A DNA stretch of 34,445 nt from Bacillota bacterium. GTDB lineage: Bacteria; Bacillota; Sulfobacillia; JAMDAP01; JAJYMS01. This document shows positions 1-34,445 of this stretch, piece by piece. Below the pieces are notes generated by a model. The model worked only from the letters and a program-made list of their open reading frames with translations. It did not search any database and was not told where the DNA came from. The stretch's first letter is position 1. The number at the start of each line of letters is the position of its first letter. Location: positions 1 to 34,445 of the forward strand of contig JBGFRN010000305.1 of the NCBI GenBank assembly GCA_041695105.1. Reading direction: 5' to 3'. The translations under genes and the position numbers were made by a program.

Positions 1-1288
1 CCAGGCCCTTGTCCTTGACGATGGTGGCCGGATCCTTGCCGGTCGAGCACATCTCCTCAAAGACGGTCTTGGCGATCTTGCCGCTGATCGTCCCGGCCTC
101 CATCAGCCGGAGCATCTCAACCAGGTCCCCCGGTTTGACCGGGATGTGTTCGAAATCGAGGTTGTTGGCGTTCATGTAGCGCAGCAACTCGCCCATGATC
201 CAGTTTGAGGCCTCGGCCGCCTTGGCCTTGATGGCCTCACCCTTGACGGCCTCGCCCTTGACGGCCAGCCCAACCGCCCCCAGGACAGCCTCAAAAAAGT
301 CGGCCAGCGGGCGTTCATAGGTAATTACCTCGGCGTTGTAGGCCGGCAGGCCGAGCTGCTCGACGTAGCGGGCCTTGCGGGCATCGGGAAGCTCCGGCAG
401 GCGAGATCGGATCTCCTCGACCTTCTCGCGGGGGATGATCACCGCCGGTAGGTCGGGGTCGGGGAAGTAGCGATAGTCATGGGCCTCCTCCTTGGAGCGC
501 AGGGCCACGGTCACCCCGCGGCCCTCGTCCCAGTGGCGGGTCTCCTGGGCAATCTTCTCGCCCGACTCGATCGCCTTGACCTGGCGCTGAATCTCAAACT
601 CGATGGCGCGCTGGGCTGAACGGAAGGAGTTGACGTTTTTGATCTCGGTCCGGGTGCCGAATTCCTGCTGCCCCCTGGGTCGAACCGAGACGTTGGCGTC
701 GCAGCGCAGGCTGCCCTCCTCCATCTTGACGTCCGAGATCCCGGTGTACGAGAGGATGGTCTTGAGTTTCGTCAGATAGAGCCTGGCCTCCTCGGCCGAA
801 CGGATGTCTGGCTCGGAGACGATCTCAAGCAGCGGCACGCCGCAGCGGTTGAAGTCAACGACCGACGAGGCCGACTCGGCCACCCCGCCGGCGTGGACCA
901 GCTTTCCGGTGTCCTCCTCCAGGTGAATCCGGGTCAGGCCAATCAGCTTGGGACCAGATTCGGTCTCGATCTCGACGCGGCCGCCCCGGATGAAGGGCAG
1001 GTCGTACTGCGAAATCTGGTAGGCCTTGGGCAGGTCGGGGTAAAAATAGTTTTTGCGGTCGAACTTGGAGTACCCGGCCACTTGCCCGTTCAGGGCCAGG
1101 CCAGCCGTCACGGCGTACTCCAGAGCCGCTTGATTCAAAACCGGCAGGGCTCCCGGCAGCCCGAGGCAGACCGGGCAGACCTGGGTATTCGGATCGCCCC
1201 CGAACTTAGTCGAGCAGGCGCAGAAAACCTTTGATTCGGTCTTTAGTTCTACATGCACCTCAAGGCCGATAACGGCTTCCCATTCCAT
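1..1288 (-). CDS. gatB: Asp/Glu-tRNA amidotransferase subunit B (GatB), 3'-truncated by the window edge
   Basis: The minus-strand frame is open from the window edge to ATG at 1288-1286, preceded by AGGAGTGA. My translation begins [29 protein letters not shown]..., a canonical GatB N-terminus. It lies downstream of gatC-gatA in operon order. It is absent from the ORF track because it runs off the window. Confidence 0.92.
233..262. repeat. 15-bp tandem duplication (one mismatch) inside gatB, encoding [10 protein letters not shown]
   Basis: ggcctcacccttgac (233-247) is followed by ggcctcgcccttgac (248-262). The duplication is in frame. Confidence 0.85.
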
Positions 1289-1330
1289 CTTTCGTTCACT
1301 CCTGGCCGCCAAGCGGCCCCGATGATTAAT

Positions 1331-2803
1331 CTAGAGGCTCGGGCGCTTCCAGTGGAAGTCAGTCGCCCCCTGGAAGGCGTCGGCCGCCCGCAGCAGGGCA
1401 GCCTCGTCAAAGGCCCGGCCGATAAGCTGCATCCCGACCGGCAGGCCGCCGGCAAAACCGCAGGGCACCGAAATTCCCGGCAGGCCGGCCAGGTTGACCG
1501 GGATGGTGCAGATATCGGCCATGTACATGGCCAGGGGGTCTTCTTTCTTCTCTCCGACCTTGAAGGCCACGGTCGGCGAGGTCGGGGCGACGATCAGGTC
1601 GAACTTCTCGAAGGCCCGGTCGAAATCGCGCTTGACCAGCGTCCTGACCTTCTGGGCCTTGAGGTAATAGGCGTCGTAGTAGCCTGAGCTCAGGGCATAG
1701 GTGCCCATGATGATCCGGCGCTTGACCTCCGGCCCGAAGCCCTCGTCGCGGGTCCGGCCGTAGAGGTCGATCAGGTCCTTGCCGCCCAAGGCGCGGTAGC
1801 CGTAGCGGACCCCGTCGTAACGGGCCAGGTTCGACGAAGCCTCGGCCGGGGCGATGATGTAGTAGGCTGAAAGGGCGTGCTCGGTGTGGGGCAGCGAGCA
1901 TTCATCAACCTCGGCACCCAGCGATTTCAGCACCTCGATGGCTTCAGAGACTCGCTCGGCCACCCCAGGGGCGATCCCCTCCCCAAAGTACTCCATTGGA
2001 ATTCCGATGCGCAGTCCCTGGCAGTCGCCGGTAAGGGTTTCTGAAAAGTCAGGAACCTCGACGTTGGCCGAGGTTGAGTCGAGGCGGTCGTGACCGCAGA
2101 TAACGTTAAGGATCATGGCACAGTCGGCGGCGGTGCGGGCGAAGGGACCAATCTGATCGAGCGAAGAGGCGAAGGCGACTAACCCGTATCGGGAGACCCG
2201 GCCGTAGGTCGGCTTCAGGCCAACCACCCCGCAGAACGAGGCCGGCTGGCGGATTGAGCCGCCGGTATCCGAACCGAAAGAATAAATGGCCTGCCCGGCC
2301 GCCACCGACGAGGCCGAACCGCCGCTCGAACCGCCGGGGACGCACGAGGTATCCCAGGGATTATAAGTCATGAACAGGGCTGAATTCTCGACCGAAGAGC
2401 CCATGGCGAACTCGTCAAGATTGGTCTTGCCGATGATGATGGCTCCGGCCTCTTTGAGCTTGGCTACCACCGTGCCATCGTAGGGAGGGACAAAGTCCCC
2501 GAGGATCTTCGAGGAACAGGTTGTCCGGACGCCCTGGGTACAGAAGTTATCTTTGACCGCGCACGGGACGCCGGCCAGCGGGCCCAGCTCCTCACCGGCC
2601 AAGCGCCGGCGGTCGATCTCCCTGGCCTGCTCGACAGCCCGCTCCTGGGTCAGGGTGACAAATGAATGGATCTTCGGCTCGGTCGCCTCGATCCGGTTTA
2701 GAATAGCCCGGGTCAGCTCCTCGGAGCTGATCTCACCGAGCTGCAAGTGCTGGCTGGCCTCGCTCAGGGTCAAATAATGCAGATCCAACGCTGTACTCCT
2801 CAC
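1331..2803 (-). CDS. gatA: Asp/Glu-tRNA amidotransferase subunit A (GatA, amidase family)
   Basis: 490 aa. It carries the amidase signature region [14 protein letters not shown]...[12 protein letters not shown] and sits between gatC and gatB. Confidence 0.95.
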
Positions 2804-2835
2804 CTTCAGGGGGCCGCGATCGCCCCCGCACGGTA

Positions 2836-3129
2836 TTAGCTCTCGACGATCCTGGGTACCCGAAAGCCTCCGGCGGCCGGATCGGGGGCGTTCTGAAGGG
2901 CCGCCTCATGGGCGAGTCCCTGGCGGACCTGATCTGGCCGCAGAACGTTGACCAAGCTATCCAGGATGTGATAAGTCGGTGGAACCTCCGTGGTATCCAA
3001 TTCCCGCAGCTTTTCCACATGCTCCAAGAGTTGGTTCAAGTGCTTGGTGTAAAGCTCTTTTTCCCCTTCCGAGAGGTGAACCCTGGCCAGACGGGCGATG
3101 CGCTGGACCTCGGACCGGTCAATCCGCAT
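2836..3129 (-). CDS. gatC: Asp/Glu-tRNA amidotransferase subunit C (GatC)
   Basis: 97 aa beginning [23 protein letters not shown]..., which is GatC-like. It lies directly upstream of gatA. Confidence 0.9.
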
Positions 3130-3156
3130 GGCAGCAGTCTCCTTCCGTTAAACCAC

Positions 3157-3179
3157 AAAAGCCCGCCGCGGGGCTTTTT
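3157..3179 (-). terminator. GC-rich hairpin with flanking A/T runs; probable terminator of the upstream Etf/Fe-S operon (bidirectional in form)
   Basis: aaaagccc-gccgcg-gggcttttt. On the minus strand the stem is followed by TTTTGTGGTTT. It lies between the stop at 3263 and the gatC start at 3129. Confidence 0.5.
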
Positions 3180-3188
3180 GACGGGGAA

Positions 3189-3197
3189 ATTATACCA
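3189..3197 (-). promoter_or_regulatory. Extended -10 element TGGTATAAT (minus strand) upstream of gatC
   Basis: The reverse complement of attatacca is TGGTATAAT. The same nonamer occurs at the gerM-like promoter (31073-31081). Confidence 0.3.
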
Positions 3198-3262
3198 CAC
3201 GGAAATAAATCGGGGCAAGGAACGTACAGCCCACGACGATGACCGCCTCAAACATGTGTTGG

Positions 3263-5317
3263 TCAGGGCAGGGAATCGCCCCGGCTCGACGGTTCCGACT
3301 CCACCATCGCCTGAAGCAGCAACTCCGCGATGTCCATGACTATGGGCCCATCATCCACAACCGTAGTCTTGATTCCGTCGTCCAACATCTGCATGCAGAA
3401 GGGGCAGCCGGTGGCTACCACCTCGGCTCCTGCCTTGCTCGCTTCAATTGCCCGGATCTGGTTCACCCGGAGGCCATGGGTCTTCTCCTCCATCCAGGCA
3501 TGGGCTCCGCCGGCACCGCAGCAGAATGAATGGGCTCCGGTTCGCTGCATTTCCTTCTGGGTCACGCCTGCTTCCGCCAGCACAGCCCGTGGAGAATCGT
3601 ACTCGCCGTTCCACCGGCCCAGGTAGCACGGGTCGTGGAAGGTAACGCTCCGGTGTAAGCCGACGTTCGGTTTCAGCCGGCCGCTGTCTATCAACTCCTT
3701 TAGCAGCCGGGTGTGGTGAACCGCCTCAAACTGCCCGCCGAGCTTGCGGTACTCCTGCCCAATGGCGTTGAAGCAGTGCGGGCAGGTGGTGATAATCCGC
3801 TTCGGGTTATACTGCCGCAGGAGCTCAATATTTTGCCGGGCAATTTTATCAAAAAGAAATTCATTGCCCATCCGTCGGGCCGGGTCGCCGCAGCAGATCT
3901 CCTCCTTGCCCAGGATGGCGAACTTCACATCGGCCGCCCTCAGCAACTCGACAAACGCCCTCGCGATCTTCTGAGCCCGGGGATCGAAGGTGGCGGCGCA
4001 GCCCACATAGTACAGGATCTCCACCTTGCCAGCCTCCGCGGCCACGGGGGTGTCGAGCCCCTCGGCCCAGTCGAGGCGACTGGCCTTAGTCCCCTTGAAG
4101 GGATGAAAGCGATCTTCCAGGCTCCGCATCGCATCCTGCACCGTGTCCGGGGCGCAACCCTGCTCCATCACCAGGTGCTGACGCATACCGACGAGCTTCG
4201 GCCCGTGCTCAATGGATACCGGGCAGGCCTCCATGCAAGCCCGGCAAGTGGTGCAGGCCCAGATCGTCTCCTCCTTCACCGCCCCGCCTACCAGCGGCGT
4301 CAACTCTTCAACCTTCACCCGACCGGCGAGCAACTTCGGCCCGTGCTCATGCATGTAATCCCGCACATCCAGGATCAGGTTACGCGGCGACAGCGGTTGG
4401 CCGGAGGCGTAGGGCGGGCAGACCGCCTGGCACCGGCCGCAGGCAGTGCAGGCGTCGAGGTCCAAAAGGTCCTTCCAGGTAAAGTCGGTAATCGCGCTCT
4501 TCCCGAACCGCTCCGTCGCCTCGAAATCGATTGGCTCAAGCGTCTCGCCGGGCGCGCGCAGCTCGCCGAAGTAGACGGAGGCGGTGGAGGTGAAGATGTG
4601 GATCAGCTTCGAATACGGAATGTAGGCAATCCAGGCAAAGACACTGACGAGGTGGAACCACCAGGTCCATTGATAGGCCCCTACGATGACGGCCTGGCTC
4701 AACCCCACCAGGGGCTTGGCCAGTAAGTACCCGAAGGGGGACCAGACGTCCCAGGGCTCGGGCCGCCCGGCGATGCGCAGGGCCTCCAGCGCGAAGCCCT
4801 GTGCGAATATGAGAAAGAGTGCCGCCAGTGTAACTGCGTCACTTGGATCATGTCGGGCGTGACTCCTAGTGTGCTGCAGCCGTTCCACCCGAATGACGTA
4901 GCGACGGACCAACGCGATACCCAGCCCTGCCATGCCCAGTGCGCCAGCCACATCCAGAACGAGCGACTGGAACACTAGATAGAACCAGCCCCTCATGATG
5001 GGAATCCCGAGATCCGCCTCCATAGCAACAACCGTCGTGCCAACGAACAAGAGGGACATCGCCCAAAAAATCAAGGCGTGCATACTGCCGGCGACCCTAT
5101 CCTGCATCAACCGGCCGTGGCCGAGGAGGTAAACGGCTACCCGCCCGAGCCGCCGCCAGGGCTGATCCGTCCTTAGCACCTGCTGGCCCAGTCGCCAGAG
5201 CCGGAACCGCCGGTACAGGCCGTAAGCAAATATAATCATGGTGGGGATCATCAGAAGGTACATGAGGTAGATTCCGCTGATATTCCAGTAAATGGGGCGC
5301 GTGATAATATCCTGCAC
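3263..5317 (-). CDS. Membrane Fe-S oxidoreductase: N-terminal NarI/DsrM-like polytopic membrane domain fused to an HdrD/DsrK-like domain (2x[4Fe-4S] plus two CCG cysteine-rich domains). Resembles the EtfAB-associated quinone oxidoreductase type
   Basis: 684 aa. The first ~250 aa are hydrophobic with conserved His residues (HALIFW, WFHLVSVF, KLIHIF). Ferredoxin motifs CTACGRCQAVCPP and CTTCRACMEACPV follow, then CCG-type motifs VGCAATFD, TCPHCFN, HDPCYLGR and TGCPFCMQM. GTG start with GGAGGT RBS, 24 nt after etfA. Confidence 0.85.
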   Translation of the reverse strand: MQDIITRPIYWNISGIYLMYLLMIPTMIIFAYGLYRRFRLWRLGQQVLRTDQPWRRLGRVAVYLLGHGRLMQDRVAGSMHALIFWAMSLLFVGTTVVAMEADLGIPIMRGWFYLVFQSLVLDVAGALGMAGLGIALVRRYVIRVERLQHTRSHARHDPSDAVTLAALFLIFAQGFALEALRIAGRPEPWDVWSPFGYLLAKPLVGLSQAVIVGAYQWTWWFHLVSVFAWIAYIPYSKLIHIFTSTASVYFGELRAPGETLEPIDFEATERFGKSAITDFTWKDLLDLDACTACGRCQAVCPPYASGQPLSPRNLILDVRDYMHEHGPKLLAGRVKVEELTPLVGGAVKEETIWACTTCRACMEACPVSIEHGPKLVGMRQHLVMEQGCAPDTVQDAMRSLEDRFHPFKGTKASRLDWAEGLDTPVAAEAGKVEILYYVGCAATFDPRAQKIARAFVELLRAADVKFAILGKEEICCGDPARRMGNEFLFDKIARQNIELLRQYNPKRIITTCPHCFNAIGQEYRKLGGQFEAVHHTRLLKELIDSGRLKPNVGLHRSVTFHDPCYLGRWNGEYDSPRAVLAEAGVTQKEMQRTGAHSFCCGAGGAHAWMEEKTHGLRVNQIRAIEASKAGAEVVATGCPFCMQMLDDGIKTTVVDDGPIVMDIAELLLQAMVESEPSSRGDSLP

Positions 5318-5341
5318 GGCTCGAGTACCTCCGGAGCATGA

Positions 5342-6322
5342 TTACGCCAGTATTTTCCTCAATTCGCTGGTCAGAACCGGGAGGACGTTCCTGAAGTCGG
5401 CGACGATCCCAATGTTGGCACGCTTGAAGATGTGGGCGTCCGGGTCCTTGTTGATCGCGACCACCGTCTTGGCCCCGGCGATACCAGCCAGGTGTTGGCT
5501 GGCGCCCGAGATCCCTACGGCGATATAGAGATCCGGAGCCACAATGGCCCCGGTCTGCCCGATCTGCCGGTCCGCCGGCAGCCAGCCGGCATCGCAGACG
5601 GCGCGGGAGCCGCCCAGGGAGCCGCCAAGCAGGTCAGCCAGTTCCTGCATTTCCATGAATGGCTTGGGACCGCCCAGACCACGCCCGCCACCGACGATGA
5701 TCCGGGCGTCCTCCAACCGCTTGCCGCTGATGGCCTCCTGAATTTTCTCCACCAGCCTGGTGACGGCATCGGCCTCAGAGACCTGGAAGGTCACGTCCAC
5801 CACTTCGCCGGTGCGGGCCGGGTCGGCTATGGCCGGTTCCTGGCTCTTCAGTCGCACGCCAATCACGCTGCGGGTCCTGGTGGTGGTGTACTCGCCCAGC
5901 GCTTTGCCACCGTAGACCGGCCGGATCCATCGGACGTGGCCGCCACCGGCCTCAAAGCCCACCACCTCGGTAAGGGCCGAGGCGCCGAGACGGTAGGCAA
6001 GCCGCCCGACGAGGTCCTTTCCGGCCAGATCGAAGGGTAGCAAAAAGACGGTGGCATCCGACTGGCGGGCAGCCGCACTCAGGGCGCCGAGGTAGAGGTC
6101 AACCTGATACTCCGCCAGAAGTGGGTTCCGGACGGCCAGCACCCGGGAAGCGCCACAGGCGATCGCTTCAGCGGCAGCCTCCGCGGCGGGGCCGATCAGC
6201 ACCGCTTCCACAGTACCACCGCCGGTGGTGCCGGTCAGGCTGGTGCCCAGAGCAAGGGCCTCCCGAGCGCCGCCACTAAGACGGCCATTCTCACTGGCTG
6301 CATAAACGAGCACGTTCGGCAT
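5342..6322 (-). CDS. etfA: Electron transfer flavoprotein alpha subunit
   Basis: 326 aa. The C-terminal FAD-binding region reads ...IVGGGRGLGG...GGSRAVCDAGW...QIGQTGAIVAPDLYIAVGISGASQHLAGI... It follows etfB. Confidence 0.9.
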   Translation of the reverse strand: MPNVLVYAASENGRLSGGAREALALGTSLTGTTGGGTVEAVLIGPAAEAAAEAIACGASRVLAVRNPLLAEYQVDLYLGALSAAARQSDATVFLLPFDLAGKDLVGRLAYRLGASALTEVVGFEAGGGHVRWIRPVYGGKALGEYTTTRTRSVIGVRLKSQEPAIADPARTGEVVDVTFQVSEADAVTRLVEKIQEAISGKRLEDARIIVGGGRGLGGPKPFMEMQELADLLGGSLGGSRAVCDAGWLPADRQIGQTGAIVAPDLYIAVGISGASQHLAGIAGAKTVVAINKDPDAHIFKRANIGIVADFRNVLPVLTSELRKILA

Positions 6323-6340
6323 GGCTCGTTCTCCTTCCGA

Positions 6341-7135
6341 TTACAGTATCTTGAGTTCTTGCAGGCGGCTGGCCAGGATGGCCGCCTGCGCAGGTCCCTC
6401 ATCGCCAGGCAGGATCTCGCAGGCCACATCGTTTTCGGGAATAAAGGCCCGCTCCAGGCGTGTGCCGGGCTGTAGCCGATCCGGTTCAGCGCCGATGTCG
6501 CCCAAACCCAGCAGTTTGATAGGTTTGCTCTTGGCCAGCATGGCGTCCTTCACCTTGGGGAGCCGGGGAACATTCGCCTCTGAACTGGTGACTGTCAGTA
6601 CCGCTCTCACGGGTACCTGGAGAACTGCATGGCCGTCGCCGGTTTCCCGTGTGGCCCTGACCTGCCCCCCTTCCAGGGCCAGGCGGGAGACCAGGGTTAT
6701 ACAAGGATAGCCCAGCTCCTCAGCCAGGATTGGGCCAACCAGCCCTTCCTCCACATCGCCGGCCTGGCGGCCGGTCAGAATCAGCGCGTCTCCGCCCAGC
6801 GCCTTGATCGCCAAGGCCAGTACGTGGCCGATTACCGCGCCGTCGGCCAAGGCCAGGCGGGGATCCCAAACACGAACGGCGGCGTCCGCCGTGAAGGAGA
6901 GCGCCCGCCGGAGCGCCTCCTCAGCCGGCTTATCTCCCACGGTGATGGCGGTGATCCTCTTGCCGGGAGTTCGTTCCTTGAGTTGAACCGCCATCTCCAG
7001 GGCGTTCTCGGAGTAGGAGTCCATTACCATCCGTGCGTTGCCCTGGACAGGCTGGTTGGTTGCCGGGTCGATCCGGAAGTCCCGGGGAGGGATCTCCGGG
7101 TCGAGTACTTGCTTAACGCAAACGATCACATCCAT
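6341..7135 (-). CDS. etfB: Electron transfer flavoprotein beta subunit
   Basis: 264 aa beginning MDVIVCVKQVLDPEIPPRDFRID... The N-terminus and length are typical of EtfB. Confidence 0.9.
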   Translation of the reverse strand: MDVIVCVKQVLDPEIPPRDFRIDPATNQPVQGNARMVMDSYSENALEMAVQLKERTPGKRITAITVGDKPAEEALRRALSFTADAAVRVWDPRLALADGAVIGHVLALAIKALGGDALILTGRQAGDVEEGLVGPILAEELGYPCITLVSRLALEGGQVRATRETGDGHAVLQVPVRAVLTVTSSEANVPRLPKVKDAMLAKSKPIKLLGLGDIGAEPDRLQPGTRLERAFIPENDVACEILPGDEGPAQAAILASRLQELKIL

Positions 7136-7162
7136 CTGTCTTTGCCCCTTTCGGCACAGTCT

Positions 7163-8668
7163 CTAATCGGCCTCTTCCTCGGTGCCCAACAGGGCAAGGG
7201 AAGCTGCACGCTCACCAGCGATCTTGCCGAGAACGGCGCCCGTGGTCAGGCCCGTGCCTCCTGGGTAATTTTGGTAGAAAAGGCCGCCGACCAGCTCACC
7301 GGCCGCAAAAAGGCCGGGGATGGGGTTGTTCTCCTCATCCAGGACCTGTGATTGGGTATTCACGCGGAGGCCGCCAAAGGTAAATGTTATGCCGCACGTA
7401 ACGGCGAAGCCGTAGTATGGCGGCGTATCGATGGGTAGCGCCCAGTTGGTCTTGTCCACCGCCAGGCGGGCGGTGGACTTACCGTCCTTGACGGACAGGT
7501 CGTAGGGGTTTTCATTAATCGAGGCGTTGAACTCCCTGACGGTCTCCGTAAGACCCTGAGGATCGATGTCAAGCTGCGAGGCCAGTTCTTCAAGCGTGTT
7601 GGAAACCGCCTTGGTGACCTCCCTGATCCGGTACTCGTCCCGGAGCTTCGTGACGACCTTGGAGTCGAAGATCTGCACGGCATAACGGCCGGGCTGCTTC
7701 ATGACCTCCTGACCATACTTGGCGTAGGTATAGTTGCGGAAGTCGGCCCCCTCGTCAAGGAAGCGCTGGCCGTTCCGGTTGACGACGATGCCCAGGGGAT
7801 ATGAGTGCTTCTGGAAGGACTCGCCAACTTTTCGGTCACCGGTGGTCGGGGCGTTCGCATCCCACATGACGGCGTGGCAGCCGCTCCAATGGCCGTACGA
7901 TTGGGCGCCCACCTCCAGAGCCATCCGAATACCGTCACCAGTGTTGAACTCGGTGCCCCGTACCTTGGCAAGATCCCAGCCCGGGCCGAGGTATTGGGCC
8001 CGCAACTGGGGGTTTGATTCAAAGCCGCCCGCCGCCAGGATGACCGCAGGGCACTCAACGTCGACATCCTTACCCGCTCGTTTCACCTTGACCCCGCAGA
8101 TGCGGCCTTCGGCGTTGGTAATCAGCTTGTGGCCGCGGGCGTTGTACCAGATCTCAAGGCCGTGCTTCTGCGCAGACTCGAATAACATTTCGACGAGGCC
8201 GACGCCCCCGCCGACGTACTCCACCGGAACCTCCCCCCAGAACTTGAACTTTTGCCCTGATTTAAAGGCCTGGCGGCCGGTGGATAGCGCGAAGCGGATG
8301 CCCTTCTCGCGCATCCAAACCATGGTAGGGAACGCCTCGGTCACGACGACGCTGGTTAATTCGGGGTCGGCCATGTATTCGGTCACCCGAGCGATGGTTT
8401 CAAAAAACTGCTCCTCGCTGTAGGAGCCCACATCGATCGACTCAATCTCCGCCTCGCTCAGATCCGGGATCAGCTTGAGCACATCCTCGATGCCGTTGTA
8501 GGGAAAGCGGACCAGGCCCCCGGTGAAATATGAGTTTCCCCCGCGCTTCTCCTCCGGGGCCCGTTCCAATACCAGCACCTTCGCCCCTTGCTCCCTGGCC
8601 GCAATTGCAGCGCAGAGAGCGGCGTTGCCCGCACCAACCACCACCAGATCATACCGAAACCTTTCCAT
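7163..8668 (-). CDS. FAD-dependent dehydrogenase of the fumarate reductase/succinate dehydrogenase flavoprotein superfamily, TcuA (tricarballylate dehydrogenase)-like
   Basis: 501 aa. The N-terminus DLVVVGAGNAALCAAIAAREQGAKVLVLERAPEEKRGGNS resembles the TcuA dinucleotide-binding start. The motifs AAGGFESN and ...SGCHAV.WD... and the C-terminal GLFAAGE are also present. GGAGG RBS. Confidence 0.72.
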   Translation of the reverse strand: MERFRYDLVVVGAGNAALCAAIAAREQGAKVLVLERAPEEKRGGNSYFTGGLVRFPYNGIEDVLKLIPDLSEAEIESIDVGSYSEEQFFETIARVTEYMADPELTSVVVTEAFPTMVWMREKGIRFALSTGRQAFKSGQKFKFWGEVPVEYVGGGVGLVEMLFESAQKHGLEIWYNARGHKLITNAEGRICGVKVKRAGKDVDVECPAVILAAGGFESNPQLRAQYLGPGWDLAKVRGTEFNTGDGIRMALEVGAQSYGHWSGCHAVMWDANAPTTGDRKVGESFQKHSYPLGIVVNRNGQRFLDEGADFRNYTYAKYGQEVMKQPGRYAVQIFDSKVVTKLRDEYRIREVTKAVSNTLEELASQLDIDPQGLTETVREFNASINENPYDLSVKDGKSTARLAVDKTNWALPIDTPPYYGFAVTCGITFTFGGLRVNTQSQVLDEENNPIPGLFAAGELVGGLFYQNYPGGTGLTTGAVLGKIAGERAASLALLGTEEEAD

Positions 8669-8841
8669 TGAGTGATTGCCTCCTAGACATTATTGCAAAA
8701 TGGAAGGCCCAGCCTTGGCCATCGCTCCGTAGGGAGGGGGAAGGCCAGGAGACTGGACCTGTAGCCGGTTAAGCCACGATGCGACTCGAGGGTGCCGGGT
8801 ACAACAACCAAACAGAGATGTAGTTGTAGCAAGCGGAATCT

Positions 8842-9909
8842 TTACACCGCTCGAAGCTGATTGACCACCGCAGAGCCCATCTCCTCAGTGCTAGCTGTGC
8901 CCCCGATGTCACGCGTGCGGATGCCCAGGGCCAGAACGGCTGTCACCGCCTCCTGAATCCGTACGGAGGCCGAAATCGCGGCGCTATCGGCATTCCGGAT
9001 TCCCAGCCAGCGAAGCATCAGCGCACCCGAAAGGATCTCGGCGCAGGGGTTGGCAATCCCCTTGCCGCCGATGTCCGGGGCAGATCCGTGGGTAGCCTGG
9101 GCCATCAAATTTCGGTCTCCGACGTTGAGCCCGGGTGCCAGCCCCAGGCCGCCGACGAGGCCGGAAGCCTCATCCGAGAGGATGTCACCGAAGGCGTTGG
9201 TAGTTGCTATCACGTCGAAGATCTGGGGCCGCATCACCAGATGCATGGCCGCCGCATCGACATGCAAGTCATTGACCTCGACGTCCGGATAATCCCGTCC
9301 TACCTCCCGGCAGGCTGCGATGAACAGCCCGCACCCGTGCCGGAGCACGTTGGCCTTGTGGACGATCGTCAACTTCCTGCGCCGGCCCCGTGCCAGTTCA
9401 AAGGCAATCCGGGCCAGCCTCAGCGACATGCGCCGTGTGACCACCCGTACCGAAAGCACCGTGTTCTCGTCGGGTCGGAACTCGCCGTTTCCGTCCAGAA
9501 GGTTGCGGTCGGCGTAGAAGCCCTCCGTGTTTTCCCGGACCACCACGAGATCGACGTCTTTGTATAGGCAGGGCACCCCCGGCAAGGAGTGGACCGGGCG
9601 GACGTTGGCGTAAAGCTCGAACTTCTTGCGTAGCAGACCGCTCACATTGGTCATGGACGAACCATTGTAGAGGTGGGTCGTCAGCGGGCCGAGCAGCCAG
9701 CCCTCACAGGCCTCAATCACCGGCAGGACTTCCGCCGGCATGGTGGAACCAGTCAGACGGAACGCCTCAAGCCCCACCGGACAAGACCGGAATTCGAGGT
9801 CCAGGTCCGTTGTGGACGCTGCTGTAGCCTCCAGCACCCTGACGGTCTCGCGCACGATTTCCGGCCCGATTCCGTCCCCGGGCATGACGGCAATTCTGTA
9901 ATGGCCCAT
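8842..9909 (-). CDS. Isocitrate/isopropylmalate/tartrate dehydrogenase-family NAD(P)-dependent beta-hydroxyacid oxidative decarboxylase
   Basis: 355 aa. Family hallmarks present: IAVMPGDGIGPEI, VRENTEGFY, NAFGDILSDEASGLVGGLGLAPG and HGSAPDI. Confidence 0.85.
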   Translation of the reverse strand: MGHYRIAVMPGDGIGPEIVRETVRVLEATAASTTDLDLEFRSCPVGLEAFRLTGSTMPAEVLPVIEACEGWLLGPLTTHLYNGSSMTNVSGLLRKKFELYANVRPVHSLPGVPCLYKDVDLVVVRENTEGFYADRNLLDGNGEFRPDENTVLSVRVVTRRMSLRLARIAFELARGRRRKLTIVHKANVLRHGCGLFIAACREVGRDYPDVEVNDLHVDAAAMHLVMRPQIFDVIATTNAFGDILSDEASGLVGGLGLAPGLNVGDRNLMAQATHGSAPDIGGKGIANPCAEILSGALMLRWLGIRNADSAAISASVRIQEAVTAVLALGIRTRDIGGTASTEEMGSAVVNQLRAV

Positions 9910-9960
9910 TCGGTCTCGTTACCTCCATTCCGTGGCCTCTCCTCCGGTACATCCGGCCCA

Positions 9961-11937
9961 TCAGAGGATCGGGAAGATCCCCTCCGGCCAAGTTACGCCG
10001 AGAGTCCAGTTCAACAGGGCCAGGGTGCCAAGGACGCATGCTAAATAAGCAACTGCGCCCGTCCACATGCTACGGTTCATCGTCCTCAAAAAGAGGACTG
10101 TGAACAGGATCACAGCGACAATGAAGCCAACAATGTAGCTGAGAGCCACCAGACCGGCCAGCCAGCCGAACGCCACCAGCCCGCTGAGTTGCTTGTTGCT
10201 GAGGCGCACCTTGGACGGAGAGGTCCGGAGCTTCCGGTAATCAGCCACGACCAGAACAAGGCCGAGGATGGCAGCCGGGATGGCGGCAAGCATCGGTACC
10301 ATTTGTGCTTCACGACCATACCCGAACGAGCTGACAAGCGCGCCTGCGAAGACCACCAGGAGTGCCGCACTGACTGCAAACGCCCAACTGGGATCGCAAG
10401 GCTCCTCGCCATCTTCCTCCTTCTCCTCCACCGCGGCTGCAAGGGGGGCTAGTTCGTTCCTGACGTTGGCTTCCTTCTTCTGGGATCTCCAGACACTCCA
10501 CACCGTCGACAACACAAGCAGGCTGGCCATCCCCAGCACCCAGGGCCGAAGCATCCATTCACCGGGTTGGTACAGCTTTGCAGTCAGCCAGTAATAACGC
10601 TCCACCGGAAGCGCCAGCACGAAACCGATCAGCAGGGGACCACGAGGAAAGCCTGCCTGCTTCAAGACCCACCCAATGAGCCCAAGGACCACCATGAAAA
10701 CCATCTCACCGATCTGACGACTCTCGTTATAGACGCCAAGAACCATCAGCACCACCAGGCCGGGGACCAACAGGGTGAACGGCACTGACGAGAGGCGGGC
10801 CAAAGCCGGGCTGACCAAGAAGCAGATAGCGGCCCCCAGCACACTAGCGAGGGCGAAGGACCAGATGATCACATAGACCATGTCGAGGTGGTCCGTGATC
10901 ATACGGGGGCCGGGCTGGATGCCGAAGAACAGCAGGACGCCCATCAGAATGGCGGCAGGTGTGCCCCCAGGGATGTTGAAGAGCAGGGTCGGGATCAGGT
11001 CACCTGCCTCACAGGCGTTATTGGCGGCTTCCGGGGCAATCAGGCCCCGGACATCGCCCTTGCCGAACTTGCTCCGGTCCTTGGACGTGGCAACCGCCTG
11101 GCCATAGGCCATGAGTGACCCAGCAGTGGCACCGACTCCCGGCAGGACACCGGCCCAAATGCCGATCAGGGAACCCCGCAAGACCTGCCATTTATGAGTC
11201 AGAAAGTCTTGAATGCCCAGCGACCAACCGGAACCCACCGAAATCCGGTTCGCAATGGCACCACCCGTACCAAGCATCTCTGCCATTTCAGCGAGGCCAA
11301 ACACCCCGAGGGCGATAGCGATCAGCGGCAGCCCGTCCATCAGGTGCTCAAAGCCCCCGGTAAAGCGGTACTCGGCGGCGTTGGGCGCCGCACCAACCAT
11401 GCCCAGGAAGACCCCGAAGAATGCCGCGACCAGACCCTTGGCCATATTCCCCTGTGACAGGGTGGCGGCGAAGCTGATGCCCATAACGCACAACATGAAC
11501 AACTCCGGAGCGCCAAAGCTCAGGATAATGGGACGAGCGATTGGGATCGAGAGGGTAAGCCCGATAGCGCCCATAAGACCTCCGGCCATAGAAGACAGAA
11601 ACGAGACCGACAGGGCGCGGGCGGCCTGACCCTGCTTGGCCAGGGCATGGCCGTCTAGCATGGTCACAGCGGCGGAAGCTGAGCCCGGGGCACCAATCAA
11701 CACAGCGGAGATGGTGTCCGATGTATGGACGACCGCCAGGGCACCGATCATCAGCGCCAGCGCCGCCCCGGGCTCCTTCATGCCCATTGCGAATGGCAGG
11801 AGCAGTGCCGCCGCAGCGGTCCCCCCGAGGCCGGGGATTATACCGATGATGGTGCCGGAGATGACGCCAGCTACCAGCATCATCATCATCCCGGGGTCGA
11901 GGAATGAGGCGAGCGCTTGCAGGGCTGCGTCAATCAT
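9961..11937 (-). CDS. tctA: Tripartite tricarboxylate transporter large permease TctA with a C-terminal TctB-like four-helix extension (fusion)
   Basis: 658 aa. The first ~500 aa form a polytopic TctA-like permease. An acidic linker (AAVEEKEEDGEEP) follows, then ~150 aa with four hydrophobic helices. It lies next to tctC, and there is no separate tctB ORF. Confidence 0.82.
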   Translation of the reverse strand: MIDAALQALASFLDPGMMMMLVAGVISGTIIGIIPGLGGTAAAALLLPFAMGMKEPGAALALMIGALAVVHTSDTISAVLIGAPGSASAAVTMLDGHALAKQGQAARALSVSFLSSMAGGLMGAIGLTLSIPIARPIILSFGAPELFMLCVMGISFAATLSQGNMAKGLVAAFFGVFLGMVGAAPNAAEYRFTGGFEHLMDGLPLIAIALGVFGLAEMAEMLGTGGAIANRISVGSGWSLGIQDFLTHKWQVLRGSLIGIWAGVLPGVGATAGSLMAYGQAVATSKDRSKFGKGDVRGLIAPEAANNACEAGDLIPTLLFNIPGGTPAAILMGVLLFFGIQPGPRMITDHLDMVYVIIWSFALASVLGAAICFLVSPALARLSSVPFTLLVPGLVVLMVLGVYNESRQIGEMVFMVVLGLIGWVLKQAGFPRGPLLIGFVLALPVERYYWLTAKLYQPGEWMLRPWVLGMASLLVLSTVWSVWRSQKKEANVRNELAPLAAAVEEKEEDGEEPCDPSWAFAVSAALLVVFAGALVSSFGYGREAQMVPMLAAIPAAILGLVLVVADYRKLRTSPSKVRLSNKQLSGLVAFGWLAGLVALSYIVGFIVAVILFTVLFLRTMNRSMWTGAVAYLACVLGTLALLNWTLGVTWPEGIFPIL

Positions 11938-11987
11938 TACAAGCTACCCCTCCTTTACTTATTGAGTGAATCGACTCCGGAGCATGC

Positions 11988-13145
11988 TTAGAACTTCACG
12001 TTATACTTGTTTTTCAGAAGCTCGGTAACCCACTTGCGGACGTCGTCGGGAATCGCCATGGTGGAACGGAGGGCCTGCTCAACGTCCTTGCCGACCAAGG
12101 TCGGGTAACCGCCGATCACTTCCTTGCCCTTTTGAATGAATTCGGGATCCTTAGCCATATTTGCGTAGGCCTTGTAAAGCGCCTCCATAGCTTCAGTCGG
12201 AGTGCCTTCGGGCGCCCAAATAGCCTTTTGGTAGGCGAACGCAGCCGAGTTGAACGCCAGGTACGCTCGCCAGGCCGGTCCCTCTGGCTTCTTGCCGTGG
12301 ATCTTCTCATAAAGCTCGCCAACATGCATGAGATCACCGACAACGGGATCGCGCTCCAACTGTCCCTTGCTATCGATAACTCCGAAGCTGGCCAGGGGGG
12401 TAGCCTTCTGCTCCTTGATTAGCTGGATGACACTGGCCTGGTAGGCAGAGGTGGTCTGATAGTCGATGTTGGTCTCTCCGCGCTCAAATGCAAGGCGGGA
12501 AGGGCCTCTGCCCTCAAAGCCTAGCACCGTCTTAACGTTCAGCCCTAGCAATTCAAAGCTCAGGAGCGGGACCAGATCGAGGCCCGTTGCGCTGATGCCC
12601 CCGTAGGTGAGGGACTTGGGCGGCTTTCGCAACTGCTCGACCGTCGCTCCGTTTTTCGGCGAGCTGTAGAGGACCCCGCCGGTCGCATTGACGCCGGCCA
12701 GCTTCCACTTGGTAACGTTGTACTTTACTTCCGGCCGTCCGAGCATGTAGGGGAGAGTCGTTGACGCCGAAGAGGCCAGGAGCATTAACCCGTCGGGCTT
12801 GGCATTCTGCTGGAACCAGTTGGCTCCAATAATGCTTTCGCCGCCAACCATGTTTCTGATGACGATCTTGGGGTTGCCTTCGATGTGCTTTTCCAGGTAC
12901 GGAGCGACAAAGCGTGCGTACAGATCCGTTCCGCCGCCTGCAGCAAAGGGCACCACTAGCTCGATGGTCTTCCCCTGGTAATACGGAGTGGCGGAAGCCT
13001 TGGGCTGTGTGTTCGGGTTGGCGGCAGGTGCCTGCTTCTCCTGAGCCTTCAGGGCGTTACAGCCCGAGAAGGCCACGGCCAGCAATACGGCGACCAGCGT
13101 CAGAGCCAGCGAGCGGACCCGTTTCCGTGAAGTATCAAACGTCAT
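11988..13145 (-). CDS. tctC: Tripartite tricarboxylate transporter substrate-binding lipoprotein (TctC/Bug family)
   Basis: 385 aa. It has a signal peptide with lipobox AFSGC. The mature part contains Bug-like motifs (VVPFAAGGGTDLYAR). It is adjacent to tctA. Confidence 0.8.
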   Translation of the reverse strand: MTFDTSRKRVRSLALTLVAVLLAVAFSGCNALKAQEKQAPAANPNTQPKASATPYYQGKTIELVVPFAAGGGTDLYARFVAPYLEKHIEGNPKIVIRNMVGGESIIGANWFQQNAKPDGLMLLASSASTTLPYMLGRPEVKYNVTKWKLAGVNATGGVLYSSPKNGATVEQLRKPPKSLTYGGISATGLDLVPLLSFELLGLNVKTVLGFEGRGPSRLAFERGETNIDYQTTSAYQASVIQLIKEQKATPLASFGVIDSKGQLERDPVVGDLMHVGELYEKIHGKKPEGPAWRAYLAFNSAAFAYQKAIWAPEGTPTEAMEALYKAYANMAKDPEFIQKGKEVIGGYPTLVGKDVEQALRSTMAIPDDVRKWVTELLKNKYNVKF

Positions 13146-13186
13146 CTGCTATTCCCCCCATGTGTTAATATTTTGACTGGTAGTGC

Positions 13187-14356
13187 TTAGGGCAGTAATG
13201 CCTTATTGAGTAAAGCGAGCCTGGCTTCGGGCAGGTAAGCGGTACCGGCCATAATGCGACGTGCTGTGCGGCTGGTCACAGCGCGGGTGAGGCGATACTC
13301 TTCGCCTTCCTTCCGGACAGTCACCTCACATTCCAGCGAACCGCTGGGATGCCCAAGCCTGAACACTGGCAGGCAGGTCAGATCAGCCACCTCGGCCACC
13401 GCAGTCCCGGGGATGGCGGCTGCCGTAGCGGTACAGATTGCCGCGCTGATGGCGTAGGCTTTGTGCGGCTTCTGCATTGACATCATTCGGGCGGTGACGT
13501 GGATATCCGCTGCCGAGACGGTGCTACCGTCAATGGTCCGGTAGGACATAGGCGGAGCAACGACTGCCACCTTGGGCAGCGAAGGCACCCGCTCGGTCGC
13601 CACGCGCCAATCGGGAACGAAGCCGAGCCACTCGCAGGCATGACTGCGGATCTCTTCTAGGGCCTTTGTAGCACCGCACTTAATGATCAATTCCTTCGGT
13701 AATTCCATCCCGCTGAGGCCCAGTTCGGAGGCAAAAACGAAGACGGTTGGGTTTCCTGCGTCCACCAGGGAGACGGTATAGGTGCCACTGGGGGTTTTCA
13801 TGGTTTCCCAGGGGTTCCCGGTAGGCAGCAGACGGCCCGTCTTGGCCCCGCCGAGGCCCTTGTAATCAAGCGCGATGCGGCTACCAGTTCCCGGCACCCC
13901 GCTGATAGCCAAGCTGCCTTCGCTCTGGAACTGGCCGTTCCGGGTCGGCACTTCCGCCACCACGATAGCTCCCGTGTTTATGTCCTGGATGCGGACGACG
14001 GTGATCCCCTCAACTGGCGCCACGAGCCCCTCATCCAGGGCGAACGGCGCTACCGCGGAGATCAGATTGCCGCAGGTGCCTGCCCGGTCCACCAGGGGCC
14101 GGGTGATGCTGACCTGCCCAAAGCGGAAATCGACGTCGGCCTCAGGGAGTTCCGAACGGCTGACAACGGCCACTTTGCTGGTGAGCGAGTCCCCCCCGCC
14201 CAGTCCATCAATCTGCCGTAGGTCGGGACTCCCAAAAAGGGCCAAAATAATTTGGTCCTGCGTTTCCAGATTTTCCGGCAATACCTCCTTACGCAGAAAT
14301 ATTCCTTTGCTCGTCCCGCCACGGTAAATGGCACAAGGTATTGTGTTTCCTACCAA
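13187..14356 (-). CDS. PrpF-family isomerase (2-methylaconitate/aconitate isomerase, methylitaconate isomerase-like)
   Basis: The PrpF N-terminal hallmark IPCAIYRGGTSKG is present, and the length is ~390 aa. I place the start at TTG 14356-14354, preceded by AAGGGGGG. The longer track ORF (GTG at 14443) runs through a terminator hairpin. Confidence 0.8.
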   Translation of the reverse strand: MVGNTIPCAIYRGGTSKGIFLRKEVLPENLETQDQIILALFGSPDLRQIDGLGGGDSLTSKVAVVSRSELPEADVDFRFGQVSITRPLVDRAGTCGNLISAVAPFALDEGLVAPVEGITVVRIQDINTGAIVVAEVPTRNGQFQSEGSLAISGVPGTGSRIALDYKGLGGAKTGRLLPTGNPWETMKTPSGTYTVSLVDAGNPTVFVFASELGLSGMELPKELIIKCGATKALEEIRSHACEWLGFVPDWRVATERVPSLPKVAVVAPPMSYRTIDGSTVSAADIHVTARMMSMQKPHKAYAISAAICTATAAAIPGTAVAEVADLTCLPVFRLGHPSGSLECEVTVRKEGEEYRLTRAVTSRTARRIMAGTAYLPEARLALLNKALLP

Positions 14357-14400
14357 GACCCAGCCCCCCTTGGTAACTAAGAACCGTCGTGGGCGGGCAT

Positions 14401-14431
14401 AAAAAAACAGCCCGCAGTAATGACGGGCTGG
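14401..14431 (-). terminator. Rho-independent terminator (minus strand) downstream of the DUF3870-like gene
   Basis: On the minus strand the sequence reads cagcccg-tcattactg-cgggctg followed by TTTTTTT. Confidence 0.65.
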
Positions 14432-14561
14432 CTTTGTCCACACTCCTGCATCCTCGGTTGTACCCGACTAGCCGTGTGGAAAACAGCTATTGAAGATTGT
14501 TAATTCAACCTATTTAGTCGAAGTCCTGCTTATTAAATAAATCTTAACAAAAAAAATGAAT

Positions 14562-14897
14562 CTACACCTGGCCTTCGGACCGGCTTGCCTTCAATACCGG
14601 CCAGCGCCGCCACAAATCCTTGGTCGCGGCCACCAGTGCGTTCTGAGCCGCCCCATGGTAGCAGTCTCGGATCTCATGCAACACCACATCCACGTTATCG
14701 TTTAGGCTCCGCCCAACTAAGATCCGGGAAAAGAAATCTCTGCCGTGATCAGTTATCAGTGATGCCGTTGAACGGAGGATCACTCCATACTGGGTCTCAG
14801 CCTCCGCCGTTACGGCCAGCGTATCGAAGAGACCTTTGGCCGCCATCCCCTGGGGCAGCGCTGCGTGTCCAACCAGGTAGACCGTGCCAACTGGCAT
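14562..14897 (-). CDS. Small conserved hypothetical protein, DUF3870-like
   Basis: 111 aa. The pattern TVYLVGHAALPQG....YHGAAQNALVAATK recalls DUF3870 proteins of Firmicutes. This assignment is from memory of the family and is not verified. Confidence 0.5.
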   Translation of the reverse strand: MPVGTVYLVGHAALPQGMAAKGLFDTLAVTAEAETQYGVILRSTASLITDHGRDFFSRILVGRSLNDNVDVVLHEIRDCYHGAAQNALVAATKDLWRRWPVLKASRSEGQV

Positions 14898-15000
14898 GAT
14901 TCGAGCCTCCCGATATTATCAGTATATAGTACCGACAGATTCATCCTTAGTTGCGGATATTCCTTCGTCAAATCTTAAGTTTTCCGGCCCAGCTTGTTCG

Positions 15001-15882
15001 TCAGAGAATTCGCTCGCCCAGCGCCGCCGCGATCAGGCTGACCGCCAGCTCGCCGGTGGCGTTTTTCTGATCCAAGATCGGGTTCAGTTCTACCATGTCG
15101 ACCGAAGTTACGACCCCGGCCTCGGCGATCAGCTCTAAAGCCAGGAAGGCCTCTCGATAAGAGAGCCCGCCCTTCACCGGGGTGCCGACGCCAGGCGCGA
15201 TATCGGGGTCGAGGCAGTCGAGGTCAAAGCTGAGATGAGCCTTCGGACCGACCATGCGGAGGGCTTCTTCGACCACCGGGCCCATCCCGTAACGGTCGAT
15301 TTCGTGCATGGTGTACACGGTTACGCCCAGGTCACGCAGCAGCTTCTTCTCCCCCTGGTCGACCGAGCGCAGGCCGATCAGTGCCGTCCTTTGGGGCTCG
15401 ATGGCCGCCTGGCTAAAAAACTGAAGGCCCAGCAGGGCCGCCAGGCTCATGCCGTGGATGTTTCCGGAAGGAGTGGTCTTTTCGGTGTTGCAGTCACCAT
15501 GGGCGTCAAAATAAAGCAGGCCAGCCCCCGGGTTGGCGCGTATCGCCGCCCGGATGCTCCCAATGGCCAGACTGTGGTCGCCCCCGAGCACGACCGGCAG
15601 CCGCCCCTGCTCGAAGCTGTCATAACAGACCGACTCGAGGCGCTTGCAGACGTCCAGGATCTCGGTCTCAAACTTGAGCTTCGATCCGGGGGCCGGCCCG
15701 GGCAGGCTCTCAACCACCGGAACCTCAAGGTTCCCGGCATCGAGCACATCCAGGCCCACTGATTCCAACCGCTTCTGGAGCATGGCGTAGCGAATGGCGC
15801 TCGGGCCCATGTCGACCCCCCGGCGCCCGGCCCCAAGGTCCATCGGGGCCCCGATAACAGTAACTTTAGGCTTTAACGGCAC
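15001..15882 (-). CDS. rocF: Arginase (ureohydrolase family)
   Basis: 293 aa, collinear with Bacillus arginase. Matching motifs: VIGAPMDLGAGRRGVDMGPSAIRY, GGDHSLAIG, YFDAHGDCNT, SGNIHGMSLA, SFDLDCLDP..APGVGTP. It starts 28 nt after the upstream ABC ATPase gene. Confidence 0.88.
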   Translation of the reverse strand: MPLKPKVTVIGAPMDLGAGRRGVDMGPSAIRYAMLQKRLESVGLDVLDAGNLEVPVVESLPGPAPGSKLKFETEILDVCKRLESVCYDSFEQGRLPVVLGGDHSLAIGSIRAAIRANPGAGLLYFDAHGDCNTEKTTPSGNIHGMSLAALLGLQFFSQAAIEPQRTALIGLRSVDQGEKKLLRDLGVTVYTMHEIDRYGMGPVVEEALRMVGPKAHLSFDLDCLDPDIAPGVGTPVKGGLSYREAFLALELIAEAGVVTSVDMVELNPILDQKNATGELAVSLIAAALGERIL

Positions 15883-15910
15883 GCCGGTTTTTCACCTCGG
15901 TCCAAATTTA

Positions 15911-16890
15911 TCATATCAGGTGACACGCCACCAACCGTCCCCCGCCTCGACCGTCCCCGCCGGCCTCGCGCAGCTCGGGCTCTTCCGAACGGCAGCGCTC
16001 GACCGCATAGCGGCAGCGGGGATTAAAACGGCACCCTGACGGGGGGTTGACCGGACTCGGGACGTCGCCTTCAAGGATAATCCGCTCCCGCTTGGCGGTC
16101 GGGTTGGGCACCGGGATGGCCGACATTAGGGCCTGAGTGTAGGGATGGAGCGGCCGCTGGTAAATGTCGTCCGAACCGGCCAGCTCAACCAGCTTGCCGA
16201 GATACATCACCCCGACCCGGTCACTCAGGTGCTTGACCGTGGACAGGCCGTGGGCGATGAAGACGTAAGTCAGACCCATCTTCTCCTGCAGGTCCGACAA
16301 CAGGTTCAGGATCTGCGACTGGATCGAAACGTCCAGGGCCGAGACCGGCTCGTCGCAGACGACCAGCTTCGGGTTCAGGGCCAGGGCCCGGGCGATGCCG
16401 GCCCGCTGGCGCTGACCGCCCGAGAACTCGTGCGGGTAACGGTTCAGGTGGAAGGCCGAAAGGCCAACCAACTCGAACAGTTCCTTGACCCGCTCGCGCT
16501 TGGCCGCGCCCCGGGCGATCCCGTGGATCTCCAGGGCCTCGCCGGCGATCTCGCCGACCGGCATCCTCGGGTTCAGAGAGGCGTACGGGTCCTGAAAGAT
16601 GAGCTGCATCTGTCGGCGCTGGAGGCGAAGCCGCTCCTTATCCATTGTAAAGATGTCCCGGCCTTCGAAGATAACCGCCCCCGAGGTGGGCTCGGTCAGC
16701 CGGAGCATCACCTTGGCCAGGGTGGTTTTCCCGCAGCCAGACTCACCGACCAGGCCCAGCGTCTCGCCCCGGCGAACGTCAAAGCTGATCCCGTCGACGG
16801 CCCGCACCGGTCCAAAGTGCTTGACCACGTCCCTCGCCATAAGGATGTTTGCCCCGGCGGTCACGGCCCCGGCGCGCGCCACTTCGGTCT

Positions 16891-16894
<4 letters not shown>
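15911..16894 (-). CDS. Oligopeptide/dipeptide ABC transporter ATP-binding protein (OppF/DppF type)
   Basis: 327 aa. Walker [10 protein letters not shown], the signature FSGGQRQR, and the C-terminal oligopeptide-type Cys motif are present. It overlaps the upstream ATPase gene by 4 nt. Confidence 0.9.
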
Positions 16895-17925
<1,031 letters not shown>

Positions 17926-17938
17926 CGGACACCTCCTC

Positions 17939-18847
17939 CTACTGCTTCAGCCGGGGGTCAAGGGCGTCGCGTAGCCCATCCCCGACCAGGTTGATTGACA
18001 GAACGGTGACAAAGATGGTCAGTCCCGGGAAGAGGGCCGTCCACCAATTGAAGCGGAAGTAGTCCTGGGCCTCGAAAAGCATGTTGCCCCAACTGGCCAT
18101 CGGGGGCTGAACTCCCAGACCGAGGAAGCTCAGGGCCGCCTCGACCAAAATCGAGCCAGCCACGCCAAGCGTGGCGGCGACCACAATCGGGGCCATGGCG
18201 TTGGGCAGGATGTGGCGAAAGATAATCCGGGCGTCCGAGGCGCCCAGGGCCCGGGCGGCTTCGACGTAGTCGCGGGTCCGCAGCGTGAGAAATTCTCCCC
18301 GCACCAGACGGGCGATCCGGGGCCAACCGGTCAGGCCGATCACGGCCATGATGTTAAAGATGCTCGGTTTAAGCAGGGCGGCCACGGTGATGATCAGCAT
18401 CAGAGCCGGGAACGAAAAGACCATATCGGTGAAGCGCATCAGGAGGTTGTCGACGGTACCGCCATAATATCCGGAGATCACCCCGACCAGGATGCCGGCC
18501 GTCAGCCCGATTCCCATGGCTACAAAGCCGATCGAAAGCGAAATTCGGGAACCGTGGATGATCCGGCTCAAAATGTCGCGCCCGAGGTTGTCGGTCCCAA
18601 GAAGGTAAGGCTGCCCGTCGACTTGGCTGACGTAACCCGGAGGCTTGAGGCGGTCGGACAGAATCTGGGCGTTCGGATCGCGTGGGGCCAGGTACGGGGC
18701 AAGAATGGCCACGGCGTAGAAGAGGAGCATAACCAGGGCGGCCAATACAGCCAGCCGGTTTTTTTTGAACTGCCTCCAAAAAACGCGCCTCGGGGTACCG
18801 CTTTGAGCGGCCTGATTAAACTGGATCACCTGCGAGGACTGAGGCAA
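17939..18847 (-). CDS. Peptide ABC transporter permease (OppC/DppC type)
   Basis: 302 aa polytopic protein with a BPD-transporter EAA-type loop ([21 protein letters not shown]). Confidence 0.88.
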
Positions 18848-18881
18848 GCCGTCACCCCCAAGGCTAGCTGTATCGGATCCG

Positions 18882-19832
18882 CTAGCTATATCGGACCCGC
18901 GGGTCGACCAGGGCGTAGAGCAGATCGGCGATGAAGTTACCGATCACCACGGCCACGGCCGAAAGTACGGTCAGGGCCATCAGGACCGGGTAGTCGCGGG
19001 CGCCGGCGGCCGTGATCATCAGGCGGCCGAGCCCCGGCCAGGCAAAGATCGTCTCCGTAACGACCGCTCCGCTGACCAGCATCGGAATCGACATCCCGAA
19101 GAGGGTCACAACCGGGATCATGGCGTTGCGCAGGGCATGCTTGTAAATCACGATTTGTTCGGACAGGCCCTTGGCCCGGGCGGTCCGGACGTAGTCCTGG
19201 CGGATGATCTCAACCATCGAAGACCGCACGTAGCGCGAATACCCGGCGATGCTGTCAATTCCCAGCACCAGGGCCGGCATGGCCAGGTGCTTGATCCGGT
19301 CGGCCAGGGAAAAGGGCTCGCCCAAGGTGTACATGCCGCTGGTCGGCAGCCAGCCGAGCTGGACCGAAAAGACTAGGATCGTCATCAGACCGAACCAGAA
19401 GACCGGCATCGAGACTCCGAAGAGCGAGCCGAGCGTCACCAGATGATCGATCCATGAATACTGCCTGACGGCGCTGATCACTCCAATCGGGATGGCCAGG
19501 CCGAAGGCGATCACCAGGGAGGTTCCGGTCAATAATAGGGTCGCCGGAAGCCGGTCGGCAATTTCCTCGGCCACCGGGCGCCCGCTCAGAAACGAGGTGC
19601 CGAAGTCCCCCCGCAGAAAAGACCAGACCCATTTAAAATATTGAATATGAAGCGGCTGGTCCAGGCCGAAATTGGCCCGGATCCGGTCGATGTCCAGGGC
19701 CGTCATCTTTGGATTGAAGAAGAGCGAGGTCGGGTCGCCCGGCGCGCTGTGGATAATCAGAAAAGAGATGACCGAGATTCCGATCAGGAGCGGGATCATC
19801 TGCAGGAGCCGCTTGACCAGGAACTTCCCCAA
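18882..19832 (-). CDS. Peptide ABC transporter permease (OppB/DppB type)
   Basis: The N-terminus GKFLVKRLLQMIPLLIGISVISF is typical of this family. I prefer TTG at 19832, preceded by GAAGGGGGA, over the track ATG at 19850. Confidence 0.86.
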   Translation of the reverse strand: MGKFLVKRLLQMIPLLIGISVISFLIIHSAPGDPTSLFFNPKMTALDIDRIRANFGLDQPLHIQYFKWVWSFLRGDFGTSFLSGRPVAEEIADRLPATLLLTGTSLVIAFGLAIPIGVISAVRQYSWIDHLVTLGSLFGVSMPVFWFGLMTILVFSVQLGWLPTSGMYTLGEPFSLADRIKHLAMPALVLGIDSIAGYSRYVRSSMVEIIRQDYVRTARAKGLSEQIVIYKHALRNAMIPVVTLFGMSIPMLVSGAVVTETIFAWPGLGRLMITAAGARDYPVLMALTVLSAVAVVIGNFIADLLYALVDPRVRYS

Positions 19833-19925
19833 GAGACATCCCCCTTCCATCGTACCTACATTTTACCATGAAAAACGGGGCTGCCCCTGACTTTTGGGAC
19901 AACCCCAGATCTTCACAGGCACAGG

Positions 19926-21668
19926 TTACTTGTTGAGATACAGCTCTTCCAGGTTCCAGATAATGCTCGACTTCGGGTGACCCGAGACCGGGCCGGCCAG
20001 CTTCTTATTGTAGCCGGTAATTGAGTTCGGGAAGTAGAGGAAGACGTAAGGCTGCTCGTCAGAGACAACCTTCTGGAACTCAGCGTAGATCTTCTTACGC
20101 TCGGTTTGGTCGATGGTGGTCCGGCCCTTTTGCATCAGCTCGTCGAGGGCCTTATTCGAATAGCTGATGAAGTTGTAGGATTCCCCGGTATGCCAGATGC
20201 TCCAGGGATCGGGATCGGCATCGAGCGACCAGCCGACGATCACGGCTTCAAAATTCTTGGCCAGCAGATGGTTCTTGACCATGGCCGGCCAGTCAACATA
20301 TTGGGTTTCGACCTGGATGCCAACCTTCTTGAGCTGATCCTGTACTACCACAGCGGCCTGCTCGCGAATCTTGTTGCCCTTGTTGGTCATCAGGGCAAAT
20401 TTGAACTTCTGGCCGTTCTTTTCGAGGATGCCGCCGGTGCCGGGCTTCCAGCCGGCTTCCTCTAGGAGCTTCTTGGACTTGACCACGTCATAGGGGAACT
20501 TGACCACCGAGTTCTCGTCGTAGGACCACAGAACGGGCGAGCCGTGGGTCCAGGCCGGAACACCGTGACCCTTGAACAGCTCCTTAATCATGTTCTCCTT
20601 GTCCAGGGCGTGCGAGATGGCCTGGCGGACCTTCTGGTCGGCGAAGAGCGGGTTCTTCAGGTTGAACCCGAGGTAGGTGTAGGAGAGCTGGGGGAACTCA
20701 AGGATGGTGACGTTCTTGGCGTTGTTCTTGAAGTGCTCGAACTGGTCGGGAGGAATAGCGTCGAACCCGTCGATCTCGCCTCGCTCCAGGGCGGCGGCGG
20801 CGGTGTTGGTGTCAGGAATGACCCTAAAAATAACCGTTTCGAGGTAGGGCTGGCCCGCCTTGAAGTAGGCCTGGTTGCGGACCAGGGTGACGTGAGAAGC
20901 GGTCACCCAGTCCTGGAACTTGTAGGGGCCAGTGCCAACCGGTTTGCGATTGAAGGCGTCTTCCTTCATCGTCCAAGGTTTGTCCTTGAGCAGGTGCTCG
21001 GGGACGATACCCATCGACAGGCTGGAGAGAAACGGAGCGAACGGCTTGTCTAGCATGAAGGTGACGGTATCGTCCTTTACGGTAATGGCGCCGCTCTTTT
21101 CCTTCCACTCGGTCCAGGCGGCCTCGCCCTGCTTGCGGTACTCATCTTCTCTTATCTTTTTGTCGTCGAGCTGCTTCTTTAGGTCGCCGAGCTTTTTGAT
21201 CAGACCCCCGGCCCCGGCCAGGGTGTCGACATTGCTCCGATACGGCCCGGAGTAGCCCGGATGCAGCAGGGCGTGAAAGGTGAAGGCAACGTCGCTTACC
21301 TTAAGCGGTTGACCGTCATGCCACTTGACGTCCTTGCGCACGGTAACAGTATAGGTCTTGCCGTCGGGCGAAATATCGACCTTGGTGGCCAGGTCATTCT
21401 GGACCTGGAGCTTGGTGTCGAAGGTCACCAGTCCATTGAAGATCTGACCGGCGATCTGGTCGCTGGAGTTGTCGTTGATGTAGAGCGGGTTGAGGTTATT
21501 GGCCTCCCCGATCTGAGCCCAAACGAATTTCCCCCCGGTGGTCGGGCCTGCCGGTTTCTGATCGGTGGCGGGCTGAGTCTGGCCGCCCCCGCATCCCGAC
21601 AAGGCGGCACTGAGTGAGAATACGGCCACCAGGACAAGAGCCACCCAAAGGCGCGAGCTGCGAAACAT
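19926..21668 (-). CDS. Peptide/nickel ABC transporter substrate-binding lipoprotein (family 5 SBP, OppA/DppA type)
   Basis: ~580 aa. I place the start at ATG 21668, preceded by GAGGGGGA. This gives MFRSSRLWVALVLVAVFSLSAALSGC, a signal peptide with lipobox. Confidence 0.88.
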   Translation of the reverse strand: MFRSSRLWVALVLVAVFSLSAALSGCGGGQTQPATDQKPAGPTTGGKFVWAQIGEANNLNPLYINDNSSDQIAGQIFNGLVTFDTKLQVQNDLATKVDISPDGKTYTVTVRKDVKWHDGQPLKVSDVAFTFHALLHPGYSGPYRSNVDTLAGAGGLIKKLGDLKKQLDDKKIREDEYRKQGEAAWTEWKEKSGAITVKDDTVTFMLDKPFAPFLSSLSMGIVPEHLLKDKPWTMKEDAFNRKPVGTGPYKFQDWVTASHVTLVRNQAYFKAGQPYLETVIFRVIPDTNTAAAALERGEIDGFDAIPPDQFEHFKNNAKNVTILEFPQLSYTYLGFNLKNPLFADQKVRQAISHALDKENMIKELFKGHGVPAWTHGSPVLWSYDENSVVKFPYDVVKSKKLLEEAGWKPGTGGILEKNGQKFKFALMTNKGNKIREQAAVVVQDQLKKVGIQVETQYVDWPAMVKNHLLAKNFEAVIVGWSLDADPDPWSIWHTGESYNFISYSNKALDELMQKGRTTIDQTERKKIYAEFQKVVSDEQPYVFLYFPNSITGYNKKLAGPVSGHPKSSIIWNLEELYLNK

Positions 21669-21769
21669 CTTCAAATATTTCCCCCTCGGAGGCTGACTAA
21701 GGATCACTTTCTCCTGCAAACGCAGTGTGCCTATTCGACAAATATATCGCCGTTCCTGCAGTTTTCGCT

Positions 21770-21788
21770 ATTTAAGCATGGCTTAAAT
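21770..21788. promoter_or_regulatory. Perfect 8-3-8 inverted repeat ATTTAAGC-atg-GCTTAAAT upstream of the peptide transporter operon
   Basis: Seen directly in the 85-nt gap between the cytochrome c stop (21805) and the SBP gene. Its role as operator or hairpin is unknown. Confidence 0.3.
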
Positions 21789-21804
21789 GCTGGTTTCAAT
21801 GGCT

Positions 21805-22635
21805 TTAATCAATATTTGGCGAAATATTTATGTCTTCGTTCCGGCGATGGATTGCCTTTTTGATAACCAGACCGGTGCCCACGGCTAGGACCGCTCCCAG
21901 CCCCAGCCATACAACCCTCGGAATTAGCGGGCTCTTGACGTGGAAGGAGACAGTGTGGATCGCGTCCGGATTGAACGGCCGTCCCTGTTTATCGACCAGC
22001 CGGACCGTAACCAAATGGGGACCGGGCTTGACGTCTGAAAAAACAAACGAGGTCATTCCCCCGGAGTATTCGGGCCCTCCGTCCAGTGAATAGCGGACCT
22101 GGCCCTCCAGGCCGGAGAAATTGGCCAGGTGAATCCTGACCGGAACATTGCCGGCTTCGATCGCCGCCCCGTCCTCCGGCTGGTAGATGTGAACCCCTGG
22201 AGCCCTGGTCGGCTTTTTGAGCTCAGCCGCGCCCTGCGGGAGGGTCCGGACGTAGGAAATGGTCAGCCAGATCTCTCGCTCCGGAAGAATCGCGTCGAAC
22301 CCGGGCATTGTCCGGGCGCCCTTGGCCACCCGCCAGTAAAAGAACCCGTCAGGCATGTGATTGATGGCCGCGGCCAGGTCGGGCGGCTTGCTGATTGCCC
22401 CGGTAGGCCCGTCGCCTTTGCCGGTCAGACCGTGGCAGTTCTGACAATGGTTCTGATAAAGGCGTTTGCCCTCGGTCAGAGCCTGTTGGGTAACCTCGAT
22501 CGGGTTTCGCAGGCCGGCGTACTCGGAGGGAATCTGGACATTGTGGGCCAAAACCGGGGTTGGCAATAAAAAAAGAACCCCTAATGACAAAGCCAATCTA
22601 GAGATCAAGAACAGAACCCTGACGATAAATACCAA
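21805..22635 (-). CDS. Membrane-anchored monoheme cytochrome c fused to a beta-sandwich-like domain and a C-terminal TM helix
   Basis: Signal peptide ...PTPVLA/HN. There is a single CQNCH heme c motif with a distal Met region (ARTMPGF). A ~100-aa domain follows (VHIYQPEDG...VRYSLDGG...HLVTVRLVD), then a hydrophobic helix and a basic tail. The start is uncertain: the track GTG at 22671 has no RBS and overlaps the csoR promoter, so I use TTG at 22635. Confidence 0.68.
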   Translation of the reverse strand: MVFIVRVLFLISRLALSLGVLFLLPTPVLAHNVQIPSEYAGLRNPIEVTQQALTEGKRLYQNHCQNCHGLTGKGDGPTGAISKPPDLAAAINHMPDGFFYWRVAKGARTMPGFDAILPEREIWLTISYVRTLPQGAAELKKPTRAPGVHIYQPEDGAAIEAGNVPVRIHLANFSGLEGQVRYSLDGGPEYSGGMTSFVFSDVKPGPHLVTVRLVDKQGRPFNPDAIHTVSFHVKSPLIPRVVWLGLGAVLAVGTGLVIKKAIHRRNEDINISPNID

Positions 22636-22654
22636 CTGCCTTTCTTGCGACCCA

Positions 22655-22684
22655 TTGACATTTTCCTTCACCGGGAAATATTAT
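22655..22684 (+). promoter_or_regulatory. Sigma-A-type promoter of the csoR-ATPase operon (TTGACA-18 nt-TATTAT)
   Basis: TTGACA at 22655-22660 and TATTAT at 22679-22684, 46 nt upstream of the csoR start. Confidence 0.55.
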
Positions 22685-22690
22685 TTAAAC

Positions 22691-22712
22691 ATCCCCCCCA
22701 GGGGGAGGGGAT
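22691..22712. promoter_or_regulatory. GC-tract pseudo-palindrome ATCCCCCCCAGGGGGAGGGGAT, candidate CsoR operator
   Basis: 8 of 11 positions are self-complementary. It lies immediately downstream of the -10 element. Known CsoR operators are C/G-tract inverted repeats of similar form. Confidence 0.5.
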
Positions 22713-22729
22713 AAAGGAGGCGGGAGAAA

Positions 22730-22996
22730 TTGAGCCATCCGCAGAGTCAGGATATTATTAACCGATTAGCCAGGGTTGAGGGACACGTTCGGGCAATTAA
22801 GCAGATGGCCGAGGAAGGCAAGTCATGCGCCGATGTCCTCCATCAAATCGGTGCCGTGCAGGCCGCCCTGCGCAAGGTCGCCCAGCTGGTCTTGGAAGAT
22901 CACCTCGACCACTGCATCACTAAATCGACTCAGGAAGGCCAGGCCCAGGCAATGATCGACGGCCTCAAAACCGCCTTGGCCAGCTACCTGAGGTAG
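22730..22996 (+). CDS. csoR: CsoR/RcnR-family metal-sensing transcriptional repressor (x-C-H-C Cu(I)-type ligand pattern)
   Basis: 88 aa containing NRLARVEGHVRAIKQM..., Cys in KSCADVLHQ, and H-x3-C in EDHLDHC. TTG start with AAAGGAGG RBS. Confidence 0.85.
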   Translation: MSHPQSQDIINRLARVEGHVRAIKQMAEEGKSCADVLHQIGAVQAALRKVAQLVLEDHLDHCITKSTQEGQAQAMIDGLKTALASYLR

Positions 22997-23016
22997 CCGC
23001 GCTGAGGGGTGATATC

Positions 23017-24930
23017 TTGAAACCTATTTCCGATGTAGTGGCTCCCTTAAGGGCCCGCAAGCTCCTGGACATCAGGTGGTACAAGCAGAACTGGACCCTG
23101 GTGTCGACCATCATCTCCGGAATCGCCCTGATCTGGAGCTGGACCGGCTGGTGGCGCGCCTGGCTCCCGGTCGATCCGGCCTGGGTGGCCATTGTCCTGA
23201 GCGGTTTCCCGATCCTCAAACTTGGATTCATGGGCGTTTTCGTTTTCCGGGATCTAAAGGCCGGGGTGCTGGTGAGCATCGCTCTCATTGCCGCCGTCGC
23301 GATCGGCGAGTATTTTGCGGCCGGCGAGGTCGCCTTCATCATGATGGTTGGCGAACTTCTTGAGGTGCATACCGTCCGCCGGGCGCGACAAGCAGTTACC
23401 AAGCTGGTCAGCCTGGTGCCTCAGACCGCCCGTGTTCGCAGGAACGGGGCCGAAGAAGAAATCCCCGTCGCCAGGGTTCGGCCTGGCGACCTGGTACTGG
23501 TCAAGCCCGGTGAACGCATCCCGGTAGACGGCCGGGTCACTTCCGGCCTTTCGGCTGTGGACCAATCGGCGATCACCGGAGAATCCATGCCGGTTGACAA
23601 ACGGCCTGGCGATGAGGCCTTCATCGGGACGCTGAACCAGTTGGGCGTCCTCGAAATCGAAGCCACCCGGGTCGGCGAGGACACTACTCTGGCACGGGTT
23701 GTAAAGCTGGTGGCCGAGGCGGAAAAGAAGAAGGCTCCCGTCCAGCGGCTGGCCGACAAATGGGCTAACTGGCTGGTTCCGGCGAGCTTGATCACCGCAA
23801 TTATCGTTTATCTCTGGACCAAGGACATAGTGCGGGCCGTAACCATCCTGATCGTCTTCTGCCCGTGTGCCCTGGTCCTGGCGACTCCCACGGCCATCGT
23901 GGCCGGAATCGGTCGGGCGGCCAAAAACGGAATCCTGATCAAGAGCGGAGCGGCCCTGGAGGCTGCCGGCCGGGTAGACGCCATCCTCTTTGACAAGACC
24001 GGCACTCTCACCTACGGGCGTCCCCGAGTGGTTGGACTCCTGGCCCTCAGCGGCCGGGAAGAGGATGTTCTCCTGACCGCGGGGGTGGCGGAGAAGTTCT
24101 CCGAGCATCCGGTAGCCCGGGCCATTTTAGCCGAGGCCAACCAGCGAGGCCTGACCCTACCTGACCCTGACGGGTTTGAAGTCTTGCTGGGGCACGGAGT
24201 TTCGGCCTCCAGGGGTGGGAAGAAGCTCCTGGTAGGCAACGCCCGGCTTTTTGCCGGGAAGGGAATCGAGATTCCTGGCGTAATCCAAGCCTGGCTGACC
24301 GCGGCCGAGGATCGCGGCGAAACGGCGCTGGTGGTCTCGGAGGACGAACAGGTACTGGGAGCCATTGGCGTCGCCGATGCTCTGAAAGATGGAGCTGCGG
24401 AGACGGTCAAGACCCTTGGCCGAATGGGCCTCCCCGAACTGGCCATGGCTACCGGTGACAACACCCGTACGGCGGCGGCAGTGGCCGAGGCCGTCGGTAT
24501 TACGGCGGTGTTCGCCGAACAGCTTCCCGGCCAGAAATCGGGGAGCGTGAAAAAGCTGAAAGACAAGGGCCGCCGGGTGGCGATGGTCGGGGACGGGATC
24601 AACGACGCTCCGGCCCTGGCTTCCGCCGATGTCGGCATCGCCATGGGCGTTACCGGAACCGATGTCGCCGTGGAGGCTGCGGACATCGCCCTGATCTCCG
24701 ATGATCTGGCCAAGGTACCGCAGATCTTCGAGCTGGGCCGCCATGTCCTACGGGTTATCAACCAAAACATCATCGCTTCGGCTGTCATTAATGTAGGAGC
24801 GATCATCCTCGCGGCGTACGGGATCATCGGTCCAGTGGCCGGCGCCCTTGTTCACAATGCCGGATCGGTGGCTGTCGTAGCGAATTCAGCCCGGCTGATC
24901 AGGAACAGGAGCGTCCAAACCACCCGATAA
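23017..24930 (+). CDS. Heavy-metal-translocating P1B-type ATPase without an N-terminal metal-binding domain
   Basis: 637 aa. Contains the CPC motif in the transmembrane region (VFCPCALVLATP), the phosphorylation site DKTGTLT, the hinge GDGINDAPAL, and TGES in the actuator domain. No CxxC HMA domain precedes the first helix. Confidence 0.9.
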   Translation: MKPISDVVAPLRARKLLDIRWYKQNWTLVSTIISGIALIWSWTGWWRAWLPVDPAWVAIVLSGFPILKLGFMGVFVFRDLKAGVLVSIALIAAVAIGEYFAAGEVAFIMMVGELLEVHTVRRARQAVTKLVSLVPQTARVRRNGAEEEIPVARVRPGDLVLVKPGERIPVDGRVTSGLSAVDQSAITGESMPVDKRPGDEAFIGTLNQLGVLEIEATRVGEDTTLARVVKLVAEAEKKKAPVQRLADKWANWLVPASLITAIIVYLWTKDIVRAVTILIVFCPCALVLATPTAIVAGIGRAAKNGILIKSGAALEAAGRVDAILFDKTGTLTYGRPRVVGLLALSGREEDVLLTAGVAEKFSEHPVARAILAEANQRGLTLPDPDGFEVLLGHGVSASRGGKKLLVGNARLFAGKGIEIPGVIQAWLTAAEDRGETALVVSEDEQVLGAIGVADALKDGAAETVKTLGRMGLPELAMATGDNTRTAAAVAEAVGITAVFAEQLPGQKSGSVKKLKDKGRRVAMVGDGINDAPALASADVGIAMGVTGTDVAVEAADIALISDDLAKVPQIFELGRHVLRVINQNIIASAVINVGAIILAAYGIIGPVAGALVHNAGSVAVVANSARLIRNRSVQTTR

Positions 24931-25061
24931 ACCTGCCGATTCCCTCCTCCAGCGAAACCTTGGGCTGGTATCCCAGGAGCCTCCGGGCCCTAGTGATACC
25001 GGCCCAGGTCATTTTCAAGCCCCCGGCCAGGCCCCCGGTAGGCCCCCGGTGGCTTACCTAC

Positions 25062-25346
25062 CTACTCCGGTTCGGCCGCGAAGCTTCCCCATTCGTAGCT
25101 CAATTGGTACCGCTTTCCGCAACAGGTGATGATATCGCCGGCCCTGGCGTCGCCGGGCAGCTCGATCAACCGGTCGCAGTTCGGGCAGGAGACTTTCTTA
25201 ACTTCTACGGCGACCAACTGGCCGCCCCGCTCCTCGAGCCGGAGCGTCAGGCCGGCACAGTTCTCGCAATCAAACTGATAGCCGTGCCCGGCCTCGGCCG
25301 GAATCTCTACGTCGAGAAGACATCCCGGGCAGTGGACGGTCTTCAT
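25062..25346 (-). CDS. Tandem zinc-ribbon protein (two LysW-like Cys4 ribbons), function unknown
   Basis: 94 aa. The Cys motifs are CPGC...CENC and CPNC...CCG. Its ATG lies 4 nt after the upstream stop, with a GGAGGT RBS inside the end of the upstream gene, which suggests translational coupling. Confidence 0.6.
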   Translation of the reverse strand: MKTVHCPGCLLDVEIPAEAGHGYQFDCENCAGLTLRLEERGGQLVAVEVKKVSCPNCDRLIELPGDARAGDIITCCGKRYQLSYEWGSFAAEPE

Positions 25347-25349
25347 GGG

Positions 25350-25604
25350 CTAGACCTCCCATCCGGCCAGGTTGAGGAGACGCTCGACCTTGCCCCGGTC
25401 AAAGCCCCGGATCAACTCACCGTTGATCTCAATCACCGGCGTCGCCCGCAGGCCGGTCTTGGCCACAAAGGCCTCCATGGCCTCCGGGCTGGCCGACACG
25501 TCAACGGCTTCGTAAGCAATTCCCTTAGACGAAAGAAACTCTTTCGCCACCCGGCAGGCCGCTCAGGTCGGGGTGTAGTAGACGACAACTTTCGGATCAG
25601 CCAT
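25350..25604 (-). CDS. Glutaredoxin-like (NrdH/YruB-type) thioredoxin-fold protein with an in-frame TGA at the first redox Cys: selenocysteine-protein candidate (U-x-x-C)
   Basis: ATG at 25604 with GGGAGGA RBS. The sequence reads MADPKVVVYYTPT-TGA(25565-25563)-AACRVAKEFLSSKGIAYEAVDV...PVIEINGELIRGFD. It aligns by eye with the Grx pattern VVIYT.P.CP.C..AK.fL...gi.ye..dv. The track shows only the post-TGA half (25350-25550). Confidence 0.62.
25530..25546 (-). other. Stem-loop 16 nt downstream of the in-frame UGA (bacterial SECIS-like)
   Basis: The mRNA reads CGAAAGA-GUU-UCUUUCG, and the stem can be extended by flanking G-C/G-U pairs. The apical loop contains G and U, and its position is compatible with bacterial SECIS spacing. 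Confidence 0.4.
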
Positions 25605-25695
25605 GGTATCCTCCCTTATCCTTCAACCCCGTAGCCCAGCGCCTTAAACGCCTATGGTGACGGCCAGTCCCGTCGAAAGCCATAGAAGGGTCTGG

Positions 25696-26088
25696 TTAGA
25701 GTGCCGGACGTTCCCCGCTTGGACTTAAACCCCCTTGACCCATTCTGGTGCAGGCCCGGATAACCTCAGCGTTATCAGCCACCAGCGATTGGGCCAGGCT
25801 GATCAAATCCTTCACCCTCGGGTCGGCCACGCGGTAGTAAACATGTTTCCCCTGACCGCGCGAGGTCACATAACCGCACCATTTCAAGCAGGCCAGTTGG
25901 TTTGATATCTGTCCCTGGGACATCCCGACTGCCTCGATCAACTGCCCGACGTTCATCTCCCCGCGTTCCAGGAGGAGCTCGATGATCCTCAGTCGACTAG
26001 GGTTGGCCAGGCCTTGGAAGAACTTGGCCCGGAGATCGTACTGGCGCTCAATAAATTCCTCGGATCTTGGTACGAGATCACTAGACAT
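25696..26088 (-). CDS. ArsR/SmtB-family metalloregulator with a C-x3-C in the recognition helix plus a C-terminal Cys (CmtR-like pattern)
   Basis: 130 aa. The winged-helix core is LANPSRLRIIELLLERGEMNVGQLIEAVGMSQGQISNQLACLKWCGYV. The cysteines are C67, C71 and C113. Confidence 0.86.
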   Translation of the reverse strand: MSSDLVPRSEEFIERQYDLRAKFFQGLANPSRLRIIELLLERGEMNVGQLIEAVGMSQGQISNQLACLKWCGYVTSRGQGKHVYYRVADPRVKDLISLAQSLVADNAEVIRACTRMGQGGLSPSGERPAL

Positions 26089-26114
26089 AACTGGCTCACA
26101 CTCACTCCAAAATC

Positions 26115-26134
26115 ATATTCAAATTTTTAAATAT
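26115..26134. promoter_or_regulatory. AT-rich imperfect palindrome ATATTCAAATTTTTAAATAT, candidate ArsR-type operator
   Basis: 16 of 20 positions are self-complementary. It sits between the -10 element and the arsR start codon. Confidence 0.4.
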
Positions 26135-26142
26135 GTAGACCT

Positions 26143-26171
26143 AATATACCAGCCTGCCCAAACTGTGTCAA
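26143..26171 (-). promoter_or_regulatory. Near-consensus promoter of the arsR-grx-zinc-ribbon operon (TTGACA-17 nt-TATATT with upstream TG)
   Basis: On the minus strand, TTGACA is at 26171-26166 and TATATT at 26148-26143. The spacer is 17 nt. Confidence 0.6.
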
Positions 26172-26268
26172 GAATCAAAAAATACTCTGCCTTTGCTCGT
26201 CAAGATTAGTAATGTTCAGATATCCAGCGGTAGTTGAGAGCAGTGGGTAAGAGTAGTTGGGTTGCACT

Positions 26269-26320
26269 CACTCAAATTTTTAACGATAAATCACAGGTGA
26301 TTGCATTAAAATTTTGAGTG
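26269..26320. repeat. Inverted repeat element 1: CACTCAAATTTTTAA-N22-TTAAAATTTTGAGTG, with an inner ATCAC-ag-GTGAT palindrome
   Basis: The 15-nt arms have one mismatch. Read directly from the sequence. Confidence 0.8.
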
Positions 26321-26439
26321 AAAATTTCCTATCGGGGGTCAAATTTACCCCCCGAGGTATTCAATCTCACCCCCTGGGGTATAAAAACCTGAGTTTTTGA
26401 CCTGGTCCGCCGGTTTTTGTGAACCCAGCCGGAGCCTCA

Positions 26440-26486
26440 CGCAATATTTTAACGCCCAGAGCCTGGTTTGCCATTAAAATATTGCG
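26440..26486. repeat. Inverted repeat element 2: CGCAATATTTTAA-N21-TTAAAATATTGCG, with an inner CCAG-agc-CTGG palindrome
   Basis: The 13-nt arms match perfectly. It shares the core ATTTTAACG...CATTAAAAT with element 1. Confidence 0.8.
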
Positions 26487-26532
26487 CGAGAGCCTGCCGG
26501 GTGCCCGCGTCGGGTTGACCCCAACAACAACC

Positions 26533-30938
<4,406 letters not shown>

Positions 30939-31072
30939 AATTTCCTCCGGGATATGTCTTTGGTTGGGGCGGACCGCTGGGGAATTAGCCTCCGCCCGCC
31001 AGCCCGTCCATAACAGTTTACAACTTTATCCGGCCCGGCGGTAGTCCGATGACCTTTGGTGCCGGTAACCTT

Positions 31073-31081
31073 TGGTATAAT
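31073..31081 (+). promoter_or_regulatory. Extended -10 promoter element TGGTATAAT upstream of the GerMN lipoprotein gene
   Basis: TATAAT at 31076-31081 with TG at 31073-31074, 42 nt before the GTG start. Confidence 0.4.
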
Positions 31082-31122
31082 GAAGCCAGGCGCAGTGCCT
31101 GCGCCCGAAAGGAATAGATTCT

Positions 31123-31671
31123 GTGAGAAACAAGGCTTTTCTCTTCATGTTGCTCCTGGTCATGGGAACCCAGGCGCTCTGGCTCTCCTCCTGCGCTCCC
31201 AAGGCCCCGGTTCAGGACCCACCCAAAAATCAGCCCGCCCCGGTCACCCCGGTGCCTGGCCGGGTGGATATGACCGAACGGGTCACCCTTTACTTCGGAA
31301 ACCCCAACGCCACCGGGGTCGTTCCGGTCAGGCGACCCAAGCCGGCAGAAGCCGAGATGATCCCGTATTTGGTCGAGCAGCTCAAGGACGGCCAAGGCTT
31401 GGGAGGGATTGTTCCGCGGGAGGCCAGGCTGCTCTCCTACCGCCGCGAGGGCGACCTGCTGGTGCTGGATTTCTCACGCGAATTCCAGACCAAAGCCCCC
31501 GGAGGAACCGCCGGGGAGTCGATCATGATCGCCGGGATAGCCAACACCTTTACCGAGTTGCCCTACGTCAAACGGGTGCTGATCCTGGTTGAGGGCAAGC
31601 CCCTGGAGACGGGGCACAACATTTACGACGAGCCGCTGCGGCGAAACGAGGGAAGGATCATCAGGGAGTAA
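31123..31671 (+). CDS. GerMN-domain lipoprotein (GerM-like sporulation/germination protein)
   Basis: 182 aa. It has a signal peptide with lipobox LSSC and a Pro-rich linker. The domain VTLYFGNPNA...LLVLDFS...ANTFTELPYVKRVLILVEG is typical of GerMN. Confidence 0.72.
   Translation: MRNKAFLFMLLLVMGTQALWLSSCAPKAPVQDPPKNQPAPVTPVPGRVDMTERVTLYFGNPNATGVVPVRRPKPAEAEMIPYLVEQLKDGQGLGGIVPREARLLSYRREGDLLVLDFSREFQTKAPGGTAGESIMIAGIANTFTELPYVKRVLILVEGKPLETGHNIYDEPLRRNEGRIIRE
31261..31671 (+). repeat. Direct repeat copy A (3' 411 nt of the GerMN gene)
   Basis: It aligns without gaps to 33000-33410 (offset 1739). I count 32 substitutions. Confidence 0.9.
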
Positions 31672-32088
31672 GGCTACAGCTTTCAGACCGTATGGAAGTG
31701 CCGGCATGACCTCATGTATAACAACGTCCTGAAGCACCTTCGGGACTCTTCCATGGTCAGGGTCAGCCGAGACAATCCGGCCCAGCAGGGTTTTTCCCGA
31801 GTCTGGTACTCCCTGAATGACGACCCGAACGGGGGAGCCGTCCCGGCCGATCGCGACTATGATCGAGAGCTAGCGAAAGCACACTGAGTCAGCGGTTTGG
31901 GATGCCCAAAAGTTTCTGGCCGCCCTCGGTAAAGTTATTCACAACGACCTCTAAGCTCGGTTACAGGAAAAGCAACCCATTATATAGAAATAGATGGGCG
32001 GACTCGAAAGAGTCTCCAGACCGGGCTTACCCCCTCCCGTGGGGCCGTGCGGTTCCGGGTGACACCGGAAACGAGAGGGGGTGGTCGG

Positions 32089-32184
32089 ATGGTTGAGCTC
32101 ACTGTCACAGTCAAGGTGGCCGCGGCGGTGGTCATCCCGATTGTCGGCATCGTTGTCGTCAATCTGCTGAGAAAAAAGAGATGA
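32089..32184 (+). CDS. 31-aa hydrophobic peptide with a basic tail (MVELTVTVKVAAAVVIPIVGIVVVNLLRKKR): type I toxin candidate
   Basis: ATG is preceded by GAGGGGGTGG. It has one predicted TM helix plus an RKKR C-terminus. The SD sequence can pair with ACCCCCTC at 32029-32036. The ORF is below the length cut-off of the ORF track. Confidence 0.45.
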   Translation: MVELTVTVKVAAAVVIPIVGIVVVNLLRKKR

Positions 32185-32210
32185 CGGGCCTCTACCAAAG
32201 GCCCGTCATC
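32180..32210 (-). terminator. 11-bp stem hairpin with a T-run on the minus strand only
   Basis: gatgacgggcc-tctaccaaa-ggcccgtcatc. The minus-strand 3' flank is TCTTTTTTCTC, and the plus-strand 3' flank has no T-run. Confidence 0.5.
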
Positions 32211-32255
32211 GCGTGAAGGTCTACCATTAGCGCCCGGAACTTGCACGGCCCAGGG

Positions 32256-32291
32256 AAGACGCCTGTTCGCAGCAGGCGTCTTTCTGTTTTT
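32256..32291 (+). terminator. Rho-independent terminator (plus strand) for the small-ORF transcript
   Basis: aagacgcctg-ttcgcag-caggcgtctt followed by TCTGTTTTT. Confidence 0.6.
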
Positions 32292-32316
32292 AAGCCGTCA
32301 AGCTTTATCGCATTTG

Positions 32317-32343
32317 TATGACACGAGTCATACTCGTGTCATA
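32317..32343. repeat. Perfect 12-3-12 palindrome TATGACACGAGT-cat-ACTCGTGTCATA
   Basis: Read directly from the sequence. It lies at the predicted start of the antisense transcript. Confidence 0.85.
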
Positions 32344-32987
32344 CTCAATTTAGCATGGTTGAATGCAACCAGTCAATGTCTTGTCAAGGCCGATAAGCTT
32401 ATTCGATATTTACCCCATAAGCCAATTATTTATTCTAGGGCCTGGGGCAGACACCCTTCCTGGGAGGTGAGGTGTTTCAAGTGAACCACTTTCCAGCCGT
32501 CGCCCGAGATCTTTTAGACAAGTCCACAGGGAGCCGCGGTACGATTCGGGCAGGCTGGCAACAGCCTTCGGGCAGGGCATACCTCCTCGCCGGGTTGCAC
32601 CACGCGGTTTCGGGACTACCGAAACGGAAGGGTGCATAGGTCGAGTTCAAGATTTCTGTGAAGGTGGCCACCGCAACGGCCATTATGATCGCAACTGCTG
32701 TTCAGTATCTCTTGCGGCCAAAAGATAGCAGGCCCTTAGTGTGGAGTCTCAATTCCCGTGAATTCCATTCTCTGCCCGTTGCACTGTTCCTCAAAGGTGC
32801 CTGTTCGCGCACCAAGCGTTTTGGTCATGTCCCGGGAAGTGGTGTAAATTCGGTGGACCCTCTATCACTAACCAGCTCGGGGACACCGTCTGGATGAACA
32901 TCGACCCGAACGTCGGCGTCATCACCCGCCTGGCCAAGCCGCTCGGCTCGGCGGTGGACTACCTACGACTTCCTCAACCGGCTCAAG

Positions 32988-33410
32988 ATGGCCGCCTTCC
33001 GGGTGGATGTGACCGAACGGGTCACCCTTTACTTCGGAAACCCCAACGCCACCGGGGTCGTTCCGGTCAGGCGACCCAAGCCGGCGGCAGCCGAGATGAT
33101 CCCGTATTTGGTCGAGCAGCTCAAGGACGGCCAAGGCTTGGGATGGATTGTTCCCAAGGAGGCCCGGCTCATCTCTTACCGCCGGGAGGGCGATCTTCTG
33201 GTACTGGATTTCTCGCGTGAATTCCAGACCAAAGCCCCCGGAGGAACCGCCGGGGAGTCGATCATGATCGCCGGCATAGCCAACACCTTTACCGAGTTGC
33301 CATACGTCAAACGGGTGCTGATCCTGGTTGAGGGCAAGCCGCTGGAAACCGGGCATAACATTTACGATGAGCCACTGCGGCGCAATGAGGGACGGATTAT
33401 CAAAGAATAA
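32988..33410 (+). pseudogene. 5'-truncated second copy of the GerMN domain gene (no signal peptide, no RBS)
   Basis: The 140-aa ORF differs from residues 47-182 of the upstream copy at 6 positions. Homology starts abruptly near 32994-33000. No SD sequence precedes the ATG. Confidence 0.6.
33000..33410 (+). repeat. Direct repeat copy B
   Basis: See copy A (31261-31671). Confidence 0.9.
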
Positions 33411-33522
33411 GGCCGGGCAATAACACCCGAGTTCGACAGTGACTTGTCCTCCCGTGCAGTAATGACAAGGATTCTCGGGGGGTCATCCATCGATCAACAT
33501 AAATGGTCACCAACCAGGCGAA

Positions 33523-33759
33523 TCACGCCGGTCCGATCACGACCCTCCAGCGGTTAGCCATAAGCCATGAACGCGCCACGGGCGCCCCGACCCTGACCAG
33601 AATCAGTGCGTAAATTTCGGCCACCAAGAAGTTGGTCAGCATGGGTTCAAAACCAGCCTCTTGGATCATCTTCATAGCGGCTTTGGCCGCCAGATGATTC
33701 CTGGCCCCCCGGTTGAGGTATTCATAGAGGCCGCTGGTATCCACCAGGACCACTTTCAC
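33523..33759 (-). pseudogene. PIN-domain (VapC-like) toxin, C-terminally truncated
   Basis: 78 aa beginning VVLVDTSGL..., which carries the first PIN acidic residue. It ends after ~60% of a normal PIN domain, before the distal conserved Asp residues. Its GTG overlaps the antitoxin stop (GTGA). Confidence 0.6.
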
Positions 33760-34043
33760 CGTTTGCTATCCTCCCCAAGTGGTTCTTCGGCTGAATGTTC
33801 GCGGATCAGATAAGCGTCGTGACTGACTCCAACATCCGAGGCATCGTTAATCACGCCGGCCAAATCCCAGATGGGATCATCCTGGCCGAGAGCCTTAAAC
33901 GGCTCAACCTTCTTAAGTACGATTTCTTCCCCGTTAAGAAATATGGCCAGGTGGGCTCCTTTATTTAGCTTGAGCTTTTCCCGTATCGGCTTGGGCAGAG
34001 TCATCTGTCCTTTGCTGGTCAGCTTGATAATCTCGTATGACAT
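33756..34043 (-). CDS. AbrB/SpoVT-domain antitoxin (VapB/MazE-like)
   Basis: 95 aa. The N-terminus KLTSKGQMTLPKPIREKLKLNKGAHL matches a SpoVT-AbrB swapped hairpin. It has an acidic C-terminus and overlaps the PIN gene by 4 nt. Confidence 0.75.
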   Translation of the reverse strand: MSYEIIKLTSKGQMTLPKPIREKLKLNKGAHLAIFLNGEEIVLKKVEPFKALGQDDPIWDLAGVINDASDVGVSHDAYLIREHSAEEPLGEDSKR

Positions 34044-34152
34044 GACTGCAAAGTTTCCTTTCTTACCTGTAAGCTATCCTTACTGCAACTATATCGTAGA
34101 CGTCTGGAGTCAACAAGCTCCAAACAGGCCCCGCTTTAGAAGTATGGGGGAG

Positions 34153-34209
34153 CCCGAGGGGGCTGTAATCCCTCCGACTTCAGTCGGGGGATACACGGAC
34201 CCCCTCGGG
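34153..34209. other. Nested GC-rich hairpin: 10-bp outer stem CCCGAGGGGG/CCCCCTCGGG enclosing an 8-bp stem CCTCCGAC-ttca-GTCGGGGG
   Basis: Read directly from the sequence. It lies 146 nt upstream of the ATG at 34355. Confidence 0.6.
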
Positions 34210-34233
34210 AATTTTCGTTCGCGGCAATGCTCG

Positions 34234-34267
34234 CTTAATCAAGAAATGCGCTTGATCAAGAAATGCG
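34234..34267. repeat. 17-bp tandem repeat CTT(A/G)ATCAAGAAATGCG x2, plus a degenerate third unit to ~34280
   Basis: Read directly from the sequence. The second unit contains the palindrome TTGATCAA. Confidence 0.85.
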
Positions 34268-34354
34268 CGCTCTCAAGACAGGAAAAACGTATCGGATTGG
34301 AGAATGATCGAACAGATGTGCGACCTGATGGGAGGCTGGAGGTGAACCGGAATC

Positions 34355-34445
34355 ATGCCCATGTTGACGCTGAAAGCCAAACTCATTGGGAACGAACCAG
34401 CACGGGCCGTTCTTCTTGACGCCATGCTCTGCGCCACCAAGGTCT
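34355..34445 (+). CDS. 5' end of an ORF running off the window; the N-terminus resembles IS200/IS605-family TnpB (IS891/IS1341-type OrfB)
   Basis: A GGAGGTG RBS lies 10 nt upstream. MPMLTLKAKLIGNEPARAVLLDAMLCATKV resembles the TnpB start pattern ML.L.AKL.G...Q...L..a......N. Only 30 codons are visible. Confidence 0.3.
   Translation, partial: MPMLTLKAKLIGNEPARAVLLDAMLCATKV

What the first reader, a model, noticed from the sequence alone, without database searches (positions are those of the whole stretch)
3263..14356. Tricarboxylate-type operon that couples a TcuA-like flavoprotein to EtfAB and a NarI/HdrD-fusion membrane Fe-S oxidoreductase
Eight co-directional genes have 18-173 nt gaps, each with its own SD sequence, and there is no regulator gene. 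They encode a PrpF-family isomerase, a TctC lipoprotein, TctA-TctB, an isocitrate/isopropylmalate-family dehydrogenase, a TcuA-like FAD dehydrogenase, EtfB, EtfA, and a 684-aa protein with a heme-b-type membrane domain, two [4Fe-4S] motifs and two CCG domains.

Two facts are established. In Salmonella, TcuA is reoxidised by its own membrane Fe-S partner, TcuB. In syntrophic fatty-acid oxidisers (Syntrophomonas, Syntrophus), EtfAB plus a DUF224/CCG membrane Fe-S oxidoreductase carries electrons from acyl-CoA dehydrogenases to menaquinone.

In this operon the ETF-to-membrane module sits behind a non-acyl-CoA, TcuA-like dehydrogenase. It is bundled with a TTT importer, an aconitate-type isomerase and a beta-decarboxylating dehydrogenase. 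By inference, this is a self-contained route for oxidising an imported tri- or dicarboxylate (tricarballylate, aconitate isomers, or an alkyl-substituted analogue), with electrons delivered to the quinone pool via ETF. No aconitase/hydratase or CoA-transferase is encoded here, so neither the substrate nor the reaction order is obvious.
Basis: partly seen in the sequence, partly recalled or inferred. Interest (0 to 1): 0.72.

Follow-up and report, generated by a model that had tools for sequence, protein, structure and literature searches.

The report
ETF-wired carboxylate dehydrogenase operon
A bacterial operon joins a carboxylic-acid importer, an isomerase and two dehydrogenases to its own electron-transfer flavoprotein and membrane iron-sulfur/heme protein; this suggests that a large family annotated as "tricarballylate dehydrogenase" passes its electrons to the respiratory chain by a route not described before.

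Summary
Eight co-directional minus-strand genes (3263-14356) encode the stated families, with gaps of 18-173 nt and a Shine-Dalgarno (SD) motif before each.

Three corrections:
- The 684-aa membrane protein belongs to the solved EtfD/EMO family of ETF:menaquinone oxidoreductases. All cofactor ligands are conserved.
- The "TcuA-like" flavoprotein is only 37% identical to genuine Salmonella TcuA and fails the TcuA equivalog model. It belongs to a very large sister family that never sits beside tcuB.
- A ninth gene (DUF3870) and a conserved leader RNA with a terminator lie just upstream. "No regulator" is therefore doubtful.

The main new evidence is comparative. The window and all seven independent relatives with at least 65% identity have etfB-etfA immediately downstream of the flavoprotein; three relatives also have EtfD. 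PrpF, Iso_dh and an anion transporter (TTT, DASS or MFS) recur around them.

Best reading: a catabolic operon for an imported tri- or dicarboxylate, in which a dedicated ETF plus EtfD replaces TcuB. The substrate and the direction of electron flow are not settled. I found no description of this wiring in the literature searched. It is a new variant built from known parts.

The parts
14562..14897 (-). DUF3870 protein (111 aa). Small cytoplasmic protein of unknown function; recurrent neighbour of the flavoprotein.
   Evidence: PF12986, 79.5 bits. Homologues flank the TcuA-like gene in L001, L002, L003/4, L166 and L178. 38 homologues were found, and the named ones are all Bacillota; GHAxLPQGMAA motif, invariant except its A12 (>=90%). 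AlphaFold2 (AF2) model pLDDT 88.7, with no significant PDB fold match.
14400..14493 (-). Conserved structured leader RNA: a stem-loop (P1/P2) followed by an intrinsic terminator (hairpin 14430-14408 plus U7), just upstream of the PrpF SD.
   Evidence: Terminator scan. Conserved in L001 and L178/L179 at the same position, after DUF3870 and before the first catabolic gene. RNAalifold finds 27 pairs, 4 with compensatory changes among 3 distinct sequences. Covariance-model (CM) scores are 85-103 bits, by construction, and the model finds no further instance in 25 sources. No Rfam family matches.
13187..14356 (-). PrpF-family isomerase (389 aa, TTG start)
   Evidence: PF04303, 400 bits. Best solved relative is 3-methylitaconate isomerase 3g7k (314 bits), ahead of PrpF 2pvz (244 bits). 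Below the equivalog cut-offs of both prpF and OMA tautomerase. K61 and C95 correspond to the catalytic Lys/Cys of Mii (sequence inspection plus my knowledge).
11988..13145 (-). Divergent TTT-family (TctC/Bug-like) substrate-binding lipoprotein
   Evidence: Pfam TctC 22 bits, below the cut-off. PDB hits to BugE 2dvz (E=4e-11), BugD and the terephthalate-binding protein. BLASTP against a canonical TctC gives E=4e-10. Signal peptide with an FSGC lipobox. Homologue in L169 (37% identity).
9961..11937 (-). TctA-TctB fused membrane component of a tripartite tricarboxylate transporter
   Evidence: TctA 398.5 bits over residues 18-436. TctB 24.8 bits over residues 522-651, below the cut-off. L169 has separate TctA and TctB genes in the same order.
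8842..9909 (-). Beta-decarboxylating dehydrogenase of the isocitrate/homoisocitrate/isopropylmalate family; specificity unassigned
   Evidence: PF00180, 314 bits. Below every NCBIfam equivalog cut-off. Best PDB matches are Thermus homoisocitrate DH (267 bits) and NAD-IDHs. Substrate loop SSMTNVSGLLRK differs from NAD-IDH: Asn is kept, Ser is replaced by Met, and there is a 2-residue insertion. Paired with the TcuA-like gene also in L055, L085, L115, L167 and L178.
7163..8668 (-). TcuA-like FAD dehydrogenase/reductase (FAD_binding_2 family). A member of an ETF-linked clade, not genuine TcuA.
   Evidence: NF006130 583 bits, but TIGR02485 277 bits against a cut-off of 372. 37% identical to Salmonella TcuA. 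NJ clade of 9 terminals, all ETF-linked. Family-specific motifs FQKHSYP, FRNYTYAKYG and LFYxNYPGG are absent from TcuA.
6341..7135 (-). ETF beta subunit (EtfB)
   Evidence: PF01012. PDB matches: CarD 6fah and Geobacter ETF 5ow0. The motif GRQAGDVEEGLVGP replaces the GRQAIDGDTAQVG of CarD (A. woodii caffeyl-CoA reductase-Etf, a bifurcating ETF by my knowledge). 59% identical to the EtfB of the Caldinitratiruptor beta-oxidation locus.
5342..6322 (-). ETF alpha subunit (EtfA) with FAD-binding domain
   Evidence: PF01012 plus PF00766. 62% identical to the EtfA of the Caldinitratiruptor beta-oxidation locus.
3263..5317 (-). EtfD/EMO-type ETF:menaquinone oxidoreductase: NarI-like heme-b membrane domain, two [4Fe-4S] motifs and two CCG domains
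   Evidence: 365 bits, E=7e-108 to M. smegmatis EtfD 9ojn. All ligands listed in PMC13083937 are conserved, except that Thr539 is Cys here. H80, H222, H240 and 18 of the 19 ligand-equivalent Cys are invariant in 25 homologues; the exception is C476.

Best explanation
This is a catabolic operon of a Symbiobacteriaceae-like member of the Bacillota for an imported tri- or dicarboxylic acid.

Proposed steps:
1. A TTT system (lipoprotein binding protein plus fused TctA-TctB) imports the acid.
2. A flavoprotein of the fumarate-reductase/TcuA superfamily oxidises a -CH2-CH- unit next to a carboxylate, giving an enoate of the aconitate type.
3. A PrpF-family isomerase adjusts the position or geometry of the double bond.
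4. A housekeeping hydratase (aconitase or isopropylmalate-isomerase type, not encoded here) hydrates the enoate.
5. The Iso_dh enzyme oxidatively decarboxylates the resulting 2-hydroxy acid (hydroxyl beta to the carboxyl that is lost) to a 2-oxo acid.

The distinctive step is reoxidation of the flavoprotein. The TcuB partner of genuine TcuA is absent. Instead the operon carries its own EtfBA and an EtfD/EMO-type membrane protein, which carry the two electrons through four Fe-S clusters and heme b to menaquinone.

Upstream, DUF3870 and a conserved terminator-containing leader probably control read-through into the operon.

Shown: gene content, family membership, conservation of EtfD cofactor ligands, recurrence of the flavoprotein-etfBA(-etfD) order, and separation from true TcuA/TcuB.

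Inferred: that the flavoprotein donates to ETF, the direction of flow, the reaction order, and the substrate. Tricarballylate/aconitate is the leading guess, at roughly 40%.
For: Recurrence of the wiring:
- The window and all seven independent relatives with at least 65% identity to the flavoprotein have etfB-etfA directly downstream on the same strand. Gaps are 0-70 nt, and 485 nt in L002. The loci are L165, L001, L166, L167, L169, L002 and L005.
- Only 5 of about 140 more distant loci have ETF nearby (Fisher p = 3e-10, although the loci are related).
- In the NJ tree these form a clade of 9 terminals, 9 of 9 with ETF.
- EtfD follows in L001, L005 and L169.
- The surrounding genes vary between these loci: TTT, DASS or MFS transporter, PrpF present or absent, Iso_dh present or absent, AFOR, peptidases. 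The flavoprotein-EtfBA unit stays constant.

No TcuB:
- No TcuB occurs in the window or beside any of about 165 family members.
- TcuB is found only beside a true TcuA, in L162 and Salmonella pHCM1.

Identity of the electron-transfer module:
- The 684-aa protein matches the cryo-EM EtfD, with heme His and all Fe-S Cys/His ligands conserved (PMC13083937).
- The same EtfBA-EtfD module (59-62% identity) sits beside beta-oxidation genes in Caldinitratiruptor. It is therefore the ordinary dehydrogenase-to-menaquinone chain, recruited to a new partner.
- Dedicated ETF+EMO modules within catabolic operons are documented (PMC10818641).

Carboxylate context:
- ETF, PrpF, TctC, PrpD, methylisocitrate-lyase-like and CoA-transferase genes are among the commonest neighbours of the wider family.
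Against: - There is no biochemical evidence that any FAD_binding_2 enzyme uses ETF.
- The substrate is unknown. Active-site motifs differ from TcuA, and the H504/R545 carboxylate clamp of fumarate reductases is replaced by Thr/Tyr.
- The Iso_dh substrate loop matches no characterised specificity.
- No hydratase is encoded.
- Oxidation of a succinate-like C-C bond with menaquinone is uphill and would need proton-motive-force assistance (my knowledge; compare PMC8805022).
- Four ETF-clade loci (L165, L002, L166, L167) show no EtfD in the sequence available; in L166 and L167 the contig ends close by, so it cannot be excluded.
- Some relatives sit among peptidase and AFOR genes rather than carboxylate genes.
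Confidence: 0.55

Rival explanations
1. Reverse flow, or enoate respiration. Menaquinol reduces EtfD, then ETF, then the flavoprotein, which acts as a reductase of an imported unsaturated acid (for example aconitate to tricarballylate). Iso_dh and PrpF serve the oxidative branch of a dismutation. This would be a free-acid analogue of the enoyl-CoA respiration of Syntrophus.
For: - EMO/ETF/acyl-CoA dehydrogenase is documented to run in the reductive direction in vivo (PMC8805022).
- The nearest solved relatives of the flavoprotein are reductases: flavocytochrome c fumarate reductases and urocanate reductase.
- Menaquinol to a fumarate-like acceptor is thermodynamically downhill (my knowledge).
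- It would explain why an oxidising Iso_dh and a reductase-like enzyme share one operon.
Against: - The catalytic Arg/His set of fumarate reductases is only partly kept.
- The closest named relatives of the host are Symbiobacteriaceae MAGs and Caldinitratiruptor microaerophilus, and the window encodes a c-type cytochrome domain protein; both suggest a respiring host (inference).
- The same module serves beta-oxidation in Caldinitratiruptor.
- No product exporter is evident.
Confidence: 0.2
2. Same wiring, but the substrate is a branched C5/C6 dicarboxylate of the methylsuccinate, itaconate, mesaconate or citraconate type, not a tricarboxylate. The route would run from methylsuccinate to the enoate, then PrpF-type double-bond shift, then housekeeping LeuCD hydration to 3-methylmalate, then the Iso_dh enzyme to 2-oxobutyrate.
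For: - The best solved relative of the isomerase is 3-methylitaconate isomerase, not PrpF.
- In the Iso_dh substrate loop, the Ser that binds the isocitrate gamma-carboxylate in IDH is replaced by Met (the role of that Ser is from my knowledge).
- Neighbours of the wider family include PrpD, methylisocitrate-lyase-like, CoA-transferase and enoyl-CoA hydratase genes, which are typical of C5-dicarboxylate metabolism.
- The flavoprotein's motifs differ from those of TcuA.
Against: - Iso_dh scores highest against isocitrate and homoisocitrate dehydrogenases rather than LeuB.
- The many conserved Arg/His/Lys in the flavoprotein would suit three carboxylates.
- Transporters of the TTT and DASS families carry both di- and tricarboxylates, so they do not discriminate.
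Confidence: 0.15
3. The ETF-EtfD module is functionally independent of the flavoprotein. It would be a housekeeping beta-oxidation electron chain that merely lies next to a carboxylate operon.
For: - The same module (59-62% identity) lies beside acyl-CoA dehydrogenase genes in Caldinitratiruptor.
- It lies beside unrelated sugar genes in a Symbiobacteriaceae MAG.
- The ETFs next to TcuA-like genes show no higher identity to the window's ETF than the beta-oxidation ETF does (no tree was built).
Against: - The window and seven independent loci, eight in all, keep the flavoprotein-etfB-etfA order with very short gaps while everything else changes.
- In L167 the ETF genes lie between two TcuA-like genes.
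- In the window the gaps are 27, 18 and 24 nt, with no terminator predicted between them.
- No acyl-CoA dehydrogenase is present in any of these loci.
Confidence: 0.07
4. The flavoprotein and EtfBA form a flavin-based electron-bifurcating or confurcating complex with NAD(H) and ferredoxin, as in Bcd-Etf, CarCDE or Ldh-Etf.
For: The best PDB hit of EtfB is CarD (caffeyl-CoA reductase-Etf of Acetobacterium woodii; bifurcating by my knowledge).
Against: - The GRQAIDGDTAQVG motif seen in CarD (characteristic of bifurcating EtfB, my knowledge) is not conserved. The window has GRQAGDVEEGLVGP, resembling the Geobacter EMO-linked ETF 5ow0.
- EtfA has no ferredoxin domain.
- A quinone-linked EtfD is encoded immediately downstream.
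Confidence: 0.03

Closest known systems
Salmonella enterica tcuRABC tricarballylate utilisation system (TcuA FAD dehydrogenase plus TcuB membrane Fe-S/heme protein plus TcuC MFS importer plus TcuR)
   Same: - An importer for a tricarboxylate-type anion is combined with a flavoprotein of the same superfamily that needs a membrane-bound Fe-S/heme route to the respiratory chain.
- NCBIfam NF006130 names both proteins TcuA (PMC2606687).
   Different: - The flavoprotein is only 37% identical to TcuA and scores below the TIGR02485 cut-off. Its active-site motifs differ.
- There is no TcuB, TcuR or TcuC.
- Electron exit is by EtfBA plus EtfD, and import is by TTT.
- The operon has an extra PrpF isomerase, an Iso_dh dehydrogenase and DUF3870.
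EtfAB plus EtfD/EMO (ETF:(methyl)menaquinone oxidoreductase) modules of beta-oxidation: M. smegmatis/M. tuberculosis EtfD, Syntrophus aciditrophicus EMO, Geobacter metallireducens bbs operon
   Same: - Same gene order, etfB-etfA-membrane protein.
- Same domain architecture. All cofactor ligands of the solved EtfD are conserved (PMC13083937).
- The module sits inside a catabolic operon, as in Geobacter (PMC10818641).
   Different: - The partner dehydrogenase is a FAD_binding_2 (fumarate-reductase/TcuA-type) enzyme acting presumably on a free acid, not an acyl-CoA dehydrogenase. No CoA ligase or transferase is present.
- The first CCG motif is intact (Cys476) where mycobacterial EtfD has Thr539, so a non-cubane [4Fe-4S] cluster rather than the linear [3Fe-4S] cluster is possible.
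- It lacks the ~30 kDa disordered C-terminus of the mycobacterial protein.
PrpF/Mii/aconitate-isomerase family enzymes in 2-methylcitrate, nicotinate-fermentation and aconitate pathways
   Same: PrpF fold family. The catalytic Lys/Cys pair is present. The context is unsaturated tri- or dicarboxylates.
   Different: - It scores below the equivalog cut-offs for both PrpF and OMA tautomerase.
- It is not accompanied by AcnD, PrpC/PrpB or the nicotinate-pathway genes.
hutP-type antitermination in the Bacillus subtilis hut operon (my knowledge): a small first gene, then a terminator-containing leader, then the catabolic genes
   Same: The layout matches: a small gene (DUF3870), then a conserved leader with an intrinsic terminator, then the structural genes, in three loci.
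   Different: - The DUF3870 model shows no detectable fold similarity to HutP.
- No RNA-binding evidence exists.
- In Brevibacillus and Pueribacillus, DUF3870 lies after acyl-CoA dehydrogenase genes, not before a leader.

Membership tests
EtfD/EMO ETF:menaquinone oxidoreductase | Significant full-length sequence similarity to a characterised or solved member | tested here: met
   9ojn M. smegmatis EtfD, 365 bits, E=7e-108, in two stretches covering residues 19-674.
EtfD/EMO ETF:menaquinone oxidoreductase | Heme-b axial His ligands in the NarI-like membrane domain (EtfD His78, His241) | tested here: met
   They align to window H80 and H240. H80, H222 and H240 are invariant in 25 homologues. H67 is also present, giving a NarI-like four-His pattern.
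EtfD/EMO ETF:menaquinone oxidoreductase | Two cubane [4Fe-4S] motifs and two CCG domains with the Cys/His ligands of clusters D1-D4 | tested here: met
   C290/293/296/300, C355/358/361/365, C440, C475, C512-P-H514-C515, C564, C599-C600 and C638/C641 are all present and invariant. EtfD Thr539 is Cys476 here.
EtfD/EMO ETF:menaquinone oxidoreductase | Encoded next to etfB-etfA | tested here: met
   Gaps of 18 and 24 nt. The same order is found in L001, L005, L169 and L177.
EtfD/EMO ETF:menaquinone oxidoreductase | ETF-dependent menaquinone reduction activity | not testable with these tools
   Requires biochemistry.
TcuA tricarballylate dehydrogenase (Salmonella type) | Scores above the TcuA/CobZ equivalog model TIGR02485 | tested here: not met
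   277.5 bits against a cut-off of 372.55. The broader NF006130 model is passed (583 against 369).
TcuA tricarballylate dehydrogenase (Salmonella type) | Partnered with TcuB | tested here: not met
   No TcuB in the window or in about 165 family loci. TcuB is found only beside true TcuA, in L162 and L171.
TcuA tricarballylate dehydrogenase (Salmonella type) | Shared active-site motifs with Salmonella TcuA | tested here: inconclusive
   Shared: RGGN, the active-site His (H265) and GITFT. Different: FQKHSYP against TRVDCV, FRNYTYAKYG against FWPKRYAIWG, LFYxNYPGG against NVLGKGYTAG, and FTGG against HTRN.
TcuA tricarballylate dehydrogenase (Salmonella type) | Oxidises tricarballylate to cis-aconitate | not testable with these tools
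   Requires an enzyme assay.
PrpF-family isomerase | PrpF Pfam domain over the full length, and the catalytic Lys/Cys | tested here: met
   PF04303, 400 bits, profile positions 4-371 of 371. K61 (SLTSK) and C95 (GTCGN) are present (sequence inspection). Equivalog cut-offs are not met.
Isocitrate/homoisocitrate/isopropylmalate dehydrogenase family | Iso_dh domain, and assignment to one substrate-specific equivalog | tested here: inconclusive
   The domain is met (314 bits). None of 16 NCBIfam models reaches its cut-off. The substrate loop is atypical.
Tripartite tricarboxylate transporter (TTT) | TctA, TctB and TctC components | tested here: met
   TctA is strong. TctB (24.8 bits) and TctC (22 bits) are below the Pfam cut-offs. 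TctC-like identity is supported by PDB Bug/TTT hits down to E=4e-11.
Electron-bifurcating ETF | EtfB motif GRQAIDGDTAQVG for the second FAD (my knowledge; as seen in CarD) | tested here: not met
   The window has GRQAGDVEEGLVGP, similar to Geobacter 5ow0 GRQSSDMDRGVV.

The most novel reading that the evidence does not exclude
The whole TcuA-like family, present in more than 599 species representatives and almost all annotated as tricarballylate dehydrogenase, would be a family of ETF-dependent enzymes acting on free carboxylic acids.

In this Bacillota clade, together with EtfD, it would support a menaquinone-linked respiration on free enoates (aconitate-type). This would be the free-acid counterpart of enoyl-CoA respiration.

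The operon would be switched by a previously unknown ligand-sensing leader RNA or a DUF3870-dependent antiterminator.
Probability: 0.15. Interest if true: 0.8.

Novelty: new variant of a known kind. Interest (0 to 1): 0.55.

Why it matters
**An answer for orphan flavoproteins.** Hundreds of genomes (SAR202/Dehalococcoidia, Rokubacteria, many Proteobacteria, Bacillota) carry a flavoprotein that pipelines name TcuA, with no TcuB to reoxidise it. This locus and its relatives give a concrete, testable answer for at least one clade: ETF, passed on to menaquinone through EtfD.

**A wider client list for ETF.** It would extend the clients of ETF/EtfD beyond acyl-CoA, amine and hydroxy-acid dehydrogenases to the fumarate-reductase/TcuA superfamily.

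**Relevance to EtfD as a drug target.** EtfD is being pursued as a tuberculosis drug target, so natural variation in its cluster ligands is of interest. One example here is an intact CCG motif where mycobacteria have Thr.

**An annotation problem.** The name "tricarballylate dehydrogenase TcuA" is probably over-propagated.

**Two experimental handles.** DUF3870 and a conserved terminator-containing leader offer a route to finding the inducer, and so the substrate.

Tried and rejected
- **Genuine TcuA.** Rejected. The protein is 37% identical to Salmonella TcuA, scores below TIGR02485, and has no TcuB nearby.
- **TcuB hidden in the window or in family loci.** tblastn with Salmonella TcuB found nothing except beside a true TcuA in L162.
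- **Close relatives in public collections.** JGI metagenome contigs and GTDB genomes gave nothing above 65% identity. The close clade came only from exact-protein look-ups of Logan contigs.
- **DUF3870 function by structure.** The AF2 model is confident, but Foldseek against the PDB gave nothing better than E=0.025 and TM 0.53. The only paper on DUF3870 concerns a Bacteroides surface protein domain and does not help.
- **Rfam match for the leader.** None.
- **More copies of the leader.** My covariance model found no further instance in 25 sources.
- **Is the L003 methyltransferase a trans-aconitate methyltransferase?** No, only 28 bits. It therefore gives no support for aconitate.
- **Do the ETFs next to TcuA-like genes stand apart from the beta-oxidation ETF?** Not by identity. 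The Caldinitratiruptor beta-oxidation ETF is as similar (59-62%) as those next to TcuA-like genes.
- **Iso_dh specificity from the substrate loop.** Inconclusive.
- **Literature.** Searches for TcuA with ETF, with PrpF or with electron transfer flavoprotein found no description of this arrangement. The papers of Garcia Costas 2017 and Vogt 2019 were not available.
- **First neighbour survey.** My greedy ORF caller lost genes in high-GC loci. I replaced it with tblastn and clustering.

Full report
**1. Observation**

The eight genes described lie on the minus strand at the stated coordinates. Profile searches confirm every family.

| Gene | Coordinates | Evidence |
|---|---|---|
| PrpF | 13187-14356 | 400 bits |
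| TctC-like lipoprotein | 11988-13145 | Pfam 22 bits, below the cut-off; matches solved Bug/TTT binding proteins down to E=4e-11 and a canonical TctC |
| TctA-TctB fusion | 9961-11937 | TctA 398.5 bits; TctB 24.8 bits, below the cut-off |
| Iso_dh | 8842-9909 | 314 bits |
| FAD_binding_2 flavoprotein | 7163-8668 | NF006130 583 bits |
| EtfB | 6341-7135 | PF01012 |
| EtfA | 5342-6322 | PF01012 plus PF00766 |
| Membrane Fe-S protein (684 aa) | 3263-5317 | two CX2CX2CX3C motifs, two CCG motifs |

Gaps between genes are 41, 50, 51, 173, 27, 18 and 24 nt. Each start is preceded by a GGAGG-like motif.

Downstream lie gatC and gatA. A promoter-like site sits in the 133-nt gap before gatC. Upstream lie an arginase gene and an opp-type peptide ABC operon, then ligA and pcrA.

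**2.

A ninth co-directional gene, 14562-14897, encodes a 111-aa DUF3870 protein. A strong intrinsic terminator (14430-14408, an 8-bp stem plus seven U) lies between it and PrpF. Only about 50 nt separate the terminator from the PrpF start. Transcription of the operon therefore most likely has to read through it.

This leader is conserved, and at the same position, in two independent relatives:
- L001: DUF3870, leader, PrpF.
- L178/L179: DUF3870, leader, Iso_dh (75% identity), TcuA-like (77% identity).

RNAalifold predicts a stem-loop followed by the terminator: 27 pairs, four of them with compensatory double changes among only three distinct sequences. One example is CCACAC/GUGUGG in the window against CUAUAC/GUAUAG in L001.

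The conserved 5' AGCUGUU could pair with the 5' half of the terminator, giving an antiterminator alternative. This is from sequence inspection only.

No Rfam family matches. My covariance model finds no further copies in the loci held.

**3. The membrane protein is EtfD/EMO**

It matches the cryo-EM structure of Mycobacterium smegmatis EtfD (9ojn) at 365 bits. I mapped the ligands listed in the structure paper (PMC13083937) onto the alignment:
- Heme His78 and His241 correspond to window H80 and H240.
- The Cys ligands of the two cubane clusters, of the linear [3Fe-4S] cluster and of the non-cubane [4Fe-4S] cluster, and His583, are all conserved. The motifs sit at residues 290, 355, 440, 475, 512-515, 564, 599-600 and 638-641.
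- All but residue 476 are invariant in 25 homologues, along with a third histidine, H222.

One difference: EtfD Thr539 is the substitution held responsible for the linear 3Fe cluster. Here it is Cys476, so the CCG motif is intact, as in HdrB.

The Syntrophus homologue EMO is a diheme/Fe-S ETF:methylmenaquinone oxidoreductase, and it works in both directions in vivo (PMC8805022).

The best named homologues are from Symbiobacteriaceae MAGs and from Caldinitratiruptor microaerophilus. This points to the likely lineage of the window.

**4. The flavoprotein is not TcuA**

- It passes the broad NCBIfam model NF006130 but fails the TcuA/CobZ equivalog TIGR02485 (277 against 372 bits).
- Genuine plasmid-borne Salmonella and E. 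coli TcuA, encoded next to tcuB, tcuR and an MFS gene, is only 37% identical.
- Among about 165 loci of the window's family, TcuB is never adjacent. It appears only beside a true TcuA, in L162.
- Motifs invariant in the family (FQKHSYP, FRNYTYAKYG, LFYxNYPGG) are replaced in TcuA.
- The His504/Arg545 carboxylate clamp of flavocytochrome c fumarate reductase aligns to Thr428/Tyr468.

The family is very large. More than 599 GTDB species representatives matched: Dehalococcoidia/SAR202, many Proteobacteria, Rokubacteria, Nitrospinota and others.

**5. Recurrence of the wiring**

Every relative with at least 65% identity that I could retrieve has etfB-etfA directly downstream on the same strand.

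| Locus | Identity to window | EtfD present |
|---|---|---|
| L165 | 85% | not seen |
| L001 | 81% | yes |
| L166 | 73% | contig ends after etfA |
| L167/168 | 71% | contig ends shortly after |
| L169/170 | 69% | yes (split into two genes) |
| L002 | 67% | not seen |
| L005 | 65% | yes |

In the more distant loci only 5 of about 140 have ETF nearby: L011, L015, L143, L149, and the Bradyrhizobium plasmid L172. Fisher's exact p is 3e-10, with the caveat that the loci share ancestry.

In a neighbour-joining tree the window falls in a clade of nine terminals, all ETF-linked.

The genes around the unit vary:
- L169: PrpF, hydrolase, TctC-like, TctA, TctB.
- L167: PrpF, GntR, PrpF, DASS transporter, Iso_dh, and a second TcuA-like gene after etfA.
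- L002 and L166: AFOR, DUF3830 and peptidase genes.

The flavoprotein-EtfBA unit is the constant.

In the other direction, the EtfBA-EtfD module of Caldinitratiruptor is 59-62% identical to the window's and lies beside a classical beta-oxidation cluster. The module is therefore the ordinary dehydrogenase-to-menaquinone chain, recruited to a new partner. Dedicated ETF+EMO modules inside catabolic operons are already known for acyl-CoA dehydrogenases in Geobacter and sulfate reducers (PMC10818641).

EtfB lacks the GRQAIDGDTAQVG motif seen in CarD and resembles the Geobacter ETF 5ow0. This argues against electron bifurcation.

**6. Pathway inference**

*Isomerase.* It has the catalytic Lys/Cys. 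Its closest solved relative is 3-methylitaconate isomerase. It reaches no equivalog cut-off.

*Iso_dh enzyme.* Its closest relatives are homoisocitrate and NAD-isocitrate dehydrogenases. Its substrate loop keeps the Asn of the IDH Ser-x-Asn motif but has Met in place of Ser and a two-residue insertion.

*Neighbourhood.* The commonest neighbour families of the wider flavoprotein family are TctC, SDR, aldehyde dehydrogenase, EtfA, PrpF, EtfB, enoyl-CoA hydratase, methylisocitrate-lyase-like, CoA-transferase and PrpD. This is the repertoire of branched and tricarboxylic acid metabolism.

*Best reading.* The acid is imported. The flavoprotein desaturates it. PrpF shifts or isomerises the double bond. 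A housekeeping aconitase or LeuCD-type hydratase, not encoded here, hydrates it. Iso_dh then oxidatively decarboxylates it. The electrons of the flavin step go to menaquinone via ETF and EtfD.

Tricarballylate/aconitate/isocitrate is the simplest instantiation. A methylsuccinate/citraconate/3-methylmalate route fits equally well on paper.

The direction of electron flow is not fixed by sequence. A reductive, menaquinol-driven "enoate respiration" remains a serious rival (PMC8805022).

**7. DUF3870**

Named homologues are all from Bacillota. They share a GHAxLPQGMAA motif, invariant except for one position that is conserved in at least 90%.

In Brevibacillus and Pueribacillus the gene follows a family-III CoA-transferase and an acyl-CoA dehydrogenase. 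In the window's clade it precedes the TcuA-like operon. In both settings it accompanies a flavin dehydrogenase; acyl-CoA dehydrogenases are known to use ETF, and the TcuA-like enzyme is proposed here to do so.

The AF2 model is confident (pLDDT 88.7), but it has no significant structural neighbour.

Its role is open. It could be an accessory factor of the dehydrogenase. Alternatively, given the layout of small gene, terminator, then operon, it could be a HutP-like antiterminator.

**8. Comparison with what is known, and novelty**

All the parts belong to known families. The ETF-EtfD chain is characterised.

What I could not find described is its coupling to a TcuA-superfamily flavoprotein in a CoA-free carboxylate operon. 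The DUF3870 and leader arrangement is likewise undescribed. The search covered open-access papers and bioRxiv only.

I rate it a new variant of a known kind, with moderate interest. It offers a testable electron acceptor for a very widespread family of flavoproteins that lack a TcuB partner. It suggests that the name TcuA is over-propagated. It also provides a candidate new cis-regulatory RNA.

Function, substrate and direction all remain to be shown experimentally.

Noticed in passing
window 14400-14493 (- strand); L001:7058-7158; L178:4358-4452: A conserved structured leader (stem-loop plus intrinsic terminator) lies between DUF3870 and the first catabolic gene in three independent loci. It shows compensatory base changes, has no Rfam match, and has a possible antiterminator pairing. 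It is a candidate riboswitch or protein-dependent attenuator.
   Followed up: partly
L173/L174 (Brevibacillus) 5401-8333; L175 (Pueribacillus theae) 3193-6039: In cultivated Bacilli, DUF3870 lies directly after a family-III CoA-transferase and an acyl-CoA dehydrogenase. So it accompanies acyl-CoA dehydrogenases there and the TcuA-like flavoprotein in the window's clade.
   Followed up: partly
window 3263-5317, residue 476 of the protein: The first CCG motif is intact (Cys476). M. smegmatis EtfD has Thr539 at this position, the substitution held responsible for its unusual linear [3Fe-4S] cluster. This position varies among 25 homologues while all other ligands are invariant.
   Followed up: partly
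L172 (Bradyrhizobium guangxiense plasmid p53363) 6297-15279: A proteobacterial family member (57% identity, annotated tcuA) has etfB-etfA divergently adjacent. It is followed by an SsuA/NrtA-type ABC importer, a CoA-ester lyase and a CoA-transferase. This is another ETF-linked context, with a quite different and possibly sulfonated substrate.
   Followed up: no
family-wide (L005-L164): NCBIfam NF006130 and JGI name this whole family 'tricarballylate dehydrogenase TcuA'. Yet members are about 35-37% identical to genuine TcuA and never neighbour tcuB. The name is probably over-propagated.
   Followed up: partly
L167:11530-13035: A second, divergent TcuA-like paralogue (44% identity) follows etfA directly, so the ETF genes lie between two flavoproteins. 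Similar 45%-identity paralogues recur next to PrpF in L003, L047, L110, L113, L114 and L141.
   Followed up: no
window 1331-3129 and 26533-30938: pcrA-ligA and gatC-gatA lie close together in Bacillus (my knowledge). Here they are separated by about 23 kb carrying a P-type ATPase, a cytochrome c domain protein, an opp operon, an arginase gene and the operon studied.
   Followed up: no
window 3157-3179 and 3189-3218 (- strand): After the EtfD stop there is a short hairpin, AAAAGCCC-CGCGGC-GGGCUUUU. It lies just downstream of a promoter-like site (TTGCCC, 18 nt, TATAAT, with TG) that precedes gatC. The order of promoter and hairpin is odd and unexplained.
   Followed up: no
window 31260-31559 and 32999-33298: Two 300-nt copies, 94% identical, lie inside two paralogous ORFs (31123-31671 + and 32988-33410 +). 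The roughly 1.3 kb between them has no ORF of 90 aa or more.
   Followed up: no
L169:3064-4302 and 13281-14720: L169 is the relative with the most similar overall architecture. It adds a beta-lactamase-fold hydrolase and a CocE/NonD-family hydrolase. This hints that the acid may be released there from an ester or amide conjugate.
   Followed up: no

What the first reader, a model, noticed from the sequence alone, without database searches (positions are those of the whole stretch)
25350..25604. Glutaredoxin-like gene split by a TGA exactly at the first redox cysteine: selenocysteine candidate with a downstream hairpin
The ORF track reports only MAKEFLSSKG... (25350-25550). Reading upstream in the same frame gives a strong RBS and ATG (25604), then MADPKVVVYYTPT, then TGA, then AACRVAKEFL.... 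This reconstitutes the Grx/NrdH-type beta1-active-site-alpha1 pattern (..VVIYT.P.C..C..AK.FL), with TGA in place of the first Cys of CxxC.

Sixteen nt after the UGA, the mRNA can form CGAAAGA-GUU-UCUUUCG, which can be extended by flanking pairs. Its position and G/U-containing loop are compatible with a bacterial SECIS element. Sec-containing Grx/Trx-like proteins are known in some anaerobes. An automated pipeline would either miss this gene or call it truncated.
Basis: partly seen in the sequence, partly recalled or inferred. Interest (0 to 1): 0.66.

Follow-up and report, generated by a model that had tools for sequence, protein, structure and literature searches.

The report
Selenocysteine glutaredoxin in a metal operon
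The "broken" small redox-protein gene is almost certainly intact: its internal TGA very likely encodes selenocysteine, directed by a conserved RNA hairpin. This is a known kind of selenoprotein, sitting here in a heavy-metal resistance gene module that annotation pipelines routinely mis-call.

Summary
On the minus strand, 25604-25350 encodes an 84-residue glutaredoxin-fold protein (Pfam PF00462, E = 4e-16). A TGA at 25565-25563 replaces the first Cys of the CxxC active site. A 9-bp hairpin with a GUU loop lies at 25548-25528.

The hairpin alone is not rare in this window. The case rests on comparison:
- 21 loci (15 distinct sequences) from at least two phyla keep the TGA at this codon. Their proteins have diverged to about 48% identity.
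- The upstream peptide evolves like coding sequence.
- The 21-nt hairpin varies at only 3 positions.
- 80 Cys-containing homologues have no comparable hairpin. This includes those that encode the same AKEFLSS peptide.
- The hairpin meets all four published bacterial SECIS constraints.

In close relatives the adjacent zinc-ribbon gene also carries TGA at a Cys position. One carrier has a curated UxxU selenoprotein in the same operon.

The gene sits in a ~4-kb accessory module (ArsR regulator, Sec-Grx, zinc-ribbon protein, P1B-ATPase) that a collinear relative lacks.

Sec-glutaredoxins are already known, so this is a new member of a known kind. The Sec machinery could not be checked because the window is a lone contig.

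The parts
25350..25604 (-). Full coding sequence of the selenocysteine glutaredoxin-like protein: 84 residues, M-A-D-P-K-V-V-V-Y-Y-T-P-T-U-A-A-C-R-V-A-K-E-F-L-S-S...G-W-E-V, stop TAG at 25352-25350.
   Evidence: Translation. PF00462 59.4 bits and TIGR02196 77.2 bits with C at the stop. Orthologues in L001-L005, L015, L020, L024, L025, L046, L047, L095, L096-100 and L105.
25563..25565 (-). In-frame TGA, the proposed Sec codon. It is the first residue of the U-x-x-C active site.
   Evidence: Aligned with the first Cys of CxxC in 80 homologous loci. TGA is invariant in 15 distinct orthologous sequences.
25528..25548 (-). Proposed bacterial SECIS hairpin GGCGAAAGA-GUU-UCUUUCGUC: 9-bp stem, 3-nt loop. 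The stem starts 14 nt after the UGA and the loop 23 nt after it.
   Evidence: Folds at -9.2 kcal/mol. Only nt 1, 2 and 12 of 21 vary among 15 distinct Sec forms. None of 6 degenerate codons shows a synonymous change, against 28 of 34 elsewhere in the gene. The hairpin is absent or weakened in all 80 Cys forms.
25610..25616 (-). Shine-Dalgarno sequence AGGGAGG, 5 nt before the ATG at 25604.
   Evidence: Read directly. GGAGG-type motifs sit at the same place in L001-L005. No such motif precedes the GTG at 25550.
25062..25346 (-). Partner gene: a 94-aa tandem LysW-like zinc-ribbon protein (CPGC...CENC / CPNC...CC, C-terminal YEWGSFAAEPE). It starts 3 nt after the Grx stop. In the window it is the Cys form (TGT).
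   Evidence: NF041070 52.3 bits, below the cutoff of 75. In L001, L002 and L004 the codon for the second Cys of CENC is TGA, followed by a hairpin. The Grx/zinc-ribbon adjacency is also seen in L105 and implied by the mis-called fusions P0261, P0295 and P0319.
25696..26088 (-). ArsR/SmtB-family metalloregulator, first gene of the operon, with a C-x3-C (LACLKWCG) plus C-terminal Cys (RACTRMG) arrangement.
   Evidence: NF033788 87.4 bits against a cutoff of 55; second-best hit is CmtR. Orthologues 75-78% identical lie upstream of the Sec-Grx in L001, L003 and L004, with all three Cys conserved.
26143..26171 (-). Sigma-70-like promoter: TTGACA, 17-nt spacer, TG-TATATT (11 of 12 matches).
   Evidence: Consensus scan only: 3 sites found against 0.7 expected. 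It lies in a 44.6% GC intergenic stretch.
26114..26135 (-). Perfect 9-bp inverted repeat CATATTTAA-AAAT-TTGAATATG between the promoter and the arsR start. Candidate ArsR operator (inference).
   Evidence: Hairpin/palindrome listing. The operator role is inferred from its position and from general knowledge of ArsR/SmtB operators. It was not tested.
23017..24930 (+). Convergent heavy-metal P1B-type ATPase with a CPC transmembrane motif and no N-terminal HMA domain.
   Evidence: TIGR01525 587 bits against a cutoff of 346, and TIGR01512 (Cd family) 476 bits against 313.5.
22461..26598 (.). Accessory module of about 4.1 kb (P1B-ATPase plus the arsR/Sec-grx/zinc-ribbon operon) between the cytochrome c gene and ligA. 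A collinear relative lacks it.
   Evidence: L101 (LigA 74% identical) aligns to window 30908-26599 and 22460-15978. Only ~680 nt lie between those blocks in L101.

Best explanation
Window 25604-25350 (minus strand) is one intact gene for an 84-residue glutaredoxin-fold thiol/selenol oxidoreductase. Its active site is U-A-A-C.

Proposed mechanism: the UGA at 25565-25563 is decoded as selenocysteine by SelB and Sec-tRNA(Sec). SelB is recruited by the coding-region hairpin GGCGAAAGA-GUU-UCUUUCGUC (25548-25528), which acts as the bacterial SECIS. Without selenium or SelB, translation would stop after 13 residues.

Context: the gene is the second cistron of an operon made of an ArsR/CmtR-like regulator, the Sec-Grx and a zinc-ribbon protein. 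That operon is convergent with a P1B metal-efflux ATPase. Together they form a ~4-kb accessory module.

The most likely role (inferred, about 0.5-0.6 confidence) is a selenol-based redoxin or metal-handling partner of the co-translated LysW-like zinc-ribbon protein, working in the response to thiophilic metals (Hg/Cd/Pb type).

Shown here: the anatomy, the conservation, the Cys/Sec correspondence and the link between hairpin and UGA. Inferred: actual Sec insertion, SelB binding and the metal-related role.
For: (1) Family and site. PF00462 E = 4e-16. The stop aligns with the first Cys of CxxC in P0006 and P0007 and in 80 genomic loci.

(2) Conserved UGA. 21 loci, 15 distinct sequences, keep TGA. 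They fall into four sub-clades: U-A-[AS]-C, U-[GVMT]-P-C, U-T-P-C and U-Q-S-C. Carriers include Rokubacteria MAGs and Bacillota-like contigs.

(3) The upstream region is translated. An ATG plus SD is conserved. All 9 third-codon positions in the 9 codons before the TGA vary, while V-Y-x-T-P-T is kept.

(4) RNA-level constraint. Within the gene, 28 of 34 invariant-residue codons show synonymous variation. None of the 6 in the hairpin does. Only 3 of 21 hairpin nt vary across 15 sequences. The change at nt 2 is G.U to A-U, which keeps the pair.

(5) Coupling to UGA. The homologous 21 nt fold at -7.6 to -9.8 kcal/mol in all 18 scored TGA loci. In 80 Cys loci the mean is -2.2, the best is -7.3, and none reaches -7.5. 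Cys loci that encode the identical AKEFLSS peptide use TTC, or AAG plus CTG. Those codons mismatch the stem (-6.9 and -5.5 kcal/mol).

(6) All four bSECIS constraints in PMC13188914 are met. The loop is 3 nt (allowed 3-9). The stem is 9 bp (allowed 4-16). The loop starts G-U. The UGA-to-loop distance is 23 nt (allowed 16-37). The energy is -9.2 kcal/mol (threshold -7.5).

(7) The standard genetic code applies. TGA ends 8 of 27 window genes.

(8) Independent signs of Sec decoding in carriers. The neighbouring zinc-ribbon gene has TGA at a Cys position in L001, L002 and L004, with its own hairpin. L105 has an NF041115 UxxU selenoprotein above cutoff, with two TGAs, in the same operon.

(9) Host lineages are known Sec users. 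The window's LigA is closest to anaerobic Bacillota. Clostridia are among the richest in selenoproteins, and a Methylomirabilota MAG holds the current record (PMC13188914).

(10) Metal context. ArsR is above cutoff with CmtR-like Cys residues. MerF lies upstream in L003 and L004 at 85.7 bits against a cutoff of 50. L105 has MerT-, MerB- and MerP-like neighbours. The window has a P1B-ATPase in an accessory module.
Against: No selA, selB, selC or selD was seen, in the window or in any Sec-form locus. The window is a lone contig, so the machinery is untested.

The stem is essentially invariant. There is no double compensatory covariation. The structural case rests on synonymous-site invariance and on the link with UGA.

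A 9-bp hairpin by itself is common in this window.

The KE[FY]LSS peptide also occurs in many Cys forms. Part of the nucleotide conservation therefore reflects protein constraint.

In the window the partner zinc-ribbon gene has Cys (TGT) where relatives have TGA. That is compatible with a lineage moving away from Sec.

The protein scores below NCBIfam's curated cutoffs for every specific Grx subfamily.

The metal-related function is inferred from neighbours only. It does not hold for the Rokubacteria-type loci (GalT / Sec-Grx / TPR-BatA context) or for L005 (Crp / DedA context).
Confidence: 0.88

Rival explanations
1. Pseudogene or sequencing/assembly error. A nonsense mutation or a miscalled base split an ordinary CxxC glutaredoxin, and only a truncated inactive fragment, or nothing, is made.
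For: Gene callers report only a 66-aa fragment. No Sec machinery is visible in the window.
Against: The same TGA is present in 15 distinct sequences from independent assemblies and different phyla. The start, SD and frame upstream are intact, and substitutions there are biased to third positions. A pseudogene would not keep a hairpin free of synonymous change.
Confidence: 0.02
2. The locus is a genuine Sec gene by descent, but this organism has recently lost Sec decoding. The window's copy would then be a fresh relic that terminates at UGA.
For: The machinery is unverified. The adjacent zinc-ribbon gene is Cys (TGT) in the window but TGA in its closest relatives. That could mark a lineage replacing Sec. 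The module is accessory and probably mobile, so it could have landed in a host that cannot decode Sec.
Against: The TGA, SECIS, SD and whole ORF are undamaged. The hairpin is identical to that of all other carriers. The Bacillota relatives suggested by LigA are typical Sec users.
Confidence: 0.05
3. UGA is recoded to something other than Sec. One route is Cys insertion by a tRNA(Sec)-like tRNA(Cys) with a SelB-like factor, as proposed for some anaerobes (recalled from the literature, not checked here). Another is near-cognate Trp read-through stimulated by the hairpin.
For: The sequence data show only that UGA is read through in a hairpin-dependent way. They cannot tell which residue is inserted.
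Against: The position is the nucleophilic Cys of a redox motif, the classic Sec site. The hairpin fits the SelB-type SECIS model. L105 carries a curated UxxU selenoprotein family member. Trp at this site would abolish activity. TGA is a normal stop elsewhere in the window.
Confidence: 0.03
4. Leader peptide plus re-initiation. The 13-codon ORF (25604-25563) would be a regulatory upstream ORF. The real product would be the 66-aa protein starting at GTG 25550, and the hairpin would be an attenuator or coupling element.
For: A GTG or ATG lies 4-5 codons after the TGA in several clades, and gene callers use it.
Against: The 'leader' aligns residue for residue with strand beta-1 and the T-P-T-C active-site turn of full-length homologues. 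The 66-aa product would lack beta-1 and the nucleophile. No SD precedes the GTG, and that GTG lies partly within the hairpin (its last base is stem nt 1). The start after the TGA is not conserved: GTG at codon 19 in the window clade, ATG directly after the TGA in L096, none in L015.
Confidence: 0.02

Closest known systems
Selenoprotein glutaredoxin (Grx, PF00462, UxxC). Listed as an experimentally verified bacterial selenoprotein family in PMC13188914 (Clostridium sp. OhILAs / C. oremlandii Grx, Kim et al. 2011; I link PDB 4tr0/4tr1 to the review's structure reference 109 from memory). Ten UXXC Grx genes were reported in the Sargasso Sea selenoproteome (PMC1088965).
   Same: Same Pfam family. 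Sec replaces the first Cys of the N-terminal CxxC. The SECIS is a small coding-region hairpin just downstream, with G in the apical loop. Cys-containing homologues are widespread.
   Different: Only distantly related in sequence to the characterised Clostridium protein (4tr0, E = 1.8e-7). This protein belongs to the YruB/NrdH-like branch, not to the classical GSH-binding Grx3-like branch. The genomic context differs: a metal-resistance module with a zinc-ribbon partner, not MsrA reduction. Whether it uses glutathione is unknown.
YruB-family glutaredoxin-like proteins (TIGR02196) and NrdH-redoxins (TIGR02194; PDB 1r7h, 4fiw; also 7c10 and 3zij)
   Same: Best NCBIfam and PDB matches. About 75-85 residues, a T-P-T-C-x-x-C start and a [GV]FD[RK] motif near the C-terminus. 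74 of the 80 best genomic homologues are Cys forms of this type.
   Different: Scores are below the curated cutoffs: 77.2 against 88.55 for YruB, and 53.8 against 85.75 for NrdH. The site carries Sec instead of Cys. There is no nrdEF or rubredoxin context.
Selenoproteins of mercury/organometal systems: the UxxU metal-binding MerP-like protein (NF041115), the putative mercuric transport selenoprotein, the thioredoxin-like SaoT (NF040730) and the Sec-containing P-type ATPase (all in Table 1 of PMC13188914)
   Same: Sec sits in a small thiol-redox or metal-binding motif, inside operons with MerT/MerF/MerP/MerB-like genes and ArsR-type regulators. In L105 the Sec-Grx is in the same operon as an NF041115 member.
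   Different: The Grx matches none of these models. NF040730 does not appear in the scan. The window's own P1B-ATPase and zinc-ribbon protein are Cys forms.
UXX-star glutaredoxin-like selenoproteins (NF041212, NF041114, NF041211)
   Same: Glutaredoxin fold, with weak hits of 28-47 bits.
   Different: In those families Sec lies three residues from the C-terminus. Here it is residue 14, in the canonical active site. All scores are below cutoff.

Membership tests
Bacterial selenoprotein gene (Sec-UGA plus bSECIS) | An in-frame UGA aligned with Cys in homologues | tested here: met
   The TGA at 25565-25563 aligns with the first Cys of CxxC in P0006 and P0007 and in 80 genomic/metagenomic loci.
Bacterial selenoprotein gene (Sec-UGA plus bSECIS) | UGA conserved among orthologues, with coding-type conservation on both sides | tested here: met
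   15 distinct sequences keep TGA. Upstream, 9 of 9 third positions vary while the V-Y-x-T-P-T peptide is kept. ATG plus SD is conserved.
Bacterial selenoprotein gene (Sec-UGA plus bSECIS) | bSECIS model (PMC13188914): 3-9 nt apical loop and 4-16 bp upper stem | tested here: met
   3-nt loop, 9-bp stem.
Bacterial selenoprotein gene (Sec-UGA plus bSECIS) | bSECIS model: G in one of the first two loop positions, typically G[G|U] | tested here: met
   The loop is GUU. In L005 it is GUA.
Bacterial selenoprotein gene (Sec-UGA plus bSECIS) | bSECIS model: 16-37 nt between UGA and the apical loop; MFE at or below -7.5 kcal/mol | tested here: met
   23 nt and -9.2 kcal/mol. All 18 scored Sec loci are at or below -7.6. 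None of 80 Cys loci reaches -7.5.
Bacterial selenoprotein gene (Sec-UGA plus bSECIS) | Base-pair covariation that supports the hairpin | tested here: inconclusive
   The stem is almost invariant. There is one G.U to A-U change at pair 2, one A.C at pair 1 (L047) and no double compensatory change. Support comes from synonymous-site invariance and from decay of the hairpin in Cys forms.
Bacterial selenoprotein gene (Sec-UGA plus bSECIS) | selA, selB, selC (tRNA-Sec) and selD in the same genome | not testable with these tools
   The window is a complete 34,445-nt metagenome contig. It has no tRNA, no Rfam hit and no sel gene among its annotated ORFs. Indirect evidence only: second TGA/Cys genes in L001, L002, L004 and L105, and selD next to a Cys-form homologue in L092.
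Bacterial selenoprotein gene (Sec-UGA plus bSECIS) | Selenium physically present in the protein | not testable with these tools
   Needs 75Se labelling or mass spectrometry.
Glutaredoxin superfamily (Pfam PF00462) | Score above the Pfam gathering threshold over the whole domain | tested here: met
   59.4 bits against 22.9, residues 6-65 matching model positions 1-60 of 60. PDB relatives 7c10, 3zij and 1r7h.
Glutaredoxin superfamily (Pfam PF00462) | Glutathione dependence (GSH-binding residues or activity) | not tested
   The closest relatives are YruB/NrdH-like proteins, and many of those use thioredoxin reductase instead of GSH (general knowledge). No analysis was done here.
YruB-family glutaredoxin-like protein (TIGR02196) | Score at or above the curated cutoff of 88.55 bits | tested here: not met
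   77.2 bits. It is the closest named subfamily, but the protein is not filed as a member.
NrdH-redoxin (TIGR02194) | Score at or above the curated cutoff of 85.75 bits; nrdEF context | tested here: not met
   53.8 bits. No ribonucleotide reductase genes in the window.
UXX-star glutaredoxin-like selenoproteins (NF041212 and relatives) | Sec three residues before the C-terminus; score above cutoff | tested here: not met
   Sec is residue 14 of 84. Scores of 28-47 bits fall below cutoffs of 66-100.
Thioredoxin-like selenoprotein SaoT (NF040730) | A match to the NCBIfam model | tested here: not met
   Not among the hits at E <= 0.01.

The most novel reading that the evidence does not exclude
The Sec-Grx and the translationally coupled LysW-like tandem zinc-ribbon protein may form a previously undescribed two-component selenol/thiol module for handling Hg/Cd-type metals.

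The zinc-ribbon partner, which reads C-x-x-U in L001, L002 and L004, would then be a new selenoprotein family. It matches no NCBIfam selenoprotein model, is not in the 2026 family table and was not found in the literature search.

The Grx cassette also carries an almost invariant 19-nt SECIS across phyla. That suggests a horizontally mobile, SelB-compatible selenoprotein cassette.
Probability: 0.35. Interest if true: 0.6.

Novelty: new member of a known kind. Interest (0 to 1): 0.4.

Why it matters
For annotation: this is a clean, checkable case of a selenoprotein gene that public pipelines mis-call. In this family I saw three kinds of error: calls truncated at the TGA, calls restarted after it, and calls translated with Trp under genetic code 4. 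A simple signature recovers the whole clade: T-P-T-TGA-x-x-TGY, then 8 nt, then [GA][GA]CGAAAGAGT[TA]TCTTTCGTC.

For biology: it places a Sec-containing redoxin inside an accessory heavy-metal module. It also shows that its nearest relatives pair it with a second TGA-containing gene, for a small zinc-ribbon protein that no curated selenoprotein family covers. Selenols bind Hg and Cd far more tightly than thiols. A Sec-redoxin/zinc-ribbon pair in mer-like operons is therefore a testable lead on how anaerobes handle thiophilic metals.

The near-identity of the SECIS across phyla is a useful natural experiment on SelB-SECIS compatibility and on horizontal spread of selenoprotein genes.

Tried and rejected
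(1) Sec machinery in the window. No tRNA. No Rfam family at gathering score, and only noise in E-value mode. No sel genes among the annotated ORFs.

(2) A naive scan for other TGA-joined ORFs in the window gave 225 candidates in this 61% GC contig and was uninformative. The most striking one, 31869-31021, translates to nonsense.

(3) The metagenome contigs DNA-pattern scan for V-Y-x-T-P-T-TGA-A-x-C-R found one chance hit, L009, which is not a Grx.

(4) tRNA scans of 12 related loci found nothing.

(5) Looking for a second selenoprotein in L005 and L001 failed. L005's UXX-star-like Grx ends in TAA. L001's CopZ-N-terminal-like protein has GRCC, the Cys form.

(6) I first thought KEFLSS was specific to Sec forms. 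The profile search showed many CxxC forms with KE[FY]LSS. I replaced that idea with the codon-level control.

I used the single job on the zinc-ribbon partner instead.

(8) The 'Rokubacteria + selenocysteine' literature search returned nothing relevant.

(9) Covariation analysis and covariance-model building were not attempted, because the stem does not vary.

(10) Structure prediction was skipped. Pfam and PDB sequence matches already fix the fold.
Full report
1. THE OBSERVATION

Read on the minus strand, the window has AGGGAGG (25616-25610), a 5-nt spacer and an ATG at 25604. The frame then reads MADPKVVVYYTPT, TGA (25565-25563), and AACRVAKEFLSSKGIAYEAVDVSASPEAMEAFVAKTGLRATPVIEINGELIRGFDRGKVERLLNLAGWEV, ending at TAG (25352-25350).

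The mechanical ORF list contains only the 66-codon piece that starts at GTG 25550. With Cys in place of the stop, the 84-residue protein covers the whole Pfam Glutaredoxin domain: 59.4 bits against a cutoff of 22.9. Its best NCBIfam hit is the YruB family at 77.2 bits, below the cutoff of 88.55. NrdH is next. The closest solved structures are small Grx/NrdH-like redoxins (7c10, 3zij, 1r7h). The Clostridium oremlandii Grx (4tr0) is a more distant hit at E = 1.8e-7.

Fourteen nt after the TGA the mRNA forms GGCGAAAGA-GUU-UCUUUCGUC (25548-25528). This is a 9-bp stem with a 3-nt loop, at -9.2 kcal/mol.

2. IS IT MORE THAN CHANCE?

The hairpin on its own is not. About 50 distinct hairpins of 9 bp or more occur on this strand of the window. 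The 71-nt region folds no better than shuffles (z = -1.1). The evidence has to come from comparison, and it does.

3. CLOSE ORTHOLOGUES

The nearest database proteins (P0002-P0005, 73-79% identical) are all called as 63-68-residue fragments. Their DNA (L001-L004) shows the same architecture: SD, ATG, 12 sense codons, TGA, A-S-C-R-V-A-K-E-F-L-S-S. L005-L007 are the same contig from three sequencing runs and sit in a different gene context. They also have TGA. Their hairpin differs only in the middle loop base, GUA.

A codon table of the six sequences gives the following.
- Upstream of the TGA, changes are mostly synonymous (K5, V8, Y9, T11, P12, T13).
- Across the gene, 28 of 34 codons with an invariant residue show synonymous variation.
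- Of the six degenerate codons that spell the hairpin (A20, K21, E22, L24, S25, S26), none does.

4. DISTANT ORTHOLOGUES AND Cys HOMOLOGUES

A scan of species-representative genomes returned 80 loci at 41-54% identity. Most come from Anaerolineae/Chloroflexota, Bipolaricaulota, Rokubacteria and CPR/DPANN MAGs.
- 74 have Cys at the site (CPHC, CSFC, CPYC, CPWC and others).
- 6 have a stop there: L015, L024, L046 and L047 from Rokubacteria MAGs, plus L020 and L025. All six stops are TGA, followed by the same hairpin.

A profile search found more truncated calls (MPCKLAKEFLSS...) and proteins with W at the site. The DNA shows that both types have TGA. L096-L100 read MKRVAVYSTPT-TGA-MPCK. L095 and L105 have TGA that a gene caller translated as W, presumably under genetic code 4.

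In total, 21 loci (15 distinct sequences) carry TGA plus the hairpin.
- 21 of the 27 nt upstream vary, including 9 of 9 third positions.
- 9 of the 12 nt after the TGA vary.
- Only nt 1, 2 and 12 of the 21 hairpin nt vary.
- Nt 2 switches G.U to A-U, which keeps the pair.

5. THE CONTROL THAT MATTERS

The KE[FY]LSS peptide is not confined to Sec forms. Many CxxC proteins have it. Protein constraint could therefore explain some of the nucleotide conservation.

I folded the homologous 21 nt in every locus.
- The 18 scored TGA loci give -7.6 to -9.8 kcal/mol.
- The 80 Cys loci average -2.2 kcal/mol. The best is -7.3, and none reaches the -7.5 threshold.

The Cys loci that encode the identical AKEFLSS peptide use different codons. 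L090 and L091 have TTC in place of TTT, which makes the loop-closing pair A.C (-6.9 kcal/mol). L092-L094 have AAG and CTG, which puts an A.G mismatch in mid-stem (-5.5 kcal/mol). So the hairpin is maintained only where the UGA is present. That is the behaviour expected of a SECIS.

6. COMPARISON WITH THE PUBLISHED bSECIS MODEL

The 2026 review PMC13188914 gives these constraints:
- an apical loop of 3-9 nt and an upper stem of 4-16 bp;
- G in the first two loop positions, usually G[G|U];
- 16-37 nt from the UGA to the loop;
- MFE at or below -7.5 kcal/mol.

This element has 3 nt, 9 bp, a GUU loop, 23 nt and -9.2 kcal/mol. All four are met. No double compensatory covariation is available, because the stem does not vary. 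I record that test as inconclusive, not as support.

7. ALTERNATIVES

A reassigned genetic code is excluded. TGA terminates 8 of 27 window genes, and only this gene has an internal TGA.

A pseudogene or a sequencing error cannot explain 15 independent sequences with an intact frame and SD.

A leader peptide with re-initiation is unlikely. The 13 residues align with strand beta-1 and the active-site turn of full-length homologues. The restart codon is not conserved between clades.

Two alternatives cannot be excluded from sequence alone:
- this particular host has recently lost Sec decoding;
- UGA is recoded to a residue other than Sec.

8. INDEPENDENT SIGNS OF Sec DECODING IN CARRIERS

The Sec machinery itself could not be examined. 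The window is an entire 34,445-nt metagenome contig. It has no tRNA and no sel genes. The related loci have no tRNA-Sec either. Three indirect lines help.

(a) In L001, L002 and L004 the next gene, a zinc-ribbon protein, also has an in-frame TGA. It falls exactly where the window's copy has the second Cys of C-E-N-C (FDCEN-TGA-AGLTLRL against FDCENCAGLTLRL). A 6-bp GC-rich hairpin follows 10 nt after the TGA. Its 7-nt loop starts 16 nt after the TGA and begins with G in every sequence; the element folds at -11.5 kcal/mol.

(b) In L105 the Sec-Grx and zinc-ribbon pair sits between a MerB-like gene, whose frame runs through a TGA, and MerT-like and MerP-like genes. The MerP-like gene reads GMT-TGA-GT-TGA-P. 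It scores 107.9 bits on NF041115, 'UxxU metal-binding (seleno)protein', against a cutoff of 95.

(c) The window's LigA is closest to anaerobic Bacillota: Desulfofundulus, Pelotomaculum, Thermacetogenium and Calderihabitans at 56-63% identity. The review names Clostridia among the most selenoprotein-rich bacteria. It also reports a Methylomirabilota MAG with 63 predicted selenoprotein genes. That GTDB places Rokubacteria in that phylum is my own knowledge.

A Cys-form homologue (L092) lies divergent from selD, which scores 518 bits against a cutoff of 299.

9. GENOMIC CONTEXT AND LIKELY FUNCTION

In the window the gene is the second cistron of an operon.
- A strong sigma-70-like promoter: TTGACA, 17-nt spacer, TG-TATATT (26171-26143).
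- A perfect 9-bp inverted repeat at 26135-26114. I infer it is an operator.
- arsR at 26088-25696: NF033788 87.4 bits against 55, with CmtR as the next-best model.
- The Sec-Grx.
- Three nt later, a 94-residue tandem LysW-like zinc-ribbon protein at 25346-25062.

A P1B heavy-metal ATPase converges on the operon (23017-24930; TIGR01525 587 bits).

A collinear relative, L101 (LigA 74% identical), aligns on both sides but has ~680 nt where the window has ~4.1 kb. The four genes therefore form an accessory module at about 22461-26598.

The ArsR orthologues are 75-78% identical and keep the C-x3-C and C-terminal Cys. That arrangement recalls the Cd/Pb sensor CmtR, from my own knowledge. They precede the Sec-Grx in L001, L003 and L004. 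Between ArsR and the Grx lies either MerF (85.7 bits against 50) or a CopZ-N-terminal-like Fe-S protein.

The Grx/zinc-ribbon adjacency recurs in L105. It is also implied by the mis-called fusion proteins P0261, P0295 and P0319.

My best inference, at about 0.5-0.6 confidence, is that the Sec-Grx is a selenol-based redoxin or metal-handling partner of the zinc-ribbon protein, acting in the response to thiophilic metals.

This is not universal for the clade. The Rokubacteria-type loci place the gene alone between a GalT-like gene and a TPR/BatA cluster next to the isc operon. L005 places it between a Crp regulator and a DedA-family protein.

10. WHAT IS KNOWN, AND NOVELTY

Sec-containing glutaredoxin (PF00462, UxxC) is an established bacterial selenoprotein family. 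It was predicted in the Sargasso Sea data (10 genes, PMC1088965). It has been characterised biochemically in Clostridium sp. OhILAs (cited in PMC13188914).

The present gene belongs to the YruB/NrdH-like branch and is only distantly related to the characterised protein. It is a new member of a known kind.

Three things are less ordinary:
- the near-identity of a 19-nt SECIS core across proteins that have diverged to about 48% identity in different phyla;
- the accessory, metal-linked context;
- the zinc-ribbon partner, which is itself a TGA/Cys-variable protein.

The partner belongs to a small family: 77 representative clusters out of 1.84 billion proteins. It matches no NCBIfam selenoprotein model. 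It is absent from the review's family table and from the literature search.

11. VERDICT

- Confidence that this is a functional Sec-encoding glutaredoxin-like gene with a coding-region SECIS: about 0.88.
- Interest is moderate (0.4). The main finding is a textbook-type selenoprotein. It has practical annotation value, and it opens a side lead on the zinc-ribbon partner that may be new.

Noticed in passing
window 25062-25346 (-); L001 1781-2065, L002 870-1154, L004 988-1272: The zinc-ribbon gene just downstream of the Grx has TGA in L001, L002 and L004 where the window has the second Cys (TGT) of its C-E-N-C motif. A conserved hairpin follows: 6-bp stem, 7-nt loop starting with G, the loop beginning 16 nt after the UGA. 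It matches no NCBIfam selenoprotein model, so it may be an undescribed C-x-x-U selenoprotein family. P0316 (29 aa) is another call truncated at this site.
   Followed up: partly
L105 1-2173: A mer-like operon with several in-frame TGAs. In order: a MerB-like gene (…DSL-TGA-TTINFF…), the Sec-Grx (U-Q-S-C), a zinc-ribbon gene (Cys form, ATGA start/stop overlap), a MerT-like membrane protein (LCCLLP) and a MerP-like protein reading GMT-TGA-GT-TGA-P. The last scores above the cutoff for NF041115.
   Followed up: partly
L092 511-1563 (-) and 2001-2240 (+): A Cys-form homologue (CGPC…AKEFLSS) is transcribed divergently from a bona fide selD (518 bits). This hints at a link between this Grx subfamily and selenium metabolism. 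It is seen in one organism only (three near-identical contigs).
   Followed up: partly
window 22461-26598 versus L101 5508-6189: The P1B-ATPase plus the arsR/Sec-grx/zinc-ribbon operon is an accessory insertion, or a deletion in the relative, between ligA and a cytochrome c gene. The junction at 26089-26532 is only 44.6% GC.
   Followed up: yes
P0013, P0014, P0017, P0069, P0085 (L095, L105 checked): Public gene calls show Trp at the Sec position. In the two cases I checked the DNA has TGA, so the contigs were presumably translated under genetic code 4. This annotation artefact hides selenoproteins.
   Followed up: yes
P0047 (…STLQSCH…) and P0124 (…STGQSCY…AAREFLSS): Two members of the U-Q-S-C clade show Leu or Gly at the Sec position. 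P0124 also has R in place of K in the hairpin-encoding peptide. They could be real losses of Sec or further translation artefacts. Their DNA was not examined because the look-ups were exhausted.
   Followed up: no
window 31123-31671 (+) and 32988-33410 (+); 31260-31559 / 32999-33298: Two paralogous genes for lipoprotein-like proteins (…TERVTLYFGNPNATGVVPVRR…LVLDFSREF…) share a 300-nt direct repeat at 94% identity, 1739 nt apart.
   Followed up: no
window 32180-32344: Three long perfect palindromes about 70 nt apart: 32180-32210 (14-bp stem), 32253-32285 (15 bp) and 32316-32344 (13 bp). They lie in a ~1.3-kb stretch without convincing ORFs, between the two paralogues. Their nature is unknown.
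   Followed up: no
window 33523-34043 (-): A MazE/AbrB-type antitoxin gene (33756-34043; PF04014, E = 2e-9) overlaps by 4 nt a 78-aa ORF (33523-33759; MKVVLVDTSGLYEYL…) that looks like the N-terminal part of a PIN-domain toxin. This is probably a toxin-antitoxin pair, with the toxin possibly truncated.
   Followed up: no
window 3263-8668 (-): An HdrD/GlpC-like CCG plus 4Fe-4S protein, the alpha and beta subunits of electron-transfer flavoprotein, and an FAD-binding oxidoreductase form a cluster. This is typical of anaerobic electron-bifurcating or acyl-CoA-linked systems. None of these genes has an internal TGA.
   Followed up: no
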